Shown: piece after piece, positions 1 through 62,993 of the stretch
How positions within the stretch are numbered: the first letter of the stretch is position 1
How the letters are laid out: every line of letters begins with the position of its first letter
DNA from: Candidatus Omnitrophota bacterium
GTDB lineage: Bacteria; Omnitrophota; Gorgyraeia; 2-02-FULL-51-18
DNA: 62,993 bases
Reading direction: 5' to 3'
NCBI GenBank assembly: GCA_023247915.1
Contig: JAHFFN010000004.1
Location: 1 to 62,993, forward strand
Notes under the pieces: model-generated
The model's database searches: none
The model's input: only the letters and a program-made list of their open reading frames with translations
Told to the model about the DNA's origin: nothing
Program-made: the position numbers and the translations under genes

Positions 1-3000
1 TCTTTTGATGGCGCTTCAACTGACCTTTTGATCGGCGCCTATGATCATGGAAATAGCGGTCATCTGAATGCTTATCTGGATGATTTAAAAATTGTTAAAG
101 GTTCGACCGAAGCGCTCTCGCTTGATTTTGAAGCCAAGGACAGAGCATTTCATGAATTGATCAGCCCATATACATTCCGCGGAGAGGGCGGGCAGTTATC
201 TTACAATTCCGACGGCACTTTTTTAAGCGAAGCTTTAAATTCCCAAGGCACCCAATATTTTAAAGATTCTTCCGACGGGTCTCACCCGGTTTTTTTCTAC
301 GGCCAAACTCACGTGGACGCAGGAAAAGTAACTTTTGATGGTGATAAAGACAGGCTTTTTATTCCTTCCTCCGAAGATTTTAATTTTGGCACAAAAGATT
401 TCTCAATTGATCTGGATGTCAACTTCTCGGAATTAAAAAATACCGTTTTTATGGATCGCGGGAGCGCCTACGACTTTGAATTTATTTCCGGTTCACTAGT
501 TTGGAACGCTCTTGGAAGTCAGAGAAAGAGAGAATCTTGGAACCCGCGGACGAACACTTTTTACCATGTCACCTTAAAAAGAGAGGCCGGGCTTTTAAAA
601 ATTTTTGTCGATGGGCAAGAGCTGGGAAGATCTACGCCGGATTCTCTTAATTTAAACGTTAGCGCGGATATGAGCCTCGGTTCATTCACAAATAAAGAGA
701 GATCTTTTAACGGTCAGTGGGATAGCTTTAAGATCACGCGCGATGGGAAGGCGGTGCTTGATCTTAAATTTGATAATGAGATCCAGGAAACCATACACAA
801 AGCCCGGGAAGCGCTTACGGGGCGCATTGCTTGGCTTGAGAGTTTTCCGAGTAAAGAGTTGATCGAGCCTCAAAACCCATCTTATTCCGAATGGCTGTCC
901 ATCGCCACCGAATCTATCCTGACTTCGGATAGTATCGCCATTCAAGAATACTCCACTACCGGTATTATGGAAACTCAAACCAAAGCCGATCAGACTGTTA
1001 CGTTGTTTGATAACAAACAAACCGAGGCCGATGGCTCCGTGACAACTTTTGAGAAAAGCAAGCCTGTCAAGGTTGTGGATCAGAGTGGGAAAATTTTGAT
1101 CGGATACAGTTATGACGCCCACGGAAATCCTTCGCGCGTGTATCTTAAAAATGCGCGGGATACTTTGCCTGACCAATTCATTAAGGCGCGACAACAAGTT
1201 GCGGAGCGAAAAGCTGAGCAGCTTGATCTTTTGGCTCAGAAAAAAGACAAAGCTTATGAGGATTTCAAAGAGACGGTTGAGGGGAGAAGAAGCGGGCTTC
1301 TTGGCCAGCTTAGCGCACTAGAAGGCCAGAGAGGTGAAGTCTCCGGGATTAAGGCCAAGGGCAAAAAAGCGAAGTCTGAAAAAGGAGATGTTCTAAATCA
1401 GATCGATGAAGCGATAAGCCAAACCCGTCAAGCACTTACCAAGCTCGCCGAGCAAGAAGCACAGGCGGCAATTGATCTGGATAATTCAGTGAAGGATGTT
1501 TCGGATCAGATAGATACTGCTGCTAAGGACGCCTACACCGCTCTGAGCAATCAGGAAACCGCTCTCAAAAAAGAAATCCTTCGCCAAGAAGTTTCTCCAA
1601 TTGTTTATGACTACTACCGAAGAATCTTGGGGCGCGATCCGGCTTCGGCGGAATATGATTCCTGGATAGGGAAGGTTAATTATGATTCTGGGGCAGAGAC
1701 TCAAATCACGACCGGACAATCTTTGACGAAGGCTTTGAGTGATTATCTTGATGCTCTTCCGGAGTTAGAGGAACGTCGAAATTACGTCACCAACATTAAA
1801 CAAAAAGTCACAAATGAGATTAGCGGATATTTCTTAAAGTCAGATAACGATAAAAGAGCATTCATTCAAAACACTCTCGGTCTCTCAGACCCAGAGGATG
1901 GATCTATCCAGCTGACCCAAGCAGACGCCGATAAAATCTTGGCCTGGATGAATAGTAATCCTACGAATCTCCACTTCGGCCAGTCCGCCTTCTTATCTCT
2001 AGAAGCCTTGCTTGAAAAAAACGGAATTACTTTGAGCGGCGAACTCTCTAAAGAGTCCGGCGATGTGATTGACTCTCAACATCTACGCCACACCCGCGAA
2101 GAAATGGCTACTCTGGCCATTCTTGTCGATATCTTTACAGGTGTAATCTCTCCTTTAGACGACGGAGACCTTGTGATCTCTGTATTCTCTCTAAATAAGG
2201 TAGCAGCCCTCTACGGCGTTAACTTAAAAGGCGCCAAACTTAACTGGGAAGATCTGCAGGCAGTTTACAAAGCCAATCCTACAGCCAGGGTCATTGCCCA
2301 TATCAACGGCAATCACTACGTCATTGTCACTGCCATTACGAATGACTCCATCACCTATATTGACCCCGGTATCGGCAAAGACAAACAAAACGAATCTTTA
2401 ACCGTTAAGAAAGAAGGTTTCCTCAAGGCTTGGGATGGGAATGTCACCGCTGACTCCGTCATCCTGAGCGACGCGAAGCAACGCGAAGGATCCCACGTAA
2501 AAATTCTCACTACGCAAGAAGCTCAAAAAGTCCGCGGGGCTTTCTGGGGGAGTTTGTTAGGTCTATTGTCCTGGGTGTTTGTTTTTATCCCACCCTTATC
2601 CACGGTGCTGAGGATAGCTTCGATCGCAGTCAGTCTTATCGAAGGAGATTGGATCACGGCCATCACCTCCGCTGTCAATTTGAGTTTTCCGGGAGGTGGA
2701 ACGGTTGCAAACTCTCTTAAAGTTGGGCTCTCAAATGCTTTTCAAGGAGTTAGTGACGTCTTGGGTTCATTCGGGCAGGCATTAAATACGATAGGGAATG
2801 GACTAGCCAGCGTTTATCAATCAGTCACAGGATTTATTAACTCGGCGATTAATTTTCTTCCGGGAGTTAGTTCGGTTATCCAGGGCACGGCGCTAAAACT
2901 TTTGGGAGCTTCTGTGGGCGCTCTGGTTGTCAATTCTGCCATCTCCACAGGAATCACATACGGCGTCTCGCGTGGTTTAAATTCTTTGGGCGTCAGCCCC

Positions 3001-4959
3001 GAGATCACAGGCATCGTTAGTCAGCTCGCCGCCGGCGCCGCTATCCAAGCTTTGGAAAGAAGCACGCTGCCTCAATCAGACCAAGCCACCGCACAAGCCA
3101 ATAATATCCAAACAGGTATCGCCGGTTTCAGAGATATTGATAATGTCGGCCGTCTAGGCGCCGAGCTTGGAATAGACCCGCGTCTTACGGAGATCGCCGG
3201 GTTGTCTTTGGGGGCTATTCGCGGGCAACTCATCAATAATCCCAATCTTACAAGTTCTACCTTCTTTGATGCGTTTAAAGATATCAGAGGAAATCTAGCC
3301 GGCTCTCTTGCGCGATACGGAATCGATAAACTAGGGAGTTCTTTAGGGTTTCCAGCCCTTGGCTCTATCTTGGGAGCGCCCGTCTCAAATGCTTTTGCTT
3401 CGCAATTTAATTCCCAGACGAAGTATGCGGGAGAAGTGAAGCTTGAAGGTCAGTCCGAGATTGCAGTGGATGGTACAAGATATCGTGATGAAAGAACAGG
3501 TCAGATTATTTTAATTCCCACCCAAGAAAGAAGCTTTTGGGACAATACGATCTCATTCTTTAGAGATCACCTATCCGACATGATTAATATCGGTATCAAT
3601 GCTTATTATGCTTCCCAAGCAAAGCCCATTAAAATCAACCAACCAAATACACCTCCAATCACTGAAGCGCCTCTGCCGGACGGCGCCACTCCAGAAGTCT
3701 ATCAAGACATCATCGACGGAAAGATCAAATCTGGTTATCGGATTAGCTCTAGCGCCACCAACTACTCTGTCTATGATCGCCAAAGCAGAGCGCTTGTAAA
3801 GCGCGTCTCAGGGAACATCACCGAAGAAGGACGCTTTGAAAGCATGCTTGTTAAGAAAGCGGATGGGAGCATTGGGTATGAATATACCGATCTTTCGAAA
3901 GAAAATATTTATTATGAGCCGTCGTCAGGCGCCAAAGCCACTTTCAAGATTTCAGATGGTTCTGTGCAGGAGATCTATCTTGAGGGGAGTTCGCCGGAGA
4001 TTGTGCTAGAGCCAGGCTATAACATCGACGCCACAAATAAAGTGATCAATGGGACTATCAGATTCCCTGATTTGGGTGTTGTTGTAGATATTCTGGGTGG
4101 CAAAGTTTCAAAAGAGGGGCAGAGCGGCAGCTCGGTTAGCTCCAAAGATTTAATACAACCATTAGTGAACTATTATTTATTGCCAGGCATTGGTAATGAT
4201 GTCGCAGAGAATGAGCCGGTAAAGAGTGTTGAAGAATTCAAGAACAGACTGGTCTCCGATGAAAAGATAAATCCAGACCTGATACACCCGATTTCTTTAT
4301 TTGAAGCAGATCATGATTGGCTACATTTTTTTAGAGATATTGGCGAATGGAATGAGGACGCTTCAGGCGGAAACCAAGGGTTATCAGAAGAGGTGACGAG
4401 AAAGTTAAGGGCAGAGTATTCAAGAATGGGTCCTAATCAAAAAGTCGGCCAACAGATTGCGGTTACCTATTCAGGATCCACGAATCCCATGATCCGGGCT
4501 CTTTCAAGAACTGCCGAATTTGGTATTGAAACGCTGATATCATGGGGCGGTGTTGTTAAAAATCTACCCACAGCATTTCCTGCTGACTCAAAATTTAAAA
4601 CCTTTATTAACGTTTGGGGGTCGCTTGACGATGCACAAACACTGACCAATGTGGTAGGGGCGTCCGTAGGCTCCCAAAATATAGCGGCTTCAGGCGTAAA
4701 GACATTCAACATTAAAATTCTCGGCGCACACCACACAGACTTTTGGTATAGTGACGATAAGTGGAAGGGTAAGAACAGTCCTAAAAATCAAGAGATCAAC
4801 AGGAAGACGTCGATTTTCTTGCAGAAGTTGACAAAGGCGGCGGATAGTCCAAGCTCGTTACGAATATTTTTAGCTAAGAAAGGCATTGAAGGAAGTTTTG
4901 ATGATGACACGCTAACTGTTGATCTGGAACTATTTTTTAAGGAGAATGGACTAAATTGA
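1..4959 (+). CDS. Giant secreted multidomain protein, 5'-truncated by the window edge (LamG x2, coiled coil, DUF4214-like, C39-like papain-fold domain, Gly/Ser-rich hydrophobic region, C-terminal alpha/beta-hydrolase-like module)
   Basis: The frame of ORF 28..4959 stays open back to nt 1 (SFDGASTDLLIGAYDHGNSGHLNAYLDDLKIVKG = last strands of a LamG fold). Second LamG: FNFGTKDFSIDLDVNF..FYHVTLKREAGLLKIFVDGQELG..FNGQWDSFKI. DUF4214-like VYDYYRRILGRDPASAEYDSWIGKV. C39-like GQSAFLSLEALLEKNG..NGNHYVIVTAITNDSITYIDPG. Confidence 0.8.
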   Translation, partial: SFDGASTDLLIGAYDHGNSGHLNAYLDDLKIVKGSTEALSLDFEAKDRAFHELISPYTFRGEGGQLSYNSDGTFLSEALNSQGTQYFKDSSDGSHPVFFYGQTHVDAGKVTFDGDKDRLFIPSSEDFNFGTKDFSIDLDVNFSELKNTVFMDRGSAYDFEFISGSLVWNALGSQRKRESWNPRTNTFYHVTLKREAGLLKIFVDGQELGRSTPDSLNLNVSADMSLGSFTNKERSFNGQWDSFKITRDGKAVLDLKFDNEIQETIHKAREALTGRIAWLESFPSKELIEPQNPSYSEWLSIATESILTSDSIAIQEYSTTGIMETQTKADQTVTLFDNKQTEADGSVTTFEKSKPVKVVDQSGKILIGYSYDAHGNPSRVYLKNARDTLPDQFIKARQQVAERKAEQLDLLAQKKDKAYEDFKETVEGRRSGLLGQLSALEGQRGEVSGIKAKGKKAKSEKGDVLNQIDEAISQTRQALTKLAEQEAQAAIDLDNSVKDVSDQIDTAAKDAYTALSNQETALKKEILRQEVSPIVYDYYRRILGRDPASAEYDSWIGKVNYDSGAETQITTGQSLTKALSDYLDALPELEERRNYVTNIKQKVTNEISGYFLKSDNDKRAFIQNTLGLSDPEDGSIQLTQADADKILAWMNSNPTNLHFGQSAFLSLEALLEKNGITLSGELSKESGDVIDSQHLRHTREEMATLAILVDIFTGVISPLDDGDLVISVFSLNKVAALYGVNLKGAKLNWEDLQAVYKANPTARVIAHINGNHYVIVTAITNDSITYIDPGIGKDKQNESLTVKKEGFLKAWDGNVTADSVILSDAKQREGSHVKILTTQEAQKVRGAFWGSLLGLLSWVFVFIPPLSTVLRIASIAVSLIEGDWITAITSAVNLSFPGGGTVANSLKVGLSNAFQGVSDVLGSFGQALNTIGNGLASVYQSVTGFINSAINFLPGVSSVIQGTALKLLGASVGALVVNSAISTGITYGVSRGLNSLGVSPEITGIVSQLAAGAAIQALERSTLPQSDQATAQANNIQTGIAGFRDIDNVGRLGAELGIDPRLTEIAGLSLGAIRGQLINNPNLTSSTFFDAFKDIRGNLAGSLARYGIDKLGSSLGFPALGSILGAPVSNAFASQFNSQTKYAGEVKLEGQSEIAVDGTRYRDERTGQIILIPTQERSFWDNTISFFRDHLSDMINIGINAYYASQAKPIKINQPNTPPITEAPLPDGATPEVYQDIIDGKIKSGYRISSSATNYSVYDRQSRALVKRVSGNITEEGRFESMLVKKADGSIGYEYTDLSKENIYYEPSSGAKATFKISDGSVQEIYLEGSSPEIVLEPGYNIDATNKVINGTIRFPDLGVVVDILGGKVSKEGQSGSSVSSKDLIQPLVNYYLLPGIGNDVAENEPVKSVEEFKNRLVSDEKINPDLIHPISLFEADHDWLHFFRDIGEWNEDASGGNQGLSEEVTRKLRAEYSRMGPNQKVGQQIAVTYSGSTNPMIRALSRTAEFGIETLISWGGVVKNLPTAFPADSKFKTFINVWGSLDDAQTLTNVVGASVGSQNIAASGVKTFNIKILGAHHTDFWYSDDKWKGKNSPKNQEINRKTSIFLQKLTKAADSPSSLRIFLAKKGIEGSFDDDTLTVDLELFFKENGLN

Positions 4960-4960
4960 T

Positions 4961-5476
4961 ATGAAAAAAGAGACTTTTTTTTTAAATTTAGTGCTTTTAA
5001 CTGCTTTGCCCGGTTGTGTTTTTGCAGCAAACGATAAAAAATTAAACGAAACTACTACACAAGAAAGCCGTACCACTACTCATATTGTTGGCACAGATGA
5101 GGAAGCGTCAGCAGCATTTGCAAAAGGCTTGCGCGATGAAAGTTTTATTTGGGATAGAATTAATCGTGGTGCGCGATACTTTGATGCGGGTAGGTATGAG
5201 CAAGCTATCCCACAGTTTGAGGATGTTATGAAAGACGCCAAAGATGCCCCAGATATTTGGGTTATAAAGTCTTTTTTGGGTGAATGCTACGAGGCGGTTG
5301 GTCAGTATGAAAAATCGCTTGAATATATTAATTGGCAAATTGCTCAAGGTCCAAGGAAGCAGGTTGTTGACCAATTAGTGGCCAGAAAACAAAAGCTAGA
5401 GCAACTTTTAAACAAAGGCCATATAGATACCGTACCCCGTCCCAATCGCCAAAAAAGGGTCACGTTAGGCGAATAA
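4961..5476 (+). CDS. Small TPR-like lipoprotein
   Basis: ATG lies 1 nt after the upstream TGA. MKKETFFLNLVLLTALPGCVFA is a signal peptide with lipobox L-P-G-C. TPR-like helix pairs are present (GRYEQAIPQFEDVMK, GQYEKSLEYINWQIAQ). Confidence 0.7.
   Translation: MKKETFFLNLVLLTALPGCVFAANDKKLNETTTQESRTTTHIVGTDEEASAAFAKGLRDESFIWDRINRGARYFDAGRYEQAIPQFEDVMKDAKDAPDIWVIKSFLGECYEAVGQYEKSLEYINWQIAQGPRKQVVDQLVARKQKLEQLLNKGHIDTVPRPNRQKRVTLGE
5427..5446 (+). repeat. Left 20-bp inverted repeat of the transposase unit (inside the 3' end of the TPR lipoprotein CDS)
   Basis: ATACCGTACCCCGTCCCAAT, read directly. Extends to 23/24 matches with its partner toward the transposase. Confidence 0.9.
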
Positions 5477-5546
5477 AATTTAGATATTTTTGAAAGGATT
5501 TTGAGGGTCTTGACGTCTTGTATGGTAAAGGGAGGAACCCATTGCC

Positions 5547-6125
5547 ATGCCAAGAAAACCAAGGATACAAAGCCCTACAGATATTTATCACTTCATTAAT
5601 CGGGGAGTTAACAAAAAGAAGCTATTTCATCATGACAGGGACTATCAGTATTATCTTGAGCTACTCAAAGAATACTCCACTAGATTCTCCATCCAGATCC
5701 ATCATTATTGTCTCATGAATAATCATACCCACCTTTTGATTAAAGCGGACGGCATAGGTCTTGTTAGCCGATTTGGCCATTTTGTTCAACGTCGATATGC
5801 CTACTATTACTGCAAGACTTACCGTTGGTCCGAACAAGTCTTTCGGAAGCGTTTTATCAGTATTCCTATTCAAGAGGATGCCTATCTTCTGGAATGTGGC
5901 CGCTACATTGAACGAAACCCGCTAAAAGCTAAACTTGTGCAAGATCCTCAAGATTATCCCTATTCCAGCTATTCTTTCTATAGTCACCAGAAAGAAGACC
6001 TGCTTATCACCCCAAACCCTTTATACGAAACAATGGGCAGGAACCCTTTAGAGAGAACCGCTGCTTATAAATTTTACGTGGGCTACACAAGAGAACAAGA
6101 AAAGGAGTTAGCGGCTCCTTTCTAA
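5547..6125 (+). CDS. IS200-like / REP-associated (RayT-type) HUH Y1 tyrosine transposase
   Basis: AGGGAGG RBS about 11 nt upstream. N-terminal PRKPRIQSPTDIYHFINRGVNKKKLF, HUH motif in YCLMNNHTHLLIK, and catalytic Tyr context GRYIERNPLKAKL. This is the COG1943 / PF01797 pattern as I remember it. Confidence 0.85.
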   Translation: MPRKPRIQSPTDIYHFINRGVNKKKLFHHDRDYQYYLELLKEYSTRFSIQIHHYCLMNNHTHLLIKADGIGLVSRFGHFVQRRYAYYYCKTYRWSEQVFRKRFISIPIQEDAYLLECGRYIERNPLKAKLVQDPQDYPYSSYSFYSHQKEDLLITPNPLYETMGRNPLERTAAYKFYVGYTREQEKELAAPF

Positions 6126-6143
6126 CGTGCCTCCAAAGAGGCA

Positions 6144-6163
6144 ATTGGGACGGGGTACGGTAT
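6144..6163 (-). repeat. Right 20-bp inverted repeat of the transposase unit
   Basis: ATTGGGACGGGGTACGGTAT is the exact reverse complement of 5427-5446. It overlaps the first ATG (6162) of the next ORF. Confidence 0.9.
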
Positions 6164-6212
6164 GTTAATTTACGAAAGGTATACAACAATTTTAGCAAAG
6201 GCAAAAATCCCA

Positions 6213-6869
6213 ATGAATAAGAAGAGCTTTCCCTTGGTTTTAACTATAACTCTAATAGCAGCGATTTCATTTATTCTAAAACCAGGAATCGAAGACCTGT
6301 GGACACGATTTCAAGATTTTACACACCCCAGATACTCTCAGATGCTTGAGAAGGCTTGGGCTGAGAAGTCGACTGATTTTTTAATTGATAAATTAAATCA
6401 TCCAAGTATTAAATACAGTGGGGTAGCAATGGCCTTGCTTGCCCAAAGACACGATGAAGTCAAGATTGGAAGAATATTAAAAATTATTACTCAAAAAGGC
6501 AATCCGCGTGGAAGGGAATTTGCTCTAAGTGTACTGTTTTCTTGGGACGAGAAGAAAGCATCTGAAGTGTCGATGGAGATCGTGCGGATAGGATCAAACC
6601 ACCCGCTTTATCGAGATGCCATGCTACATTTAGCCCATATAAAATATGGCCCGGCTTTTCCTTACCTTGTTGAAATGGCAAATTTACCTGACGGACCTAA
6701 AAATGGTTCTGCCCACATGTTAAAAGACTTTGGAAGATTGGAAGCTATTCCTATCCTTGAAAATATGCTCAAGAATATTAAAAGCGAAGATCCTGTTGTG
6801 CGGGATTTTCTTGGAGATGCAATTCTAGATGCTATTCAATCTATTAAAGAAAATAATGGAATAAACTAA
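6213..6869 (+). CDS. Membrane-anchored HEAT-like helical-repeat protein (hypothetical)
   Basis: ORF 6162..6869. Internal ATG 6213 gives the MNKKSFPLVLTITLIAAISFIL anchor. The rest looks like alpha-helical repeats (AMALLAQRHDEVKIGRIL, REFALSVLFSWDEKKASEV, LEAIPILENMLKN). Start is uncertain (6162 or 6213). Confidence 0.5.
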   Translation: MNKKSFPLVLTITLIAAISFILKPGIEDLWTRFQDFTHPRYSQMLEKAWAEKSTDFLIDKLNHPSIKYSGVAMALLAQRHDEVKIGRILKIITQKGNPRGREFALSVLFSWDEKKASEVSMEIVRIGSNHPLYRDAMLHLAHIKYGPAFPYLVEMANLPDGPKNGSAHMLKDFGRLEAIPILENMLKNIKSEDPVVRDFLGDAILDAIQSIKENNGIN

Positions 6870-6974
6870 CATAGTAAACTCCAGGGACACACAACATAAT
6901 TCAAAACTATGGCTAGAATCGCTCGGATCGTTATACCCAATTGCTATTTTATGTTTCAAGAACTGATTCCTCGC

Positions 6975-7808
6975 ATGTTAAAAAGGCATAGACGCGTTAT
7001 TTTATTTTCAATATTCTTATGCGCGTGTGCGCAGACTACAGCCAACGCCCATGTCTTGGATCAGTACGAAATAAAAGACCGCATGCAAAATGTGCGGACG
7101 ATTTATATGCTGAAACCTCAGATTATTTTGGGGCGGCGTGATGAAAAGCATGGATTGTTTACCGGTGATGAGCCAGGCAAGAAGATGGCTCAACGGGCAA
7201 TTTTGAATGCGGCTACCGATGCATTTGTTCAACAAGGTTATGGATTCACATCAGTATCTGAGGATGACGCGAACACCTTATCTCCGACTGATTATCAGCA
7301 GGAGTTTCAGGCTGTTTGGCAGCATCTTGACCAGTTCGCCGACGCAGGTAGAGAGAAAAAACCAAAGCTTTGGCCTTTCTCGATTGCGCCTGATCAACAA
7401 AGCCTTGTTCGTAGCCAGGAGGTTGATGCGATTGCTTTTGTGCAATGTTACGGAAAATTTGACAGTGTGGTTACTGCTGATGCGGAAGTACCCGGAAAAG
7501 TTATTTTTACGGTTGCACAATTAGCTTTGACCGGAGCAGCATTGATATTTTCTGCGGACTACGCTTCCTTGGAATTCAAGCTATCCGTTATTGACTCAAG
7601 GACAGGGGAGCTTATTTTTTATCGTGAGTCCTCTGAAGATCAAACGGACGTGAGGGATAGCGCTCGTTTAACTGGCACCTTCACAGAAGCTTTTAAATGG
7701 TACTTACCCAAAGCGTTGAATCCTGCGCCTTTGGTAAAGTTTAAACACAAACGATCAGAGATAGCCGCTCAGGGGGTTAACGGAGGTTCAAGTGCATCAA
7801 CATCCTAA
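6975..7808 (+). CDS. Hypothetical lipoprotein
   Basis: ORF 6909..7808. ATG 6975 gives MLKRHRRVILFSIFLCACAQ (basic n-region, lipobox L-C-A-C). No catalytic motif recognised. Confidence 0.55.
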   Translation: MLKRHRRVILFSIFLCACAQTTANAHVLDQYEIKDRMQNVRTIYMLKPQIILGRRDEKHGLFTGDEPGKKMAQRAILNAATDAFVQQGYGFTSVSEDDANTLSPTDYQQEFQAVWQHLDQFADAGREKKPKLWPFSIAPDQQSLVRSQEVDAIAFVQCYGKFDSVVTADAEVPGKVIFTVAQLALTGAALIFSADYASLEFKLSVIDSRTGELIFYRESSEDQTDVRDSARLTGTFTEAFKWYLPKALNPAPLVKFKHKRSEIAAQGVNGGSSASTS

Positions 7809-8355
7809 TACACAAAGATTCTTTTTGATGGGCATGGTTTTGGTTGTGTGCTTAAGCGGTTGCGCAACAACGCCCAATATTGGTTATAAAGTGGAGCCAA
7901 TCCACCAAGCTTCTAAAAATGTAGAAGTAAAAGTCAGTCCTTTCACGGATAGTCGCATTGGACGCGAGCAGGCTATTATCGGAGGGCTTTATAACGGATA
8001 TGGTATGCGCGTGGGAGATATTCATGAGCCGGCTGGTTTAGTGAAATCTTTGGAGAATGCTTTTAAAGAAGAATTAGCCAATAGTGGCTATTCGCTAATT
8101 GATGAAACTCGCGATATCGTTATCCAGGGGTCAGTAGAGGCTATTTCCTGTGAAGTTCGAAACGGACAAAATTCTACATTTCTAGTGCGTTTTAAAGTGA
8201 CTGACAAATCCCAAGAAGTGATCAATAAGGTTTATCAGGGTAAAAAATTAATCTGGATGACTTTTGACTCAACCGGAAGTGACGCGATCAACGCCGCGAT
8301 GAAAGAACTCATCAAAAATTTTATTAAAGATTTGGATGAGTACATTAAGAGTTAA
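7792..8355 (+). CDS. Hypothetical lipoprotein
   Basis: GTG start overlaps the upstream gene end by 17 nt. QRFFLMGMVLVVCLSGCATT carries lipobox L-S-G-C. Mixed alpha/beta body with no enzyme motif. Confidence 0.6.
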   Translation: MHQHPNTQRFFLMGMVLVVCLSGCATTPNIGYKVEPIHQASKNVEVKVSPFTDSRIGREQAIIGGLYNGYGMRVGDIHEPAGLVKSLENAFKEELANSGYSLIDETRDIVIQGSVEAISCEVRNGQNSTFLVRFKVTDKSQEVINKVYQGKKLIWMTFDSTGSDAINAAMKELIKNFIKDLDEYIKS

Positions 8356-8426
8356 TGCGCCGAACCAAGCGGTTGGTGAGGGCAAGTTTATGCGGTATCA
8401 ACGATGTCATAACAAAGGAGGTCGTA

Positions 8427-8981
8427 GTGAGATTTTCAAAATTAACCGGTGGTTTTTGTGTTTTGTTTCTGAGCTTTGCCGTTAGCGGTTGCGCGACGAT
8501 TGTATCGGGAACAACTCAAAAGATCAGCGTGACATCGCAGCCATCGGAAGCTATCGCCAAGGTGGATAACAATACATCCTCCAAAACGCCTGCGTCGTTT
8601 ACCTTGGATAGGAAAAATGATCACACGATTGAGATCGCAAAAGACGGTTACAAAACCGCGACAGTTTTGATCAAGAGATCGCTGAACGGAATGGCGTTTG
8701 GCAATGTTTTGATTGGCGGAATCATCGGTGGTGGTGTTGATATGGTTTCGGGCGCAAATAATAAATTGATTCCCGAGCGCGTCGACGTCGTTTTGGAAGA
8801 GGGAACAGGTTATTCGGATGTGCCCAAATTCGCTTCCGCCAAGGACGCTGAATTTTACGAGAAAAACGTGCTTAAGCCGAGCCAAAAAGCGCCGGAAAAA
8901 ACAACCCCAGCTCCGATGGCCGCAAACACGGTTCAGCCCCAAACCGGAACTAATTTTTCACCCGCAACAAAAACAGTTTAA
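8427..8981 (+). CDS. PEGA-domain lipoprotein
   Basis: AGGAGG at 8416-8421, then GTG 8427. FCVLFLSFAVSGCATIVSG is the lipobox. PEGA-type segment ISVTSQPSEAIAKVDNN..PASFTLDRKNDHTIEIAKDGYKT. Gly-rich helix GNVLIGGIIGGGVDMVSG. Confidence 0.75.
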   Translation: MRFSKLTGGFCVLFLSFAVSGCATIVSGTTQKISVTSQPSEAIAKVDNNTSSKTPASFTLDRKNDHTIEIAKDGYKTATVLIKRSLNGMAFGNVLIGGIIGGGVDMVSGANNKLIPERVDVVLEEGTGYSDVPKFASAKDAEFYEKNVLKPSQKAPEKTTPAPMAANTVQPQTGTNFSPATKTV

Positions 8982-9009
8982 CGTAGATGCCTCGCGCCAA
9001 ATCACAAGT

Positions 9010-10014
9010 TTGGCGCGAGGCGCTCTAATAGCTTACTTCCGCTTAAATTTGCTTAGCCCGCGTGACGTCGTCCGGTATACGGTTGGAGTTGTCGCGTTAT
9101 TTCTATTTTTGGAAATAACCGTCCGGCTGTATGGCTTTGGGTTGGATGGGTTAAATTATAAAAAAATGAATAGCCTGTATCCTCCAGGCACCCTTATTTT
9201 GCAGGGCTCTAAAAACCATAAAATCTATACCGAATTAAAACCTAACCTAAATATTTATTACCGGTTTAATCCATTTAAAACAAATTCCAGGGGGCTTCGA
9301 GACAAGGAATATTCTCTAGAAAAACCAGCTGGTGTGTTTAGATTTGCCGTCCTTGGCAGTTCGCCAACGATGGGAGAGGGGATCGAGGCGGAAAAAACTT
9401 TTCATTCTGTTTTAGAAGATCGTTTGAATCGAGAGTCAAAGAAAATCGCTTACGAATTTATCAATTTTGCTGTCGATGGCTACCGAATCTCTAATTCTCT
9501 CGAGGTTTTAAAGAAAAAAGTTCCCCTGTATCACCCCGACGCCGTGTTGTTTTGTGTGTCTAATGAGTACTGCTGGTTTCCGAGCCGGTGTCCGAAAGAA
9601 GCCTACAAAGAGCCCGTGATGAAGCGGCCTTTTTTTCAAAGTCATTTATGGTTTCTTGTGACAAGAAAAAGCAGGGTTCAGGCGGTGGTCAGCCCAAATA
9701 AAAAAGCATATTTTGGCGTGGTAGACTCAAACATGAGAGAGCTTGCTCTTATCGGAAAAAGGCAGGGAATACCCGTCTATGTCATTGTTCAGGCTTATAA
9801 TCCCTATGACGCCGAAACGATTAAAAAAATCGCCAATAGCCATGACTTGGACGCGGTAACAATGAACAGCGGTTTCAGAGAAAAAAAACTTAGCGCCTAT
9901 TTTATCAGCCCTCTAGACCCCCACTCCAACGCGGAAGCAAATGAAATTTACGCCAAGATTGTCTATGATTTTTTGATGAATCGGCATCTTTTGGAGAAAA
10001 GCCATTCACAATAA
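9010..10014 (+). CDS. Membrane-anchored SGNH/GDSL-fold protein, paralog a (block I degenerate: G-S-S)
   Basis: ORF 8818..10014 overlaps the PEGA gene by 164 nt. The first plausible start beyond it is TTG 9010, ahead of TM helix VGVVALFLFLEITVRLYGF. NSRGLRDKEY, then FRFAVLGSSPTMGEG (block I), INFAVDGY, PLDPHSNAEANEIYA (block V-like). Confidence 0.6.
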   Translation: MARGALIAYFRLNLLSPRDVVRYTVGVVALFLFLEITVRLYGFGLDGLNYKKMNSLYPPGTLILQGSKNHKIYTELKPNLNIYYRFNPFKTNSRGLRDKEYSLEKPAGVFRFAVLGSSPTMGEGIEAEKTFHSVLEDRLNRESKKIAYEFINFAVDGYRISNSLEVLKKKVPLYHPDAVLFCVSNEYCWFPSRCPKEAYKEPVMKRPFFQSHLWFLVTRKSRVQAVVSPNKKAYFGVVDSNMRELALIGKRQGIPVYVIVQAYNPYDAETIKKIANSHDLDAVTMNSGFREKKLSAYFISPLDPHSNAEANEIYAKIVYDFLMNRHLLEKSHSQ

Positions 10015-10030
10015 ATACTTCAGACTGGTT

Positions 10031-10960
10031 TTGTCATTTGTAACCGCGTCGATTTTTTTCTTTGCGGCAGGGGAGGTTTTTGCGCGTCTTTATTCTTTAA
10101 ATCATAGGGTGTATGACATTGAGATGCTTCACTACGCTAATCGTCTTAAAGTGGAGTATCCAGACTCGACGGTTGGTCACTTTCATAAGCCCAACGCAAC
10201 GGCAAAATTAATGGGGGTAACCCTCGCGACTAACTCTGACGGGTTTAGAGATAAGGAATATCCTCTTTCAAAGAGCCAAGCTAGACGTTTGATTTTTCTG
10301 GGAGATTCGTTGACCTTGGGCTGGGGAGTCGAAGAAAAAGACACTTTCTCAACTCTTTTGGAAAATAAATTAAACCAGTTTAGTCCTACAGAAATTATTA
10401 ATTTCGGCGTTGGCAATTACAATACCGAGCAGGAAGTTCATTTGTTTCTCGATAAGGGTCTTCAGTATCATCCGGACGAGGTTGTTGTCTTTTATTTTAT
10501 CAATGACGCGGAGGAGGCCAAACCGGAAAATTTTAAAAATATTTTCAGGCATTCGGATCTGGCCGCTTTTTATTGGTCGGCGGTGACGCGTTTATCCAAC
10601 CGGCTTCGCTACGAGGCGTATTATCATGGGCTTTATCGGGAGGGGGATCGGAAGGGGTGGGCGCGGACGCAGGAGGCATTTTTACTGCTAAAACAGCGCT
10701 GTGTGGAAAATGGAATCGGACTTCGGGTGGTTTTACTGCCGGAATTGCATCGATTAAGGGATTACCCGTTTAAAACTGAGCATCAACTGGTGAAGGATTT
10801 TTTAGAGAAAAACCATGTCGCTTGTTTGGATCTGGCGCCATTTTTTTATGAAAAGGAACTTGCCTCTAAATTGTGGGTTGCCAAGGATGACGCACATCCT
10901 AATGCGGTGGCGCACCGCCTCATTGCCGCCGCTTGTGAGAAATTTGTGTCGTATGATTAA
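10031..10960 (+). CDS. Membrane-anchored SGNH/GDSL hydrolase-fold protein, paralog b
   Basis: TM anchor FVTASIFFFAAGEVFARLY. NSDGFRDKEY. Block I LIFLGDSLTLGWG, NFGVGNYNT, block V DDAHPNAVAHRLIA. Non-ATG start (TTG 10031 or CTG 10025). Confidence 0.8.
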   Translation: MSFVTASIFFFAAGEVFARLYSLNHRVYDIEMLHYANRLKVEYPDSTVGHFHKPNATAKLMGVTLATNSDGFRDKEYPLSKSQARRLIFLGDSLTLGWGVEEKDTFSTLLENKLNQFSPTEIINFGVGNYNTEQEVHLFLDKGLQYHPDEVVVFYFINDAEEAKPENFKNIFRHSDLAAFYWSAVTRLSNRLRYEAYYHGLYREGDRKGWARTQEAFLLLKQRCVENGIGLRVVLLPELHRLRDYPFKTEHQLVKDFLEKNHVACLDLAPFFYEKELASKLWVAKDDAHPNAVAHRLIAAACEKFVSYD

Positions 10961-11087
10961 AGAGTTTTGGAAGAAAAATAAATCGTATATTTTGATTTTT
11001 TTGATTCTCTATGCGGTTGGCACAATTTTAATCTTTATTCTTTCCGGAGACTCTCCGGAAAGGGCTTTTTACTATCAAGTTTGGTGA
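10953..11087 (+). CDS. Possible 44-aa single-TM micro-protein
   Basis: ATG 10953 overlaps the upstream stop (ATGATTAA). MIKEFWKKNKSYILIFLILYAVGTILIFILSGDSPERAFYYQVW. No family recognised. Confidence 0.3.
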   Translation: MIKEFWKKNKSYILIFLILYAVGTILIFILSGDSPERAFYYQVW

Positions 11088-11109
11088 CCTTGAAAGGTTC
11101 TGATAAAAC

Positions 11110-11982
11110 ATGACAGACGTTTACGCGAGTCAAATTTTTTCGTCAAAAAGCATCCGATGCGACACGGCAAGCGATTACGAAATACACATGCTGATTTGCG
11201 AGAGAGATGTGACGGAGGCCTTGTGGTGTCTTAAGACATTTTATTATTTTAGCGGACTTCGAACAAAGCTCTTTTTCCATGATGATGGGTCGCTGAAAAA
11301 CGGCTCGATCCAGACGTTTAAAAAACATTTTGTCGGTTGTGAGGTTATCCGGAAAATAGACGCGGACATTTTTTTAAAAAAGAGTTTGGGTGGTTATGAA
11401 TTTTGTTCGAGATACAGGCTCGATTCCTCGGATAGGATGACGATAACCTCAATGAAATTGTTCGACCCTATTTTTTATACACAAACCCATAAAACATTAA
11501 TATTGGACGCGGATGTTTTATTTTTTAAGAAGCCTACCGAGATCATGGAGTGCATGAGAGCTAATCGAGGCTGTTTTATGAGCGACTATCATGACGCCTA
11601 TTCTTTTCCTCGCGAAATTTTAAATCGCCTGTTAGGCGTAGAAATGAAAGAGAGTGTTAACACTGGCATTTTATATATTCCGTTGGATCTCCGAAACGAG
11701 TTGGGCTTCATTGAAACTTTTTTGAAATATTCTGGTGAAAATGGTTATCCGCACAGCAACTGGATCGAGCAAACTTCTTGGGCCGCGCTTTTTTCAAAAC
11801 ACCAAGAACTTTTCACGAGATTGCCGGCTTCTTACCAGATCGCGGATCAGAGGGCTATTGGTTCTGAGACGGTGAGCTGTCATTTGGTTCACAACGGCAC
11901 CCGAGAAAGCGTCTATCAGAAAAGCTTCGAATATCTCCAAGCTAAGAATTTTTTAGGAACTTTGAATGAATCCATTCTCTAA
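11110..11982 (+). CDS. Putative GT-A fold glycosyltransferase (GT8-like)
   Basis: DxD-type motif in TLILDADVLFFKKP, and NTGILYIP resembles the GT8 N-x-G motif. Weak, motif-only assignment. Confidence 0.45.
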   Translation: MTDVYASQIFSSKSIRCDTASDYEIHMLICERDVTEALWCLKTFYYFSGLRTKLFFHDDGSLKNGSIQTFKKHFVGCEVIRKIDADIFLKKSLGGYEFCSRYRLDSSDRMTITSMKLFDPIFYTQTHKTLILDADVLFFKKPTEIMECMRANRGCFMSDYHDAYSFPREILNRLLGVEMKESVNTGILYIPLDLRNELGFIETFLKYSGENGYPHSNWIEQTSWAALFSKHQELFTRLPASYQIADQRAIGSETVSCHLVHNGTRESVYQKSFEYLQAKNFLGTLNESIL

Positions 11983-12016
11983 TAGTTAATTTGCGCTTAA
12001 ATTTGCTTAGTATTAA

Positions 12017-12046
12017 TTTGACAAAAAGTCAAAGTTGGCTTGTAAA
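12017..12046 (+). promoter_or_regulatory. Candidate promoter/operator of the giant S8 gene
   Basis: Palindrome TTTGAC-AAAAA-GTCAAA (12017-12033) contains TTGACA (12018-12023). TGTAAA lies 17 nt downstream (12041-12046). ATG is at 12107. Confidence 0.3.
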
Positions 12047-12106
12047 CAGCCTCTGCGTCAAGTATCCTTTAAGGATAAAATTAACGGCGAAGCACTTAAA
12101 ATCAGA

Positions 12107-15100
12107 ATGAAAAAAATCTTAGCGGCTCTTCTGACGGTCACGACTTGCCTCAGTTTTTCCACCTGGGGAGTGGCTAGTCCTACCTTAAAGGGCAGTACCG
12201 TTTCTTTCTATCCTGTCATCGCCGGATATGAGCGCTTTTTTAGAGAAACTAAAGAGAGATTTGAACAGCTTCATAATCCTCGCTCAGAAAATCTTCAGAG
12301 CGTCGCGACTAGCGCAAGTTTAAAAAAGGCTTATTCTCAAACCAAGACCGCGCCCAGCGCTTCTAGCCATACCCAAGAGATTCAAATCATTCAGTTGGAT
12401 CGGCAAGAAGCATCCAATCTTTCCCGTTCCATAAAAGTAGATACTCCGACTCAAACCAGAATTTCTTCCGACTTTATCAATAACGTTGTTACCACGCCCG
12501 TATTATTTTCTAGTATCCAAATTCAGCGTATTTTTTATTCGCTGACAGATTCAATTAATATTATGCAGCTGGCACCGAATGACACCTATTACTCTGCTCA
12601 ATGGGCGCTTGCGGCTTTGAATATGGAGTCTGCCTGGGATTTTACTCGCGGCGCGGGAATCACGGTCGCTGTGATCGATAGCGGCATTCAATACACGCAT
12701 GAAGATATCGCGGCCAATATTTGGTCTAATCCCGGTGAGATCGCGGGAAATGGGCTTGATGACGATCATAATGGCTACGTGGATGACATTCGTGGCTGGA
12801 ATTTTAGAAGCAATAATTCCGATATCAGCGACACGGATGGACACGGGACGGCGACCGCGGGAACGATCGGGGCGGTTAACAATAATAACAAGGGAATATC
12901 AGGCGTAGCGCCAGGCGTCAAGATCATGGGGCTTCGAGCATTCAACGCGAATGACACATTTAATGATTTGTACACGGTGGTTGAAGCCATGATCAGCTCG
13001 GTGCGCTATGCCGTGGATATGGGCGCTCGCGTGATCAGCATCTCTCTAGGCTTTATCTCCGATTTTTTTGCGGGAAACCAACTGACCCGCTTTCAAGACT
13101 CTATTTCTTACGCGAGATCCAGGGGAGCGATTGTGGTGGCGGCCGGTGGTAACGGAGGCCAGGCCATGGATCTTTATCCCGCATTGTTCAACGACACCAT
13201 TGCGGTCGGCGCGCTCTACAAATCGCCTCTCGACGGCAGCATTCTTCGTGACAGTTATTCCAATTATGGAAATGATCTTGATTTTATGGCGCCCGGAACA
13301 AATATTCTCGTGCTTCGCATGGCCGGAAGCGATTATGCCTATTACAATGGAAACTCAAATTACACCCAGCAAAGCGGCACTTCATTTGCAACGCCGATCG
13401 TGGCCGGCGCCGCGGCTCTACTGCTGGCTCAAAATCCCCTGCAGACTTTTGATGACATTTATCGCCGTCTTAAATTTTCTTCTACGGATAAAGGGGCGTC
13501 GGGATTTGATACTGAAAACGGATGGGGGATGATCAATCCTTTTAAAGCGCTTTCGGAAGATTATTATAGCAATGGAAATATCAAAACACGTTTTTTAAGC
13601 GCGGCGGATTTTTACGGCATCATTCGCAAAGACTATGACACCGGCGGAAATCTGAGCAATCAGTATGACGCCTCCGGCAATCGAGGGGTTTTTGATTATT
13701 ATCCAGGCACCGGAAAAGTTCAGCGCGTCACTTTTTATAATCCGCAAAACGTGGTTCTGCTGACCAACGAATATTATGCCGATGGTGTTTCTATTTATCG
13801 CCGGCTTTATCCGGATGGGCATATCTTGGAATACGCTTTGGCTGGATGGCTTCAAAAGGAAAATTTTTCCAATGGGGACATTCGCTGGTATTTTGTAAGC
13901 GGCAATAATCAAAAATTTAGCGAATTACTTAGCGGAAAAATTTATGAATACCTTGATGAAAATTTCTACGGAAATGACGCTCAAGGGCATGGACGGGGTC
14001 GCAAGACTAAGGAGGTGACAACGGCTAATCTTGAATTTCGTTACACCGAATACTGGCCTGGCACTGACAAAGTAAAAACCAAAGAGATTTATCAAGGCGG
14101 TGTTCTTCAAAAAACTCAACGCTTTGCTTCCAACGGAACGACTTTGATTAGCGAAACTTCGCCCTCCGGTCTTGAGACTCGTTTTATCGAGTACTGGCCA
14201 GGCACCGACAAAATCAAAAAAACAGAAATTTATCAGTCCGGAAGCCTTCAAAAAACTCTGGGATACTACTTGGATGGCAATCTTCAGAGCTCCTTAAGCG
14301 CTTCCAGCGGTACTCTCGAAGAGTATCTGGATGAAAATTATTACCCAACCAGCACCATCGATTTTTCAGTCGTTAAAGACAGCTCCACCGCCAATCACGC
14401 TCTGACTCTCTCAGGAGACACCAAAATTGATCTGACAAATCAAAGAGTTGGAAGCGCGAATTCACTGCCTATTCGTTTGGATGGCAACACGGACTATATC
14501 CAAGCGAGTGACAGCCCCGACTGGGACTTTGGTACCGGTAACTTTACTTGGGAAACTTGGATCAAATTTTCTTCGACCAGCGGAGACATTGAATTATTTA
14601 GCCGTTCGGATAACGAATGGTCTCTGCAAAAAACAAATGGGGGAACTCTTCGGCTGCAATTAGGCGGGCCTGTTGTGAAGACAGAGCCATGGTCTCCGCA
14701 GACGGGAGTCTGGTACCATCTGGCCATCGAAAGGTCTTCCGGAAGTATTTATTTTTATGTGAATGGATCCGCGCTGGGGTCAGGTTCGCCTAGCAATGCC
14801 AGTATCAGCGGTTCAGATCCTATTCAAATCGGAGCCACCCACACTGGTGCGCGTTCTTTGAATGGATGGGTTGATGGATTTCGCGTCTCTACGGGTGTTG
14901 CTCGTTACACCGGAAACTTTACGCCTCCGATCGATCTGATCGCGGATGCGCAAAGCAGTTTAGCGCTGGCGCCCGCAATCGTCCCCACAAGCGCCGCACA
15001 AGGTCGAAAAACTCGCGAGCTTTTCCCTGATGGGCATGAATTTCGTTATCTCGAATATTGGACTGGCACCGACAAAGTAAAGACTAAGGAAATTTATCAG

Positions 15101-18100
15101 AACGGCGTTTTACAAAAGACGCAAAACCTGGCCGCGGACGGCGTGACGGTGATTTCAGAAGCGCTTCCCAGTGTTTATACCTATTTTCCTTCCGGCAATC
15201 GTAAGAGTCTTTACGATGGAGTGACACACACTACTTCGTATTATTTGGATGAAAACTTTTATGGGAATGATGGGCAAGGGCATGGGCGAGGCCGCAAGAG
15301 CAGGGAAGTAGCGGATACCGGACTTGAAATGCGCTACACCGAATATTGGACGGGTACCGATAAAGTCAAAACCAAAGAAATTTATCAAGGTGGCATTCTC
15401 CAGAAAACCCAAAGCTTCCTCTCGGATGGGGTGACCCTGTCTAGCGAAACCAATCTTTTTGGTGATCACTACGAGTTTTTCACCACCGGCAATCGTAAGA
15501 GTTTTTATGAAGCAGCTAGCCATGTCACTTATGAGTATTACGATGAAAATTTTTATGGCAACGATGCCGATGGTCACGGCCGTGGTCGCGTCTTGCAGGT
15601 GACGCAGCCGAACGGGGGAACTCTGCAATACAACGATTATTGGCCCGGCACGGACAAAGTAAAGCAAGCGACTTTAGCGCCCAACACGCCTGACGCTCAT
15701 CACTATGAGTACTATTTTACGGGCAATGAATTTCGTCATACGCCACCTTCAGGTGAAATCACGGAGCGATTGGACGAGAATTTTTATGGCAATGATTCCA
15801 TGGGCCATGGGCGAGGCAGAGCCAGCAAAGTAATTGGAACAGATGGTTTTGAAGATCGCTATATTGATTATTGGACTGGCACTGATAAAGCCAAAACGAT
15901 GGAGCTTTATTATTACGGAACGTTAGTTGCGACTATTGAGTACTACTCCGATGGTGTGAACGTTTCCAAAGAGACTCGTCCCGACGGCGCTGTGTATGAA
16001 ATTTATCAAAGCGGTAATTTGAAGAGCTCAACTAATTTGCTGGGTTATAGAGAATATTTAGATGAGTCTTTTTATGGTCCTTCTGAGTTTGGCTATCCTA
16101 TGGGGCGCATTTCTCGTCAAATTTTGGGTGGCGTAGAGTATCGCTACACCGAATACTGGCCAGGCACCGACAAAATCAAAACCAAAGAAATTTATCAGAA
16201 TGGCGTCCTTCAAAAAACTCAAAGATTTGCTTCGGATGGAACGACCTTGATCAGTGAAACTTCGCCGTCCGGTATCGAAACTCGTTTCATCGAGTATTGG
16301 CCGGGAACAACGACGCTAAAAAAAGTGGAGCTTTATCAAGCCGGTGTTTTTCAAAAGGCTTTGGAGTATTTCTCGGACGGCATTCAGATCTCCAAAGAAA
16401 CTCTGCCCAATGGCAATGTCACTGGGTATTATTTGTCGGGTCGCACGCAAAGCTTTTTGGATAGTTCTGCGGGTACGCTCACGGAATATCGTGATGAAGA
16501 TTATTACAGCGTTGGCACGACAGATCCCACGACGATCGAAGATGGTTCCAGCGCCGGTCATAGCTTGACGATCGCGGGGAATGCGCAAATTGATCTGACA
16601 AATAAGAGAGCCGCCAGCACCAATTCCATGCCTATTCGCTTAGATGGCAGTGGGGATTATGTTCAAGTCAATGATAGCCCCGACTGGGACTTTGGCACGG
16701 GTGACTTTACTTGGGAAACTTGGATCCAGTTTTCGTCCACCACCGGAGATATTGAACTGTTCAGCCGCTCTGACGCCGAATGGTCTTTGCAAAAAACACT
16801 TTCAGGGAATCTTAGACTTCAGCTAAATGATCGTGTCGTGAAATCCGAAGCGTGGTCGCCGGTAGCCGGAACTTGGTATCACGTGGCGGTAGAACGCTCT
16901 TCCGGAAATCTCTATTTTTATGTGAATGGAAATGTGCTGGGGACAGGCACTGCCGACAGCACCAATATCATTGGTTCTAATCCTATCCAAGTGGGCGCCA
17001 CGCATACCGGTGCGCGATCCCTCAACGGTTGGGTTGATGGATTTCGTGTTTCCAAGGGCGTTGCCCGTTACACGGGTAATTTTACCCCTCCGGCTGATCT
17101 TGTCGCAGATGGACAGAGCAATTTATCGCTAGCGCCCGTACTTGTGCCCGCAGGCCCCAGTCAGGGTCGCAAAACTCGTGAACTTTTATCCGATGGCTCT
17201 GAAAATCGTTACGTCGAATATTGGTCTGACACCGACACGGTGAAAACCAAAGAAATTTATCAGAACAGCGTGCTTCTAAAAACGGAGAGCTACGCTATCG
17301 GCGGGGCTATTCTCGCTACCACTTATTATGTGTATGCGGGAGATTCGATCCAAGCGATGATTGACCGGGCGGTTGCCGGAGATACAATTGTTGTTGGTTC
17401 CGGAACTTATCACGAGCATTTGATCCTAAAAGAGGGCGTGTCCTTAAAAGGACAGGACGCCAAGACGACGATTATTACCGGAGACAGCGCGGTTCAGACG
17501 CATGTGATTGTGGCGCGGGGGAATAACACGATTGAAAATCTTACGGTGACCGGCGGCGGAGCTTACAGTGGCTCGGCTTCAAGCGCGATCCGAGTCGAAG
17601 GCAATGAGGTCGTGATCCGAGGAAATCGTATCACCGACAATCAAGACTACGGCGTCCAGGTATGGTTCACGTCGGATCATGTCACCATCGAGCATAATTT
17701 ATTTTTAAATAACAAAGAAATTGGTATTCAGTTGCCGCAAAATCAAACGACGATTCAGAATAATACATTGGTTCACAACGGCATCGGCATCAATATTCTC
17801 GGCGGCGCGGCACCGACGATTGATAATAATGTGATTACTGACAGTACTTTTCAGGCAATTTATGAATACGCGGTGGCGCAGAACCCGACGGACGGTTACG
17901 CGCATGTTTCCAACAATACTTTCTTTAACAACGCCGAAAAAGGCGGTTATTACTCAAAGGGCGTTCCGCCGGCGGTGGCGAATCAAACGGATGGCAACCA
18001 AATTGCTGACCCGCATTTTGTGGATCCCACGCATGGAGATTATTCGCAACAATCCGTTTCTTCCGCCGCGGCGACTTCCGCTGTGGTTCTTAGCGCCGAG

Positions 18101-18223
18101 CTCTCCAGCTACTTTGATGTGAAGTCCCAACAAGCCGAAGAAAGAAATTCTCCTTTGTATGGGACGCTGTCCAGAAATATTCAGCAGATTCAGCCCTCCG
18201 CCACGTCCGCAAACGAGCGATAA
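12107..18223 (+). CDS. Giant secreted subtilisin (S8) - novel repeat array - LamG x2 - right-handed beta-helix protein
   Basis: ATG 12107 gives signal peptide MKKILAALLTVTTCLSFSTWGVASP. S8 triad: VAVIDSGI (Asp codon 12677), DGHGTATAG (His 12842), SGTSFATPIVAGAAALL (Ser 13382). Nine EYW(P/T)GTDKVKTKEIYQxGVLQKTQ repeats. Two LamG modules (DWDFGTGNFTWETW..WYHLAIERSSGSIYFYVNG..NGWVDGFRVS). C-terminal beta-helix (YAGDSIQAMIDRAVAGDTIVVGSGTYHEHL, NNTIENLTVTGG, IRGNRITDN, IQNNTLVHNGIGI). Confidence 0.9.
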   Translation: MKKILAALLTVTTCLSFSTWGVASPTLKGSTVSFYPVIAGYERFFRETKERFEQLHNPRSENLQSVATSASLKKAYSQTKTAPSASSHTQEIQIIQLDRQEASNLSRSIKVDTPTQTRISSDFINNVVTTPVLFSSIQIQRIFYSLTDSINIMQLAPNDTYYSAQWALAALNMESAWDFTRGAGITVAVIDSGIQYTHEDIAANIWSNPGEIAGNGLDDDHNGYVDDIRGWNFRSNNSDISDTDGHGTATAGTIGAVNNNNKGISGVAPGVKIMGLRAFNANDTFNDLYTVVEAMISSVRYAVDMGARVISISLGFISDFFAGNQLTRFQDSISYARSRGAIVVAAGGNGGQAMDLYPALFNDTIAVGALYKSPLDGSILRDSYSNYGNDLDFMAPGTNILVLRMAGSDYAYYNGNSNYTQQSGTSFATPIVAGAAALLLAQNPLQTFDDIYRRLKFSSTDKGASGFDTENGWGMINPFKALSEDYYSNGNIKTRFLSAADFYGIIRKDYDTGGNLSNQYDASGNRGVFDYYPGTGKVQRVTFYNPQNVVLLTNEYYADGVSIYRRLYPDGHILEYALAGWLQKENFSNGDIRWYFVSGNNQKFSELLSGKIYEYLDENFYGNDAQGHGRGRKTKEVTTANLEFRYTEYWPGTDKVKTKEIYQGGVLQKTQRFASNGTTLISETSPSGLETRFIEYWPGTDKIKKTEIYQSGSLQKTLGYYLDGNLQSSLSASSGTLEEYLDENYYPTSTIDFSVVKDSSTANHALTLSGDTKIDLTNQRVGSANSLPIRLDGNTDYIQASDSPDWDFGTGNFTWETWIKFSSTSGDIELFSRSDNEWSLQKTNGGTLRLQLGGPVVKTEPWSPQTGVWYHLAIERSSGSIYFYVNGSALGSGSPSNASISGSDPIQIGATHTGARSLNGWVDGFRVSTGVARYTGNFTPPIDLIADAQSSLALAPAIVPTSAAQGRKTRELFPDGHEFRYLEYWTGTDKVKTKEIYQNGVLQKTQNLAADGVTVISEALPSVYTYFPSGNRKSLYDGVTHTTSYYLDENFYGNDGQGHGRGRKSREVADTGLEMRYTEYWTGTDKVKTKEIYQGGILQKTQSFLSDGVTLSSETNLFGDHYEFFTTGNRKSFYEAASHVTYEYYDENFYGNDADGHGRGRVLQVTQPNGGTLQYNDYWPGTDKVKQATLAPNTPDAHHYEYYFTGNEFRHTPPSGEITERLDENFYGNDSMGHGRGRASKVIGTDGFEDRYIDYWTGTDKAKTMELYYYGTLVATIEYYSDGVNVSKETRPDGAVYEIYQSGNLKSSTNLLGYREYLDESFYGPSEFGYPMGRISRQILGGVEYRYTEYWPGTDKIKTKEIYQNGVLQKTQRFASDGTTLISETSPSGIETRFIEYWPGTTTLKKVELYQAGVFQKALEYFSDGIQISKETLPNGNVTGYYLSGRTQSFLDSSAGTLTEYRDEDYYSVGTTDPTTIEDGSSAGHSLTIAGNAQIDLTNKRAASTNSMPIRLDGSGDYVQVNDSPDWDFGTGDFTWETWIQFSSTTGDIELFSRSDAEWSLQKTLSGNLRLQLNDRVVKSEAWSPVAGTWYHVAVERSSGNLYFYVNGNVLGTGTADSTNIIGSNPIQVGATHTGARSLNGWVDGFRVSKGVARYTGNFTPPADLVADGQSNLSLAPVLVPAGPSQGRKTRELLSDGSENRYVEYWSDTDTVKTKEIYQNSVLLKTESYAIGGAILATTYYVYAGDSIQAMIDRAVAGDTIVVGSGTYHEHLILKEGVSLKGQDAKTTIITGDSAVQTHVIVARGNNTIENLTVTGGGAYSGSASSAIRVEGNEVVIRGNRITDNQDYGVQVWFTSDHVTIEHNLFLNNKEIGIQLPQNQTTIQNNTLVHNGIGINILGGAAPTIDNNVITDSTFQAIYEYAVAQNPTDGYAHVSNNTFFNNAEKGGYYSKGVPPAVANQTDGNQIADPHFVDPTHGDYSQQSVSSAAATSAVVLSAELSSYFDVKSQQAEERNSPLYGTLSRNIQQIQPSATSANER
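14039..15127 (+). repeat. Copy 1 of a ~1.1-kb intragenic duplicated module (2 short repeats + LamG + linker + 1 short repeat)
   Basis: RYTEYWPGTDKVKTKEIYQGG .. DWDFGTGNFTWETW .. GRKTRELFPDGHEFRYLEYWTGTDKVKTKEIYQNGVLQKTQ. Collinear with copy 2 at an in-frame offset of 2103 nt (701 codons). Confidence 0.85.
16142..17290 (+). repeat. Copy 2 of the ~1.1-kb intragenic duplicated module
   Basis: RYTEYWPGTDKIKTKEIYQNG .. DWDFGTGDFTWETW .. GRKTRELLSDGSENRYVEYWSDTDTVKTKEIYQNSVLLKTE. By eye the DNA is diverged but clearly alignable with copy 1, for example the shared stretch agccccgactgggactttgg. Confidence 0.85.
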
Positions 18224-18280
18224 GCCATAACTTCATCCCTCCGGTAGACCTCGTCTGACATATACGGTACAATCAGGCGA

Positions 18281-19780
18281 TTGGAGAATGACTGTTTGAG
18301 AAAAAAAATAGTCCCCGGATCTTTTGACATTGTTCTAGGCTTCGTTGTCCTTTTCGGCCTTTTTTTGAGGCTGTACCAACTCCAAGCGTCCAGCCTATGG
18401 CTCGATGAAATCATGACTTCCGGGCGCATCCAAACGCCTACCCGCGATATCCTTCACGATCTTCTTAAAACGCCGTTTCCACCGTTGTATTATGTGTTCA
18501 TGCATTATTGGACGGGATTCGCCGGGCTTTCGGTATACACCCTGCGCCTTCCTTCAGCGCTTTTTTCAACGTTGATCATTCCTGCGGCTTTTTTCTTCAC
18601 CCGGGAACTTTACGATAGAAAGACAGCGTTGACAGCGGCCTTCTTGCTGAGTCTGTCCCCATACGCGATTTTTTACGGACAGGACGCAAAAATGTACCCC
18701 TTGCTTTGGCTGTTAGGCATCTTATCGTTCTACTTTTTTTATCGAATGATGCGAGAAGGAAGGAAAAGCGATGTTTTTTGGCATTGTCTTGTTACGACAC
18801 TCGCGATCTACACGCTTTACATCGGCTTTGTATTTATTTTAATTCAGGTGGGGCTGTTTTTATTTTGGTCGCGACGCTTGCATTGGAAACAATACGTTTT
18901 AAGCCTGGCTTGCACGCTAATTCTTTTTTTTCCATGGGCCGCTATTTTTATCACGCAAGCGGCGCATCGGACGGGCATTCAGTGGATCCCTAACATTGGT
19001 ATAGGAGAGTTTTCGTTAAAGTTGATCCGGGAAATTATTTTTGGCCGGGGCTATCACAAACTGATTCAGCCGCCGAAGCCCATGCTGATCGCCGCCTTCG
19101 CGGGAATCTACATCCTGATCGGGTTATCCAATTTTATTCGATTAGACGGAGCTGGAAAGCGACGGAGGCTCTCCTTTGAATTCGAGCCGAACAGTGTTTT
19201 TGTGGCGTCCTTGGTGGCCGGAACACTCTTAATTTACGGATTGATTCATTGGGCGCATTATCCAATTTTAATTGTCCGGTATGTGGGATGGATTCATATT
19301 CCGCTGGCGATATTGGCGGCGCGCGCTTTGTGGCGATTTCGACCGCCGACTCGTGTTATTTTGTCGGTTTTTGTGATGGCGGGACTTTTATTTGCTGTGC
19401 ATTTTTATTATCGTCATGCAATAAAGACTTGGGAGGATTGGAAGGAAATGTTCGTAGTTCTGCAAAAAGAAATTTCCGAGACTCCGGATTCTCACCTTAT
19501 TGTTAGCTCGGTTTGCTCCCCCAGAATGCAACCTGTTTTTAATCGTGCCGTCCGTGTTTATAATGCTGGAAAGCCGCTGGAGGCAATGCATGAGGCGTTT
19601 TTTTTGAAGAATCGGAAAGAGTTGCTCAGTCAAAATTTCCGAAAGATTTTTATTGTTTATCGTAAGAAAGAAGCAGTTCCCGAGATCTCCCTGCAAGGAT
19701 ATGAGGCCGTCGACCATTCTTTTCTTGGGCAGATCGGGTTTCTGGAATTTAAGAAAGTGACGCCTCATGACGAAAAGTAG
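18281..19780 (+). CDS. GT-C fold membrane glycosyltransferase (GT39/GT83, PMT/ArnT-like), module A
   Basis: Polytopic protein with about 10 or more hydrophobic helices. After TM1 comes the loop motif SLWLDEIMTSG, the D-E motif typical of PMT_2/ArnT-type enzymes. TTG start. Confidence 0.75.
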   Translation: MENDCLRKKIVPGSFDIVLGFVVLFGLFLRLYQLQASSLWLDEIMTSGRIQTPTRDILHDLLKTPFPPLYYVFMHYWTGFAGLSVYTLRLPSALFSTLIIPAAFFFTRELYDRKTALTAAFLLSLSPYAIFYGQDAKMYPLLWLLGILSFYFFYRMMREGRKSDVFWHCLVTTLAIYTLYIGFVFILIQVGLFLFWSRRLHWKQYVLSLACTLILFFPWAAIFITQAAHRTGIQWIPNIGIGEFSLKLIREIIFGRGYHKLIQPPKPMLIAAFAGIYILIGLSNFIRLDGAGKRRRLSFEFEPNSVFVASLVAGTLLIYGLIHWAHYPILIVRYVGWIHIPLAILAARALWRFRPPTRVILSVFVMAGLLFAVHFYYRHAIKTWEDWKEMFVVLQKEISETPDSHLIVSSVCSPRMQPVFNRAVRVYNAGKPLEAMHEAFFLKNRKELLSQNFRKIFIVYRKKEAVPEISLQGYEAVDHSFLGQIGFLEFKKVTPHDEK

Positions 19781-20534
19781 CCCGATGAAATTTTCAATTA
19801 TCGTTCCTATTTTTAACGAGGAGAGAACCGTCGTCATTTTATTTGAGGCGATCCAAAAGACAATGGATCGACTTGATAAAAACTATGAAGTTATTTTTGT
19901 GAATGACGCTTCCACGGATCATAGCTGGGACTTGATGAGGCATTTGGCTGAAACCTCGCCGAAATTTGTGGCGGTGGATTTGGCCGGGCATCTAGGGAAG
20001 TCAGCCGCGATGCAGGCGGGGTTTGACGAGGCGCGCGGAGAATTTATTATCACGATGGACGGAGATTTACAGAATGATCCGGCGGATATTCCGAAACTCT
20101 TTGATAAATTACGGGAGGGTTATGATGTGGTTTGCGGCTGGCGACGCGTGCGATCGGACACCTATAAAAAGAAAATAGCATCTCTGGTGGCCGGCTCTTT
20201 CAGAAAAATGATCACCGGAGAGTCTCTTCATGATGTGGGCTGTCCTTTTAGGATTTTTAAACGCTCCGCCTTGGAACATGTCTATCTATCGGGCGGTTTG
20301 CACCGCCTTTTTGCGTTGATCATGAAAAAATCAGGCCGGCATATCGTCGAGGTGGAAGTCCGCGACCATCCGCGCTTATTCGGAAGGACGAAATTTAAAG
20401 ACAGAGCCAGGATTGTTGAGGGAGTCCGGGATTTGCTGAGGCTGTCTTTTTTTGATATTCAAAAGCTGATGAAGCGAAATTCCGATATTCTGATCAAGAG
20501 GATTTTAAAATCCGCCCCTTCAAATAATCTCTGA
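19767..20534 (+). CDS. GT2 polyprenyl-phosphate glycosyltransferase (ArnC/GtrB/DPM1-like), module A
   Basis: FSIIVPIFNEERTV, VIFVNDASTDHS, ITMDGDLQNDPADIPKL, CGWRRVRSD, PRLFGRTKFK. Start overlaps the GT-C gene end by 14 nt. No C-terminal TM helices. Confidence 0.85.
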   Translation: MTKSSPMKFSIIVPIFNEERTVVILFEAIQKTMDRLDKNYEVIFVNDASTDHSWDLMRHLAETSPKFVAVDLAGHLGKSAAMQAGFDEARGEFIITMDGDLQNDPADIPKLFDKLREGYDVVCGWRRVRSDTYKKKIASLVAGSFRKMITGESLHDVGCPFRIFKRSALEHVYLSGGLHRLFALIMKKSGRHIVEVEVRDHPRLFGRTKFKDRARIVEGVRDLLRLSFFDIQKLMKRNSDILIKRILKSAPSNNL

Positions 20535-21642
20535 TTGCCAACGCCGCTTTTTTGTGTCCCGAGTTATTCCAGTGATCGTTCTTGGAACTTAAATTTTTTG
20601 GCACATAATCAGATAGAGTGAGCGAATCGAGCAGATCCAGAGCTTGGATATTTAGTTTTTTAAGCAAAGTTCTGATTTTTTTGTAGTTGGTCGAAGCGAT
20701 GAGATGGTCTGTCGACTGCCAGAAATCCGGGATAAGAATGACCCCCAAAGGAATGTTTCTTTGATGGGTTTCCGTCACGATTTCTTTCAAATAACCTTCG
20801 GTGGCTATTACGCCTTTTTCTCGGATAACGTTGTGATCAATCAAACCCGGATGAATCATTTTAGAAATTTTTCCCCATAAACCTGCTTTGGTAGCGGCGG
20901 TTTTGCAGAGTGCCCCCAAGCGGGTATGATAGATGAAATGGATCCACAAGGTATTCTTTTTGTGGCAGTACAGCGCTTGGTAGCAGCGAAGAACTTCATC
21001 CCCGGATCTTTTTCTGACGAGCACTTCTTTGGACTTAGTGGTTGATAACTGATAATTATTTACCCATTGCCGAGAAAGTTCAGTGTAACGATTCAGTGGG
21101 GTCAAATTATCCGTCAAATCATTGCCACTATAGATGGCCAAGAGGACGGCTTGGGGCTTGAGAAGCTCGTCATATTTTTTGAGAACCGCCAATTCGTTAT
21201 TTTGCCCGTAGCCGCCGACGCCGGTATTGACGAAGAGTATTTTTTGATTCTCAAAATAACGGTTTAAGTGATCGACATATCCTTGACCCTGATCGGCATT
21301 GAATCCTTGTGTAAAACTGTCTCCCAGCACAAGAACACAACTCCAATCCGGATGGGTTTTTATGAATTCAATCTGAGAAGCTAATTTAGAAGTGCCTTTG
21401 GTATACCCAAGATCCTTATCCGGCTTTAAATCGCCATAAATTCCAAGAGTTAATTTCATTTTAATGGCTTTGTCCATAGAATCACAGCCGCAAAGCGGAT
21501 CGTGATTGCTTAAGAGTTTTTTTGCGGGTGAAGGCGGAGCCAGAATGGGGTAATTCAGACGCATCAAAATTTTTTCTGACGCGTACAGCGAAAAGGATAG
21601 CGCTAAAATAAATAAAATAAAACCTTGAAGAATTTTATTCAA
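20494..21642 (-). CDS. Membrane-anchored SGNH/GDSL hydrolase-fold protein, paralog c
   Basis: TTG start. Anchor ILQGFILFILALSFSLYA. Block I CVLVLGDSFTQGFN, NTGVGGYGQNNE, block V-like KNDHWNNSGHKKAALAI. Converges on the GT2 gene with a 41-nt overlap. Confidence 0.8.
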   Translation of the reverse strand: MNKILQGFILFILALSFSLYASEKILMRLNYPILAPPSPAKKLLSNHDPLCGCDSMDKAIKMKLTLGIYGDLKPDKDLGYTKGTSKLASQIEFIKTHPDWSCVLVLGDSFTQGFNADQGQGYVDHLNRYFENQKILFVNTGVGGYGQNNELAVLKKYDELLKPQAVLLAIYSGNDLTDNLTPLNRYTELSRQWVNNYQLSTTKSKEVLVRKRSGDEVLRCYQALYCHKKNTLWIHFIYHTRLGALCKTAATKAGLWGKISKMIHPGLIDHNVIREKGVIATEGYLKEIVTETHQRNIPLGVILIPDFWQSTDHLIASTNYKKIRTLLKKLNIQALDLLDSLTLSDYVPKNLSSKNDHWNNSGHKKAALAIRDYLKGRILKSS

Positions 21643-21643
21643 A

Positions 21644-22198
21644 TTACAGCGAAGCGGGGGTTAGAAGCGACAAGACCCAGGTTTCAGATTTGGCGGTGTT
21701 TCTGAGGTGATGAGGGGTCGAGGCGTGAAAATAAAGACATTCGGCAGTATTTAATGACCTTTTTTCTTTTCCAAAAACAAGCTCGATGGATCCCTTAAGA
21801 ACATAGATAAAACGTTCGGAAACAGTGGAATATTCCTCTGTCTCTGTGTGACCCTTGGGCTTGATCTTGAGAAGCACGGGCATCATTTTCTTTTGAAGGG
21901 AGCCTGAGATGAGAAGCTCCGCGACGGCACCACTAGAGTGGGAAAAGGTTTCGAGTTTTTGACGGGCGGCTTTTTCTTTGGCGGCGTGAAGCTTATCCAC
22001 GACCTCGTCATAAAGATCGGACAGGCGTATACCCAGCGCATCGGCGATCAGCATGTGGGAATCGAGAGTGCCGGTCATCTTACCGTTTTCCATGCGGCTT
22101 AGACTCGCCTGATCAATGCCGGTAGACTTGGCAAGCTCCACCAGGGTGAGCTTCCGGGACTTGCGTAAATGATGAATTCGATCGCCGAGGCCTTTCAT
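21644..22198 (-). CDS. XRE-family HTH regulator with C-terminal cupin domain
   Basis: HTH_3: LGDRIHHLRKSRKLTLVELAKSTGIDQASLSRMENGK. Cupin: FIYVLKGSIELVFGKEKRSLNTAECLYFHASTPHHLRN. Its stop lies 1 nt before the start of SGNH paralog c. Confidence 0.85.
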   Translation of the reverse strand: MKGLGDRIHHLRKSRKLTLVELAKSTGIDQASLSRMENGKMTGTLDSHMLIADALGIRLSDLYDEVVDKLHAAKEKAARQKLETFSHSSGAVAELLISGSLQKKMMPVLLKIKPKGHTETEEYSTVSERFIYVLKGSIELVFGKEKRSLNTAECLYFHASTPHHLRNTAKSETWVLSLLTPASL

Positions 22199-22274
22199 AT
22201 AAGAATAGTCTAATCTATTTTTGAGGAATAATCAAATGTCGGGAGGCTTGACATGGGGTGTGAATTGAGTAAAA

Positions 22275-23864
22275 GTGGCTCTTATGGCTCCCGCGAAAAA
22301 TACGGCAATCGCTATCTTGATGTGCGTAGTTATTTCTCTTTTTTTATTTTTCGAGCTAAAACCCTCCCTTGAAACGCCGGACATCAGTGCTGATGAGGGC
22401 TTATCCTACAGCACAACCGTGTTCTTGATGAATAATGTATCTGAGAACCCATTTCACTGGAAAGAAGTTGTATTTTTTGGACGGCATTATCCTTTAACAA
22501 GTAACGGCTGGAATCATGGCGCTCTGGAGTCGTACCTGATTTTTCCTGCCGTAAAGATTTTTGGAATCCACTTGTGGTCGTTAAGGATTATCCCTATATT
22601 TTTTGGGGTTCTAATTATTATTTTGACCTATGCCGTCGGTAGCCGCTTGTTTTCGCCGGCAGTCGGCCTTATTTCCTCTTCGCTTCTAGCGCTAAATCCA
22701 TTTTATATCACGGCAGTTAAGTTAGGCCCAAGCCTCGGTTTTTCTTTGCCTATGTTTTCTTTGATCGCGTTACTATCTTTGTGGAAATATCTTAAGACGG
22801 AAAAGAATCAGTTTTTATATTTGACGGCGTTTTCTCTTGGAGTGGGATTGAACGCAAAGGGATTTTTTGTTTGGTTTATTATCGGTTTTTTATTAAGCAC
22901 GTTATTCTGTTATTGGAATGTTCTGCGGAGAATAAAATATAAATCTATCGGTTTGACGGCGTTAGTTTTTTTTATAGGGGCATTTCCCGCTTTATGTTTC
23001 TACTATTCCAGCAGTGTTATGCGCATCGTAGCGCATTCCGGGGCACACGCGACCTATTTGGGGCATGACAATTTACGGATTTTAGAAAATTTAATAGTAC
23101 GACTAAAGCAACTTCGATTTATTTTGGGAGGTGAAAAGTGGGAGAATTTATTTTCAATAAATTTTCCGGTTGTCCTGTTTTGGCTTAGTTTTTTTTATAT
23201 CGCGCGCTTGATCATTTTTGGGGAAATGAGCCCAGAGAAAAAACAAATACGGCACTTATTTCTTATTATTTTATTTGTCGCAACAACCTCCACCTTTTCT
23301 TTCACAGGCCTCTGGCGCGTTCATTGGTGCATTCTTATGCCTTATTTGCAATTTCTTATCGCGGTGGCAATGGTTGAGATTTTTAAGTTAAGAAATTCTC
23401 TAAGCAGAGTTTTTGTTTCGACGTGTTTGATTTTGCTTTTGACGTGTTATTCAAATTTATTGATTTTGAGATACCACCAACACTCTCTTGAAAAAAAATC
23501 GTCGGGCACATGCAGTATCGGTGCGCTTACTCGCTGGCTGATCGATAATAAATATTCCGAGCCTGTGTCGTTTGACCCCAATGTTCATTTCGGATTAAGA
23601 ATATTCTCCGGGCTTAAAATGTGCAACCGGGAAACTATTTGTTGGCCCGATGAAAAAGACGCGAGAGAAATTATATACCGATCTTTGAGTCAGCCTAACA
23701 ATGGACGTGTTTTTATCGCGTCTTACATTAGGCCGCAACAGAAGGTAAACGAGTTTATCCAGTTTTCATTGGAGGAATTAAAGAAAAAGATGGTTATTGT
23801 CAAAGACTTTACGGATCCGGACACGGGGAAACTAAGATTCAGAGTTTTTGGTGTCACGGATTAG
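22275..23864 (+). CDS. GT-C fold membrane glycosyltransferase (PMT/ArnT-like), module B
   Basis: Polytopic. After TM1 comes the loop PDISADEGLSYSTT (D-E motif). Start is GTG 22275 or ATG 22284. Confidence 0.7.
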   Translation: MALMAPAKNTAIAILMCVVISLFLFFELKPSLETPDISADEGLSYSTTVFLMNNVSENPFHWKEVVFFGRHYPLTSNGWNHGALESYLIFPAVKIFGIHLWSLRIIPIFFGVLIIILTYAVGSRLFSPAVGLISSSLLALNPFYITAVKLGPSLGFSLPMFSLIALLSLWKYLKTEKNQFLYLTAFSLGVGLNAKGFFVWFIIGFLLSTLFCYWNVLRRIKYKSIGLTALVFFIGAFPALCFYYSSSVMRIVAHSGAHATYLGHDNLRILENLIVRLKQLRFILGGEKWENLFSINFPVVLFWLSFFYIARLIIFGEMSPEKKQIRHLFLIILFVATTSTFSFTGLWRVHWCILMPYLQFLIAVAMVEIFKLRNSLSRVFVSTCLILLLTCYSNLLILRYHQHSLEKKSSGTCSIGALTRWLIDNKYSEPVSFDPNVHFGLRIFSGLKMCNRETICWPDEKDAREIIYRSLSQPNNGRVFIASYIRPQQKVNEFIQFSLEELKKKMVIVKDFTDPDTGKLRFRVFGVTD

Positions 23865-23868
23865 AAAG

Positions 23869-25623
23869 ATGGAAATGAATGTTTTTTTGAGCGGGCTCAA
23901 ATACTCGGTCGTGATTCCTGTTTATAACGAAGAGGAATCAATCGAGCCGCTTAGTCTTGCGCTTAAAGCGCTGTTTGCAGGCGTAGATCACGAAATAATT
24001 TTTATCAATGACGGCTCCAGCGACGGCACCCTTTCGCGTTTGAACGCAGTAGCCAAAAGTTATCCCCAAATGAGTATTTTAAATTTACCCGTTAACTCCG
24101 GTCAGGGAAAAGCCTTGGAGAAGGGGATGGCTACGTCAACCGGCGATATCATTATCACGATGGACGGAGATTTGCAGAATGACCCTTTGGATATCATCAA
24201 ATTACTGCGAGCCATGAACGATGGTTTTGACCTTGTGTGCGGATGGAGGCAATCAAGACAGGATGCGTTTATTAAAAAATTTAAATCCATGATTGCCAAT
24301 CGCTTCCAGAGAGTGGTCACGGGCATCAAGATTCATGATATGAGTTGTTCATTGAGAGTATTTAGGAGATGGGTTTTGAAAGATGTTCACTTTAAGAGGA
24401 AGAACGACTTCTGTTTTTTTCCTTTGCTGGTCACTTTTAACAAGAAAGTAAGGATCTCGGAAGTTCCAATCAAAGGTAACCCCCGACAATACGGCCGGAC
24501 AAAGTATAAGACGATGCCTGTGATTATGGGAGTGGCGCGCGATTATTTTTCATTGGTGTTTAGCAGGTTTAGGATTCTTAGAACACTGTTTATTATTTGT
24601 TGCTACGCTTTGATATTGGAAGGAGCCGCGAGACTGATTATCATGAAGTGGGCGGTCTATCCGCGCCCCGTGTCTCTATGTCAATGCGATGTCACTTGGA
24701 GATGGGAGTGGGAGCAGAGGCATAAGAAAGGCACCCGCGTGTTTTATGGTTTCGATAGGTATGATCCCACCAGAGGATGGGCACTGCAATCAGGGGTGTC
24801 CAACAGACATTTTTTTGGCGGTAAGACCGTCAATTCCAATTCAAAGGGTATCCGAGGAAAAACCGAATACACCTACTCTAAAAAAGAAAATAAGCCGCGC
24901 CTATTAATCTTGGGGGATTCTTTCACTTTTGGCGATGGTGTCAATAATAATGAAACTTACCCGTATTATTTGCAACAGAAGTTGCCCGATGCCGAAGTGA
25001 TTAACTTTGGTGTGCACGGGTATGGACATGATCAAATGCTGATTTATCTTAAGGAGGAGGGCGTGAAGTACAGGCCTGACATTGTTATTCTGGGCTATAT
25101 GTCGACTGACTCCGAAAGAAACATGTTAAATTTTAGAGATTATGCAAAGCCAAAATTCCGTTTGAAGGGCGACCGCCTAATGCTTTGCGATAGCCCAGTC
25201 CCTTCTATCGATAGGGTGCTACGGGACATCCGGTGGGAATCAAAATTTTTTTCCATTCTCAATATTCTTGGGCATCAGCTTTTTTATAAAACAGAATTCT
25301 ATAAAAGACAGGAGAAAGAATTAACTTTAGGCATCCTCAAAGAAATAGCGGCCACTTCAAAAAATATCGGAGCGGTGCCAATCTTTGCGTATCTATCCAA
25401 TGTTAGATACGGGGGAGCTCTTGAGGCGATGACACGCGAAGAGGAAGATTTTTCAAAGGATTGTAAAGAAATAGGGGTAGATTGCGTTTTTTTAAGGCAG
25501 AATGTTCAGCGAGAGACGGAAAAGGGCCTTCAGATAGAGATGGCGGGCCACTTTGACGCAAAGACGTACGAGATTATCGCCTCCGGCATCAAAGAATATC
25601 TCATTAGTCACAACCTCCTCTAA
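23869..25623 (+). CDS. Fusion protein: GT2 polyprenyl-phosphate glycosyltransferase + TM helix + SGNH domain (paralog d), module B
   Basis: N-terminal: YSVVIPVYNEEESI, IIFINDGSSDGT, ITMDGDLQNDPLDIIKL, PRQYGRTKYK. TM: ILRTLFIICCYALILEGAARLII. C-terminal: NSNSKGIRGKTEY, LLILGDSFTFGDG (block I), NFGVHGYGHDQM, MAGHFDAKTYEIIA. Confidence 0.85.
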   Translation: MEMNVFLSGLKYSVVIPVYNEEESIEPLSLALKALFAGVDHEIIFINDGSSDGTLSRLNAVAKSYPQMSILNLPVNSGQGKALEKGMATSTGDIIITMDGDLQNDPLDIIKLLRAMNDGFDLVCGWRQSRQDAFIKKFKSMIANRFQRVVTGIKIHDMSCSLRVFRRWVLKDVHFKRKNDFCFFPLLVTFNKKVRISEVPIKGNPRQYGRTKYKTMPVIMGVARDYFSLVFSRFRILRTLFIICCYALILEGAARLIIMKWAVYPRPVSLCQCDVTWRWEWEQRHKKGTRVFYGFDRYDPTRGWALQSGVSNRHFFGGKTVNSNSKGIRGKTEYTYSKKENKPRLLILGDSFTFGDGVNNNETYPYYLQQKLPDAEVINFGVHGYGHDQMLIYLKEEGVKYRPDIVILGYMSTDSERNMLNFRDYAKPKFRLKGDRLMLCDSPVPSIDRVLRDIRWESKFFSILNILGHQLFYKTEFYKRQEKELTLGILKEIAATSKNIGAVPIFAYLSNVRYGGALEAMTREEEDFSKDCKEIGVDCVFLRQNVQRETEKGLQIEMAGHFDAKTYEIIASGIKEYLISHNLL

Positions 25624-25646
25624 TTTTGAAAAGCGATCAAATTGAT

Positions 25647-26381
25647 TTATGATTTTGGATGTTTGGGCTGAATATGGGGCGGAGAGGATTGGGAGGCTTC
25701 GTACAGGGGAAGCACGTCGGCCGTATCACCTTCCGCTTTCACGCGGCCTTGCTCAAGCCACAAGACTCTATCTGCCAGTTTTTGAATGTGAAGCGCGGAA
25801 TGAGAAGTAAAAAGAATCGTCTTTCCGGATTGTTTTAGATCCAGAAGCCGCCCAAAACTTTTTTTCTGAAAGTCTTTGTCGCCAACTGCCAGACTCTCGT
25901 CAAGCAAGAAAACGTCGGCGGAGAGCTCTGTGGCGATCGCGAAAGCCAGTCGCGAACGCATGCCGGTGGAATAAAATTTAAGCGGCATATCCAAGAAATC
26001 TTCAAGCTCGGAAAACTCGATCATGGTTCGGAAGAGGTTTTTCCGCAAGTCCACCGGCACATGAAAGATTTGGAATATAAAATCAATGTTGTCTTTGGCG
26101 GTCAAAACGCTGCTCATGGAGCTTTCGATGGATATCAGAGGAGCTCGGACGCCTCGAATGCTGACACGGCCCTTGCTCGCCTGGGTGACACCCGCAATAA
26201 GTTTTAATGCGGTCGACTTTCCGCAGCCGTTAGTTCCCACGAAAGCGATGGACTCGCCCTGTTGCACGGAAAAATTAATTTCTTGGAGTGACCAAAAATA
26301 GCTGGGTTTAAAGATGGAAAAATCTTTTTTAGGGTATTCTTTCCAGACATTGGAAAATTGAATGACCGGAGGCGTATTCAC
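25647..26381 (-). CDS. wzt: Polysaccharide-export ABC transporter ATP-binding protein (Wzt/TagH type, short form without a C-terminal glycan-binding domain)
   Basis: Walker A GTNGCGKST, signature-like YSTGMRSRLAFAIA, Walker B VFLLDESLAVGD, H-loop FTSHS. GTG start directly follows the wzm stop. Confidence 0.85.
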   Translation of the reverse strand: MNTPPVIQFSNVWKEYPKKDFSIFKPSYFWSLQEINFSVQQGESIAFVGTNGCGKSTALKLIAGVTQASKGRVSIRGVRAPLISIESSMSSVLTAKDNIDFIFQIFHVPVDLRKNLFRTMIEFSELEDFLDMPLKFYSTGMRSRLAFAIATELSADVFLLDESLAVGDKDFQKKSFGRLLDLKQSGKTILFTSHSALHIQKLADRVLWLEQGRVKAEGDTADVLPLYEASQSSPPHIQPKHPKS

Positions 26382-27140
26382 TTAGAGAACATCCGCGATA
26401 TTTCCGCTGAGTTTTTTAAATTGAGAGAAACCGAAGATAAAAATAACAATAGACCACAAAATAGACGGCACCAAATCGACTGCCAGCGGCGCCTGATTGT
26501 GAAGCACGATTCCGCGCGCGGATGCAATGATGCCGCACATCGGGTTGATCCAAAAAATCCAACCCATTTTTTGTTTTAAGATTTCAGCCGAGTAGACAAC
26601 GGGCGTCAAAAACATCCAACCAAATAAAATGGTCGGTAGGATGTTTTGTATCTCACGAACGTAGGGGGTAATGCAGGCCAATAAAAATGCCAACCCCAGC
26701 GTCAAAAGGCATTGAATAAAAAATACCGGGATTAGATATAAAACGTTGATACCCGGCAGGTGATGAAATACGCCTAAAAATCCGGTCAAAATCAGCAATG
26801 AAGCGATTAAGGGAACCGCCTGTGTGAGGAGAACTGAGGCGGGGATCGTCATCATAGGAATCCGGAGCCTTGAAATCAGCGGTTGATTATTTGCCAGGCA
26901 GGTGCAGGAGATGACCAACGTTGATGCCGTGAAGCTCCAAAACACGAGAGCGCAGTAATTAAAAACAGGATAAGGGACGCCTTCTGAGTGAGTTTGAATG
27001 ATCTTGGTGAAAACAACCGTGAACACCAGCAAACTAAAAAACGGTTGGATGGTGGGCGAGAAAATCGACATAAACCGCGATTTGTAACGGGTTTTTAAAT
27101 CACGAGTGGCCAAAGCCCAGATAATGCGAAAAATAGACAT
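26382..27140 (-). CDS. wzm: ABC-2 type polysaccharide-export permease (Wzm/TagG type)
   Basis: 252 aa with about 6 TM helices. N-terminal IWALATRDLKTRYKSRFMS is typical of ABC-2 permeases. Translationally adjacent to wzt. Confidence 0.8.
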   Translation of the reverse strand: MSIFRIIWALATRDLKTRYKSRFMSIFSPTIQPFFSLLVFTVVFTKIIQTHSEGVPYPVFNYCALVFWSFTASTLVISCTCLANNQPLISRLRIPMMTIPASVLLTQAVPLIASLLILTGFLGVFHHLPGINVLYLIPVFFIQCLLTLGLAFLLACITPYVREIQNILPTILFGWMFLTPVVYSAEILKQKMGWIFWINPMCGIIASARGIVLHNQAPLAVDLVPSILWSIVIFIFGFSQFKKLSGNIADVL

Positions 27141-27200
27141 GAAAGCATTGTAGCGGCTTTGGGGGAATTTTTCAAAAAATTATTGTATACTAGCCCTACC

Positions 27201-28313
27201 ATGAAGTTCAAAACAGTATTTTTTGCCGCACTTTTAGTCATTGAAATCGCTGTTTTAGATTTCGCAGCGGGTCGATTTTTAATCTATTTAGAATCTCATC
27301 ATAATGCCGCGATAAAAAAGATGCAGGAGGCGGAGCATGCTATTCGAACCTCTTCCACTATTTATCATCACGATTTAAAACCGTTAAAAAGCGCCCGAGT
27401 CCTCTGGGGAAATCTACGATACACGCTTACCACCAATTCTTTGGGATTTCGCGACAGCCAAATGCGAGACATTCCTCTAGAAACGTCCCAGCATCGAATC
27501 GTATTTATTGGGGATTCCTTTACCGAGGGGATTGGGGTTGATTTTGATAAAACGTTTGTTGGGATTATTCAAAAGAAGCTGGCCGAAACAGGCACCTCTG
27601 TTTTAAACGCAGGCGTTCTCAGCTATTCTCCCGTTCTCTATCTAAAGAAGATTGACTACCTTATTAACAAAGTCGGTCTTGAGTTTGACGAACTTGTGGT
27701 TTACATCGATGTTTCCGATATGGATGACGAGAATCAGTACCACATTTTTTATTCCACTCGTGATTCTGTGAATCTTGAGGAGGAAAGGAAAAAAGCTGTC
27801 GCCACCGCTGAATTGCATGACAAGAAAGCGCTTATTTTAACGGTAGGCAGAAAAAGGAATTCGTTGATTTTGAGGGTGATAGCTTTGCTTCGCGATCATT
27901 TTAAACGCCGCTCGCATCAAAAAGTTTTTGGTGCTCGCGGATTGTGGAGATCCTCATGGACTTTTGATGAAAAACTTTATCAGACTTATGGTCGGGAAGG
28001 TCTTGAAAGAGCCAAAGCGCACATGGATGATCTTTCGAAACTCCTAAAATCAAGGGGGATTCAACTTACCGTGGCGGTCTATCCATGGCCCGATCAAATC
28101 CTTCATCGGGATTTGAATTCCAGGCAAGTTATTTTTTGGAAGGAGTGGGCTCAAAAAAACAACGTCCATTTTATTAATCATTTTCCGGATTTTATTAACG
28201 GCAAAAATAGTAAAGAAGTGATCAAAAAGTTTTATTTGAGAAAAGATATGCACTGGAATCAGACGGGGCACCGGCTTGTCGCTGAACATTTTTTAAAAGA
28301 TAGGGGAAATTAG
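27201..28313 (+). CDS. Membrane-anchored SGNH/GDSL hydrolase-fold protein, paralog e (first gene of the 18-gene operon)
   Basis: ATG 27201 gives MKFKTVFFAALLVIEIAVLDF. NSLGFRDSQM. Block I RIVFIGDSFTEGIG, NAGVLSYSP, block V KDMHWNQTGHRLVAEHF. Confidence 0.8.
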   Translation: MKFKTVFFAALLVIEIAVLDFAAGRFLIYLESHHNAAIKKMQEAEHAIRTSSTIYHHDLKPLKSARVLWGNLRYTLTTNSLGFRDSQMRDIPLETSQHRIVFIGDSFTEGIGVDFDKTFVGIIQKKLAETGTSVLNAGVLSYSPVLYLKKIDYLINKVGLEFDELVVYIDVSDMDDENQYHIFYSTRDSVNLEEERKKAVATAELHDKKALILTVGRKRNSLILRVIALLRDHFKRRSHQKVFGARGLWRSSWTFDEKLYQTYGREGLERAKAHMDDLSKLLKSRGIQLTVAVYPWPDQILHRDLNSRQVIFWKEWAQKNNVHFINHFPDFINGKNSKEVIKKFYLRKDMHWNQTGHRLVAEHFLKDRGN

Positions 28314-28345
28314 GCGGCTAAATGGAAATTTGGTAAGATTATCAG

Positions 28346-29266
28346 ATGCTAAAGTCTCTGTTATGGCCATGGATTGGTCTGAAAAAGAATCTGGAATCGC
28401 TGGAGCAGGGGTTGAAGCGGTTCGAGAAAAAAACGAATCAATTTATCTCGGATGAGAACGTCCGCGCGGTAAATGAGGAAAGAGCTTTAAAGCGGGTCGA
28501 AGATTTTTTTCCGGTCAAACGAAACTATATCCAGGGGACGGAAGAGGATCTGTACCTTGTTTCCTATCCGCGTTCGGGCGTGACCTGGCTTCGAGTGATG
28601 CTGTCAGAGCTCGCCTATCAGTCTTCGGGAGAAAGTTTGGCGGATCTCGATTACTTTGTTCCTGATTTAAGCCTGAATGTTTTGTCGGATCAGATCATCC
28701 CATCCTCGCGTCATATTTTTAAAAGCCACGAATCCTATCTTTGGAATCATTGGAAGACGGAGAAATATAAAAAAGTCGTCTATTTGATGCGGGATCCGCG
28801 GGATGTCGCTCTCTCTTATTACCGATACAACCAAAAACTTTGTAATTATGCGGGAAGTCTTGACGAATTCATCGCCGATTGGATCGCCGGGAGAATTTCT
28901 CCGGGCACCTGGTCACAGCATGTGGATTCTTGGGAGGCTTCGTCGATTGAAAAATACGGCGTTCAATCGTGTTTGATTAAATACGAGGATCTAACGCGCC
29001 AGCCCTTAGCGGAGCTTAAAAAAATTTCAGAATTTTTTTCGATCACGGCGGATTTAAAGGCATTGGAGAAAGCTGTCTCGAATTCTTCTGTCGAGCGCAT
29101 GAGGCAAAAAGAAGCCAAAGGCAAGCGAAGGGTGGAGATAGCTTCCGGCTTTGAGTTTATCGGGAAGGCGGAGTCGGGTCAGTGGAAAACGGCTTTGACT
29201 CGCTCACAGCAAGAGACCCTCGAGAATGCCTTTGGTAAAACGATGAAGCGCTTCGGATACCTCTAA
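28346..29266 (+). CDS. PAPS-dependent sulfotransferase (Sulfotransfer_1 type)
   Basis: 5'-PSB loop SYPRSGVTWLRVML and 3'-PB motif YLMRDPRDVALSYYRY. Both are canonical. Confidence 0.9.
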   Translation: MLKSLLWPWIGLKKNLESLEQGLKRFEKKTNQFISDENVRAVNEERALKRVEDFFPVKRNYIQGTEEDLYLVSYPRSGVTWLRVMLSELAYQSSGESLADLDYFVPDLSLNVLSDQIIPSSRHIFKSHESYLWNHWKTEKYKKVVYLMRDPRDVALSYYRYNQKLCNYAGSLDEFIADWIAGRISPGTWSQHVDSWEASSIEKYGVQSCLIKYEDLTRQPLAELKKISEFFSITADLKALEKAVSNSSVERMRQKEAKGKRRVEIASGFEFIGKAESGQWKTALTRSQQETLENAFGKTMKRFGYL

Positions 29267-30247
29267 ATGGCCTTGTCCGCGTCCGGGTGGCCATGGTCCG
29301 GCTCTGAACAACAATTTCCAGAAAAGACTCCCAGCGGAGCCTCCTGGCCAAAAATTTCGATTGTGACTGCCACTTTGAACCAAGCCCCTTTTTTAGAGTC
29401 CACGATGCGATCCGTCTTGCTTCAGGGATATCCCAATCTCGAATACATCGTGATTGACGGCGGAAGCACCGACGGCTCCGTGGATATTATTAAAAAATAT
29501 CAAGATCAGCTGGCCTACTGGGTGAGCGAGCCGGACAACGGGCATGGACACGCGCTCAACAAAGGTTTCGCGCGAGCGACGGGGGACATTCTAGCCTGGA
29601 TCAATAGCGATGACTTGCATTTGCCATGGACACTGGCGACGGTGGCGGATGCTTTTGTCAGCGAACCTCAAGTGGAATGGCTGATTGGGTGCTATTCTTT
29701 TTGGGACGTTTACGGACGTCAGACGCATGCCTGGCCTGTTCACACCAATGTTTATAACTATATTTTAGGCAATGTTCCCGGAAGAAATCGATGGCTTCAA
29801 CAGGAATCTGTTTTCTGGCGCCGCTCTTTGTGGGAAAGAGCGGGTTCAAAAATAGACGAAAGTTACCGGTTTATGGTAGATGCCGAATTATGGTGCCGTT
29901 TTTTCTTATTGGCTGATTTATGGCATGCGGAAGCGGTCTTGGGAGGTTATCGCGTGCATGGCGCGGCACGCAGTCGGATTTATCGTGCGGAGGTGATGAA
30001 AGAAACTTACCGGGCGGTGGAGAGTTTAAAAAACAAAGTTTCACCGCAAGTGCGATCAGGCATTCGGTTGATACAGGCCGTCACAAAAAATCAAAAATTT
30101 TTTGGAAAATGGCTGAATGTGCATTTCATTGCTAATCGGATTTTTAAAAACGAATACAAGACGCTTGATTTTAAAAAGCTCAAATTTGACCCGGATCATC
30201 AAAAGTGGCATAAAACGAGAGTTCCGTTTCGCTGGATCGGAGAATAA
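29267..30247 (+). CDS. GT2 glycosyltransferase
   Basis: ISIVTATLNQAPFLESTMRSVLLQGYPNLEYIVIDGGSTDGS .. ILAWINSDD. ATG directly follows the upstream TAA. Confidence 0.85.
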   Translation: MALSASGWPWSGSEQQFPEKTPSGASWPKISIVTATLNQAPFLESTMRSVLLQGYPNLEYIVIDGGSTDGSVDIIKKYQDQLAYWVSEPDNGHGHALNKGFARATGDILAWINSDDLHLPWTLATVADAFVSEPQVEWLIGCYSFWDVYGRQTHAWPVHTNVYNYILGNVPGRNRWLQQESVFWRRSLWERAGSKIDESYRFMVDAELWCRFFLLADLWHAEAVLGGYRVHGAARSRIYRAEVMKETYRAVESLKNKVSPQVRSGIRLIQAVTKNQKFFGKWLNVHFIANRIFKNEYKTLDFKKLKFDPDHQKWHKTRVPFRWIGE

Positions 30248-30259
30248 GAAAAAGAAGCC

Positions 30260-30994
30260 ATGCAAAATCGAGGCGTTGTTTATACCGCATGGGGAAAATG
30301 CATTGAAGAGGCGGAGCGCTCCGCTTCGACGGCGAAGAAATTTGGTTTAAAAACTTGCCTGGTCAGCAATCACTATGCCGGATCCGCTTTTGATCATTTC
30401 ATCCGCACGGACGCGTCACTAACTCATCACACCGAAAAAATCCATGCCTGGGGATTGTCTCCGTTCAAAACGACTTTGTACCTGGACACGGATACTCAAA
30501 TCGTGGGAGACCCCGCTTATGGTTTTGAAATGGCCGAGCGTTACGGCATGGCGATCGCGATCGCTCCCGCGTGTCATCTCAAGCTTCACTGGGGCTATCA
30601 CATTGATCAGTACTGGAAAACACCGATCCCGGATGATTTGGTGGAATACAACACCGGTGTCTTGTTCCACAGCGCGGCACATCCTGTTTTTGGGGATGTC
30701 TTAAAAAAAACAGCTCTCTTAATTCAACAATCCTTCGAAAAGACGCATGAAGAATTTGTTCGCTGTCCGCTCAACGATCAGTCCGGTCTGACGGTGTATC
30801 TATGGGAACGCGGCCTGAACCCTTCTGTTTTATCTCAAAACTGGAATTTCAGACCCGGCATTTATCAAGAGAAAAAAGTGTCGGTGCCGGGCGGTTTCGG
30901 GCCGATCAAGATTTGGCATTCTAGTATGCCGATTCCGGAAGGTTTTGACGTGAATCAAAAAGGGTTTTGGGATTTGCCTACCCTCCGTGCGTAA
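30260..30994 (+). CDS. Putative GT-A fold glycosyltransferase (GT8-like)
   Basis: TLYLDTDTQIVGDP (DxD) and EYNTGVLFH. Motif-only call. Confidence 0.45.
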   Translation: MQNRGVVYTAWGKCIEEAERSASTAKKFGLKTCLVSNHYAGSAFDHFIRTDASLTHHTEKIHAWGLSPFKTTLYLDTDTQIVGDPAYGFEMAERYGMAIAIAPACHLKLHWGYHIDQYWKTPIPDDLVEYNTGVLFHSAAHPVFGDVLKKTALLIQQSFEKTHEEFVRCPLNDQSGLTVYLWERGLNPSVLSQNWNFRPGIYQEKKVSVPGGFGPIKIWHSSMPIPEGFDVNQKGFWDLPTLRA

Positions 30995-31739
30995 TTTAAT
31001 TATTCTTGGTTGTGGGCGGAGCGGGACGAGCATGGCGGCGGGTTTGTTGGCGCGATCCGGGTATTTTGCGGGTAAGGATTTGCACGCGCCCCAGCCCAGC
31101 AATCCCAAAGGGTTTTTTGAATCGTTTGAAATTAATATGATTAATGAAGATATCCTGCGTGAATCCGCGGGTGATTTGATCCTGCCTTTAAAAAGTAAGC
31201 AGCTTTGGCTTTCTCAGCTTCCGCTTGAAATTTCGATTCGATCGACAGGCGCAGTAAATGAGCGCATTAAAAAATTAGTCTCTAACAAGCCCTATTGTTT
31301 TAAGGATCCGCGATTTTGCTACACCTTGCCCGCTTGGAAGCCGTTTTTGGATCCAGACACAGTATTTTTGTGTGTGTTTCGTCAGCCTTGGAAAACGGCG
31401 CTGAGCATCGTGCGGGAAGTGGAAAGCCGTAGTTATTTGCAGGGAGTTTCGATGGATTTTGAGCGGGCGATGGGGATATGGAGGGCTTGCTATCAGCATA
31501 TTCTTCAAATGCGCCAACGCGGAGGCTCCTGGGTGTTGATGGAATACCGTCAATTTTTTGATGAGAGCTGTCTAAAAAAGCTTGAAAATTTACTCCAAAC
31601 GACTCTGGATCGCAGCTTCCCAGAGGCGATGCTTGAAAATAATGCATTGCCTCAAGCGATTTCCGCCGCCGACGAAGTCTTGTATCAGCAATTATGTTCT
31701 TTGGCCGGGTATCCTCCTGATTTGGTAGGAGGGCGATGA
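30987..31739 (+). CDS. Sulfotransferase-family protein (P-loop GxxRSGTS type)
   Basis: GTG start overlaps the upstream end. LIILGCGRSGTSMAAGLLARSG (5'-PSB-like) and CFKDPRFCYTLPAW. Confidence 0.7.
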   Translation: MRNLIILGCGRSGTSMAAGLLARSGYFAGKDLHAPQPSNPKGFFESFEINMINEDILRESAGDLILPLKSKQLWLSQLPLEISIRSTGAVNERIKKLVSNKPYCFKDPRFCYTLPAWKPFLDPDTVFLCVFRQPWKTALSIVREVESRSYLQGVSMDFERAMGIWRACYQHILQMRQRGGSWVLMEYRQFFDESCLKKLENLLQTTLDRSFPEAMLENNALPQAISAADEVLYQQLCSLAGYPPDLVGGR

Positions 31740-33304
31740 TGAGGCGTTATGCGGAAACAATCACCAATGTTTTGATTTTTCTTTTTATTGTCGGTGTTTC
31801 CCTTAAAAGGAATCTTCTGATTCGATCAACAATGGATATCGCCTTGACGGACGAAAGCCGGTATTTGAAAGAAGCGCTGAAGTTCAACGCTTCGCATGTG
31901 TTACCACCTCTTAAAGGGTTCTTATACACTTTGTGGTGCGCGGGAACCTCCCGATTTTTTCAGGACATGCTGTCATTTCATTATTGGAATTATCGATTGT
32001 TGGCTGTTTTGGCGGCGCTTAATTTTTATTATCTTTTGCGCGGGATACGCGTTCAGAGGTTTGTGGCGCTGGCGGTCACTTTTTTGTACGTCTTTATGGA
32101 TTGCGGGAGAGGAGCTTCTTTTACTTTTGTTAATTTTTTCGCGGTTCTGATACTTCTTGTTTTTTTGAACATAGCCATTCGTTTAAAGAATAAAGAAAAT
32201 GTCGTTTTTGTCATGGCTCTCGGCGCTTTGGCGGCGAGCTTTGTGCGTCCGGAGTATTTGCTTTCTTTTTATTTTATTTTAGGTTACCTAGCGATTAAAT
32301 TTCTTTTGTTCCATAGGACTGATCGAGAAATGAGGAAGAAGTTGCTGGGGCTTGGCCTGGTTTTTGCCGCGGTTATTTCGACTTTGGGGAATCCTTCCTT
32401 AAGTAAAAAATCCGAATGGATGATTTTTGGAAACAATTTTTCTATTGCCGCTGTCAAACGTTACCACGACCCGATCATACACCCGGTGCTCGAATGGCGT
32501 CGCGTGACGGAGACTAAGTTTCCTAAAGCAAACTCCATTGTCAGCGCGGCTATTAGTAATCCCCGGGAATTCAAAGCGCATATTTTTTATAATGTAAAAA
32601 ATTATTTCCGTTGCCTGCGGTTTGGATTTGGAGTCTGGTGGATCGAAGCCGGATTTTTTTTAGTGGCAGGGCTTGGTTTGATGCGTTTTTTAAAGGGCAC
32701 GGGGTCTTCGTCCTACAATCGGGAGTGGGTGTTTGTTGCAACGGCGCTTCTTTTTTCTCCGGTATTATCCGTTATCGTTCTTAGTGTGATCGGGCGTTAT
32801 TTGACGCTTCAGACTTTGTGCTTGTTTGCGCTGTTTGGGGTGGGTATAAACAAGATGTTTAAGGTAGAATTTCACGGCGTTTTGATCGTCATTTTAGGCG
32901 TGGCCGTTCTGATTGCCATGCCTACCGATGGGGGAGATTTTTATAGCAAGAATCCCCGAAATCTCTCTAGAACCAAGATGATTTTTTATTTGCGCTCTTT
33001 AAGGACAAGCGAAGAACCGCGCTTGCTTTGCGATTCCGTATTTCCGGCCTCTCCTCTGGGGATCTATGTCAATCGTCCGGTTACCCTGATCAATCCCTAT
33101 GCCAAACGAGAATCTTTTTTGGAGTTTTTGGAAAAGAAAAAAATTAACCTGATCATGATTTCGTACGCGGGATGGAGTTTCGTCAATAACCATTTGTATG
33201 TTGAAGACAAAGAATTTAAAGATTTTATTGCCGCGCCCGAAAATTATGGATTTGCTAAGTCATTTTCGAACGCGCATCATATATTTACGAAGAGGGGCGT
33301 CTGA
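31736..33304 (+). CDS. Polytopic membrane protein, possible third GT-C-like transferase or polymerase/ligase-like protein
   Basis: ATGA start/stop overlap. About 10 or more TM helices. TM1 is followed by MDIALTDESRYLKEA (D-E loop motif as in the two GT-C proteins). Soluble C-terminal domain. Confidence 0.55.
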   Translation: MMRRYAETITNVLIFLFIVGVSLKRNLLIRSTMDIALTDESRYLKEALKFNASHVLPPLKGFLYTLWCAGTSRFFQDMLSFHYWNYRLLAVLAALNFYYLLRGIRVQRFVALAVTFLYVFMDCGRGASFTFVNFFAVLILLVFLNIAIRLKNKENVVFVMALGALAASFVRPEYLLSFYFILGYLAIKFLLFHRTDREMRKKLLGLGLVFAAVISTLGNPSLSKKSEWMIFGNNFSIAAVKRYHDPIIHPVLEWRRVTETKFPKANSIVSAAISNPREFKAHIFYNVKNYFRCLRFGFGVWWIEAGFFLVAGLGLMRFLKGTGSSSYNREWVFVATALLFSPVLSVIVLSVIGRYLTLQTLCLFALFGVGINKMFKVEFHGVLIVILGVAVLIAMPTDGGDFYSKNPRNLSRTKMIFYLRSLRTSEEPRLLCDSVFPASPLGIYVNRPVTLINPYAKRESFLEFLEKKKINLIMISYAGWSFVNNHLYVEDKEFKDFIAAPENYGFAKSFSNAHHIFTKRGV

Positions 33305-33305
33305 G

Positions 33306-34382
33306 ATGAAACCGGGTGTGACGATGGTGGTGTGCTGTCATAATAGTGTCAAACGCCTGCCCAGCACTTTGAGTGCCCTGGCGTTTCAGGAAGTTTCCGA
33401 AGAAATTCCTTGGGAAGTGTTGATCGTGGACAATGCGTCCACGGACGGGACGGCAGCGGCAGCAGAAGGGCAGTGGAAATTTTTGGTAGCCAAGCCTTCT
33501 TTTCGCGTGATCCAGGAGCCTCAGCTGGGGCTTATTTATGCTCGCATGCGAGCCCTGAAAGAGGCAAAATATGAATACGTTAGTTTTATTGATGATGACA
33601 ATCAGATAAATCCGGATTGGGTGGAATTAGTTTATGAAGTTATGAGCCGTCATCCAGAAGTAGGCGCTCTGGGAGGGCTCAATGAACCGGTTTATGAGGC
33701 CGAACCTCCTGCCTGGTTTTCTCACTATCTAAAGTTTTCCGCGCCGAAATTTGTGAACAGCTACGCGCTCGGGCCGCAGGGGCCCGCGGCAGGGGATGTC
33801 ACGGATTCGCGAGGGTTTTTATGGGGCGCGGGATGGACGCTTCGCAAATCCGCCTGGCAACAAATTGTCGAAGGAGGTTTCGAGCCCTTTTGCGTCGGAT
33901 CTCAAGGCAAGCGTATGACGCGTGGGGAAGATTCGGAAATCTGTCTGGCGCTCCAGATGGCAGGATGGCGATTGTGGTATGAGCCGCGATTAAAGTTGAA
34001 ACATTTTCTTCCGGCTTCGCGTCTTCAGTGGAATTATTTACGACGGGTGCGGCGCATGGGCGGAGCCTCGACAGTGTACGTGGATTTGTATCGCGCGGCA
34101 CTCAAGGATCCACGGCTTCCAGCTTTTTCTCTTTCTATGAAATGGGAAGAAGAAATAAAAGGAATATTTAAGATGTTTGCCAAGCACTGGAAAAAGCTAC
34201 CATTCTTATTTTTCGGGCCGTCAGAAGGGAAGCTCGATATTTTGGAGCTTGAAGGAAAGGTGGGGAAGTTTCGTGAACTTCTTAGGGTACGCCGTGATTT
34301 TCTCGGTTATGTCGAGCGCATATTCACATTGCAAAAAAAATTAAAAGGACGGGCTCTTGTTGAAAATAGCGCACATCGTTAA
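33306..34382 (+). CDS. GT2 glycosyltransferase
   Basis: ATG 33306 lies 1 nt after the upstream TGA. VTMVVCCHNSVKRLPSTLSAL, VLIVDNASTDGT, YVSFIDDDN. Confidence 0.85.
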   Translation: MKPGVTMVVCCHNSVKRLPSTLSALAFQEVSEEIPWEVLIVDNASTDGTAAAAEGQWKFLVAKPSFRVIQEPQLGLIYARMRALKEAKYEYVSFIDDDNQINPDWVELVYEVMSRHPEVGALGGLNEPVYEAEPPAWFSHYLKFSAPKFVNSYALGPQGPAAGDVTDSRGFLWGAGWTLRKSAWQQIVEGGFEPFCVGSQGKRMTRGEDSEICLALQMAGWRLWYEPRLKLKHFLPASRLQWNYLRRVRRMGGASTVYVDLYRAALKDPRLPAFSLSMKWEEEIKGIFKMFAKHWKKLPFLFFGPSEGKLDILELEGKVGKFRELLRVRRDFLGYVERIFTLQKKLKGRALVENSAHR

Positions 34383-35190
34383 CCCTGTATCCGTAGGGCT
34401 GTCATCCGATTTGTTTGAGGCACAGCCGGTGACTTTTAAAACCATGCAAATGGCGGCGGAACTGGCTAAAACCAAAGGAATTGAAGTGAGTTTGTACGCC
34501 GCCCAATACGCGGAAGACCGAGCGATCGTGCCCGAAGGATTTATCGCGACTAAAAACCTGGAAGCCTCTATTTTGGATCACGGCACTTTTTCGGCGAATC
34601 GCAAGCTCCCGATTTTGAAAGATATTTTAGGCCGGCTTTACGAATCCGCCGTCGATGCCGATTATTTGATTTATACCAATGTGGATATCGGGCTTCTGCC
34701 ATTTTTTTATATCACCGTCGCTGATTTTATCGAGAAAGGTTACGACGCTATTTCCATCAATCGCCGGACAATTCCTTCGCAATTATCCAAAGAAAAAAAT
34801 CTGGCTACGGTGTTCGCACATGCGGGCGAGAAGCATCCAGGTTTTGATTGTTTTGTATTTAAGCGCAGTGTCTATCCGCAGTATCAGTTGGGAAGTATTT
34901 GCATCGGCATTCCTCCGATCGGCCGCGCTTTGCTGGCCAATCTCGTGGCAAACGCGACGAAATTCGGGGACTTCAAAGATCTGCACGCCACTTTTCATTT
35001 TGGCGACGATGGGCCGTGGAGAAAAAATCCTTCCATGCATGGCATGATGTTTCACAATCTCGAGCAATTTGACCGCATTATCGAGCACTATGAAAGAAAT
35101 GGAAAATTTTCGGAGCACAATAAAGAGCTCGTGGAATACGTCAAGAATCACAGAGCTCATCTGTGGCTACCTGGGTATAAAAAAGTATGA
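34357..35190 (+). CDS. Hypothetical protein, possibly GT-A-like
   Basis: TTG start overlaps the upstream end. KIAHIVNPV.., ADYLIYTNVDIGL, YDAISINRRT. No secure family call. Confidence 0.4.
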   Translation: MLKIAHIVNPVSVGLSSDLFEAQPVTFKTMQMAAELAKTKGIEVSLYAAQYAEDRAIVPEGFIATKNLEASILDHGTFSANRKLPILKDILGRLYESAVDADYLIYTNVDIGLLPFFYITVADFIEKGYDAISINRRTIPSQLSKEKNLATVFAHAGEKHPGFDCFVFKRSVYPQYQLGSICIGIPPIGRALLANLVANATKFGDFKDLHATFHFGDDGPWRKNPSMHGMMFHNLEQFDRIIEHYERNGKFSEHNKELVEYVKNHRAHLWLPGYKKV

Positions 35191-35909
35191 ATTTGGGAAC
35201 GCTGATTACCGGTTCGGCGCGATCCGGCACGACGCTGGCGCTGCGTGTGCACTGCCCTGATTTGACGGCGGAAGAGGAACGGCACAATAGCGATTTTAAT
35301 GAGCCGTTGCCGCTGACGCAGGCGATTCGAAAAAATCAAATGCTGGAAGCGGAGCGTATTTTGACGGAACGTCTTGGCAACCGACATCATTTAGTTAAAT
35401 CCCCGCACGCTTGTTTTTTGGCGCCCTATCTGAAACCCAACTATCATTTGATCGTGATTTTCCGAGACCTGAGACTTATTCTGCCTTCCATGCTGAGGCA
35501 TCCCAATGTGCTTCGTTATGAATTGAGAGGAAGTCTCTCGCTTGAAAGAGCGCTGACAATGGCTCGACAGAGTTATGAACGGGCGTTTTTGTACGAAGGT
35601 TCCATGGAAGTATGGAATTATGGTTTTTGGGAAGAATGGAAAATTCGCAATCGGAATACCGGGCATCTTTACGGAAGACCTCATGAGACCTCGGACAGGG
35701 TTTTAGAGGATATCCGCCGTACGGGGGAAATTTTTTCGAAGGAGTCTTTTTCCAGCGATATTTGGGAAGAATTTTGCGAAACAAACGCCGTCACGAATCA
35801 ACAGCGATCAGAAGTTTTAAAAAGCAATGAAGCGATACGTCTTCTTTATGAAAAACGAGGGTTCCGCATTAAAACGTACGACGATATTTATGCAAAACGA
35901 GAAACCTAA
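35187..35909 (+). CDS. Putative sulfotransferase (divergent)
   Basis: ATGA overlap. LITGSARSGTTLALRV (5'-PSB-like P-loop) and LIVIFRDLRLILPSML (3'-PB-like R-D-x-R). Confidence 0.55.
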   Translation: MNLGTLITGSARSGTTLALRVHCPDLTAEEERHNSDFNEPLPLTQAIRKNQMLEAERILTERLGNRHHLVKSPHACFLAPYLKPNYHLIVIFRDLRLILPSMLRHPNVLRYELRGSLSLERALTMARQSYERAFLYEGSMEVWNYGFWEEWKIRNRNTGHLYGRPHETSDRVLEDIRRTGEIFSKESFSSDIWEEFCETNAVTNQQRSEVLKSNEAIRLLYEKRGFRIKTYDDIYAKRET

Positions 35910-37023
35910 AAAAATATTAATTCTATCCACAACGCCGACGCATCCCACAAATTCCGGGACTCGAGGCCGCATCCTGATATTGACTCAAATGCTACGCAAA
36001 AATGGACACGAGGTATTTTTTATGCATGTTCCCAGAGATAAAGGCTCCGGGCCTCTAATGCAAGATTTTTGGGGAGATCGTTATTTTTCAATGCCGTATC
36101 GAGAGCCAGCGCCGGTGGCCTCGCCGGTCATGGACGCCGATGCTTGGTATGATGAAACATTGGAAAGTTCGTTATCCGAACATTTGTCGACACATGCGTA
36201 TGACGCGGTGATTCTTATCCGGTTTTTTCTTTCAAAAGCACTGGTTTTATTTCCGAAAGAAACAGTGAAAATAATCGATACTAACGATATTTTTTCAAAC
36301 CGGCACGAGCTTTTTATCAAACAAGGCCTCGCGCCAAAGTGGTTTTCGACGACGCCCGACCAGGAAGCCAAGGCATTGGATCGCGCGGATGCGTTGATGG
36401 CGATGCATGCTCGTGACAAAGAATTCTTTTCAGGTCTTTTTCCGGAGAAGCCTGTTTTTTGCGTGGGGCATTGGACGCCTATTTTTCAAGCTCAAAAAAG
36501 AGCTAAAAGGAATCACCTGCTTTTTGTGGGAACTCTCAACCATATGAATGAGCATGGGCTGCGCTTTTTTATTAAAGAAATATTTCCGCTGGCCAAAACA
36601 TTAGTGCCTGATCTCAAACTTTTAGTCGCGGGACGAGTCGGTGAAGCGGTTCAGGGAAGCCCCGGAGTGACTTGTTTGGGGGAAGTGGCGAATCTCGAGA
36701 GTGTTTACGCACAGGCCGATGTGGCGATCAATCCGGTTTTATTTGGAACGGGACTTAGCACAAAATCTATCGAAGCGATGGGCTTTGGGATCCCGCTGAT
36801 TTCAACCCGGGCAGGCGCGGAATGGCTGGAGGAAAGAAAGGAGCCCGCATTTAAAATTGCGGACAGTCCGGAAGAATTTTCCCGTGCGATCGCGGATCTT
36901 TTGAAAAACTCCAAAGAGTACGAGTATTTTTCAAGGAAAGGGCTTGAGTTTGCACAAGCGTATAACCAGCAAAGTGAAAACGCTATTCGTTTCCTTTTTA
37001 ATTTCTCCAAGGTGTGTCAATGA
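35890..37023 (+). CDS. GT4-like (GT-B fold) glycosyltransferase
   Basis: ATG 35890. KKILILSTTPTHPTNSGTRGRILILTQMLRKNGHEVFF. C-terminal FGTGLSTKSIEAMGFGIPLISTRAGAE. Confidence 0.8.
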   Translation: MQNEKPKKILILSTTPTHPTNSGTRGRILILTQMLRKNGHEVFFMHVPRDKGSGPLMQDFWGDRYFSMPYREPAPVASPVMDADAWYDETLESSLSEHLSTHAYDAVILIRFFLSKALVLFPKETVKIIDTNDIFSNRHELFIKQGLAPKWFSTTPDQEAKALDRADALMAMHARDKEFFSGLFPEKPVFCVGHWTPIFQAQKRAKRNHLLFVGTLNHMNEHGLRFFIKEIFPLAKTLVPDLKLLVAGRVGEAVQGSPGVTCLGEVANLESVYAQADVAINPVLFGTGLSTKSIEAMGFGIPLISTRAGAEWLEERKEPAFKIADSPEEFSRAIADLLKNSKEYEYFSRKGLEFAQAYNQQSENAIRFLFNFSKVCQ

Positions 37024-37841
37024 GCGCCAAAAAAATTGTCGCTCTTTTGACGATCAGAAACGAAGCTTTGTATTTAAAAAAATGCTTGGAGCATTTAATT
37101 CATGAGGGGATTTTTGTTTATTTGATTGATAATGAATCGACGGACAATAGCCGGGAAATCGGAGAGGCTTATCGGGATAGAGGGGTGATCGGCGTTGAGA
37201 CGCTAAAATACCCGGGTTATTTTGATTTGACGGCGATATTAAAAAATGAAGAGCGTTTGGCGCGTGAAATCAAGGCGGATTGGTTTATTCATCATGATGC
37301 CGACGAGATCCGCCAGGCAGCCGCGCCTTATCCGACGCTTTTAGGAGGTATTGAGGCGGCGGATCAGGCGGGGTATAATGCCGTTAATTTTGATGAGTTT
37401 GTGTTTCTGCCGACGAGCACACAAGAATCCTTTGAAGGAACGGATTATTCTGAAGCCATGAAGTATTATTATTTTTTTGCTCCCAAGCCGCTTCGCCGTG
37501 TCAACGCGTGGAAAAACACAGGCCAGTCCATCGATTTGCATTCTTCGGCCGGACATGAGATTCAATTTAAAGAGCGAAGGATTTTTCCGGCCAATTTTAT
37601 ATTGCGACATTACATGGTTTTGAGCGCGGCGCATGCGATCCAAAAGTATCACGGTAAGATCTATTCCCCACGCGAGGTGGATGTTTTGGCATGGCACGGA
37701 TCTCGGCCATTTTTTGAGCCCGAGAAACTTCATTTTACCGCCGCTGAAAAATTAAAAAAACTGCGGGTAGACGGGGAATGGGATCGCTCAGAGCCTCGCT
37801 TGACGCATGAGTTTTTTGGAGAGTTGTCGCCATGCCATTAA
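37020..37841 (+). CDS. GT2-like glycosyltransferase
   Basis: ATGA overlap at 37020. IVALLTIRNEALYLKKCLEHL, VYLIDNESTDNS, IHHDADEI. Confidence 0.65.
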   Translation: MSAKKIVALLTIRNEALYLKKCLEHLIHEGIFVYLIDNESTDNSREIGEAYRDRGVIGVETLKYPGYFDLTAILKNEERLAREIKADWFIHHDADEIRQAAAPYPTLLGGIEAADQAGYNAVNFDEFVFLPTSTQESFEGTDYSEAMKYYYFFAPKPLRRVNAWKNTGQSIDLHSSAGHEIQFKERRIFPANFILRHYMVLSAAHAIQKYHGKIYSPREVDVLAWHGSRPFFEPEKLHFTAAEKLKKLRVDGEWDRSEPRLTHEFFGELSPCH

Positions 37842-38833
37842 TCGTTCCGATTTTAGGAATGCATCGTAGCGGCACTTCGTTTGTCGCCCGCGTTTTGCAC
37901 GAGGCGGGAGTGTATCTAGGCGAAAGCTTGATGGGTGTTGAAAGCTCCAATCTTCTCGGGCACTGGGAATCATGGGGCGCGGTAGCCATCAATGAGGAGA
38001 TTCTTTCAGATTCCTCCGGTTCGTGGAAAAATCCGCCGGCGCATATTGTCCCCACCATTCAGACGCAACAGAAAATCACTTCCTTTATCCAACAATTGAA
38101 TACCAAGTTGCCGGCAGGGTGGAAAGATCCCCGCACCACGTTGACATTTCCGCTGTGGGAAAAATCTTTGAACGGTTATTGCCTTATTGCTTGTTTCCGG
38201 CACCCTTTGAGCGTGGCGCATAGCTTGGCGACGCGGGATGGACTTCCCCTTCAAGAAGGTTTGGATCTGTGGGTGGACTACAACCAGGCGCTTAAAAATT
38301 ATTGTGAAGACAAGAAGGCGGAGGTGTTTTGGTTTGATTATGACGCCGATCCCGCCGAGCATTTTTTGATCATCCAGGCGATTTTAAAAAAATTGGGTCT
38401 AAATCCCACGGCGCGATCGATGAATTTATTTAACCCGCATCTCAAACATCATCAGTTTTCCGGAGCAACCGGTGATGCCAAGGTCGACGATTTGTACGCC
38501 TATTTAAAACAAAAAGCAAAGCAACAGATGAAAAATTTTTCAAGTGACTCTTTGTTGCATTCGCCATTAAAAGAAGATTCTAAGCTCTCGGAAATTCTTG
38601 ATTCTTTTTCAGCTCTCCATCAGCGAATCGACAGACGATTGAACGGGTTGGATCAAGCTCAGGCGCGCCTTTGGGAGAGTGTCCAGCGTGCCGAACGGCG
38701 TCTAGAGGCGCTGGAGGCTCAAGCCAAGGAATCCCGCGAATTTATCCGCCGAATTCAAGGTTCTTTCCCGTTTCGATTGCGCCGGGTATTTCTTAAAAAA
38801 ATCCAACAATGGAAGCATTTTTTTGAAAAATAG
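37832..38833 (+). CDS. Sulfotransferase domain fused to a C-terminal coiled coil
   Basis: VPILGMHRSGTSFVARVL (5'-PSB), WKDPRTTLTFPLW, CFRHPLSVAHSL (3'-PB). C-terminal heptad-rich LNGLDQAQARLWESVQRAERRLEALEAQAKESREFIRRIQ (nt ~38585-38760). Confidence 0.7.
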   Translation: MPLIVPILGMHRSGTSFVARVLHEAGVYLGESLMGVESSNLLGHWESWGAVAINEEILSDSSGSWKNPPAHIVPTIQTQQKITSFIQQLNTKLPAGWKDPRTTLTFPLWEKSLNGYCLIACFRHPLSVAHSLATRDGLPLQEGLDLWVDYNQALKNYCEDKKAEVFWFDYDADPAEHFLIIQAILKKLGLNPTARSMNLFNPHLKHHQFSGATGDAKVDDLYAYLKQKAKQQMKNFSSDSLLHSPLKEDSKLSEILDSFSALHQRIDRRLNGLDQAQARLWESVQRAERRLEALEAQAKESREFIRRIQGSFPFRLRRVFLKKIQQWKHFFEK

Positions 38834-39932
38834 AAAAATTTTATTTATCAGTCACGATGCCAGTCGCACGGGAGCGCCTAAGGCGCTTTTGACTCTTTTG
38901 CATTGGCTGAGGCGGCAGGAAGGTTTTTCATTTGAAATTTTGCTCCGAGAAGGGGGAGCGTTGGAGAGGGACTTCGCTGCTTTGGGTGTGTTGCACCGTT
39001 ACCAAGAATTAGGGGCGGATGGTTTTAAACAAAAACATCCGCAGGGTGCTTTCGATTTGGTTTATTCCAATACCATTGTCAACGGCGCTGTTCTCAAAGA
39101 AATTTCCTATTTACAATGCCCTGTGATCACGCATGTTCACGAGCTGGAGCACAATATTCGTCATGTGAACAGCAAAGCCTTTGAAGAGACAGTCCAATTC
39201 ACCGACCGATATATCGCCGCTTCTTTGACGGTCAAAGAAAATCTGATTCGAAACCATAAAATTCCGGAAAATGATATCGATTTGGTTTATGAATCGATTG
39301 AAATCCCATCCAACAAAGAGTCGATGGCGATCGCGGGAAGAAGTATGCGTAAAAGCCTGGGAATTCCCGCAGATAGTTTTGTGGTGGTAGCCTCTGGTAC
39401 CACAGACTGGAGGAAGAGCCCGGATTTGTTTATTCAATTGGCAAACGCCATTTTAAAAAAATCTCCCGCTCTTTTTCATTTTTTATGGGTGGGAGGCGCC
39501 GGCAGCGGCATCCGTTACGAAGAATTGATGCATGAGGTTCAGAAAGCTGGCTTAAGCCAAAGCGTCCGGTTTTTGGGGACGGTTTTGAACCCTCTCGATT
39601 ATTTTTCCGCCTGTGACGCGTTTTCATTGGTTTCTCGCGAGGATCCTTTTCCGCTGGTGATGCTGGAGGCCGCGGTGCTGGAAAAACCTGTGATTTGTTT
39701 TGAAGGCTCTGGCGGGGCGATCGAGTTTGTGGGCGACAACTGCGGAGCGGCGGTTCCTTATTTGGATGTGGAATCGATGGCGGAGACTTTAATCCGGTGG
39801 CAATCTTCGAAAGAGATGTGCCGCGTGATGGGAGCGCGCGCTTCCGCTAAAGTCAGAGAAGAGCACGACATTTGCGTGTTGGGACCAAAGATTCTGGAGA
39901 TTTTGGCCTCGGAAGTCTTGGTCAATCGATGA
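38823..39932 (+). CDS. GT4 (GT-B fold) glycosyltransferase
   Basis: TTG start overlaps the upstream end. KILFISHDASRTGAPKALLTLLHWL. SREDPFPLVMLEAAVLEKPVICFEGSGGAIEFV. Confidence 0.8.
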   Translation: MKNRKILFISHDASRTGAPKALLTLLHWLRRQEGFSFEILLREGGALERDFAALGVLHRYQELGADGFKQKHPQGAFDLVYSNTIVNGAVLKEISYLQCPVITHVHELEHNIRHVNSKAFEETVQFTDRYIAASLTVKENLIRNHKIPENDIDLVYESIEIPSNKESMAIAGRSMRKSLGIPADSFVVVASGTTDWRKSPDLFIQLANAILKKSPALFHFLWVGGAGSGIRYEELMHEVQKAGLSQSVRFLGTVLNPLDYFSACDAFSLVSREDPFPLVMLEAAVLEKPVICFEGSGGAIEFVGDNCGAAVPYLDVESMAETLIRWQSSKEMCRVMGARASAKVREEHDICVLGPKILEILASEVLVNR

Positions 39933-40978
39933 AGCTCATCGCGTTTTATTTGCCCCAATTTCATCCGATCGCCGAAAACGATGTCTGGTGGGGTGAGGGT
40001 TTTACGGAATGGACGAATGTCTCGAAAGCGAAGCCGCGTTTTAAAAAACACTACCAGCCGCACAAACCCTCCGATTTAGGTTATTACGATTTGCGAGTTC
40101 CGGAAGTGCGTAGCGCGCAAGCGGAGTTGGCGGCCGCTCACGGCATCCATGGTTTTTGTTACTATCACTACTGGTTTGAGGGTCGGCGTCTTTTGAATGA
40201 GCCGCTGGACGCGATGCTGGACTCTCAAACGCCTGATTTCCCTTTTTGTCTGTGCTGGGCCAATGAACATTGGACGCGGCGCTGGGATGGAAAGGATCAG
40301 GAAATTTTGATGCGCCAAACTTATTCCCAAGAAGATGATGTTCGGCACATTCAGTGGCTTCTCAATGTTTTTAAAGATAAACGCTACATCCGCGTGAACG
40401 GAAAGCCGCTACTTTTGATTTATCAAGCCCGCGCCTTGCCGGATCCGCTCCGCACCGCCGAGCTATGGCGGAGCCAGGCAAAAAAAGAGGGGATTGGCGA
40501 TATTTATTTGTGCGGCGTTGAGAGTTTTCCTACGGAGCACGGGGATCCGTCGGTGATTGGTTTTGACGCAGCCGTGGGATTTCAGCCGGAGTGGGGGCGT
40601 CTCGATAAACCGATTCGACCCTTTTGGGGCTCCAGAGCTTACCAAGAAAACAGGATTTTCGATTACAAAAACATTGTTGAAAAAATGATTTTAAAAAAAT
40701 CTCCCGCTTACCGGCGTTTTCCCTGCGTATTTCCGTCTTGGGATAATTCCGCCCGTCGCGAAAAGAACGCGGCCATTTTTATCAATTCGACTCCGGAGCT
40801 TTATGAAAAATGGCTTCGGTATACGATGGAAAATTATTTCAGAGAAGAGGATGAGAAGATTATTTTTATCAATGCCTGGAATGAATGGGGCGAGGGAAAT
40901 CATCTGGAGCCTTGCCAAATGTGGCAAAGAGGCTATCTCGAGGCGACCCAAAAGGCCCTGCGCTCAGTTTCCCGATGA
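39929..40978 (+). CDS. WbsX-family glycosyltransferase/glycan-processing protein
   Basis: ATGA overlap. MKLIAFYLPQFHPIAENDVWWGEGFTEWTNV is the hallmark WbsX (PF14307) N-terminus as I recall it. Confidence 0.8.
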   Translation: MKLIAFYLPQFHPIAENDVWWGEGFTEWTNVSKAKPRFKKHYQPHKPSDLGYYDLRVPEVRSAQAELAAAHGIHGFCYYHYWFEGRRLLNEPLDAMLDSQTPDFPFCLCWANEHWTRRWDGKDQEILMRQTYSQEDDVRHIQWLLNVFKDKRYIRVNGKPLLLIYQARALPDPLRTAELWRSQAKKEGIGDIYLCGVESFPTEHGDPSVIGFDAAVGFQPEWGRLDKPIRPFWGSRAYQENRIFDYKNIVEKMILKKSPAYRRFPCVFPSWDNSARREKNAAIFINSTPELYEKWLRYTMENYFREEDEKIIFINAWNEWGEGNHLEPCQMWQRGYLEATQKALRSVSR

Positions 40979-41667
40979 AGCTTAAAATTTATCAAATTTA
41001 TTATTCTTGGTTTCAGTGGTTTTCTGTTCAGCATGGCTTCAAACCTTATTTTAACGCCGGGAGCAACCGGTATTTAGAAAACCAGGTGATTTTAGACTGT
41101 TATCAAAATCATCGTTTCAAGAACTGCGATTATTTCGGGGTACTCAGCTGGCGATTCGAAGAAAAAACAAAATTAAACTTCGATCAAATCGCCAATTTTA
41201 TTAAAAAAGAAAAAAGTTCCGCGGACGTTTACGCGTTTTTTCAGGATCCGGATCAGCGTAGTCGCGTTAAAAAAAATATGTGGAAGCACGCGGTCGAGAT
41301 GTGGCATCCGCCTCTATTTATTGAAATTGGACAAATGATTTTTGACGAATTAAAAATCAAAGCCAATATCTTGGATCTGGAAACGCCTGTGATTTATTCC
41401 AACTATTGGATTGCCCGGCCGCAGGTATTCGCCGGTTATGTCGAGCGCCTGTTAGCACCGGCGGTGAAAATCATGGAAGAAAACGAGACGATCAAGCGCT
41501 TGTGTTACGAAGACTCCGGGTATGATCGACAAAAAAGCATTTCCATTAAGCAAAGAGAGAAGATTTTTGGAAGGCCTTATTTCACTTTTCATCCTTTTAT
41601 CTGTGAGAGACTTTTTAGCAGTTGGCTGGCCTTAAATCCGAACATCCGATTCAATTACATCTCATGA
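40975..41667 (+). CDS. Hypothetical cytoplasmic protein
   Basis: ATGA overlap at both ends. MKLKIYQIYYSWFQ... No motif recognised. Confidence 0.5.
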   Translation: MKLKIYQIYYSWFQWFSVQHGFKPYFNAGSNRYLENQVILDCYQNHRFKNCDYFGVLSWRFEEKTKLNFDQIANFIKKEKSSADVYAFFQDPDQRSRVKKNMWKHAVEMWHPPLFIEIGQMIFDELKIKANILDLETPVIYSNYWIARPQVFAGYVERLLAPAVKIMEENETIKRLCYEDSGYDRQKSISIKQREKIFGRPYFTFHPFICERLFSSWLALNPNIRFNYIS

Positions 41668-42803
41668 CAGGATTTATCAAAAGAGCTTTTGACCATCACG
41701 CGATAAAGTACGGTTGGGTTCCTCCGCCGGAGATCGACATTCTTTTTGTCAATCATGAAGAATCGCTGACGGGGGCTCCGGCTATCTTGCTGAGCATCGC
41801 CAAGCATTTTAAGAAGAAGCTTAAACCGGGGCGTTTGCGTGTCCTGTCTCGGCGCAAGGGAGACGCGCATGGGCGCTTCAAGGCGGAATTTGACATGATT
41901 TACCCGAGGGATTTTTACCCTCGACGATTGTACCCACGCCTCACGCCGTATCAATTGGCTAAAAAGTTTTTGAAGCTGTACCGGCCAAAACTGGTATACG
42001 CCAACTGCGTGGATTCCCATGAATACGTGAGAGCTGCCCGCGCATTGGGGATTCCCGTGATTTTGCATGCCCATGAATTGCGGCGGGGATTTTATGGAAA
42101 TCTAAAAGAAGGTGTTTTTAAAGAAGAGGGCATGGTCACTCATTTTGCTGATAGCGCGGATCACTTTATCTGCCCAAGCCAAGAAGTTTATGACTTGATG
42201 GTGAAAAGTTACGGAGTGCGCCCCGCGCAGTTGGATTTGGTGCATGAATTTATTGATACGGATGCGGTACGGCGCCAGTCTCTAGGAAAGTGTGGCAAGG
42301 GGCTCCACGAACCGTTGGTGGTGGCTTGCGGTGTCGGCGAGGATCGCAAAGGAGTGGATCGGTTTGTCGAGGTGGCGCGGCAAATGCCCGAGATCAACTT
42401 TGTGTGGATTGGAAAACTTTATATTTATCTCGGCGCCATCCCCAAAAATGTTTATTTCACGGATGCCGTACAAAATCCTTTTCCGCTGATGAAAAAAGCG
42501 GATGTGTTTGTGTTGATGTCCAAGGAAGACCCGTTTCCTCTGGTGGTGTTGGAGGCGATGGCTTTGGGAAGGCCGGTGATCACGCTTCGAGACAGTGGAG
42601 GTTCGCATCATGCGGTGGGGGAGGCGGGCGTGGTGATGGAGAAAATGGATGTCCCGGAGATGAAAAAACAGATTCGCCGCTTGTTGGATCATCCAGCGCT
42701 TCGAAAAGAATTGGGCGAAAAAGCCATGGCTCGCGTGGAGCGGGAATTTGGCGTGAACGCGGGGATTCAAAAAATTGAAAAAATAGTCGAGAGGTTTCTG
42801 TGA
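41664..42803 (+). CDS. GT4 (GT-B fold) glycosyltransferase, paralog of 38823..39932
   Basis: ILFVNHEESLTGAPAILLSIAKHF. SKEDPFPLVVLEAMALGRPVITLRDSGGSHHAV. Confidence 0.8.
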   Translation: MTGFIKRAFDHHAIKYGWVPPPEIDILFVNHEESLTGAPAILLSIAKHFKKKLKPGRLRVLSRRKGDAHGRFKAEFDMIYPRDFYPRRLYPRLTPYQLAKKFLKLYRPKLVYANCVDSHEYVRAARALGIPVILHAHELRRGFYGNLKEGVFKEEGMVTHFADSADHFICPSQEVYDLMVKSYGVRPAQLDLVHEFIDTDAVRRQSLGKCGKGLHEPLVVACGVGEDRKGVDRFVEVARQMPEINFVWIGKLYIYLGAIPKNVYFTDAVQNPFPLMKKADVFVLMSKEDPFPLVVLEAMALGRPVITLRDSGGSHHAVGEAGVVMEKMDVPEMKKQIRRLLDHPALRKELGEKAMARVEREFGVNAGIQKIEKIVERFL

Positions 42804-43564
42804 AGCCCTTGTCTCTGGCGAGAGAGGTGAAGCGAAAAACGCGGCACCGATTGCTTTGCGGGCATTTCTTGCTCAACCGGCATTGGCGACAGCGTCAAGG
42901 TCAGCCTCTTCCTAAAAAAATTCTTTTTGTACACATCATCAAAACAGCAGGCACCTATGTTTTTGATTATTTGGCGGAGCACCTGCGTTACGGAGGGTAC
43001 CGCGTGATCGACGTTGAATCTTCTAAGGATCATCGAAATCAGATCAATCATTATCTGGCTCAGGAGGCTATGAAAGACCGGCCGGATCGATTCATTCATT
43101 GTCACGCCGATTATCTGCCGAAGGAATTTTTTGAAAAGTTTTTGGAGCGCGGCTGGTTTTCTTTTTCATTTGTACGGCATCCAGGGGATTTGCTGTGTTC
43201 CTATTATTTTTATGCGCGCATCAATCCGGATTTTCATGCCGAAGGTTCTTTGGACGAATTTATTCGCGGGTGCTTAATGGGACGGTCTGGGTCGGGGACG
43301 ACACGCCTGGATTATTTTGGCATCCCGGCTTATTGGAAAAAAATGGACTTTGTCGCGGAATTCAGCGAGACTAATTTTAAATTCTTCTTAAAGAAATACT
43401 TCGGGCATCGGTACGCCCCGAAAGTGCCGATGAATGTCAGCGAGAATAAAGGGTACGCGTACTATTGCGATCAAGGCCAGATCAGCGCAACCACCCGCGC
43501 GATGCTGGAGGCGAGTGAGCAGTACCGGTGGTATCTCGAGATAAAAAATAAAGGCGTTTCTTAG
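42800..43564 (+). CDS. Sulfotransferase (Sulfotransfer_2-like)
   Basis: GTGA overlap. ILFVHIIKTAGTYVFDYL (H-x-x-K-T-G-G-T-type 5'-PSB) and FSFVRHPGDLLCSYYFY (3'-PB). Confidence 0.75.
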   Translation: MKPLSLAREVKRKTRHRLLCGHFLLNRHWRQRQGQPLPKKILFVHIIKTAGTYVFDYLAEHLRYGGYRVIDVESSKDHRNQINHYLAQEAMKDRPDRFIHCHADYLPKEFFEKFLERGWFSFSFVRHPGDLLCSYYFYARINPDFHAEGSLDEFIRGCLMGRSGSGTTRLDYFGIPAYWKKMDFVAEFSETNFKFFLKKYFGHRYAPKVPMNVSENKGYAYYCDQGQISATTRAMLEASEQYRWYLEIKNKGVS

Positions 43565-43568
43565 AAAA

Positions 43569-44642
43569 ATGGAATTGAATTTGAGCCGAGTGTTTAGAAA
43601 GATTTGGCATTATTTGCCCGCCCCCAGCGCTTGGAAAAGTTTCGTCAAGTCCTATGCGCTCAAAAAAGCGTCACCGGTGATCGATCAGTCAAAAATTTAT
43701 AAAAATTGGGTGAGCGCTTACCCGCCGCCTGAAAATAGGCGGAGACCGTTGTACTTGAGCTCGCCCGGCCGGGAAGCGTTTCGAGGATTGTCGGGAAGTC
43801 CTGAACTCATGGTTTCGATTATTATTCCGGTCTACAATCAATCTGAATTTACCTTGTGCTGTTTGGCGTCCCTTGTTTTTCACGGAAGCCGTCATTCTTT
43901 TGAGGTGATTGTGGTGGACGACGCCTCCACGGACAGTACTCAAACGCTTGTTTCAAGAATCGCTGGTGTGAGAATGGTTCGAATGCCCAAACGCTCAGGC
44001 TTTATTCGCACTTGCAACGAGGGTGCGCGCATGGCCAGAGGCCGTTATCTCGTTTTTTTAAATAATGACACAGAAGTCACCGGCGGATGGCTGGACGCGT
44101 TGATTGAACCGCATATAAAAGAAGAAGCGGTGGGAATCACAGGACCTAAACTTGTTTTTCCAGATGGAAGGCTTCAAGATGCCGGTACTCGTGTGGGTGC
44201 TGATGGAACGATTGAGACGCTGGGTCGTGATGCGGCCGCGAATGATCCCGCTTATAATGAGATGCGTGAAGTGGACGCGGTGTGTGGTGCTTGCTTGGCG
44301 ATTCAGCGAGATTTGTTTTTAGCGTTGGGAGGTTTTGACATTCGCTACGCGCCCGCTTATCGCGAAGACACGGATCTTTGTTTTCAAGTGCGCAAGGCCG
44401 GAAAGAAAGTGTTTTATCAACCATTTTCGACAGTGATTCATTATGAATCGGTGACCGCCAGTTCCGATGCCAGTCAGGACATTCGCAAATACCAATACAT
44501 CAATCAGAAGAAATTCAAAAAGAAATGGCGGAAGGATCTTGAGGTGTTAAGTTTGATCAATCAAAAAAATCTTTTGTTTTCAGATAATTCAAAATCTTCT
44601 CCGCGCAAGCTCGAGCAGACTCCCGATCCGTCCTTAATTTAA
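43569..44642 (+). CDS. GT2 glycosyltransferase (last gene of the operon)
   Basis: VSIIIPVYNQSEFTLCCLASL, VIVVDDASTDST, LVFLNNDTEV. Confidence 0.85.
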   Translation: MELNLSRVFRKIWHYLPAPSAWKSFVKSYALKKASPVIDQSKIYKNWVSAYPPPENRRRPLYLSSPGREAFRGLSGSPELMVSIIIPVYNQSEFTLCCLASLVFHGSRHSFEVIVVDDASTDSTQTLVSRIAGVRMVRMPKRSGFIRTCNEGARMARGRYLVFLNNDTEVTGGWLDALIEPHIKEEAVGITGPKLVFPDGRLQDAGTRVGADGTIETLGRDAAANDPAYNEMREVDAVCGACLAIQRDLFLALGGFDIRYAPAYREDTDLCFQVRKAGKKVFYQPFSTVIHYESVTASSDASQDIRKYQYINQKKFKKKWRKDLEVLSLINQKNLLFSDNSKSSPRKLEQTPDPSLI

Positions 44643-45093
44643 TCTCCGGCCTCAGAGGTTTTTGGTAAGGATCGGACACGCCGGTAAAATGGCGTATTTT
44701 TTTTGTTCGCGCCAATTTGTAATGCCCTTTGACATCCCGTTTTTCACAGACGGTGACGGGACAATCCAGATAAACTTCCACAAAATTTGAAATCGCTTTT
44801 CGCGCAAAGGCGCGATTAGCCCGGTAGGGGGAAACGAAGGCCGCGATCACCGCCAATTTTTTCTCCGCCCACAGCGACGCCATGCGCGCCGCTCTTCGAA
44901 TATTGAGATTTCTGTCCTTGGCGGAAAACCCCAGGTCTTTCGAATATTTTTTGCGAAACGAATCGCCGTCCAGGAGCTTGACGCGAAGTCCGTGATGGAG
45001 AAGTCTTTTTTTGATTTCCAGCGCCAGCGTGGTTTTGCCGGAGCAGGGAAGGCCGGTGAGCCAAAGAACAAACCCGTTGTTATGTTTTTTCAT
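44557..45093 (-). CDS. cysC: Adenylylsulfate (APS) kinase
   Basis: GFVLWLTGLPCSGKTTLA (P-loop), KLLDGDSFR, DLGFSAKDRNLNIRR, AAFVSPY. Its 3' end overlaps the convergent GT2 gene by 86 nt. Confidence 0.9.
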   Translation of the reverse strand: MKKHNNGFVLWLTGLPCSGKTTLALEIKKRLLHHGLRVKLLDGDSFRKKYSKDLGFSAKDRNLNIRRAARMASLWAEKKLAVIAAFVSPYRANRAFARKAISNFVEVYLDCPVTVCEKRDVKGHYKLARTKKIRHFTGVSDPYQKPLRPEIKLRTDRESARACAEKILNYLKTKDFFD

Positions 45094-45215
45094 CCCCTCT
45101 ATTTATGCCATAAATACAGTATTATGGGAATAAAAACTCATCATTTACTTTAATTAGTAATCCTTACTATTCCTTGACTAGGCTTAATAGAGCTTATTGA
45201 TTTTATCCAAAAACA

Positions 45216-46553
45216 ATGTATACTATTTCTATGAAATACACGGCCTTAAAAGCACTATTATTTGCTGTCGCCCTCACGTGGTTCGCCTCGAACGCCTATT
45301 CTGCCGATTATTTTTGTGAAGTTATGACTTTGAAAGGCGCTGCTTTTGTCACATCTGAAGGAACCGCTAAAAAGCCGCTAGCTCAGGGCGATCTGATTAA
45401 AACCGGGGATTTTATTGAAGTGGAGTCTGACAGCTATGTCGATCTAGCCTATGATAAGGAATGGAATAACATCACCCGCCTTGGCGAGAATTCTAAGATG
45501 AAAATTAAGTCCGTTTATCCTACCGGCCTTAGCCTGGATCGGGGCGACTTGTTTTCCAAGCTCCAGAAACTGCCAAAAGGCACTACTTTTGAAGTTCAGA
45601 CCCCCACCGCTGTGGCGGCGGTTCGCGGCACCGAGTTTTTTACTTCGGTGGATGAGCGAGGTAAGACCGATGTGGTGAGTCTTGAACACAGTGTCGAAGT
45701 TTTTAATTTGGACGCCTCCGGAAATCTCGGGACGGGCGTTGTCGTGGGCGAATCCGAAAGAACTCAAGTCGAAACTGGCAATGAAGCTCCGCGCGCGCCG
45801 GAAAAAGCCACCGAAGCGGATATGGGCAAAGTTAAGGAAATGAATGCCGGTGTGACCGGAAAGATTAAAGAAACTATGGAGCAAGGGCGTTTGGGTCAGG
45901 TACAAACCGTGGGAACAGTGGAAGCGATGACGGCGCTCGAAAGAAATTATTTGGGTGGTAAAGACTCGGCCTCGACTTCGGATACTACGACGGATCAGCC
46001 CAAACCTTCCGATGATCAAAATAAAACCGGCACTGGAAATAACAATGGTGGCGGGCCGGGAGCGGGTGGCGGTTGTCCTCCGGATTGCGGCGGTAGCAAC
46101 ACGACTCCAGGCGGCGGGAAAGCCTTGAGCTCTGATCAAATGACAGTTTTGCGAGATCAATTTGTGCAGATGGGTGGTGACCCCACTCAATTTGAAAAAG
46201 TAAAAGATAATTTGACGAGAGTTAATCCCGATACTTTTGCGAGAGTGAGTGAAACTTTTTCCGGCGGCGAATTTCGCGGCCTAGCCACTGAAAACCGCTC
46301 TTTTGATGGAGGTAATCGAGTGCCGGACACGACGACCATACCGCAGGGGGGAATACAGCAGCCGATTATGGAGCCACACATCGTTTTACCCTTTAATGAG
46401 AACAGGGTGGATGGTCCAGTGGGAACTGGCACGCAGACTATCATTAATTCCATGGGCGGACAGCCCAATAATATGGGTTGTCTCGCGGGGGTAGATTGTA
46501 CGCAATCAAGCACTTATCGCGCATGCGGCGGATCAGGCCAACCTTCTTGTTAG
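45216..46553 (+). CDS. Secreted FecR-domain protein with Gly/Pro/Cys-rich C-terminal half
   Basis: Signal peptide ..ALLFAVALTWFASNAYSA. FecR-type beta-sandwich GDLIKTGDFIEVESDSYVDLAY .. FEVQTPTAVAAVRGTEF. Low-complexity GTGNNNGGGPGAGGGCPPDCGGSNTTPGGG. Confidence 0.75.
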   Translation: MYTISMKYTALKALLFAVALTWFASNAYSADYFCEVMTLKGAAFVTSEGTAKKPLAQGDLIKTGDFIEVESDSYVDLAYDKEWNNITRLGENSKMKIKSVYPTGLSLDRGDLFSKLQKLPKGTTFEVQTPTAVAAVRGTEFFTSVDERGKTDVVSLEHSVEVFNLDASGNLGTGVVVGESERTQVETGNEAPRAPEKATEADMGKVKEMNAGVTGKIKETMEQGRLGQVQTVGTVEAMTALERNYLGGKDSASTSDTTTDQPKPSDDQNKTGTGNNNGGGPGAGGGCPPDCGGSNTTPGGGKALSSDQMTVLRDQFVQMGGDPTQFEKVKDNLTRVNPDTFARVSETFSGGEFRGLATENRSFDGGNRVPDTTTIPQGGIQQPIMEPHIVLPFNENRVDGPVGTGTQTIINSMGGQPNNMGCLAGVDCTQSSTYRACGGSGQPSC

Positions 46554-46581
46554 CGAGACTCCCCATAAAAAATAAAAACAG

Positions 46582-47679
46582 ATGATCCGTAAAAATCCCA
46601 CACTTTTTATTCTGGCTGTTTCTCTGCTTATTTTTACACTGTCTTCCAAAAACGCTTGGAGTGAAGGTGAGTCCGCTAGTGATCTCACCATTGAGCAGAA
46701 ACAAGAAAAGCGCTTGCTCTTCAATCAATACGTGGAAGATGAAATCGCCCGCCGCGAAAAAGAAAAATATAAAAACAAACAAGAAGAGCAGAAAAAAACT
46801 TGGATCAGCAAGGTTTCCAGTGTTTACGGGTATGACAGCAACGTCAATCTAAACTCCAGCCATCGTGGTGATGGTTTCTTTCAGGAGACGATGGAAGGAT
46901 CCTTCAAGATCGACCGACCCTCCATCCCGGCGATCGCGTCGGCGGGGCGTTTAGGTGTGAATTGGTACAATGAATTTTACGAGTATGAAAATACCGAAAC
47001 ACTCAGCTATCAGACGTCCTCAATCAGTGTTTTTACCGAAGAAAAAATAAATCCTAAGCTGAAATTAAAGCTCGCCTACGAATTTAGCAATCTGCGCTAT
47101 TATCACAATGATCAATTGAATTATTATGGCCACAAAGCCAAGCCCACGTTCACGTATTATTTTTCAGACCATCTGTCAGTTAATTTTTACACTTCTTACG
47201 AATACCGGGATTACATCTCGCGAAAGGCGCTCGATAACGCCAACGGGCCTTCGGGTGAAGGCCGGGTCGACGGTTATTATGAGTTGGGCATCGGCCCGCG
47301 GTTTTATCCGACCGACAAAACCTACATCGGCGGAACCTTGGCACTTAAATGGAATGATTCCAACGACGCTTTTCATCAGTATAATGATTATGACGGCTGG
47401 AAAGCCAACGGATTTATTTATCAAAAATTAAATGACCGTTTTTCAACAGTCGCGTTGGCTGGCTACGATTACAAAAATTATGCGTCGCGCACGTTTCAAG
47501 CAGATTCTGCTGAAACAGAGGAAGATCGATTATTTTATTTGGGCGATAACCTCTATTATGATTTTAATAAAAATTGGCAGGTTTTTTGCTCTTATGTTTA
47601 CAAGCAGAATGATTGCAATGATCCTTTGCTGGAATTCAGCGGTTATACCATGAGCGCTGGAGTGAATTTCACATTTTGA
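46582..47679 (+). CDS. Putative outer-membrane beta-barrel protein
   Basis: Signal peptide ..LLIFTLSSKNAWS. Charged Lys/Glu linker, then alternating-hydrophobic strands rich in Y/N/D. C-terminal ..YTMSAGVNFTF (terminal Phe). Confidence 0.6.
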   Translation: MIRKNPTLFILAVSLLIFTLSSKNAWSEGESASDLTIEQKQEKRLLFNQYVEDEIARREKEKYKNKQEEQKKTWISKVSSVYGYDSNVNLNSSHRGDGFFQETMEGSFKIDRPSIPAIASAGRLGVNWYNEFYEYENTETLSYQTSSISVFTEEKINPKLKLKLAYEFSNLRYYHNDQLNYYGHKAKPTFTYYFSDHLSVNFYTSYEYRDYISRKALDNANGPSGEGRVDGYYELGIGPRFYPTDKTYIGGTLALKWNDSNDAFHQYNDYDGWKANGFIYQKLNDRFSTVALAGYDYKNYASRTFQADSAETEEDRLFYLGDNLYYDFNKNWQVFCSYVYKQNDCNDPLLEFSGYTMSAGVNFTF

Positions 47680-47709
47680 TGAGTCACATCGAATAACAGG
47701 AGGAAGGCT

Positions 47710-50181
47710 ATGCCGGTGTTTGGAAAACTAATGAAAAGTTATTGTCGTCAATTTTTGTTGATCGCTGTCTTGTTGGTTTTGCAGGGGACGGCGTTCGCCA
47801 GCGAAGCGGATCTTAAGATTCCGGATCTTCATGAGGGGAGTTTTGCTTTATTCGGAGGACTCTCAGGTTTTCAAATCCTTCTTTATGGCGCAATGGTGAT
47901 TTTGGGAACGGTAGGGCTGTCGCTTTACCAATTCATGAAAATCAAAGCGCTTCCTGCTCATCGATCCATGCTCGATGTAGCAGAAACAATTTTTCAGACT
48001 TGCACCACCTATTTAAAACAGCAGGCGAAATTTCTGGCAATGCTCTTTGCCATCATCGCGTGCGCAATGGCTTATTATTTTATCGGGCTCAAGCACGAGC
48101 CTTTGATGACTTTAGGACTTGTTCTTTTCTTCTCAATCGTTGGTATGGCGGGCTCAACGCTTGTTGCTTGGTACGGTATTCGCGTTAACACTTACGCCAA
48201 TGCTCGCACCGCTTTTGCTTCTTTGCGTGGCGTGCCTTGGGATGTGGTCAACATTCCTTTACGAGCCGGCATGTCCGTGGGACTTTTCTTGATCTCCGTG
48301 GAATTGGTCATGATGGTCATTATCCTTCTTTTTGTTCCGCGCGAAATCGTCGGTTACTGCTTCTTGGGGTTTGCCATCGGGGAGTCGCTCGGAGCCAGCG
48401 CGCTGCGTATCGCGGGCGGTATCTTTACCAAGATCGCGGATATCGGCTCGGATCTCATGAAAATTGTTTTTAAGGTCAAAGAGGATGATCCGCGCAACCC
48501 GGGCGTCATCGCGGACTGCGCGGGCGACAATGCCGGCGACTCCGTGGGGCCTACCGCGGATGGTTTTGAAACTTATGGCGTGACCGGTGTGGCACTCATT
48601 TCATTCATCACGCTGGCGATTAAGGATCCGTCTCTTCAAGCCAAACTGATTGTCTGGATTTTTGCCATGCGCTTCCTCATGGATTTTATGTCAGGCGCTT
48701 CTTACTTTATTAACAAAGTAATTTCTGAGCGCAAATACAAAGATTTGAAAAATTTCGATTTTGAAGAGCCGCTGACACGTCTCATCATGATCGCAACGAC
48801 GCTTTGTATTTCCACGTCTTACGGTATGTCCTATCTTCTCATTGGCGATTTGGCGGATCCCACGCTTTGGTGGAAGTTCGCTTCGATTATCGCTTGCGGA
48901 ACCATGGGAGCCTTTCTGATTCCGGAATTTACGAAGATATTCACTTCTTCGCATTCCAAGCATGTGCACGAGATTGTCACGGCTTCACGTGAAGGAGGAG
49001 CCTCGCTGACGATTTTATCGGGTATCGTGGCGGGTTCATTTTCAGCCTTCTGGAAGGGCATTCTCATCGCAGGTCTGATGTTTGTGGCCTATCTCATTTC
49101 GGGAATGGGGCTTCAGAACATCATGCCTCACGCCTCGGTTTTCGCATTTGGTTTGGTGGCATATGGTTTTCTCTGTATGGGCCCGGTGAATATCGCCGTG
49201 GACTCCTACGGCCCTGTGACGGACAATGCGCAATCCATTTTTGAACTTTCTCAGATGGAATCAATTCCCGGGATTGAAAAGGAAGTCGAAAAGGATTTTG
49301 GTTTCAAACCCAACTTTAAGACAGGCAAGCACTATCTCGAGGCCAATGATTCGGCAGGCAATACTTTTAAAGCGACGGCGAAGCCCGTTCTTATCGCCAC
49401 GGCCGTTGCGGGAGCGACGACAATGATTTTTTCAATCATTCTTCTTCTCCAGGAGCATCTCCGCGTCGGGGCTATTGCCGCGGCGGGAGGCGCAGCGGTT
49501 GCTGATAATATCGGAGAGATCTTGTTACACGAAAAACTTTCTCTGACGGCGTCACCGATCCTACTCGGATTTCTTTGCGGCGGCGCCGTGATTTATTGGT
49601 TCTGCGGAGCATCCATTCAGGCAGTCACCACTGGCGCTTACTCTGCCGTCGAGTACATCAAAAAGAACATGGATCTTAGTATGAAGGAAGCCAAGCGGGA
49701 AGACTCCATCACCGTTGTGCGGATTTGCACCGAGTACGCTCAAAAGGGAATGTGGAATATTTTTCTCGGTCTTTTGGCGTTTACGCTCGCTTTCGCACTC
49801 TTTGATCCGTACTTTTTTATCGCCTATCTGATGGCTATCGCAGTTTTTGGGCTTTTTCAAGCGATGTACATGGCCAATGCGGGCGGCTCTTGGGACAACG
49901 CGAAGAAGCTTGTCGAAGTCGACTTGGGAGAAAAGAATACTCCGCTACATGCTGCGACTGTCGTGGGGGATACCGTGGGCGATCCTTTCAAAGACACGAC
50001 TTCTGTCTCCCTGAATCCCATCATCAAGTTTTCGACGCTCTTCGGCATGCTTGCCGTTGAGATCGCGATCAAAATGGATCCGATGACGACGCGAATCGCC
50101 GGAAGCGGATTTTTTCTTATCGGGCTGTTTTTTGTTTGGAAGTCTTTTTACGGAATGCGGATTCCGGAAAAGGTTAAATGA
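47710..50181 (+). CDS. hppA: Membrane-integral proton-pumping pyrophosphatase
   Basis: AGGAGGA RBS. GGIFTKIADIGSDLMK, DCAGDNAGDSVGPTADGFETY, GGSWDNAKK, GDTVGDPFKDTTSVSLN. GNTFKATAKP has Lys at the A/K position, suggesting the K+-independent type. Confidence 0.92.
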   Translation: MPVFGKLMKSYCRQFLLIAVLLVLQGTAFASEADLKIPDLHEGSFALFGGLSGFQILLYGAMVILGTVGLSLYQFMKIKALPAHRSMLDVAETIFQTCTTYLKQQAKFLAMLFAIIACAMAYYFIGLKHEPLMTLGLVLFFSIVGMAGSTLVAWYGIRVNTYANARTAFASLRGVPWDVVNIPLRAGMSVGLFLISVELVMMVIILLFVPREIVGYCFLGFAIGESLGASALRIAGGIFTKIADIGSDLMKIVFKVKEDDPRNPGVIADCAGDNAGDSVGPTADGFETYGVTGVALISFITLAIKDPSLQAKLIVWIFAMRFLMDFMSGASYFINKVISERKYKDLKNFDFEEPLTRLIMIATTLCISTSYGMSYLLIGDLADPTLWWKFASIIACGTMGAFLIPEFTKIFTSSHSKHVHEIVTASREGGASLTILSGIVAGSFSAFWKGILIAGLMFVAYLISGMGLQNIMPHASVFAFGLVAYGFLCMGPVNIAVDSYGPVTDNAQSIFELSQMESIPGIEKEVEKDFGFKPNFKTGKHYLEANDSAGNTFKATAKPVLIATAVAGATTMIFSIILLLQEHLRVGAIAAAGGAAVADNIGEILLHEKLSLTASPILLGFLCGGAVIYWFCGASIQAVTTGAYSAVEYIKKNMDLSMKEAKREDSITVVRICTEYAQKGMWNIFLGLLAFTLAFALFDPYFFIAYLMAIAVFGLFQAMYMANAGGSWDNAKKLVEVDLGEKNTPLHAATVVGDTVGDPFKDTTSVSLNPIIKFSTLFGMLAVEIAIKMDPMTTRIAGSGFFLIGLFFVWKSFYGMRIPEKVK

Positions 50182-50804
50182 TCGAACAGCTGATCGGATT
50201 TTTACACCATCCCGACCAACTCATCGCTTGGGGCGGATATGTCGGGATGGTGGTCATTGTTTTTTCAGAGACGGGTTTGCTCGCGGGATTTTTTCTGCCG
50301 GGGGACTCGCTTTTAGTGACCGCGGGATTGATGGCGGCGCAGGGGACACTCGATTATTTATTTTTAAGCACAATCTTGACTGTCACCGCCATTGTGGGGG
50401 ACAGCACCGGTTACTGGATCGGATCCTTCGCGGGTCCGCGGCTTTTTAAACGCGAAGATTCTTTTTTCTTCCACCGAAAGCATGTCGAGCGGACGCATCA
50501 ATTTTTTGAAAAGCATGGCGGGAAAACCATCATTCTGGCGCGGTTTGTGCCGATCGTGAGAACTTTTGCGCCCACGGTTGCCGGCGTGGGGAAGATGTCT
50601 TACCGTAAATTTTTTATGTTCAATGTGGCGGGCGCTGTCCTATGGGTATGGGGTATGATCTCCATCGGATTTTTTCTTGGCAAAACCATACCTGATATTG
50701 ATAAACATTTGCATCTGGTCATTCTCGTGGTTATTTTTGTCTCTTTTCTGCCGGTTCTATTCGAGTGGCGTCGATCCCGCAAGAACAACAAATCCCGCGC
50801 CTAA
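50178..50804 (+). CDS. DedA-family membrane protein
   Basis: ATGA overlap with hppA. VFSETGLLAGFFLPGDSLLVTAG .. KTIILARFVPIVRTFAP. Confidence 0.85.
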   Translation: MIEQLIGFLHHPDQLIAWGGYVGMVVIVFSETGLLAGFFLPGDSLLVTAGLMAAQGTLDYLFLSTILTVTAIVGDSTGYWIGSFAGPRLFKREDSFFFHRKHVERTHQFFEKHGGKTIILARFVPIVRTFAPTVAGVGKMSYRKFFMFNVAGAVLWVWGMISIGFFLGKTIPDIDKHLHLVILVVIFVSFLPVLFEWRRSRKNNKSRA

Positions 50805-50823
50805 TTCATCCCCATATTTTTTA

Positions 50824-50852
50824 TTGCGCAAATCCCCAATTAGACTTATAAT
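50824..50852 (+). promoter_or_regulatory. Candidate sigma-70 promoter of marR-tolC-RND
   Basis: TTGCGC (50824-50829), 17-nt spacer, perfect TATAAT (50847-50852). ATG is at 50881. Confidence 0.45.
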
Positions 50853-50854
50853 CA

Positions 50855-50877
50855 AATAGTTAGACAATAAAACTATT
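50855..50877 (+). promoter_or_regulatory. Candidate MarR operator (inverted repeat)
   Basis: AATAGTT (50855-50861), 9 nt, AACTATT (50871-50877). Perfect 7-bp arms between the -10 box and the start codon. Confidence 0.4.
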
Positions 50878-50880
50878 CTT

Positions 50881-51330
50881 ATGAAAACTAAAAATATCCA
50901 TCAGTTTAGCCGCCAAGTCGTTGAAATACTGCCCTTGCTTCTTCGTGAATTTTCACGCCGCGAGGACAATGAGCTTACGCGCGGCCAAATCACATGCCCG
51001 CAAATGGTGACGCTGGATTATGTTTGGCGCCACGGCCAAGTCAAAATGAGCGCGCTTTCAGAGCTTCACTCCGTGCGCAAAAGCTCCGTCACGGTGCTCG
51101 TGAATCGCCTGATTTCTCAGAAAATGTTGAATCGCCGTCATGATGAGGGGGATCGGCGCATTGTTTGGGTGAGCATTACGCCCAAAGGAAAAAAAGTGGT
51201 TTCCCAGATTCTCAATCAGAAACAAAAAAGCATCGAGGCGGTTTTTTGTGTTTTAACGGCGGCAGAGCGCGAACAGTATCTATCGACGCTCCGTAAAATC
51301 CAGCGCTCAATTTTGGAAAATAAAATTTAA
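50881..51330 (+). CDS. MarR-family transcriptional regulator
   Basis: Winged-HTH pattern VKMSALSELHSVRKSSVTVLVNRLISQKMLNRRHDEGDRRIVWVSITPKGKK. Confidence 0.85.
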   Translation: MKTKNIHQFSRQVVEILPLLLREFSRREDNELTRGQITCPQMVTLDYVWRHGQVKMSALSELHSVRKSSVTVLVNRLISQKMLNRRHDEGDRRIVWVSITPKGKKVVSQILNQKQKSIEAVFCVLTAAEREQYLSTLRKIQRSILENKI

Positions 51331-52739
51331 TGAAAAAAATATTCTTTTTATTCCTCTTGTTCTGTTTTTTATTTTCCGCGGTGGAACCGGCGGATGCGTT
51401 TTGGTTTTTCGGAAAAAAAGAAGCAAAGCTGGTAGCGGTCTCGGAAACGCCCAAAGAACCGGTAACGCCAAAAATTGTGGAAGCGCCCAAAGAAGAAAAA
51501 GTCGAGGTTCCGACGCTCACGCTTAAAAAAGCCTATCACTTGTCTTTGAAGCAAAGCGAAGAAATCGCCCGGCGTGTCCAGGAAATGGGCATTGCCCAGG
51601 GACATGTGTATCAGGCGCTTGGCGTGATTTTGCCGAAAGTCGATTATTTTATTACGCATTTTGAGCAAGACGTGTCCGGGGAGCCTAGCTCTTCCGGCGG
51701 ATCCAGCAGTAATTCATTTCGCCGGACAACGCCTCAGCAAAAGATTACTTTCAGCCAGCCGATTTTTTCAGGATTTAAAGAATTTGCCGCGATTCAGGGG
51801 GCGGGCGCCGAGAAAGCCCAAAGACATTTTGAAATTCAAAAAGCCAAAGAAACCCTATTTATTGATGTGACTGAGGCGTTTTACGCGGTGCTTCAGTCTC
51901 AAAAGGATGTCACCACTTTACTGAGGATTCGTGTGGCGTTAGCCAAAAGAAATCGAGACATAAAAAAACGCGTGGAGGTCGGGCGTTCCCGTGAAGGGGA
52001 GTCTCTGTCTGCCTACTCCGACCTGCTTCTAGTCGAGACCGATTTGGATCAGGCGCGGAGGACTTTGCGGCTTTCAAAAGAATTACTGGGATTCTATATA
52101 GGGAAGGATGTGACGGAAACGCTTTTAGACGAACCATTGCCGACCACGAGTTTCTCCGATTTATCTTTTTATACCGCCAAAGCGCTGAATCGTTCGGAAG
52201 TGAAAGCCGCTGAAAACGCCAGAACATTGGCTGAAAAAAAAGTGGTGGTGGCTCAGTCCGGACTTTTCCCAGCAGTGACTCTGGATGGAAACTATTACAC
52301 CAAGCGTGTGGGATTTCAAAACGGCAATGACTGGGATCTGCTTTTGACGGTGGACGTGCCTATTTTTAATCGCCTGGACACCTTTGGTGATATTCGCGTG
52401 GCGGCTTCCGAGAAAGATCAGGCGGTGGCGACGTATCAGGAAACGCGGCGTAAGGCCAAGCTTGAAATTAAAAACGCGTATGATGAATTTGTGACCTCCC
52501 GGGCGATTGAAGAGAGACTTTCACGGGCGACGACCGCCACACAAAAAGATTATGATTTTCATCGAAAAGAATACGAAACGGATCTTGTCAGCAATCTGGA
52601 TGTTTTGGACGCTCTCAGAAGATATGAAGAAGCCGAGCTTCGTCGCAATACGGCGTACTATAATTTTAGAAAGAATTTTTGGAAATTAAAAATTGCTGTC
52701 GGGGAGCTTCCGGCAGATCCCATAGAAGGCGAAAAATGA
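51330..52739 (+). CDS. TolC-family outer-membrane efflux protein
   Basis: TAATG overlap with marR. Signal peptide, then two OEP repeats (LTLKKAYHLSLKQSEEI.., LSFYTAKALNRSEVKAAEN..), ending ..YYNFRKNFWKLKIAVG. Confidence 0.85.
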   Translation: MKKIFFLFLLFCFLFSAVEPADAFWFFGKKEAKLVAVSETPKEPVTPKIVEAPKEEKVEVPTLTLKKAYHLSLKQSEEIARRVQEMGIAQGHVYQALGVILPKVDYFITHFEQDVSGEPSSSGGSSSNSFRRTTPQQKITFSQPIFSGFKEFAAIQGAGAEKAQRHFEIQKAKETLFIDVTEAFYAVLQSQKDVTTLLRIRVALAKRNRDIKKRVEVGRSREGESLSAYSDLLLVETDLDQARRTLRLSKELLGFYIGKDVTETLLDEPLPTTSFSDLSFYTAKALNRSEVKAAENARTLAEKKVVVAQSGLFPAVTLDGNYYTKRVGFQNGNDWDLLLTVDVPIFNRLDTFGDIRVAASEKDQAVATYQETRRKAKLEIKNAYDEFVTSRAIEERLSRATTATQKDYDFHRKEYETDLVSNLDVLDALRRYEEAELRRNTAYYNFRKNFWKLKIAVGELPADPIEGEK

Positions 52740-55700
52740 CACTCTCCGATATTTCCATTAAAAACCCCGTATTTTCCTGGATGTTGATGGCGGCATTGAT
52801 CGTTTTTGGCGGTATTTCTTATAAGGATCTTGGCGTTAGTCAGATGCCTGAAATTGATTTTCCCGTGCTCACGGTTTCCGTGACTTGGGAGGGCGCCGCA
52901 CCGGAAGTCATGGAAAGCGACGTCGCCGATGTGATTGAAGACGCCGTCATGAGTTCGCAAGGTTTAAAGGAAGTTACCTCGACGACGCGTCAGGGCTCGA
53001 CCGATGTGAAGCTTGAGTTTGATTTGAGCCGCGACATTGATGTTGCGCTCCAGGAAGTGCAGTCGCGCGTGGCGCAAGCCCAACGACGTCTTCCGGAAGA
53101 CATTGATCCGCCGACGGTTTCCAAACAAAATCCGACGGATCAGCCGATTATGTGGTTGGCGGTTTCTGGGGACATGCCTTTGCGCGAGATGATTACCTAT
53201 GTGCAGGATCATTTGAAGGATCGTTTCCAAACCATCCCGGGCGTGGGTGAGATTCTTTTGAGCGGTTATGTGGATCGCAATCTACGCGTGTGGGTGTCGG
53301 ATAAAAAGTTGGAAGAGTATCAACTCACCGTCGGCGATATTATTGGCGCCATTGAGTCAAATCACGCGGAATTACCGGCCGGACGCATTGAAACACCCGA
53401 AAAAGAAATGAATGTGCGCACGATGGGAGAGGCACTTTCGATTGAAGAGTTTGGCAATATTCTGATCTCGCGCCGCGGCGGACAGCCGGTTTATAAACCT
53501 ATTTATTTGAAAGATGTCGCGCAGATTGAAGACGCGCTGGCGGATCAACGCCGTCTTTCGCGTGTGCTTGGAAAGCCGGCCGTCGGGTTGGGGATCCGGA
53601 AACAGACGGGCGCTAACTCCGTGGAAGTCGCGCATGCGGTGAAGAAAAAGTTGGCCGAAGTGCAAAAGGATTTGCCGGAAGGAATGAGACTGGGCATTAA
53701 TTTTGATTCCACCACATTTGTGGAGGATGCGATTCACGAACTTTTATTTGCCCTGTTGATGTCGGCACTGTTGACGGCGGCAGTTTGCTGGTTCTTTTTG
53801 GGATCTTGGAGCTCTACTTTTAATATTTTATTGGCGATTCCCACATCCATTATCGGCAGTTTTCTTGTTTTTCGTTTCATGGGATTTACGTTAAACACAT
53901 TCACGGTTCTCGCGCTGTCGCTGGCGATCGGTATCGTGGTGGATGACGCGATCATGGTGTTAGAAAATATTTTCCGTTATCACGAAAAAGGCCTCGGCCG
54001 CGTCGAAGCGGCGCAGGAAGGTGCGCGGCAGATCACATTCGCGGCTATCGCGGCAACACTGGCGCTGGTGGCGATCTTTCTTCCGGTGGCGTTTATGAAA
54101 GGTGTGATCGGCCGTTTCTTTTTTGAGTTTGGCGTGGCGATTTCGGCCGCCGTTTTATTTTCGCTTTTGGAAGCGCTCACGCTCACACCGATGCGCGCGT
54201 CGCAGTTTCTGGAAGTGGACGAAAGAAAATCGCGTTTAGGAAAAGCGGTCGAAAAATGGTTTTCGGATTTGGCGGCATTGTACGGTCGGTCGCTCAAGCG
54301 GGCGCTCAGCATTCCTTGGATTGTGATCGCCGCCTCGGTTGTTTTTTTTGGGGTGTCCATTTTACTTTTTGCGCCTTTGCGTAAGGAATTTGTGCCAGCT
54401 CAAGATCAGGGTTATTTCTTGCTTCGGCTTCAAACACCGGTGGGATCGTCACTCCCATACACCAACGAACGCTTTAAACAAGCGGAAGACTATGTGCAAA
54501 AGGTTCCTGAGGTGGAGCGTTATTTTGCGGCGATCGGAGGTTTTGGCGGCGGGGAGGTCAATACGGGCATGCTCTTTGTTTCGCTCAAGTCCAAAGGTCA
54601 TCGCGGTGTCCGCTCCGGCGCCCATCGGGAAAAAACGCAGGCGGATCTGATGATGGATTTCCGCACGGATCTGAATAAGATTCCAAACACGAAGGTTTTT
54701 GTGCAGGATCTGTCGATGCGTGGTTTCACCGCTCAACGCGGCTATCCCGTGGAATTTTCAGTGCAGGGAAGTGATTGGGCTAAGCTTGCCGAATATTCCC
54801 AAAAAATCATGGAGAAAATGAAAGAAACGGGTCTGATGGTGGACGTCGATACGGATTATTTGCTCGGCGTGACCGAAGTCCAGATTCAGCCCAATCGTGC
54901 GAAAGCCGAAGAACATGGCGTGGACATGGCGACTATTGGCAATGCCGTCAATGCGTTGATCGGCGGTCAGCGTGTCGGCAAATACACACAAGGCGGACGG
55001 CGTTACGATGTGCGCGTGCGTTTAATTGCTTCCGACCGCATGAAGCCCGAAGACGTCGAAAAAATTTGGATTTGGAATAATCGCGGGGAGCGCGTGAAAC
55101 TTTCCGAAGTGGTGGACATTCACCTTAAGCCATCTCTTCTTAGCATTACGCGGCGTAATCGCGAGCGTTCTATTGGTGTGTTTGCCAATATGGTACCGGG
55201 CAAGTCTCAGGCGGACGCGTTAGCCGCGGTGCAAAAGATCGCCGACGAAGTGCTACCGGATGGCTATCGCATTGAGCTGACAGGTGGCGCCAAGAGTATG
55301 AAAGAATCTTTTGGCAGTCTCGGTTTTGCGTTCATTCTCGGTATTGTGATCGCGTACATGATTTTAGCGTCGCAGTTCAACAGCTTTATTCACCCGGCGA
55401 TTGTGCTTCTGGCCATGCCGTTCGCTATCTCGGGGGCGGTGATCGCGCTTCTGGTCACCAATCAATCGCTCAATCTTTACAGTATGATCGCCTTTATTTT
55501 GCTCATGGGTATCGTGAAGAAAAATTCGATCCTGCTGGTGGAATTTACCAATCACGTTCGCTCGGAGAAGGGAAAGTCCGCGCACGAAGCGCTGCTAGAA
55601 GCTTGCCCGATTCGTCTACGCCCCATTTTAATGACCTCGGTAGCGACCATTGCCGCCGCGATTCCTCCGGCCATGGCGCTTGGTCCCGGCGCGGAAACGC

Positions 55701-55840
55701 GTATTCCGATGGCAGTGGCGGTCATCGGCGGAGTCGTTTTATCCACTTTTTTAACTCTGTTTGTGGTACCGTGTGCCTACAGCGTGTTTTCAAAGTTTGA
55801 AAGAAAAGCGTTTCACGTGGAGAAAAATGAAAAAAATTAG
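52736..55840 (+). CDS. RND (AcrB/HAE1-type) inner-membrane efflux pump
   Basis: ATGA overlap. MTLSDISIKNPVFSWMLMAALIVFG. LALSLAIGIVVDDAIMVLENI. 12-TM, two-large-loop architecture. 1,034 aa. Confidence 0.92.
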   Translation: MTLSDISIKNPVFSWMLMAALIVFGGISYKDLGVSQMPEIDFPVLTVSVTWEGAAPEVMESDVADVIEDAVMSSQGLKEVTSTTRQGSTDVKLEFDLSRDIDVALQEVQSRVAQAQRRLPEDIDPPTVSKQNPTDQPIMWLAVSGDMPLREMITYVQDHLKDRFQTIPGVGEILLSGYVDRNLRVWVSDKKLEEYQLTVGDIIGAIESNHAELPAGRIETPEKEMNVRTMGEALSIEEFGNILISRRGGQPVYKPIYLKDVAQIEDALADQRRLSRVLGKPAVGLGIRKQTGANSVEVAHAVKKKLAEVQKDLPEGMRLGINFDSTTFVEDAIHELLFALLMSALLTAAVCWFFLGSWSSTFNILLAIPTSIIGSFLVFRFMGFTLNTFTVLALSLAIGIVVDDAIMVLENIFRYHEKGLGRVEAAQEGARQITFAAIAATLALVAIFLPVAFMKGVIGRFFFEFGVAISAAVLFSLLEALTLTPMRASQFLEVDERKSRLGKAVEKWFSDLAALYGRSLKRALSIPWIVIAASVVFFGVSILLFAPLRKEFVPAQDQGYFLLRLQTPVGSSLPYTNERFKQAEDYVQKVPEVERYFAAIGGFGGGEVNTGMLFVSLKSKGHRGVRSGAHREKTQADLMMDFRTDLNKIPNTKVFVQDLSMRGFTAQRGYPVEFSVQGSDWAKLAEYSQKIMEKMKETGLMVDVDTDYLLGVTEVQIQPNRAKAEEHGVDMATIGNAVNALIGGQRVGKYTQGGRRYDVRVRLIASDRMKPEDVEKIWIWNNRGERVKLSEVVDIHLKPSLLSITRRNRERSIGVFANMVPGKSQADALAAVQKIADEVLPDGYRIELTGGAKSMKESFGSLGFAFILGIVIAYMILASQFNSFIHPAIVLLAMPFAISGAVIALLVTNQSLNLYSMIAFILLMGIVKKNSILLVEFTNHVRSEKGKSAHEALLEACPIRLRPILMTSVATIAAAIPPAMALGPGAETRIPMAVAVIGGVVLSTFLTLFVVPCAYSVFSKFERKAFHVEKNEKN

Positions 55841-56450
55841 AAAGCCCGTCATTTGTTGTTTGGATCTGGAAGGCGTTTTGGTTCCCGAGATTTGGATCCA
55901 GGTCGCCGAAAGAACGCAGATCAAGGAATTGCGTCTCACCACCCGTGACATTCCCAACTACGATGTGTTAATGCGCCGCCGGATGGAAATTTTGCGCACG
56001 CATGGCATCAAGCTGGAATTGATCCAAAAAGTCATTTCAAAGATGAATCCGCTGAATGGCGCCGAAGCGTTTTTAGACCGTCTGCGGATGAAATACCAGG
56101 TGATTATTCTTTCCGACACTTTCTACGAATTTGCGATGCCCCTCATAAAAAAGCTGGGATACCCCACACTTTTTTGCAATAAGCTTTCGACGGACTCCGA
56201 GGGTTTTATTTCCGGCTATCATTTGAGACAGCCCAATGGAAAACAGAAGGCGACTCAGGCTCTCAAAAGTATCGGCTTTGAAATCCGCGCCGCGGGGGAC
56301 TCGTACAATGATATTTCGATGCTCAAAACCGCCGATCGCGGGATTTTGTTTAATCCTCCCAAGGCGATCGCGCAGAAATACCGCGGATTTAAACTCGCCA
56401 AAACCTACAGCGATCTCTTCCGCTTGTTGGATTCGCCGTCTCAGGAATGA
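55827..56450 (+). CDS. thrH: ThrH-type phosphoserine phosphatase / homoserine phosphotransferase (HAD family)
   Basis: ICCLDLEGVLVPEIWIQVAE, TTRDIPNYDVLMRRRMEIL, VIILSDTFYEFAMPLIKKLGYPTLFCNKL, AAGDSYNDISML. Near-collinear with Pseudomonas ThrH as I recall it. Overlaps the RND gene end by 14 nt. Confidence 0.85.
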   Translation: MKKIRKPVICCLDLEGVLVPEIWIQVAERTQIKELRLTTRDIPNYDVLMRRRMEILRTHGIKLELIQKVISKMNPLNGAEAFLDRLRMKYQVIILSDTFYEFAMPLIKKLGYPTLFCNKLSTDSEGFISGYHLRQPNGKQKATQALKSIGFEIRAAGDSYNDISMLKTADRGILFNPPKAIAQKYRGFKLAKTYSDLFRLLDSPSQE

Positions 56451-57223
56451 AAAAAGTAAAAATACTTTCTTGGAATGTTAACGGCGTTCGCGCCGCGCTC
56501 AAAAAAGGTTTCCTGAATTGGCTGTCTAAAGAATCTCCGGACGTCCTGTGTTTGCAAGAAATCAAAGCCAAGCGCGAACAACTTCCCCCCGAACTTCTTT
56601 ATCCCAAAGGCTATGAAACGCATTGGAACCCCGCGGAGCGTCCCGGTTACAGCGGGGTGGCGACTTTCGCGAAATCAAAACCTCTGTCCGCTAAAAACGG
56701 TTTTGGGATCACGCATTTTGATTCGGAAGGCCGGGTTTTGGAAACAGATCACGGAGATTTTATTCTCTTTAATATTTATTTCCCCAACGGAAAACGCGAC
56801 GCGATTCGCTTGAAATACAAAATGGATTTTTACGAAGAAATTTTAGCCTATTTCCTGAAATTAAGAAAAAAGGGGAAGAAGCTTGTGATTTGCGGGGACG
56901 TGAACACCGCGCACAACGAGATTGATTTGGCTCGGCCCAAAGAAAATCAAAAAATATCCGGTTTTTTACCGGAAGAGCGCGCGTGGATGGATAAATTAGT
57001 CTCCAAAGGATTTATCGACACCTTTCGCGTATTTACCCAGGAGCCGGGGCATTACACGTGGTGGGACACCTTGACGCGAGCTCGGGAACGCAATGTCGGC
57101 TGGCGTATCGATTATTTTTTTATTTCCGACGATTTAAAGCCCAACCTCTCCAAAGCCTTTATTCTTCCGGATGTCCTGGGCTCCGACCATTGCCCCGTCG
57201 GGATTGAGCTAAAATTTAATTAG
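56447..57223 (+). CDS. xthA: Exodeoxyribonuclease III
   Basis: ATGA overlap. ILSWNVNGVRAA, VLCLQEIKA, GYSGVA, CGDVNTAHNEIDL, GWRIDYFFIS, GSDHCPV. Confidence 0.92.
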   Translation: MKKVKILSWNVNGVRAALKKGFLNWLSKESPDVLCLQEIKAKREQLPPELLYPKGYETHWNPAERPGYSGVATFAKSKPLSAKNGFGITHFDSEGRVLETDHGDFILFNIYFPNGKRDAIRLKYKMDFYEEILAYFLKLRKKGKKLVICGDVNTAHNEIDLARPKENQKISGFLPEERAWMDKLVSKGFIDTFRVFTQEPGHYTWWDTLTRARERNVGWRIDYFFISDDLKPNLSKAFILPDVLGSDHCPVGIELKFN

Positions 57224-57244
57224 TTTTAGTTAATCTTAAGTACT

Positions 57245-57266
57245 AAAATCAATTACTGTTGATTTT
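57245..57266 (+). terminator. Weak AT-rich hairpin after xthA
   Basis: AAAATCAA-TTACTG-TTGATTTT (8-bp A/T-rich stem whose 3' arm is a T-run). Marginal intrinsic terminator. Confidence 0.3.
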
Positions 57267-57367
57267 CCGTAATCTATTCTTAACCTGTCTGAAAATCATC
57301 CGTGACGCGCCTCCTTATACTTCCCGGTAGCTTTAGTTAAAAGTCAGGTTTTTCATGAGATTTCGTA

Positions 57368-57396
57368 TTGACAGTTCAAAGCAACTGCAGTAAGTT
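57368..57396 (+). promoter_or_regulatory. Candidate sigma-70 promoter of glnN
   Basis: TTGACA (57368-57373), 17-nt spacer, TAAGTT (57391-57396). RBS GAAGGGGAG lies ahead of ATG 57440. Confidence 0.4.
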
Positions 57397-57439
57397 ATCC
57401 GAATCTGTTCATCCACCAGAAAAAGAAGGGGAGTTAGCA

Positions 57440-59614
57440 ATGTCCATCGCACAAGAAATTGCAAGAGTGGTTAGTTCCAACGGAGATAAGCACATGAAGG
57501 AATCCCGCTTGAAAGATTCAAGCCTTACCAAACTTTTTGGTTCGAATGTTTTTAATGATAGAGCTATGCAAGAGCGTTTACCGAAGGACACCTATAAAGC
57601 GCTTCGCCAAACGATTGAGAAGGGCGCTCCGCTGACTCTCGAAGTGGCCAATGTCGTCGCCAACGCGATGAAGGATTGGGCGATTGAAAAAGGCGCGACA
57701 CACTACACGCATTGGTTTCAACCTTTGACCGGGATTACCGCGGAGAAACACGACTCCTTTTTATCTCCAAGCGATGACGGCGGATCCGTGATGGAATTTT
57801 CCGGCAAGCAATTGATTCAGGGCGAGCCCGACGCTTCCTCATTTCCCTCGGGCGGACTTCGTGCGACCTTTGAAGCGCGCGGTTATACGGCTTGGGATTG
57901 CACCTCACCGGCTTTCTTAAAAGAAGACGGTAACGGCTATGTCACTCTCACTATTCCTACAGCGTTTTGTTCTTATACCGGTGAAGCGCTGGATAAGAAA
58001 ACTCCGCTGTTGCGTTCCATCGAAGCCTTGTCCAAACAGGCGGTTCGTGTGCTTCGCGCTCTTGGCAACAAGACAGCGACTCGCGTGATGCCGACGATGG
58101 GTCCCGAGCAAGAGTATTTCTTGATTGATAAAAAATACTACGATGCGCGCATTGACTTGATCGCCAGCGGCCGTACCTTGTTTGGCGCTTCGTCACCGAA
58201 AGGTCAGGAGCTCGAGGATCAATATTTTGGCGCGATCCGTGACCGCATCTCTTCGTTTATGCGCGATCTGGATATCGAGCTTTGGAAAATGGGCGTGACC
58301 GCGAAGACCAAACACAATGAAGTGGCTCCCGCGCAGTATGAGCTGGCTCCTGTGTTTCAAACCATCAACATTGCCGCGGATCACAATCAGCTGGTGATGG
58401 AAACCTTACAGCGTGTGGCGCTCCGTCATGGCTTGGTTTGCTTGATCCATGAGAAGCCATTTGCGGGTGTGAATGGTTCCGGTAAGCACAACAACTGGTC
58501 GATGTCCACCAATGACGGGCAAAATCTTTTGGAGCCCGGCAAAACACCTCATGACAATGAGCAGTTCTTGGTTTTCTTGAGCGCGCTCATCAAAGCGGTG
58601 GATAAACACGCGTCCAAGCTTCGCGCTGGCGCCGCCAATCGCGGAAACGATCTGCGCTTGGGTGCCAACGAAGCGCCTCCGGCGATTATCTCGATTTTCA
58701 TGGGTGAAGAGTTGACCGATATTTTGGAAACGCTGGCCAAAGGCAAGAAGGCTTCGTCCAAAGGTCAACACTATCTCCATATCGGAGTCGATTCTTTACC
58801 GCCACTTCCTAAGGACAACACGGATCGCAACAGAACCTCTCCGTTTGCCTTTACCGGAAACAAGTTCGAGTTTCGCATGGTTCCTTCTTCCATCTCGATC
58901 TCTGGGCCGAACACGGTTCTGAACACGATCGTGACCGAAGCGTTGGATGACATCGCGACTCGTCTGGAGAAAGCTAAGGATATCAATAAGGAAGCTGAAG
59001 CTATCATCAAAGAGACGATGATCAAGCATGGCCGCGTGATTTTCAATGGCAACAACTACTCGGAAGAGTGGGTGAAGGAAGCCAAAAAGCGCGGACTCCC
59101 GAACATCAGCTCCGCTGTCGAAGCGTGGCATGAAATGGCGACTCCCGAAGCCGAGAAACTTTTCTCAAAATATAAAGTTCTCTCGAAAGAAGAGTTGCAT
59201 TCCCGTTACGACATTTATCTTGAGCAGTACGCCAAGATCATGAACATCGAGGCTCAGGCCGCGGTGCAAATGGTCAAGCGTCAGTACATTCCAGCGGTGA
59301 TCTCGTTCACCAATCAGCTGGCTCAGACCGTGTCTAATTTGAAGAATGCCGGTGGTTCCTCCACAGTTCAAAAGGAATTGCTGACCGATGTCTCTAAGCT
59401 TCTTGAATCTGCCAATAAAAAGCTGGCAATCTTTGAAGCGGTTCTTGAGAAGGCGCAAGGCACTTCCAATGTGGAAGCAAAAGCCGTGGCCTACCGCGAT
59501 AAAATTGTGCCGGGCTTGAATGACCTGCGCAAAGATATCGACACTCTTGAAACGTTGTTGCCTGCTTGCGCTTGGCCGGTTCCGACGTATGCGGAGATGT
59601 TGTTTAAGTCCTAA
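57440..59614 (+). CDS. glnN: Glutamine synthetase type III
   Basis: 724 aa from ATG 57440. [67 protein letters not shown]. Size and motifs are typical of GSIII. Confidence 0.92.
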
Positions 59615-59621
59615 GAAATTA

Positions 59622-59657
59622 CCCCCTTCGTCCTAAACGGATGAAGGGGGCTTTTTT
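59622..59657 (+). terminator. Rho-independent terminator of glnN
   Basis: CCCCCTTCGTCC-TAAAC-GGATGAAGGGGG (12-bp stem with one G-U) followed by CTTTTTT. Confidence 0.85.
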
Positions 59658-59704
59658 AAACCACTTTCTTAAGGTTTTTAATTTCTTTTTCGGGTTGAAT
59701 CGGA

Positions 59705-59710
59705 TATAAT
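59705..59710 (+). promoter_or_regulatory. Perfect TATAAT box 8 nt upstream of the ROK-1 start codon (possible leaderless transcript)
   Basis: ggaTATAATccacaatcATG. No Shine-Dalgarno sequence between the box and ATG 59719. No good -35 box. Confidence 0.3.
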
Positions 59711-59718
59711 CCACAATC

Positions 59719-60948
59719 ATGGCTTACAGAGCACTCTATAAAAACGACCATTTAACCGACCGTGAGCGCAAAAACATCATCCTTTTGGATGTGATTCGCC
59801 GCAACGGCCCCATCGCCAAAACCGACATTTCCCGCATTACCCAGTTTAATATTGTCACGGTCTCCAATTATGTGGAGCATTACATTGATCAGAAGTTGGT
59901 ATCTGAAAAGGGGCTAGACATCTCCAGCGGCGGCCGTCGACCGGAGCTTGTGGAGCTTAACGCCGATTGGGGCAATTTAGTGGGTGTGGAAATTGGCCCC
60001 ACGCATATCCTGGTGATTTTATCGAATCTCACACCGACCATTTTACATAAATTGCGCATCAAAAGACCGGAAGGGCACATGGAAGTCGTGATTGCCGAAG
60101 CGGTCAAATTGGTTCGCCGTGTCATCGAAGAATCCAAGGCGCCTATCGACAAGCTTAAGGGCATCGGATTGGGCATTTCGGGAGTCATTGATCGCGGCGC
60201 CGGAACGATTCGCGACACGGATAAGATTCGCGGCAAAACAGTGGGGAGTTTCGCGACGGCCAAAAGTATTTTAGAAAAAGAATTTCGCGTGCCGGTGTCC
60301 GTCGGCAATGACGCCAGCCTTGCCGCGCTCGCTGAAAAAAAACTAAGCCTTCGCATTGACGATGAGAACGTGGTTTATTTTTATTCCGATGTCGGAAGCG
60401 GCGTGATCGCCAACAATGATTTGTTTTGGGGATCCAGCTGGAGCGCCGGCGAGATACAGCTGAATCTTGAAAATACCGAAGGCCTTGAGCTTGAGCCTTG
60501 GGTCACGCAGTCGGACTTTTTTAAATCCGAAGGCTTGGATCTGGGCATGGTACGCCGCGCTAAAGAAGCGGTCAAGAAAGACGGCGCCAAATCCAAGATT
60601 CTTGAGCTTGCCGGAAAAAATCCTGACAATATCGATGTGAATATTATTTTTGAGGCCGTCAAAAAAAATGACGCGACGGCCATTAAAATTGTGGAAGAAG
60701 CCAGCACACGCCTAGGCCTAAAAGTCGCGTACATTACCAATTTCTTTAATCCTGAAGTCATTGTGTTGGGTGGCGGTATCGAAAAAGGCGGGGAGTTGGC
60801 GCTCAATACGGTTCGTCGCGTCGTGAAGCAAATGGTCATGGAAGAAACCGCGGGAGTGGTTAAAATCATTTTGTCCCGCCTAGGCGAAGAAGCGGTTGCT
60901 TTTGGCGCCGTGTGTCTGGTCACCCAAGAATTATTCGCGGAGGTTTGA
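59719..60948 (+). CDS. ROK-family regulator (N-terminal wHTH + sugar-kinase fold), copy 1
   Basis: NIILLDVIRRNGPIAKTDISRITQFNIVTVSNYVEHYI, DISSGGRRPELVELN, VGNDASLAALAE, PEVIVLGGGI. The CxCGxxGC zinc motif is absent (region reads WGSSWSAGEIQLNLEN). Confidence 0.85.
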   Translation: MAYRALYKNDHLTDRERKNIILLDVIRRNGPIAKTDISRITQFNIVTVSNYVEHYIDQKLVSEKGLDISSGGRRPELVELNADWGNLVGVEIGPTHILVILSNLTPTILHKLRIKRPEGHMEVVIAEAVKLVRRVIEESKAPIDKLKGIGLGISGVIDRGAGTIRDTDKIRGKTVGSFATAKSILEKEFRVPVSVGNDASLAALAEKKLSLRIDDENVVYFYSDVGSGVIANNDLFWGSSWSAGEIQLNLENTEGLELEPWVTQSDFFKSEGLDLGMVRRAKEAVKKDGAKSKILELAGKNPDNIDVNIIFEAVKKNDATAIKIVEEASTRLGLKVAYITNFFNPEVIVLGGGIEKGGELALNTVRRVVKQMVMEETAGVVKIILSRLGEEAVAFGAVCLVTQELFAEV

Positions 60949-60949
60949 T

Positions 60950-62173
60950 ATGGCTGTGATTCGCCGCCGGCTTTTAGATCAGATTGAGCTCAACGACCAC
61001 GAAAAGAAAAACCTTCAGATTCTCGATACGATCCGCAAAAAGGGTCCCATCGCCCGCGCGGAAATCTCAAGACTCATTGGCCTCAATATCGTGACGGTCA
61101 CTAGCTACGTCGACCAGTACATCAAAAAAGGCGTGATCAAAGAAGTGGGGATCGACGTTTCCAGCGGCGGCCGCAAACCAACCCTGGTGGATCTGAATCC
61201 GTCGGCGATTTTCTTGATCGGTATCGGTCTGAATCTTGTCGATATGATCGCGGTGCTCTGCAATCTTAAAGGGGAAATCGTTTTTACCGTGAAGCGCGAA
61301 CGGCCTCTGGAAGCGGGCGAGGCGTTGGTGCGCTCGATGATTTCACTGGTGGAAGAACTTTTAGCGAAATCAAAAGTAGATACCGGAAAAGTGCATGGGA
61401 TTGGAATCGGCATTCCAGGCGTTTTTAATCGAGATACCAGCACAGTGCGTTGGCCGGTAGGACTTTTAGAAGAGGATCTTTCGATCTCGGTTTCTATTCA
61501 TGGAATTTTTGAAGAAAAATTTGGTATTCCCACGATTGTCGACAATGACGCCAACGCCGCGGTGTTTGGTGAGGAATGGTACGGAAAAGGATTGGGAGTT
61601 CAGCACGCCATTTATCTTTACTCCGGAAATGGTTGCGGCATTATGATCAATGGGCAAATTTATAGAGGGGCGAATGGTTGCGCGGGTGAATGGTTGTTTG
61701 ACGCTCGCGAAGATAATCCGTTACCGGCTCTGGTTGAATCTTACAATGCCGGCGTGTGGGGAATTGATTTGGGAATCGCGTTGGTGGCGCAAGCCCTGCA
61801 AAAGGAAAATCCTCAATCTAAAATTTATGAATTAGTGAAGGGAGATGCAAAAAAAGTAACTCTTTTTACGGTGATTCAAGCCGCTGAGGCCGGAGATGTT
61901 TTGGCACGTCGTTTGATCAAAGAGGGCGGACAGAGACTGGGTCGAAAAGCGGCATTTTTGGCCAATCTTTTTAATCCTGAAATTATTGTGATTGGCGGGG
62001 GAATCGAAGCCGCCGGAGCACCTCTTTTAGATGCCATTCGTGAAACGGTAAAACAGATGGCCGTTCCTGAAGCCACCGAAAAACTTCGCATTATTCCTTC
62101 TGCGCTCGCCGAAAACGGGGTGCCTCTAGGCGCCGCGGCGCTGGTCGCGCAGAATTATTTTATTAACGTCTAA
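60950..62173 (+). CDS. ROK-family regulator, copy 2
   Basis: GGAGG RBS. ATG 60950 lies 1 nt after the upstream TGA. NLQILDTIRKKGPIARAEISRLIGLNIVTVTSYVDQYI, DVSSGGRKPTLVDLN, VDNDANAAVFGE, PEIIVIGGGI. Zinc motif absent (YRGANGCAGEWLFDARED). Confidence 0.85.
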   Translation: MAVIRRRLLDQIELNDHEKKNLQILDTIRKKGPIARAEISRLIGLNIVTVTSYVDQYIKKGVIKEVGIDVSSGGRKPTLVDLNPSAIFLIGIGLNLVDMIAVLCNLKGEIVFTVKRERPLEAGEALVRSMISLVEELLAKSKVDTGKVHGIGIGIPGVFNRDTSTVRWPVGLLEEDLSISVSIHGIFEEKFGIPTIVDNDANAAVFGEEWYGKGLGVQHAIYLYSGNGCGIMINGQIYRGANGCAGEWLFDAREDNPLPALVESYNAGVWGIDLGIALVAQALQKENPQSKIYELVKGDAKKVTLFTVIQAAEAGDVLARRLIKEGGQRLGRKAAFLANLFNPEIIVIGGGIEAAGAPLLDAIRETVKQMAVPEATEKLRIIPSALAENGVPLGAAALVAQNYFINV

Positions 62174-62185
62174 TCCGGACTCTTG

Positions 62186-62545
62186 ATGCAAGCGCGTCTT
62201 TGCGTTTATTGCCAGGCCGAATTCACGCCAAATAAGTATTCCCCCGCACAAAAAATTTGCTCTAATCCTCCGTGCCAGACCCGGCGTCACTCTGAGAGCA
62301 TGAAGGCGTGGCGAGAACGCAATCCTAATTATTTTAAATTTGACGAATCCAAAAGCGTGATATGGCTGGAGACTCAACGCAGTCGCTCCAAGGTGTGGCG
62401 CACACGTAATCCGGAGAAAGTGAAGGGTTATCGCCAATCCCATTTGGAAGAGTATCGCCGCTACATGAAAGAATACATGCGTCAATACCGCGAACGAAAA
62501 AAACCAAGCACTCCGCCTTCCCCGGAAAATCCTGTTTCCCAATAA
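62186..62545 (+). CDS. Small basic zinc-ribbon-like protein (hypothetical)
   Basis: CVYCQ..(17)..CSNPPC four-Cys pattern. Duplicated W-R-x-R-N-P-x-x-x-K motif (AWRERNPNYFK, VWRTRNPEKVK). Lys/Arg-rich tail. The opposite-strand ORF is less plausible. Confidence 0.45.
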   Translation: MQARLCVYCQAEFTPNKYSPAQKICSNPPCQTRRHSESMKAWRERNPNYFKFDESKSVIWLETQRSRSKVWRTRNPEKVKGYRQSHLEEYRRYMKEYMRQYRERKKPSTPPSPENPVSQ

Positions 62546-62556
62546 CAATTCTCCAA

Positions 62557-62587
62557 TGTAAACCAAATAAAAGCTTTCTGGTTTACA
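62557..62587 (+). promoter_or_regulatory. BirA-type biotin operator (bioO)
   Basis: TGTAAACC (62557-62564), 15 nt, GGTTTACA (62580-62587). Perfect 8-bp inverted repeat whose half-sites match E. coli bioO as I recall it. Sits immediately upstream of the bioB promoter. Confidence 0.75.
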
Positions 62588-62596
62588 ATCAATTTT

Positions 62597-62605
62597 TGGT
62601 ATAAT
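62597..62605 (+). promoter_or_regulatory. Extended -10 promoter of bioB
   Basis: TGgTATAAT (TGn + perfect TATAAT). GGAG RBS at 62621-62624, 6 nt before ATG 62631. Confidence 0.55.
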
Positions 62606-62630
62606 TATCAAAACAAATTTGGAGAAACCC

Positions 62631-62993
62631 ATGCTGGATTTGATATTAAAAGTTCGTGAGCAAGTTTTAAATGGCGGATCGATTTCACGCGAAGACGCGA
62701 TTAAGCTTTCCTCCATGGAAGCGATCCATGTTCCTTATTTGGCCGCCACCGCCAATGAAGTCCGGGAAAAATTTGTGGGCTCCACGATTGAATCCTGTGC
62801 GCTCTCCAATATCAAAAGCGGCAATTGCAGTGAAGACTGTAAATTTTGCGCGCAGTCCGGGCATTACAAGACCGACAGCCCGGTTTATCCGCAAATCAGC
62901 GTGGAAGAGATTGTGAGTCAGGCCAAGGCCGCCGAGGCGATGGGCGCTACCGAATTTTGTATGGTTTCCAGCGGTTGGGGGGCGACTATCGGG
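62631..62993 (+). CDS. bioB: Biotin synthase, 3'-truncated by the window edge
   Basis: Not in the ORF track because there is no stop in the window. My translation: MLDLILKVREQVLNGGSISREDAIKL..CALSNIKSGNCSEDCKFCAQSGHYKT..EFCMVSSGWG. Radical-SAM CxxxCxxC in the BioB context. Confidence 0.92.
   Translation, partial: MLDLILKVREQVLNGGSISREDAIKLSSMEAIHVPYLAATANEVREKFVGSTIESCALSNIKSGNCSEDCKFCAQSGHYKTDSPVYPQISVEEIVSQAKAAEAMGATEFCMVSSGWGATIG

Follow-up and report, generated by a model that had tools for sequence, protein, structure and literature searches.

The open reading frame (ORF) at positions 1..4959 (+) of a 62,993-nt stretch of DNA from a Candidatus Omnitrophota bacterium (GCA_023247915.1 JAHFFN010000004.1:1-62993), here called the window, very probably encodes the C-terminal 1652 residues of a Sec-exported polymorphic toxin, several thousand residues long, with a hydrolase warhead, followed by the gene for a TPR immunity protein. 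This assignment draws on sequence comparison and structure modelling. The 5′ end of the ORF is cut by the start of the window, leaving 1652 aa visible. The contigs that carry the locus (three with the TPR gene) all begin at the window's own start and the N-terminus lies beyond all of them, so that the signal peptide of the window protein itself is unseen.

Related loci were gathered by a search with an alignment of the conserved core, and the family comprises 67. All of the phylum-named MAGs among these are Candidatus Omnitrophota, the remainder being labelled as uncultured Planctomycetia or uncultured bacterium. Weak NCBIfam matches had hinted at a Leptospira origin, which was rejected because the 67 loci are all from Omnitrophota-type MAGs. 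Family ORFs are 2000-4700 aa in length, and the core equivalent to window residues ~265-1140 is common to all members (residues 265-1140, 793..3420, +; 38-64% identity to P0001 and P0002). The repeats of the N-terminal region are variable, with YD/RHS, FG-GAP and TcdB_midN found in relatives and LamG in the window. Many of the 5′-complete relatives contain a Sec-like signal peptide followed by a conserved DVRQM(L/I)LDAK motif. In the window itself, neither a further family member nor an orphan toxin cassette was found. Five loci (L003, L009, L023, L033 and L040) were rejected as additional C-terminal types and left out of the C-terminal tallies, as their ORFs stop or shift frame 147-747 residues past the C39 motif.

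The BLAST matches of nearly all 43 intact relatives stop at window residues 1124-1141. Past this breakpoint at least 13 unrelated C-terminal types occur among the 43 intact loci, and the type shows no correlation with the core tree (13 Fitch changes; mean on shuffling, 11.8). The closest intact core, that of L002 (61%), carries a different C-terminus, while cores at 30-35% identity share the module of the window. Between the tandem paralogues L032 and L039, identity is 94% across 954 aa up to the breakpoint and about 20% beyond it. In L030 the C-terminus is Ntox10 (E 2.6e-24), directly followed by Imm27 (E 5.9e-14), which is the primary immunity protein of Ntox10 in the list of Zhang et al. 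2012 (PMC3482391). Other alternative C-termini matched PT-TG (L024) and Peptidase_C92 (L028) in Pfam. A credible toxin-related Pfam match was returned for 3 of the 17 alternative C-termini; 13 had none, and one further weak, sub-threshold match was judged spurious.

The C-termini also travel with their own downstream genes. L049 and L068 share both the C-terminal type and the type of the gene that follows; the same is true of L009 and L023, but both of these ORFs are truncated. Orphan C-terminal cassettes are located downstream in L024 and L015. The L024 cassette has a homology arm, beginning with a Gly-rich hydrophobic region that is 61% identical to that of the main gene. Judged from sequence, the family behaves as polymorphic toxins, with a conserved N-terminal/central part, a sharp breakpoint and swapped C-termini. 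Such a toxin had been proposed in an earlier sequence-only reading of the window, a proposal now largely supported by evidence that is mainly comparative: the fixed breakpoint, the range of C-terminal types, the Ntox10/Imm27 relative and the orphan cassettes.

The locus has envelope-related neighbours (SGNH/GDSL esterases, glycosyltransferases, a PEGA protein and a subtilase-LamG protein), and ORFs 6909..7808 and 7792..8355 of the window have homologues that come after the TPR gene in L001 as well. These neighbours would suit an ordinary large surface or S-layer-like protein, with an esterase for upkeep of the cell's own envelope and the TPR gene as a mere conserved neighbour. This is nonetheless very improbable, as a housekeeping domain would not be swapped for at least 13 unrelated modules, Ntox10 included, at one breakpoint. 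Neither orphan cassettes nor a domain that differs between 94%-identical tandem paralogues would be expected of such a protein.

In the polymorphic toxin, the exchangeable C-terminal toxin would sit past a fixed recombination breakpoint at residue ~1140. Relatives with other C-termini lose homology at ~1140, the start of the variable region (residues 1141-1384, 3421..4152, +). This stretch of about 235 aa, missing from the sequence-only reading, is beta-rich with YD-like segments, is without a family match in Pfam and may be a linker or pre-toxin stretch. It is followed by the C-terminal toxin module (residues ~1385-1652, 4153..4959, +), which can confidently be assigned a minimal alpha/beta-hydrolase fold from its AF2 model and Foldseek comparison. 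The three landmarks first noticed in the module are real (LLPGIGND at 1393, VTYSGSTNP at 1488 and ILGAHHTDFW at 1573), but its length is about 270 aa and not ~150. Homologues of the module (50 representatives) are each time found at the extreme C-terminus.

The AF2 model of the module has a pLDDT of 89.1 and a pTM of 0.87. Foldseek against the PDB gave 42 matches with E<=1e-3, of which the best 20 are all alpha/beta hydrolases; LipA, cutinases/PETases and feruloyl esterases are the best matches, with modest E-values (4e-5) and a TM of about 0.4-0.6. No Pfam or NCBIfam family spans the module and there is no detectable kinship to the known Tox-ABhydrolase or Tle families. PDB searches by sequence, with the whole protein and with a profile of the module alignment, returned nothing for the C-terminal module.

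Ser1491 (nt 4471-4473, Y-S-G), the Gly following it and His1578 (nt 4732-4734, GAHHxD) are invariant in 31/31 sequences, and a P and a W are also invariant in the module alignment. Ser1491 is located between strand 121-127 and helix 128-140 (model numbering), that is, at a strand-to-helix turn, and His1578 follows strand 204-210 of the model, its canonical place. Two residues are candidates for the catalytic acid on sequence and model. Asp1543 follows strand 171-177, the canonical acid place, but is found in only 13 of the 20 aligned sequences; Asp1580 (H-x-D) is present in 30/31 sequences, but in an unusual place for a catalytic acid. The nucleophile elbow is T-Y-S-G-S in the window, with a family consensus of [YH]-S-G-x, and departs from G-x-S-x-G. 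The latter elbow is common yet not universal in the alpha/beta-hydrolase superfamily.

The (near-)invariance of the Ser, the His and a nearby Asp in 31 divergent sequences argues for catalysis. It also weighs against the module being an inactive alpha/beta-fold binding domain, with the Gly-rich region as the real toxic part, a pore-former; the non-canonical elbow and the retention of the hydrophobic Gly-rich region in all members would fit, but the likelihood of this is slight, the lowest among the alternatives. Toxic specificity is placed in the C-terminus, since the immunity genes change along with it and the hydrophobic region stays constant. The hydrolase fold that had been suggested for the module holds, given a pLDDT of 89 and an invariant Ser and His at canonical sites. 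Of the lipase/esterase activity suggested with it, lipase is just one among several possible esterase activities. The window toxin would most likely be a carboxylic-ester hydrolase (esterase, lipase or cutinase-like), acting on a lipid or ester in the envelope of the target cell.

The stop codon of the toxin ORF (TGA, 4957-4959) is followed by 1 nt and then by the ATG, at 4961, of the gene for a 171-aa TPR protein that is a candidate for the cognate immunity protein (4961..5476, +; TPR Pfam matches, TPR_19 E 3.3e-6), exactly as had been read beforehand. With the ATG only 1 nt past the toxin stop, the TPR gene may be translationally coupled to the toxin; an AAGGAG is present 14 nt upstream of the ATG. 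A TPR gene of the window's type directly follows the hydrolase module in 24/26 loci and other C-terminal types in 0/17. The divergence of the TPR protein tracks that of the module (Mantel r=0.79 vs the module, r=0.21 vs the core), with a partial r of 0.79 for module and TPR given the core and of -0.09 for core and TPR given the module. Co-conservation of gene and module, which had been set at the outset as a check, is borne out by these counts and by the co-divergence. The co-variation could also be produced by co-transfer as one cassette without physical binding.

TPR_2 is matched by 18/25 of the partner proteins, and a signal-like hydrophobic N-terminus is present in 25/25. The TPR protein of the window has a possible lipobox, LPGC, at 16-19, with an atypical Pro at -2; on sequence, an SPase I site (VFA|A) is equally possible. 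A lipobox-like Cys is found in 2/25 TPR homologues, those of the window and L004, the latter by eye, as the pattern itself matched the window only. The immunity protein had been described as a lipoprotein: its export is solid, while the lipoprotein assignment is uncertain. Most likely, the exported TPR protein would bind and block the module in the periplasm of the producer or a sibling, thereby conferring immunity. Toxicity, substrate and immunity by direct binding are in this respect putative assignments.

It is also conceivable, but unlikely, that a predatory or epibiotic Omnitrophota cell uses the protein as an effector or adhesin against prey or host, in the manner of the ‘giant proteins’ for which degradation of prey envelopes has been proposed, with the TPR protein as a module-specific chaperone, adaptor or export helper. 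TPR proteins are often chaperones or adaptors and the module-TPR co-variation would fit a module-specific chaperone too, but the same position in the family holds Imm27 behind Ntox10, a recognised immunity pair. Binding to surfaces is suggested by the LamG and YD repeats at the N-terminus, and Omnitrophota have been proposed to be host-dependent or predatory, with large proteins tied to attack on the prey cell wall (preprints). The partner is however exported, as expected for shielding from an envelope-acting esterase, and downstream orphan immunity-like genes pile up, which is typical of immunity genes and not of chaperones. An effector of this kind is in any case compatible with immunity, as a prey-directed toxin still requires self-protection.

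The orphan immunity-like gene of the window (6162..6869, +) encodes 235 aa with weak HEAT repeats. Its product is 40% identical over 235 aa (E 1e-45) to that of L039 13677-14366, a gene which directly follows a toxin with a different C-terminal type. Upstream is a gene for a Y1 (HUH) transposase, IS200/RAYT-like (5547..6125, +; Pfam Y1_Tnp E 7e-11), within an element at 5427..6163 flanked by perfect 20-nt inverted repeats (5427-5446 and 6144-6163). The transposase contains H-T-H-L-L and RYIERNP motifs and is above the Pfam cut-off, but its 59.7 bits against NCBIfam REP_Tyr_transpos fall under the cut-off of 80. The inverted-repeat sequence of the window has no exact match in the other loci, whose inverted repeats differ in sequence, several sharing an ACCGGAC..GTCC theme. 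A Y1 transposase gene was seen at the same position, behind the immunity gene, and on the same strand in 14/41 related loci, about a third.

N-terminal to the core, the window protein contains a Laminin_G_3 (concanavalin-like) domain at residues 121-245 (361..735, +; Pfam E 1.5e-7). Residues 1-~40 resemble the tail of a further LamG, the C-terminal part of which remains as a LamG-like remnant at 1..105 (+); the LamG repeats of relatives align to window residues 9-247. The two LamG units of the domain order first proposed are accounted for by this domain and remnant. Sited in the variable N-terminal region, the Laminin_G_3 domain is probably a binding domain, and binding is presumably the function of the variable N-terminal part as a whole, represented by LamG in the window.

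The core contains a terminal YD-like repeat. Its other elements are a coiled coil (residues 385-530), a DUF4214-like motif (residues 535-562), the C39-like domain and the Gly-rich hydrophobic region. The coiled coil is plausible from composition and a crude heptad score: the segment is A/K/E/L/Q/D-rich with 1 Pro only, is broken by a Gly/Lys-rich linker and scores 0.68 against 0.54 in a control region. The DUF4214 match is weak and under threshold (Pfam E 0.061, residues 535-562), yet the motif is kept in relatives. Of these two elements of the sequence-only reading, the coil is thus plausible and the motif sub-threshold but conserved.

The C39-like papain-fold domain (residues ~640-820, 1918..2460, +) was delimited by a Pfam match, invariant columns and alignment with PCAT1. 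The Peptidase_C39 (PF03412) match spans residues 727-815 (E 3.7e-9, 36.9 bits vs a cut-off of 22) and covers profile positions 46-125 only. H658, S662, D710, S727 and H772 are invariant among 17 diverse sequences, and the motif LHFGQSAF (657-664), which includes Ser662, is also invariant; there is no invariant Cys among the same 17. His772 and the DPG motif align with the PCAT1 peptidase domain, the Asp of the IDPG motif varying among loci in a motif survey. Ser662 is at the inferred Cys position of C39, as placed by manual alignment, and an insertion of ~45 aa follows the first helix. The domain lies inside a giant exoprotein and is not the N-terminal domain of an ABC exporter; no ABC transporter was found among the window ORFs scanned, a minority of the total. 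A releasing C39 peptidase had been suggested here. The domain match is above threshold, but with no conserved catalytic Cys and a Ser at its inferred position that role is unproven. On sequence, the domain may be a Ser-His variant or non-catalytic as in HlyB.

The last part of the core is the Gly/Ser/Ala/Leu-rich region (residues 845-1140, 2533..3420, +), recognised from composition and hydropathy. It is about 295 aa in length, where ~250 had been estimated, with G 13%, L 12%, S 12%, A 11% and only 9.5% charged residues. There are at least two TM-like segments, with peaks at 852-870 and 959-985. AF2 returned an all-helical hydrophobic part, but the model of the C39-like domain and this region is unreliable at a pLDDT of 44. 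Processing by the C39-like domain and membrane insertion or translocation by the hydrophobic region are presumed roles, insertion by residues 845-1140 being conjectural. A phylum-specific toxin class can be proposed, in which the Ser-using C39-like domain and the ~300-residue Gly-rich helical cassette would self-process and move the toxin into or across the target membrane without T5, T6 or T7 systems, and Y1 elements would drive or seed cassette exchange. Y1 transposases flanked by inverted repeats are located exactly where immunity genes adjoin orphan cassettes. The combined proposal is speculative and rather doubtful.

The family has several features in common with the Sec-dependent Rhs/YD toxins (WapA; ‘T2SS/Sec’ class, Zhang et al. 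2012, PMC3482391). Both are of large size and exported, and both have a signal peptide, YD/RHS repeats (in the relatives of the window protein), a fixed boundary, a swappable C-terminal toxin and an adjacent immunity gene. Orphan cassettes with homology arms are also shared, as are Ntox10/Imm27 and PT-TG in members. Unlike these toxins, the Omnitrophota family shows no Rhs-core or DPxGL-type boundary beside the toxin, has a phylum-specific cassette ending at the breakpoint and is found in Omnitrophota-type MAGs only. CdiA/CdiI are similar in the giant exoprotein, the sharp conserved-to-variable switch, the adjoining cognate immunity gene and the downstream orphan CT/immunity modules that retain a piece of the conserved region. 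The Omnitrophota family differs in that it is without a TPS domain or FHA repeats (Pfam), its boundary is not VENN and its central cassette is another; a CdiB partner was not seen in the handful of adjacent genes that were inspected.

Among the Tli proteins are some that are lipoproteins or that consist of Sel1/TPR-like repeats. The T6SS Tle/Tli pairs and Tox-ABhydrolase-1/2/3 (PMC3482391) resemble the window pair in the alpha/beta-hydrolase fold with Ser-His(-Asp) and in the adjacent gene for exported immunity. In contrast to Tle, the window module matches neither DUF2235 nor Lipase_3 nor any other Pfam family in sequence, and its elbow reads [YH]-S-G instead of G-x-S-x-G. T6SS components were not found, and the carrier is a giant Sec-exported protein. 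The C39 of PCAT1 and the inactive C39-like domain of HlyB share with the window domain the Peptidase_C39 match, and the His and D-P-G are aligned with PCAT1. The window domain differs in not being fused to an ABC transporter, in having no conserved Cys and in its ~45-aa insertion. Long or giant Omnitrophota proteins with a C39 domain and TM-like segments have been reported (West-Roberts et al. 2023 preprint; 2026 preprint, ‘24-protein PF03412 group’). They are alike in phylum and in very long ORFs but differ in size, with 2-4.7 thousand residues here against >30 thousand, and these preprints make no mention of polymorphic toxins, immunity genes or C-terminal swapping.

A polymorphic toxin family of this type has not previously been described in Omnitrophota. 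The members of this phylum are widespread, uncultured and ultra-small, and are believed to rely on other cells or to prey on them. Many of their very long genes are largely unexplained, and the recurrent ‘C39 group’ now gains a concrete, testable function, as a family with cognate immunity genes, many swappable warheads and orphan cassettes, of which a genome contains several paralogues. The window adds a candidate alpha/beta-hydrolase toxin domain, not annotated before, and a candidate TPR immunity family. The conserved central cassette may serve as a novel means of delivery or processing, and the regular Y1 transposase at the cassette junction provides a clue to the diversification of such loci. 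The toxin/immunity pairs are testable in E. coli without culturing Omnitrophota.

The toxin ORF of the Candidatus Omnitrophota contig spans positions 1..4959 on the forward strand, has no start within the window and is visible over 1652 residues. Pfam matches within it are a Laminin_G_3 domain at residues 121-245, a weak DUF4214 match at residues 535-562 and a Peptidase_C39 domain at residues 727-815 (E 3.7e-9), all on the forward strand. Residues 385-530 are helix-prone and rich in A, K, E, L, Q and D, with one Pro and a Gly/Lys linker in the middle. Residues 845-1140 are poor in charge (9.5% charged residues), with 13% Gly and two or more TM-like segments. The toxin stop codon, TGA, lies at 4957-4959, and 1 nt further on is the ATG of a 171-aa gene (4961..5476, forward strand), preceded by AAGGAG. 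TPR repeats are matched by Pfam in its product, whose N-terminus resembles a signal sequence and may include a lipobox, LPGC. The sequence-only reading of the toxin ORF and its adjoining TPR gene is confirmed with three corrections. The domain order stands, but a beta-rich stretch of ~235 aa (residues 1141-1384) between the hydrophobic region and the C-terminal module had been left unmentioned. The Gly-rich hydrophobic region is present at a corrected size of ~295 aa. The C-terminal module and its three landmark motifs, at residues 1393, 1488 and 1573, are also present, although the module occupies the last ~270 residues of the ORF and not ~150. All three public contigs with this locus break at window nucleotide 1, within the LamG repeats of the gene, which suggests an assembly break due to the repeated domains.

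A word-indexed protein search returned only five matches. Two long proteins, P0001 and P0002, have residues ~265-1138 in common with the window ORF at 38-49% identity, and both are followed directly 3′ by a TPR gene. With the conserved DUF4214-C39 stretch as query, a search through one genome per species yielded 67 related loci. Their hosts are MAGs and SAGs named Candidatus Omnitrophota or Omnitrophica, or else bins labelled uncultured Planctomycetia or uncultured bacterium. The related ORFs range from 2000 to more than 4600 aa in length, and several genomes contain at least two copies of the family. A Sec-type signal peptide opens many of the 5′-complete relatives, and a conserved DVRQM(L/I)LDAK motif often comes next. 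In five loci (L003, L009, L023, L033 and L040) the giant ORF is interrupted 147-747 residues past the C39 motif, and in at least L009, L023 and L033 the protein continues in the next ORF. Frameshifts, assembly errors or true pseudogenes could account for these interruptions.

When the window protein was aligned by BLAST with all intact relatives, nearly all of the alignments stopped within window residues 1124-1141. Past this breakpoint, and with five truncated ORFs left out of the tallies, 26 intact loci carry the window-type C-terminus and 17 another, the latter comprising at least 13 unrelated types. Core and C-terminal type do not descend together: on a neighbour-joining tree of core sequences with 40 tips, the type requires 13 changes, which is not below the count for shuffled labels (mean 11.8). 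The closest intact core, that of locus L002 (61% identity), has another C-terminus, yet the window-type C-terminus is also found on cores of only 30-35% identity. A clean natural example of C-terminal exchange within the family is provided by the tandem paralogues L032 and L039, ~9 kb apart on a single contig of a Ca. Omnitrophus fodinae SAG (ASOC01000009.1). The two are 94% identical over 954 residues and then fall to ~20% exactly from the family breakpoint; their C-termini are unrelated and their downstream genes differ.

The alternative C-termini include Pfam matches to Ntox10 (E 2.6e-24), the PT-TG pre-toxin domain and Peptidase_C92, a permuted papain-like amidase. Imm27, the primary immunity protein of Ntox10 (Zhang et al. 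2012, PMC3482391), is encoded directly 3′ of the Ntox10 member (E 5.9e-14). Orphan cassettes were also found. In locus L024, a 789-aa ORF begins with ~230 residues that repeat the end of the core, 61% identical to the main gene of that locus, and continues into a window-type hydrolase module. One further orphan cassette is present in L024 and another in L015. The breakpoint, the diversity of C-termini, the known toxin and immunity domains and the orphan cassettes are defining properties of polymorphic toxin systems, and they bear out the polymorphic-toxin interpretation made from the window alone.

The C-terminal module of the window has no sequence match in Pfam, NCBIfam or the PDB. An exhaustive HMMER search with residues 1364-1652 recovered 50 cluster representatives, all with the match at the extreme C-terminus, and many of these are giant proteins with C39, RHS, FG-GAP or TcdB_midN domains. 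Ser1491-Gly1492 and His1578 never vary among the 31 aligned module sequences. Pro1496 and Trp1450 each deviate in one sequence only or are constant where they can be aligned, and Asp1580, Asn1537, Gly1540 and Asn1570 are nearly invariant. An AlphaFold2 model of the module, built on a 20-sequence alignment, has a pLDDT of 89.1 and a pTM of 0.87. It places Ser1491 at a strand-helix turn, the nucleophile elbow, and His1578 after the last core strand. Foldseek comparison of the model with the PDB gave 42 matches at E<=1e-3, and the top matches are all lidless alpha/beta hydrolases: Bacillus lipase A, cutinases/PETases, feruloyl esterases and dienelactone hydrolase. The alpha/beta-hydrolase fold first proposed from landmark motifs is thus supported by the modelled structure and by the invariant Ser1491 and His1578. 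The elbow motif, [YH]-S-G, departs from the G-x-S-x-G consensus. Two residues are candidates for the catalytic acid: Asp1543, which is in the canonical place but in 13 of 20 sequences only, and Asp1580, which is within an H-x-D motif. The conclusion drawn here is that the module is an unannotated family of Ser-His hydrolases, probably active. The best guess is an esterase, lipase or cutinase-like activity; that it is specifically a lipid-directed esterase is given slightly less than an even chance.

The TPR gene is closely associated with this module. Clustering of the first downstream ORFs grouped 24 with the window's TPR protein, every one behind a window-type module, so that a window-type TPR gene is present in 24 of the 26 loci with this module and in none of the 17 with other C-termini. 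Of the two exceptions, L034 has a diverged partner that is still TPR-like in appearance and L050 a doubtful ORF call. Among 25 partners, TPR_2 is matched in 18 and a hydrophobic N-terminus is present in all, whereas a lipobox-like Cys is restricted to the window protein and one other homologue. Of the proposal of a periplasmic lipoprotein, export is safe and lipoprotein status is uncertain. In pairwise comparisons, partner similarity follows that of the hydrolase module (r=0.79, Mantel p<=0.0005) and hardly tracks that of the core (r=0.21). Controlling for the core, the partial correlation of module and TPR protein is 0.79; controlling for the module, that of core and TPR protein is -0.09. Because the partners co-occur and co-diverge with the module and hardly with the core, the TPR gene belongs to the module and not to the carrier protein. 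Given this tie and the Imm27 precedent at the same position, the best reading of the TPR protein is a putative cognate immunity protein. The same evidence favours the effector/immunity pair suggested earlier, and the locus probably encodes a member of a polymorphic toxin family together with its immunity protein.

Pfam detects the C39-like domain above threshold, and PCAT1 can be aligned with it at the His and D-P-G motifs, but no Cys is conserved across 17 diverse members. The invariant residues are LHFGQSAF (including His658 and Ser662), Asp710, Ser727 and His772, and manual alignment puts Ser662 at the position of the catalytic Cys. This domain could be a Ser-His variant or could lack catalysis, as the C39-like domain of HlyB does, so that self-processing is only a possible role. 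Throughout the family the hydrophobic region is constant, with its end at the breakpoint. The AF2 model of it is unusable (pLDDT 44), and a function in anchoring, membrane insertion or translocation is inferred only.

An IS200/RAYT-like Y1 transposase gene (5547..6125, forward strand) lies 3′ of the TPR gene, the whole element with its repeats covering 5427-6163. It is flanked by perfect 20-nt inverted repeats whose sequence is absent elsewhere in the window. The left repeat is within the 3′ end of the TPR gene, the tail of which outruns its homologues, and the right repeat overlaps the ATG of an ORF at 6162..6869. Among 41 loci with enough flank, 14 have a Y1 gene 400-2100 bp past the toxin stop on the same strand, across C-terminal types, just after the immunity gene (the window, L002, L015, L019, L024, L028, L029, L030, L032, L033, L036, L037, L052 and L068). 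In L024 and L015, Y1 genes lie 58-94 bp upstream of orphan toxin cassettes. None was found in 113 kb of upstream flanks, nor a second copy in the 63-kb window. Exact flanking inverted repeats of 14-27 nt accompany 8 of 17 Y1 copies. The elements may simply have a preference for such loci, or they may contribute to cassette exchange. The ORF at 6162..6869 (forward strand, 235 aa, weak HEAT repeats) looks like an orphan immunity gene, as its predicted product is 40% identical (E 1e-45) to that of the gene immediately 3′ of the toxin gene in L039, where the toxin C-terminus is of another type.

Further downstream, at 6909-8355, are two ORFs without family matches, one of 299 aa and one of 187 aa for a possible lipoprotein. 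Their homologues in L001 (9513-10822) keep the same order directly 3′ of the TPR gene, and the two may have an accessory or additional immunity role. A PEGA-domain protein at 8355-8981 is 47% identical to the product of a gene at 15682-16077 in L038, downstream of a toxin locus of another C-terminal type. Two ORFs at 8818-10960 weakly resemble SGNH/GDSL-esterases (NCBIfam LA_2490, LA_2486), and beyond them a long series of glycosyltransferase and PMT_2 genes extends over 18281-25623; this stretch suggests an envelope-glycan region. A subtilase domain (Peptidase_S8), two Laminin_G_3 domains and a right-handed beta-helix/NosD region are found in the second very large ORF of the window (12035-18223, 2062 aa), which lies outside the toxin family and probably encodes a secreted or surface protease.

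C39 domains in long Omnitrophota proteins are mentioned in two preprints, one of which has a ‘24-protein PF03412 group’. Polymorphic toxins, immunity genes and C-terminal exchange are absent from both, and no paper linking Omnitrophota with polymorphic toxins was found in the literature searched. The polymorphic toxin/immunity principle is known, and alpha/beta-hydrolase toxin domains and C39-like domains are already known parts of the polymorphic toxins of other phyla (PMC3482391). The toxin family is specific to Omnitrophota, some of the host bins carrying other labels. New variants of this principle are the family itself, its central cassette, its hydrolase domain, the family of TPR immunity proteins and the link with a transposase.

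Follow-up and report, generated by a model that had tools for sequence, protein, structure and literature searches.

An in-frame fusion of an ArnC-type glycosyltransferase with a membrane-anchored SGNH domain beside a Wzm/Wzt glycan locus of an Omnitrophota bacterium

In one contig of Candidatus Omnitrophota bacterium, two modules that each combine a GT-C, a GT2 and an SGNH protein lie side by side, and in the second of them GT2 and SGNH domain form a single polypeptide. This raises the question of whether the fusion is genuine and whether it points to a common pathway for the two enzymes. The window, that is, the whole stretch of 62,993 nucleotides, was analysed by ORF calling and Pfam searches, which confirmed six ORFs with the GT-C, GT2, SGNH and XRE-cupin domains and the coordinates proposed in an earlier sequence-only reading. 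These and the surrounding features are the following:

8818-10014, plus strand: TM-anchored SGNH paralog in which GSS replaces GDS (hhalign against alignment A1)
10031-10960, plus strand: TM-anchored SGNH paralog (hhalign against A1; Lipase_GDSL_2)
12035-18223, same strand as GT-C_A: giant secreted S8-subtilase/LamG/beta-helix protein, 2062 aa
18281-19780, plus strand: GT-C_A, 499 aa, polytopic PMT_2 family (Pfam)
19767-20534, plus strand: GT2_A, 255 aa, putative TM-less polyprenyl-phosphate glycosyltransferase (PF00535)
20494-21642, minus strand: SGNH_A, 382 aa, N-terminal signal anchor or signal peptide followed by SGNH (Lipase_GDSL_2)
21644-22198, minus strand: XRE-family HTH and cupin regulator, 184 aa (HTH_3, Cupin_2)
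22275-23864, plus strand: GT-C_B, 529 aa, polytopic PMT_2 family (Pfam)
23869-25623 (ORF from 23848), plus strand: GT2-TM-SGNH fusion (Pfam, AF2, Foldseek)
23869-24576, plus strand: GT2 domain of the fusion, aa 1-236 (alignment to ArnC)
24586-24657, plus strand: predicted single TM helix of the fusion, aa 240-263 (hydropathy, AF2)
24658-25620, plus strand: predicted extracytoplasmic part of the fusion, aa 264-584 (A1, AF2, Foldseek)
25647-26381, minus strand: Wzt (ABC_tran; TagH/Wzt-like NCBIfam matches)
26382-27140, minus strand: Wzm (ABC2_membrane; Wzm/KpsM-like NCBIfam matches)
27159-28313, plus strand: SGNH_C, 384 aa, TM-anchored third SGNH paralog (ALGX, GDSL_2)

Sequence and predicted fold support the assignment of both GT2s to the ArnC/GtrB/DPMS-type polyprenyl-phosphate glycosyltransferases, nearer to ArnC (E 1e-31 to 5e-34, with a DGDLQN motif) than to DPMS/Ppm1; both lack the two TM helices of the ArnC/GtrB family, as the sequence-only reading had noticed for GT2_A. 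GT2_A matched Glycos_transf_2 (E 1e-32) and, among solved structures, ArnC (1.6e-31), GtrB (2e-21) and DPMS (6e-21), and its best NCBIfam match was ArnC (4e-39), far below the ArnC cut-off; DGDLQN is found at aa 98-103 and GWRRVRSD at aa 124-131, and hydropathy revealed no hydrophobic segment in this protein. In the fusion, Glycos_transf_2 spans aa 20-179, ahead of a hydrophobic helix and a Lipase_GDSL_2 match, and the GT2 part aligns with ArnC residues 9-239 (E 5e-34), so that the DGDLQN, RQxRQD and (R/K)xYGxxKY motifs correspond, with the DXD motif at D99-G-D101-L-Q-N and R127 and K136 as equivalents of ArnC R128 and R137 (residue roles from PMC12690121). An amphipathic helix occupies aa 215-233, and Foldseek on the fusion model returned ArnC (7e-19), GtrB and DPMS as top matches.

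Each GT2 gene is preceded by a PMT_2 gene, in agreement with the PMT-like character claimed for the GT-Cs: GT-C_A (E 2.8e-10, 41 bits against a cut-off of 26) and GT-C_B (E 2.7e-11, 44 bits) both exceeded the Pfam gathering threshold, although for neither was a relative of solved structure detectable by sequence. GT-C_A has at least 8 hydrophobic segments, an LDE motif in the first loop (~aa 41) and a 14-nt overlap with the start of GT2_A; GT-C_B has about 10 or more such segments and an ADE motif at ~aa 39. The modules had been described as duplicated, and their proteins are indeed paralogs. Because identity between the modules is 20% for the GT-Cs (E 8e-4), 36% for the GT2s (E 3e-51) and 30% over 86 aa for the SGNH domains (E 9e-8), and each protein has closer orthologs in other genomes than in the paired module, by sequence they are old paralogs and not the product of a recent duplication.

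The fusion itself proved genuine: a TM-less GT2 and a membrane-anchored SGNH protein, both complete, are cleanly joined end to end. An identical 582-aa protein is encoded on Logan and ENA contigs, which makes three assemblies counting the window, and over 5407 nt the ENA contig differs from the window by one mismatch (99.98% identity). The start codon is probably ATG 23875 (582 aa), since the unfused orthologs P0121 and P0122 begin MSVFLDGLKYS, matching MNVFLSGLKYS of the fusion; ATG 23869 (584 aa) and TTG 23848 are the alternatives. These orthologs, the closest to the fusion GT2 (66% identical), stop three residues past the junction: they finish …LVLRSKFRGYF, whereas the fusion runs from …LVFSRFR into the SGNH anchor ILRTLFIICCYALILEGAARL. 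The GT2 part is thus the counterpart of a complete stand-alone 237-aa GT2, and all that was lost is about three C-terminal GT2 residues and a short N-terminal tail of the SGNH protein; alignment to the unfused homologs showed no frameshifted remnant. It is true that the fusion is unique to one species-level cluster and that GT2 and SGNH genes overlap elsewhere, as in locus L020, so that a one-base error could fuse them. Nevertheless, the same ORF in three assemblies, the tidy junction, the intact catalytic motifs and the one continuous helix that AF2 predicts over the junction make it highly improbable that the fusion arose through an error of assembly or sequencing, or that it is a recent, non-functional read-through from one gene into its neighbour.

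From N to C terminus the fusion comprises the GT2, a juxtamembrane helix, one TM helix and the SGNH domain. In the AF2 model (pLDDT 89.4, pTM 0.71) a single 29-residue helix (235-263), continuous across the junction, connects two confidently folded domains; its TM segment (hydropathy maximum 2.17) is the homolog of the signal anchor with which stand-alone SGNH proteins begin, and holds the near-invariant Glu251 and Arg255 (LEGAARL). Since lysine and arginine are more frequent on the N side of this anchor in 31 of 39 stand-alone homologs, the positive-inside statistics put the SGNH domain on the extracytoplasmic side, and the predicted topology is N-in/C-out with a cytoplasmic GT2, which bears out the proposal that the domains face opposite sides of the membrane. 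The predicted extracytoplasmic part consists of a small beta subdomain and an SGNH core (pLDDT 91.5), in which Ser351 (GDS), Asn379/Gly381, Asp414 and His561 are invariant across the 42 sequences of alignment A1. The catalytic Ser and His anticipated earlier are therefore present, and these residues together with the modelled fold suggest that the domain is catalytically competent, even though the usual DxxH Asp is missing. Foldseek matched it to CgnD (5e-9), TesA and further SGNH esterases.

The SGNH protein of module A is organized differently. SGNH_A carries the domain expected of it (Lipase_GDSL_2, E 6e-8; GDS107-109, GND and D356-H357), and shares 19% identity with the family to which the fused SGNH belongs; its hydrophobic N-terminus (aa 1-23), described earlier as a membrane anchor, could instead be a cleavable signal peptide (…SLYA/SE). 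Nor is it co-oriented with the glycosyltransferase pair: the gene is convergent with GT2_A (41-nt 3′ overlap) and has its start codon 2 nt beyond the XRE-cupin ORF, in the same orientation, an arrangement that points to a shared transcript with the regulator and not with GT-C_A and GT2_A. The regulator (HTH_3 2e-9, Cupin_2 3e-9, a weak PuuR-like NCBIfam match) is separated by a 76-bp spacer from the divergently oriented GT-C_B. In all, five proteins of the locus belong to an expanded N-in/C-out membrane-anchored SGNH family. SGNH_C, divergent from wzm, has a TM segment at aa 20-38 and matches ALGX (7e-8) and Lipase_GDSL_2 (7e-6); the proteins at 8818-10014 and 10031-10960 were related to A1 by hhalign (E 4e-17 and 7e-20, probability 98.8-99.2%), the latter with a Lipase_GDSL_2 match of 1.4e-13. 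Directly downstream of the fusion, the Wzt/Wzm ABC-2 glycan exporter opens a ~19-kb locus (25.6-44.6 kb) of GT2/GT4/WbsX glycosyltransferases and sulfotransferases. OEP and AcrB, two markers of diderms, also occur, and no GtrA-like flippase is encoded in the window.

Comparison with other genomes separated a conserved core from an optional part of the three-part module. The pairing of a GT-C with a TM-less GT2 exceeds chance, recurring in all six related loci examined (L101, L102 with two pairs, L104, L105, L106 and L107); in L101 an ortholog of GT-C_B (50% identical) sits directly upstream of an unfused GT2 ortholog. An SGNH gene accompanies the pair in two of these six GT2-seeded loci and is absent from L102, L105 and L107, which have adequate flanks, L101 being too short to tell. 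Seen from the SGNH family, only 7 of the 56 loci whose flanks reach 2 kb or more contain a polyprenyl-phosphate GT2, and the 143 genes lying no more than two positions away from an SGNH homolog most often encode carbamoyltransferases (5), GT2s (5), GT1s (4) and PMT_2 proteins (4). With so few loci and such heterogeneous neighbours the family is not tightly linked to these glycosyltransferases; the SGNH gene is a recurrent, optional neighbour.

The search for other GT2-SGNH fusions that had been proposed returned one, P0023, among the best 150 matches of 1.84e9 representatives, and no further ArnC-type fusion in that set. P0023 is an independent GT2-TM-SGNH fusion with the same SGNH family and a different, non-polyprenyl-phosphate GT2 subfamily, and lies within a Wzt-containing glycan cluster with a polyprenyl-phosphate GT2 one gene off. 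The fusion studied here is thus rare, nearly unique and restricted to one lineage, and suggests joint action of the enzymes. Functional coupling of GT2, GT-C and SGNH would draw some independent support from P0023, from the overlapping ORFs of L020 (GT87-GT2-SGNH) and L104 (SGNH-PMT_2-GT2), from L106, where a GDSL protein is co-oriented with two PMT_2 genes and adjoins a GT2, from at least four high-GC loci in which an operon of a PI-GT and a ~900-aa polytopic protein is convergent with an SGNH gene, and from P0326, in which SGNH is joined to an NPCBM glycan-binding domain. The claim of a common pathway thus gains some ground, against which stand the heterogeneous SGNH neighbours.

The reading that we favour, with a confidence only somewhat better than even, is that of two anciently diverged GT-C and GT2 periplasmic glycosylation units beside a Wzm/Wzt locus, with an accessory SGNH acting on the same glycan. 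At the cytoplasmic face the TM-less GT2 would transfer a single sugar from its nucleotide-activated form to polyprenyl phosphate, the lipid-linked sugar would be flipped, the module itself encoding no flippase, and the adjoining PMT_2 GT-C would pass the sugar to an extracytoplasmic acceptor, most likely the neighbouring ABC-exported glycan or, alternatively, a secreted or surface protein. In unit B, where one SGNH gene is fused in frame and head-to-tail with the GT2 gene, the SGNH domain would act at the outer face, removing or transferring an acyl ester carried by the same glycan or by its lipid-linked sugar, and the TM helix would also tether the otherwise TM-less synthase. Here we infer the sugar, the acceptor, the SGNH substrate, the direction of the reaction and the coupling itself, and the (de)acylation of a lipid-linked or transferred sugar suggested earlier is conjecture throughout.

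Other readings divide the same evidence differently. Ppm1/Pmt-like GT2/PMT_2 pairs might modify secreted or surface proteins, with the SGNHs as bystanders or acting on lipoproteins or glycoproteins. PMT_2 is named after protein O-mannosyltransferases, GT-C_A starts 58 nt past the gene of the 2062-aa secreted protein on the same strand, and L105 encodes TPR-fused PMT_2 proteins; yet PMT_2 also takes in ArnT-like lipid and glycan transferases, the GT2s stand nearer to ArnC, module B borders the exporter and glycan locus, and the present data do not pinpoint the acceptor. PMC3460810 and PMC5882110 provide the Ppm1/Pmt precedent, and protein O-glycosylation is, on balance, possible though unlikely. 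The S8-subtilase/LamG/beta-helix protein immediately upstream would be its candidate target. We consider it improbable that the SGNH domains are AlgX/AlgJ/PatB/WssI-type O-acyltransferases acylating an exported polysaccharide instead of esterases: ALGX is matched by SGNH_C and P0274 and listed for P0074, AlgJ and AlgX match the family profile marginally (E 0.03-0.1), and PMC12148441 describes extracytoplasmic membrane-tethered SGNH proteins as typical of MBOAT-SGNH systems, but no MBOAT/AT3 acyl-donor partner occurs among window ORFs of at least 150 aa, the catalytic residues of the fused SGNH follow the classical order, starting with Ser and ending with His, and the best structural matches of this domain are hydrolases.

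The fusion may also serve mainly as a membrane anchor, the synthase borrowing the SGNH signal anchor while the SGNH acts on an unrelated periplasmic substrate, a likeness to Mycobacterium tuberculosis Ppm1 and human DPM1/DPM3. Ppm1 of M. tuberculosis combines an Lnt acyltransferase and a PPM synthase domain in one chain, other species encode the two by neighbouring separate genes, and it has been proposed that Ppm2 boosts Ppm1 activity through membrane anchoring (PMC3460810). The TM-less state of both GT2s, the lineage-specific fusion and the heterogeneous SGNH neighbours fit this explanation, but hundreds of closely related 226-250-aa GT2s, including GT2_A, do without a fused anchor, which argues that it is dispensable, the P0023 fusion to a non-polyprenyl-phosphate GT2 and the overlapping operons L020 and L104 favour a shared pathway, and the mycobacterial fused activities are themselves linked, in lipoprotein acylation and glycosylation; we regard anchoring alone as rather doubtful. 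If the favoured reading of two periplasmic glycosylation units holds, the system, known here by sequence and prediction, would resemble Gtr/Arn/Ppm periplasmic glycosylation equipped with an accessory periplasmic acyl-esterase or acyltransferase.

All ORFs that the sequence-only reading had placed in two successive modules, each with a GT-C, a GT2 and an SGNH component, were reproduced at the same coordinates in our ORF list, and Pfam assigned to them the following domains.

18281-19780, plus strand: GT-C_A, PMT_2 (41.1 bits against a cut-off of 26.1)
19767-20534, plus strand: GT2_A, 255 aa, Glycos_transf_2 (E 1e-32)
20494-21642, minus strand: SGNH_A, 382 aa, Lipase_GDSL_2 (E 6e-8)
21644-22198, minus strand: XRE-cupin regulator, HTH_3 and Cupin_2
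22275-23864, plus strand: GT-C_B, PMT_2 (44.4 bits against a cut-off of 26.1)
23848/23869-25623, plus strand: GT2-TM-SGNH fusion, Glycos_transf_2 (aa 20-179) and Lipase_GDSL_2

A Kyte-Doolittle scan found no hydrophobic segment in the 255 residues of GT2_A, which had indeed been described as free of TM helices, a single N-terminal segment in SGNH_A, about 8 to 10 or more in each of the two GT-Cs and exactly one strong segment, at aa ~240-263, in the fusion. The most likely start codon of the fusion is the ATG at 23875, since the unfused orthologs start at the equivalent Met.

The fusion is very probably not an artefact of assembly or of a frameshift, as the same ORF is reproduced across assemblies: contigs from Logan (SRR14366772) and from ENA (ERZ27280176) both encode exactly this protein at 582 aa, and the ENA contig shows 1 mismatch in 5407 nt against positions 21282-26688 of the window. 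The two halves are joined end to end. The unfused GT2 orthologs P0121 and P0122 (237 aa, 66% identical) have the C-terminus …DYFMLVLRSKFRGYF, followed by the stop, and the fusion reads …DYFSLVFSRFR and then directly ILRTLFIICCYALILEGAARL, a continuation equivalent to the N-terminal signal anchor of stand-alone SGNH proteins such as P0004 (…LLAFCLYALILEGGTRL). In the metagenome locus L101 a GT-C_B ortholog (50% identity) is followed by an unfused GT2 ortholog, so that the fusion arose after the split from the L101 lineage. The full-length AF2 model of the fusion, whose input alignment was checked to place both homolog sets (GT2 and SGNH) correctly, reached a pLDDT of 89.4 and a pTM of 0.71 and comprised these elements:

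aa 12-201: GT-A domain
aa 215-233: amphipathic helix
aa 235-263: 29-residue helix
aa ~296-580: SGNH domain

The TM helix that had been placed between the two domains was thus found both by the hydrophobicity scan and as the 29-residue helix of the model. In 31 of 39 stand-alone SGNH homologs the N-terminal flank is richer in Lys/Arg than the C-terminal one (means 4.3 vs 2.5), which indicates a predicted N-in/C-out orientation; from this orientation of the anchor, together with the need of the GT2 for cytoplasmic nucleotide sugars, we infer that the GT2 domain of the fusion would lie inside and the SGNH domain outside.

When genome contigs were scanned with the fusion protein as query, distant GT2 matches only were obtained. 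P0259 (633 aa, two matched stretches), a candidate for a second ArnC-type fusion, is actually a GT2-GT2 tandem. The long homologs P0274, P0285 and P0321 and those of loci L037, L056 and L076 carry N-terminal extensions without a Pfam domain, and some of these may be over-extended ORFs in high-GC DNA. In three loci from Solobacterium MAGs (L008, L009 and L012) tblastn matches to the fusion extend over ~1574 nt, with an ArnC-like GT2 adjoining further GT2 ORFs and no SGNH match detected at the matched regions; the GT2 genes there may be arranged in tandem or fused.

The description of the GT2s as ArnC/GtrB-like was borne out by NCBIfam, sequence matches in the PDB, Foldseek and motifs, all of which place both proteins in the polyprenyl-phosphate glycosyltransferase (Pren-P GT) class. 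ArnC ranks first in NCBIfam for both (4e-39 and 5e-37), followed by PgfS, a halophile dolichyl-phosphate hexose transferase and PpgS, with all scores far under the equivalog cut-offs; since the two proteins reach only 134.5 and 127.5 bits against the cut-off of 529 bits of the ArnC equivalog NF007986, they are to be regarded as ArnC-like and not as ArnC. Their best sequence matches among solved structures are ArnC (1.6e-31 and 4.9e-34), GtrB (~2e-21) and Pyrococcus DPMS (~1e-20), and Foldseek with the fusion model returned ArnC at 7e-19, GtrB at 4e-16 and DPMS at 7.5e-15 over ~265 columns. The fusion GT2 aligns to ArnC residues 9-239 with the RQxRQD and YGxxKY motifs retained. The GT-A fold of Pren-P GTs is present along with their D-x-D-L-Q metal/nucleotide motif, in the form of DGDLQN at aa 99-104 of the fusion and aa 98-103 of GT2_A, opposite 100-DADLQN-105 of ArnC. 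Basic residues for polyprenyl-phosphate binding are present as well, R127 and K136 of the fusion standing opposite ArnC R128 and R137, whose roles have been described along with those of other ArnC residues (PMC12690121), and the amphipathic juxtamembrane helix corresponds to the AF2 helix 215-233 directly before the TM helix. The two C-terminal TM helices and the beta-hairpin of the ArnC/GtrB tetramer are absent from both GT2_A and the fusion, GT2_A having no hydrophobic segment and the one TM helix of the fusion being of SGNH-family origin. The ~50 nearest relatives of the fusion's GT2 domain, several of them from Omnitrophota MAGs, are stand-alone, TM-less proteins of roughly 210-265 aa, the closest ones of 226-250 aa, and classical ~320-aa synthase forms appear only lower in the list; judging from these relatives, the TM-less form of the ArnC/GtrB-like synthase is common. 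The GT2s are predicted to use an NDP-sugar as donor and Und-P or Dol-P as acceptor of the sugar.

Both GT-Cs score over the gathering threshold of PF13231 (PMT_2), are polytopic and carry in the predicted first extracytoplasmic loop, near residue 40, an acidic motif (LDE at aa 41-43 in GT-C_A and ADE at aa 39-41 in GT-C_B), in accordance with their description as PMT/ArnT-like. No PDB relatives by sequence were found for either protein. Because an iterative HMM search of the fetched loci gave no GT-C relatives beyond orthologs of GT-C_B, the GT-C neighbour counts reported here rest on Pfam and precomputed annotations.

Over its last 350 residues the fusion matches, at 40-54% identity, a large family of ~360-aa stand-alone proteins from Omnitrophota, Nitrospirae, Elusimicrobia and many metagenomes. 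With the fusion as query, at least 1000 representatives of 50%-identity clusters were matched at E <= 1e-30, the majority of them, it seems, by way of the SGNH half, which holds also for nearly all of the best 150. The blocks of the SGNH superfamily (GDS nucleophile, Gly, Asn and His) are present in the fused domain, and in a 42-sequence alignment of its family G349-D-S351, N379/G381, D414 and H561 are invariant and N418 nearly so; the catalytic Ser and His, Ser351 and H561, are therefore conserved, as the earlier assignment demanded. The Asp of the block V DxxH is absent from the fused family: the 42 sequences read G-H-(F/W/Y), and position -3 is never acidic. The catalytic centre may be a Ser-His dyad, or another Asp may have been recruited. 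SGNH_A has D356-H357. The TM and SGNH portion of the fusion was modelled by AF2 with a pLDDT of 91.5, and Foldseek with the SGNH model returned CgnD (5e-9), then, at a probability of 1.00, TesA, Axe2 and other generic SGNH hydrolases. CgnD is the SGNH-like leader peptidase of crocagin biosynthesis (PMC10070186), and a TM-score of about 0.5-0.6 at 13% identity is too weak for a transfer of its function. By sequence, AlgJ and AlgX are marginal matches of the fused domain. An NPCBM glycan-binding module is fused with the SGNH domain in the homolog P0326.

Five paralogs of the membrane-anchored SGNH superfamily lie in one 20-kb stretch of the window:

8818-10014: SGNH paralog, GSS in place of GDS
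10031-10960: SGNH paralog
20494-21642, minus strand: SGNH_A
24571-25620, plus strand: SGNH part of the fusion
27159-28313, plus strand: SGNH_C

The only named families matched by all five are LA_2486 and LA_2490 (NCBIfam, Leptospira), at 28-50 bits. The cut-offs of 300-325 bits are missed by a wide margin, so membership was rejected; both are "hypothetical equivalog" families, and no curated family claims the window SGNH proteins. A conserved LExxxR motif stands at the outer end of the anchor helix in several of the paralogs. It corresponds to the near-invariant Glu251 and Arg255 of the fusion, is present too in the paralogs starting at 8818 and 10031, and hints that the anchor helix may be more than passive.

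The two modules had been read as a duplication, and a recent tandem event is contradicted by the identities between the paralogs (GT-Cs 20%, GT2s 36%, SGNH domains 30% over 86 aa) and by the closer orthologs that each has elsewhere, with 50% for GT-C_B and 66% for GT2_B in L101 and 47% for the GT2_A type in L102, a locus containing one copy of each GT2 type. SGNH_A is encoded on the strand opposite to the GT pair, starts 2 nt after the end of the XRE-cupin ORF and converges on GT2_A. The picture suggested by these comparisons is a lineage-specific SGNH expansion scattered through the glycan locus, not two neat triplets.

Wzt and Wzm are encoded directly downstream of the fusion, followed by ~17 kb of GT2, GT4 and WbsX glycosyltransferases with several sulfotransferases. 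Further genes of the window are:

28-4959: secreted protein of 1643 aa, upstream, C39 peptidase and LamG domains
12035-18223: secreted protein of 2062 aa, upstream, S8 subtilase, two LamG_3, C-terminal beta-helix
28346-29266: sulfotransferase family
30987-31739: sulfotransferase family
31736-33304: 522-aa protein, mid glycan locus, at least 6 predicted TM segments
37832-38833: sulfotransferase family, weaker match
42800-43564: sulfotransferase family, weaker match

The sulfotransferase genes suggest that the surface polysaccharide is sulfated, an unusual trait in bacteria. The 522-aa protein has no significant Pfam match; possible roles are those of a polymerase, a ligase or a further enzyme of the GT-C-like type. 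The 2062-aa subtilase protein contains internally repeated YD-like segments, its gene lies on the same strand as GT-C_A and ends 58 nt before it, and it could be a glycosylation target. TolC-like and AcrB genes in the window indicate a diderm envelope. An IS200-like Y1 transposase gene is located upstream of the glycan region (5547-6125) and a type III glutamine synthetase gene at 57368-59614. The synthetase shares 78-81% identity with many MAG proteins, the named ones being mostly those of Candidatus Omnitrophica, which makes an Omnitrophota origin likely. No GtrA/GtcA or MATE flippase was found with the module, and the only ORF of 80-220 aa with at least 3 TM segments in the window encodes a DedA/VTT-domain protein (50178-50804), ~25 kb away and adjoining an H+-pyrophosphatase gene (47710-50181). 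The DedA family has been linked to undecaprenyl phosphate, which it may recycle or flip. Window ORFs of at least 150 aa outside larger ORFs gave no match to MBOAT (PF03062) or AT3 (PF01757) when the majority were scanned at thresholds between E <= 1e-4 and E <= 0.01, and ten that had matched nothing else at E <= 0.5.

A conserved three-part module was recovered only in part. TM-less GT2s are paired with PMT_2 GT-Cs in all six related loci (L101, L102 with two pairs, L104, L105, L106 with 2 GT2 and 3 PMT_2 genes, and L107), whereas an SGNH/GDSL gene is optional, being found in the cluster of two of them: in L104 the order is SGNH-PMT_2-GT2 with overlapping ORFs, and in L106 the GDSL protein has the same orientation as two PMT_2 genes and abuts a GT2. 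No SGNH gene is present in L102, L105 or L107, and L101 is too short to tell. Radical SAM genes recur beside the TM-less GT2/PMT_2 pairs (L019, L102/L103, L105, L106, L107), with a B12-binding type in L102, L105 and L106; L102 also encodes a 1296-aa protein that combines GT2, B12-radical SAM and GT4 domains.

From the SGNH side, 80 metagenome loci were fetched and genes within two positions of the SGNH gene were counted as neighbours. The 143 flanking genes included carbamoyltransferases (5), GT2 (5), GT1 (4), PMT_2 (4) and PIG-V-type GT-C (2). The carbamoyltransferases, joint commonest with GT2, are of the NodU/CmcH type (Carbam_trans_N/C; L021-L100); such a gene also occurs in the crocagin cluster from which CgnD comes, possibly by coincidence. 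A full-length polyprenyl-phosphate GT2 profile match was found in 7 of the 56 SGNH loci with at least 2 kb of flank, among them L020, where GT87 (GT-C), GT2 and SGNH genes overlap on a single strand. In at least four high-GC loci (L041, L054, L055 and L088, probably also L089) a polyprenyl-phosphate GT is followed on the same strand by a polytopic protein of 870-980 aa with at least 13 predicted TM segments, convergent with the SGNH-family gene:

L041, 9250-11850, minus strand: polytopic protein
L054, 4471-7422, minus strand: polytopic protein
L055, 2743-5526, minus strand: polytopic protein
L088, 1260-4040, minus strand: polytopic protein

These proteins are 44-56% identical between loci (89% for L055 vs L088), are encoded on contigs of 68-73% GC and gave no match in Pfam, NCBIfam or the PDB; they may represent an unannotated GT-C family. 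Furthermore, GT2, TM helix and SGNH domain are joined a second time in P0023 (655 aa), whose GT2 comes from an unrelated subfamily. Its gene belongs to a glycan cluster that includes Wzt, and a polyprenyl-phosphate GT2 is encoded one gene away. Set against a roughly estimated chance of ~1% for a polyprenyl-phosphate GT2 in a random 5-10-kb neighbourhood, the observed frequency makes the association of the SGNH family with polyprenyl-phosphate GT2/GT-C genes look real but facultative. As judged from these loci, the conserved core is the GT-C with the GT2, and the SGNH is accessory.

In the mechanism that we propose, the cytoplasmic GT2 would load a sugar onto polyprenyl phosphate, the lipid-linked sugar would be flipped by a protein from outside the module, and the PMT_2 GT-C would hand it to an acceptor outside the cytoplasm, for which the glycan exported by Wzm/Wzt, probably a sulfated one, is the most plausible candidate and a surface protein the alternative; at the outer face the anchored SGNH enzymes would then add or remove acyl esters. 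Mycobacteria convert polyprenyl-phosphate-linked GalNAc to GalN, and PpgS is among the weak NCBIfam matches of the window GT2s. Given this conversion and the succession of ArnC, ArnD and ArnT (PMC12690121), a deacylation between synthase and GT-C would be chemically reasonable.

The main rival explanation is that the fusion serves chiefly as a membrane tether for the TM-less GT2. M. tuberculosis Ppm1 (PMC3460810) shows that a TM-less synthase can be joined in one protein with a membrane acyl-transfer enzyme from its own pathway, and the same precedent supports the tether too. An AlgX/AlgJ/PatB-type role of the fused SGNH, with its marginal matches and no MBOAT/AT3 partner, was rejected as the main reading and is kept as a minor rival. 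A more specific version of the proposed pathway, which we consider unlikely, would make the anchored SGNH family a periplasmic-face editor of polyprenyl-phosphate-linked monosaccharides, stripping or adding an acyl group once the sugar has been flipped but not yet transferred by the GT-C, as the other-side functional counterpart of ArnD and of the mycobacterial polyprenyl-P-GalNAc deacetylase, with the Glu/Arg pair at the outer TM end engaging the head group of the lipid carrier. If such an editor existed, GT2, SGNH and GT-C, including the ~900-aa polytopic family of high-GC bacteria, would constitute a widespread undescribed four-step pathway of glycan decoration.

The sequence-only reading had not recognised the three-part module as a described one, and our search of the searchable literature likewise found no description of a GT2-SGNH fusion or of a GT-C/GT2/SGNH module. 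The components all come from known superfamilies, combined according to the familiar Gtr/Arn/Ppm scheme; the functional link of the SGNH, as a facultative partner, is suggested by comparative genomics only. When surface glycans are decorated in the periplasm through lipid-linked single sugars, this drives antigenic diversity as well as resistance to phages and to antimicrobial peptides, and the systems known to do so consist of a synthase, a flippase and a GT-C. A large uncharacterised family of single-pass SGNH proteins, found repeatedly beside and twice fused to the glycosyltransferases of such systems, gains from this proximity and these fusions a concrete functional hypothesis, and the locus provides examples of a widespread subclass of ArnC/GtrB-like synthases that have no TM helices. 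No concept is overturned, and the value lies mainly in an annotation lead and in the cell-envelope biology of uncultivated lineages such as Omnitrophota.

As in GtrA/GtrB/GtrC, CsbB/YfhO, GtlA/GtlB and the pentofuranose systems, a GT2 polyprenyl-phosphate synthase adjoins a polytopic GT-C, and with the Gtr type the module shares an ABC-transporter-type glycan locus alongside and the logic of post-export side-chain glycosylation. Unlike the Gtr type, it has no GtrA or MATE flippase gene, its synthase lacks the two TM helices of GtrB, and an SGNH enzyme, a component that no described Gtr-type system contains, stands beside the pair, fused to the synthase in one copy; in the described three-component systems (pentofuranose systems, Kelly et al., 2024) the third part is a flippase (PMC11127046). 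The Arn pathway is resembled in the GT2s, which are most similar to ArnC (about 30-35% identity) with the same DXD, Arg and juxtamembrane features, and in the GT-Cs, which belong to the ArnT/PMT superfamily. ArnD has the NodB/CE4 and not the SGNH fold. It is described as a deformylase and thus a deacylase whose step falls between the two transfers, on the lipid-linked sugar before it is flipped (PMC12690121), and unlike ArnC-ArnD-ArnE/F-ArnT the window contains neither ArnA/ArnB-type sugar-modifying genes nor ArnE/F.

The SGNH proteins resemble OatA/OafB AT3-SGNH fusions, PatB, AlgX/AlgJ, WssI and Ape in being membrane-tethered on the outer face in surface-glycan loci, but their partner, fused or neighbouring, is a glycosyltransferase instead of an acyl-translocating AT3 or MBOAT protein and the sequence similarity is marginal; the Leptospira families LA_2486/LA_2490 are as uncharacterised as the window paralogs. 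In the Ppm1-Ppm2(Lnt)-Pmt system a TM-less synthase and a membrane acyl-transfer enzyme work with a PMT-family GT-C, and M. tuberculosis Ppm1 (Rv2051c) has two domains, Lnt and PPM synthase, which elsewhere are the separate, interacting proteins Ppm2 and Ppm1 (PMC3460810). The partner in Mt-Ppm1 is a polytopic, N-terminal Lnt of the CN-hydrolase type, whereas that of the window fusion is a single-pass, C-terminal SGNH, the lineage is another one and nothing in the window is evidence for lipoprotein substrates; the Rosetta-stone situation, with the two parts fused in one species and separate in others, is the same.
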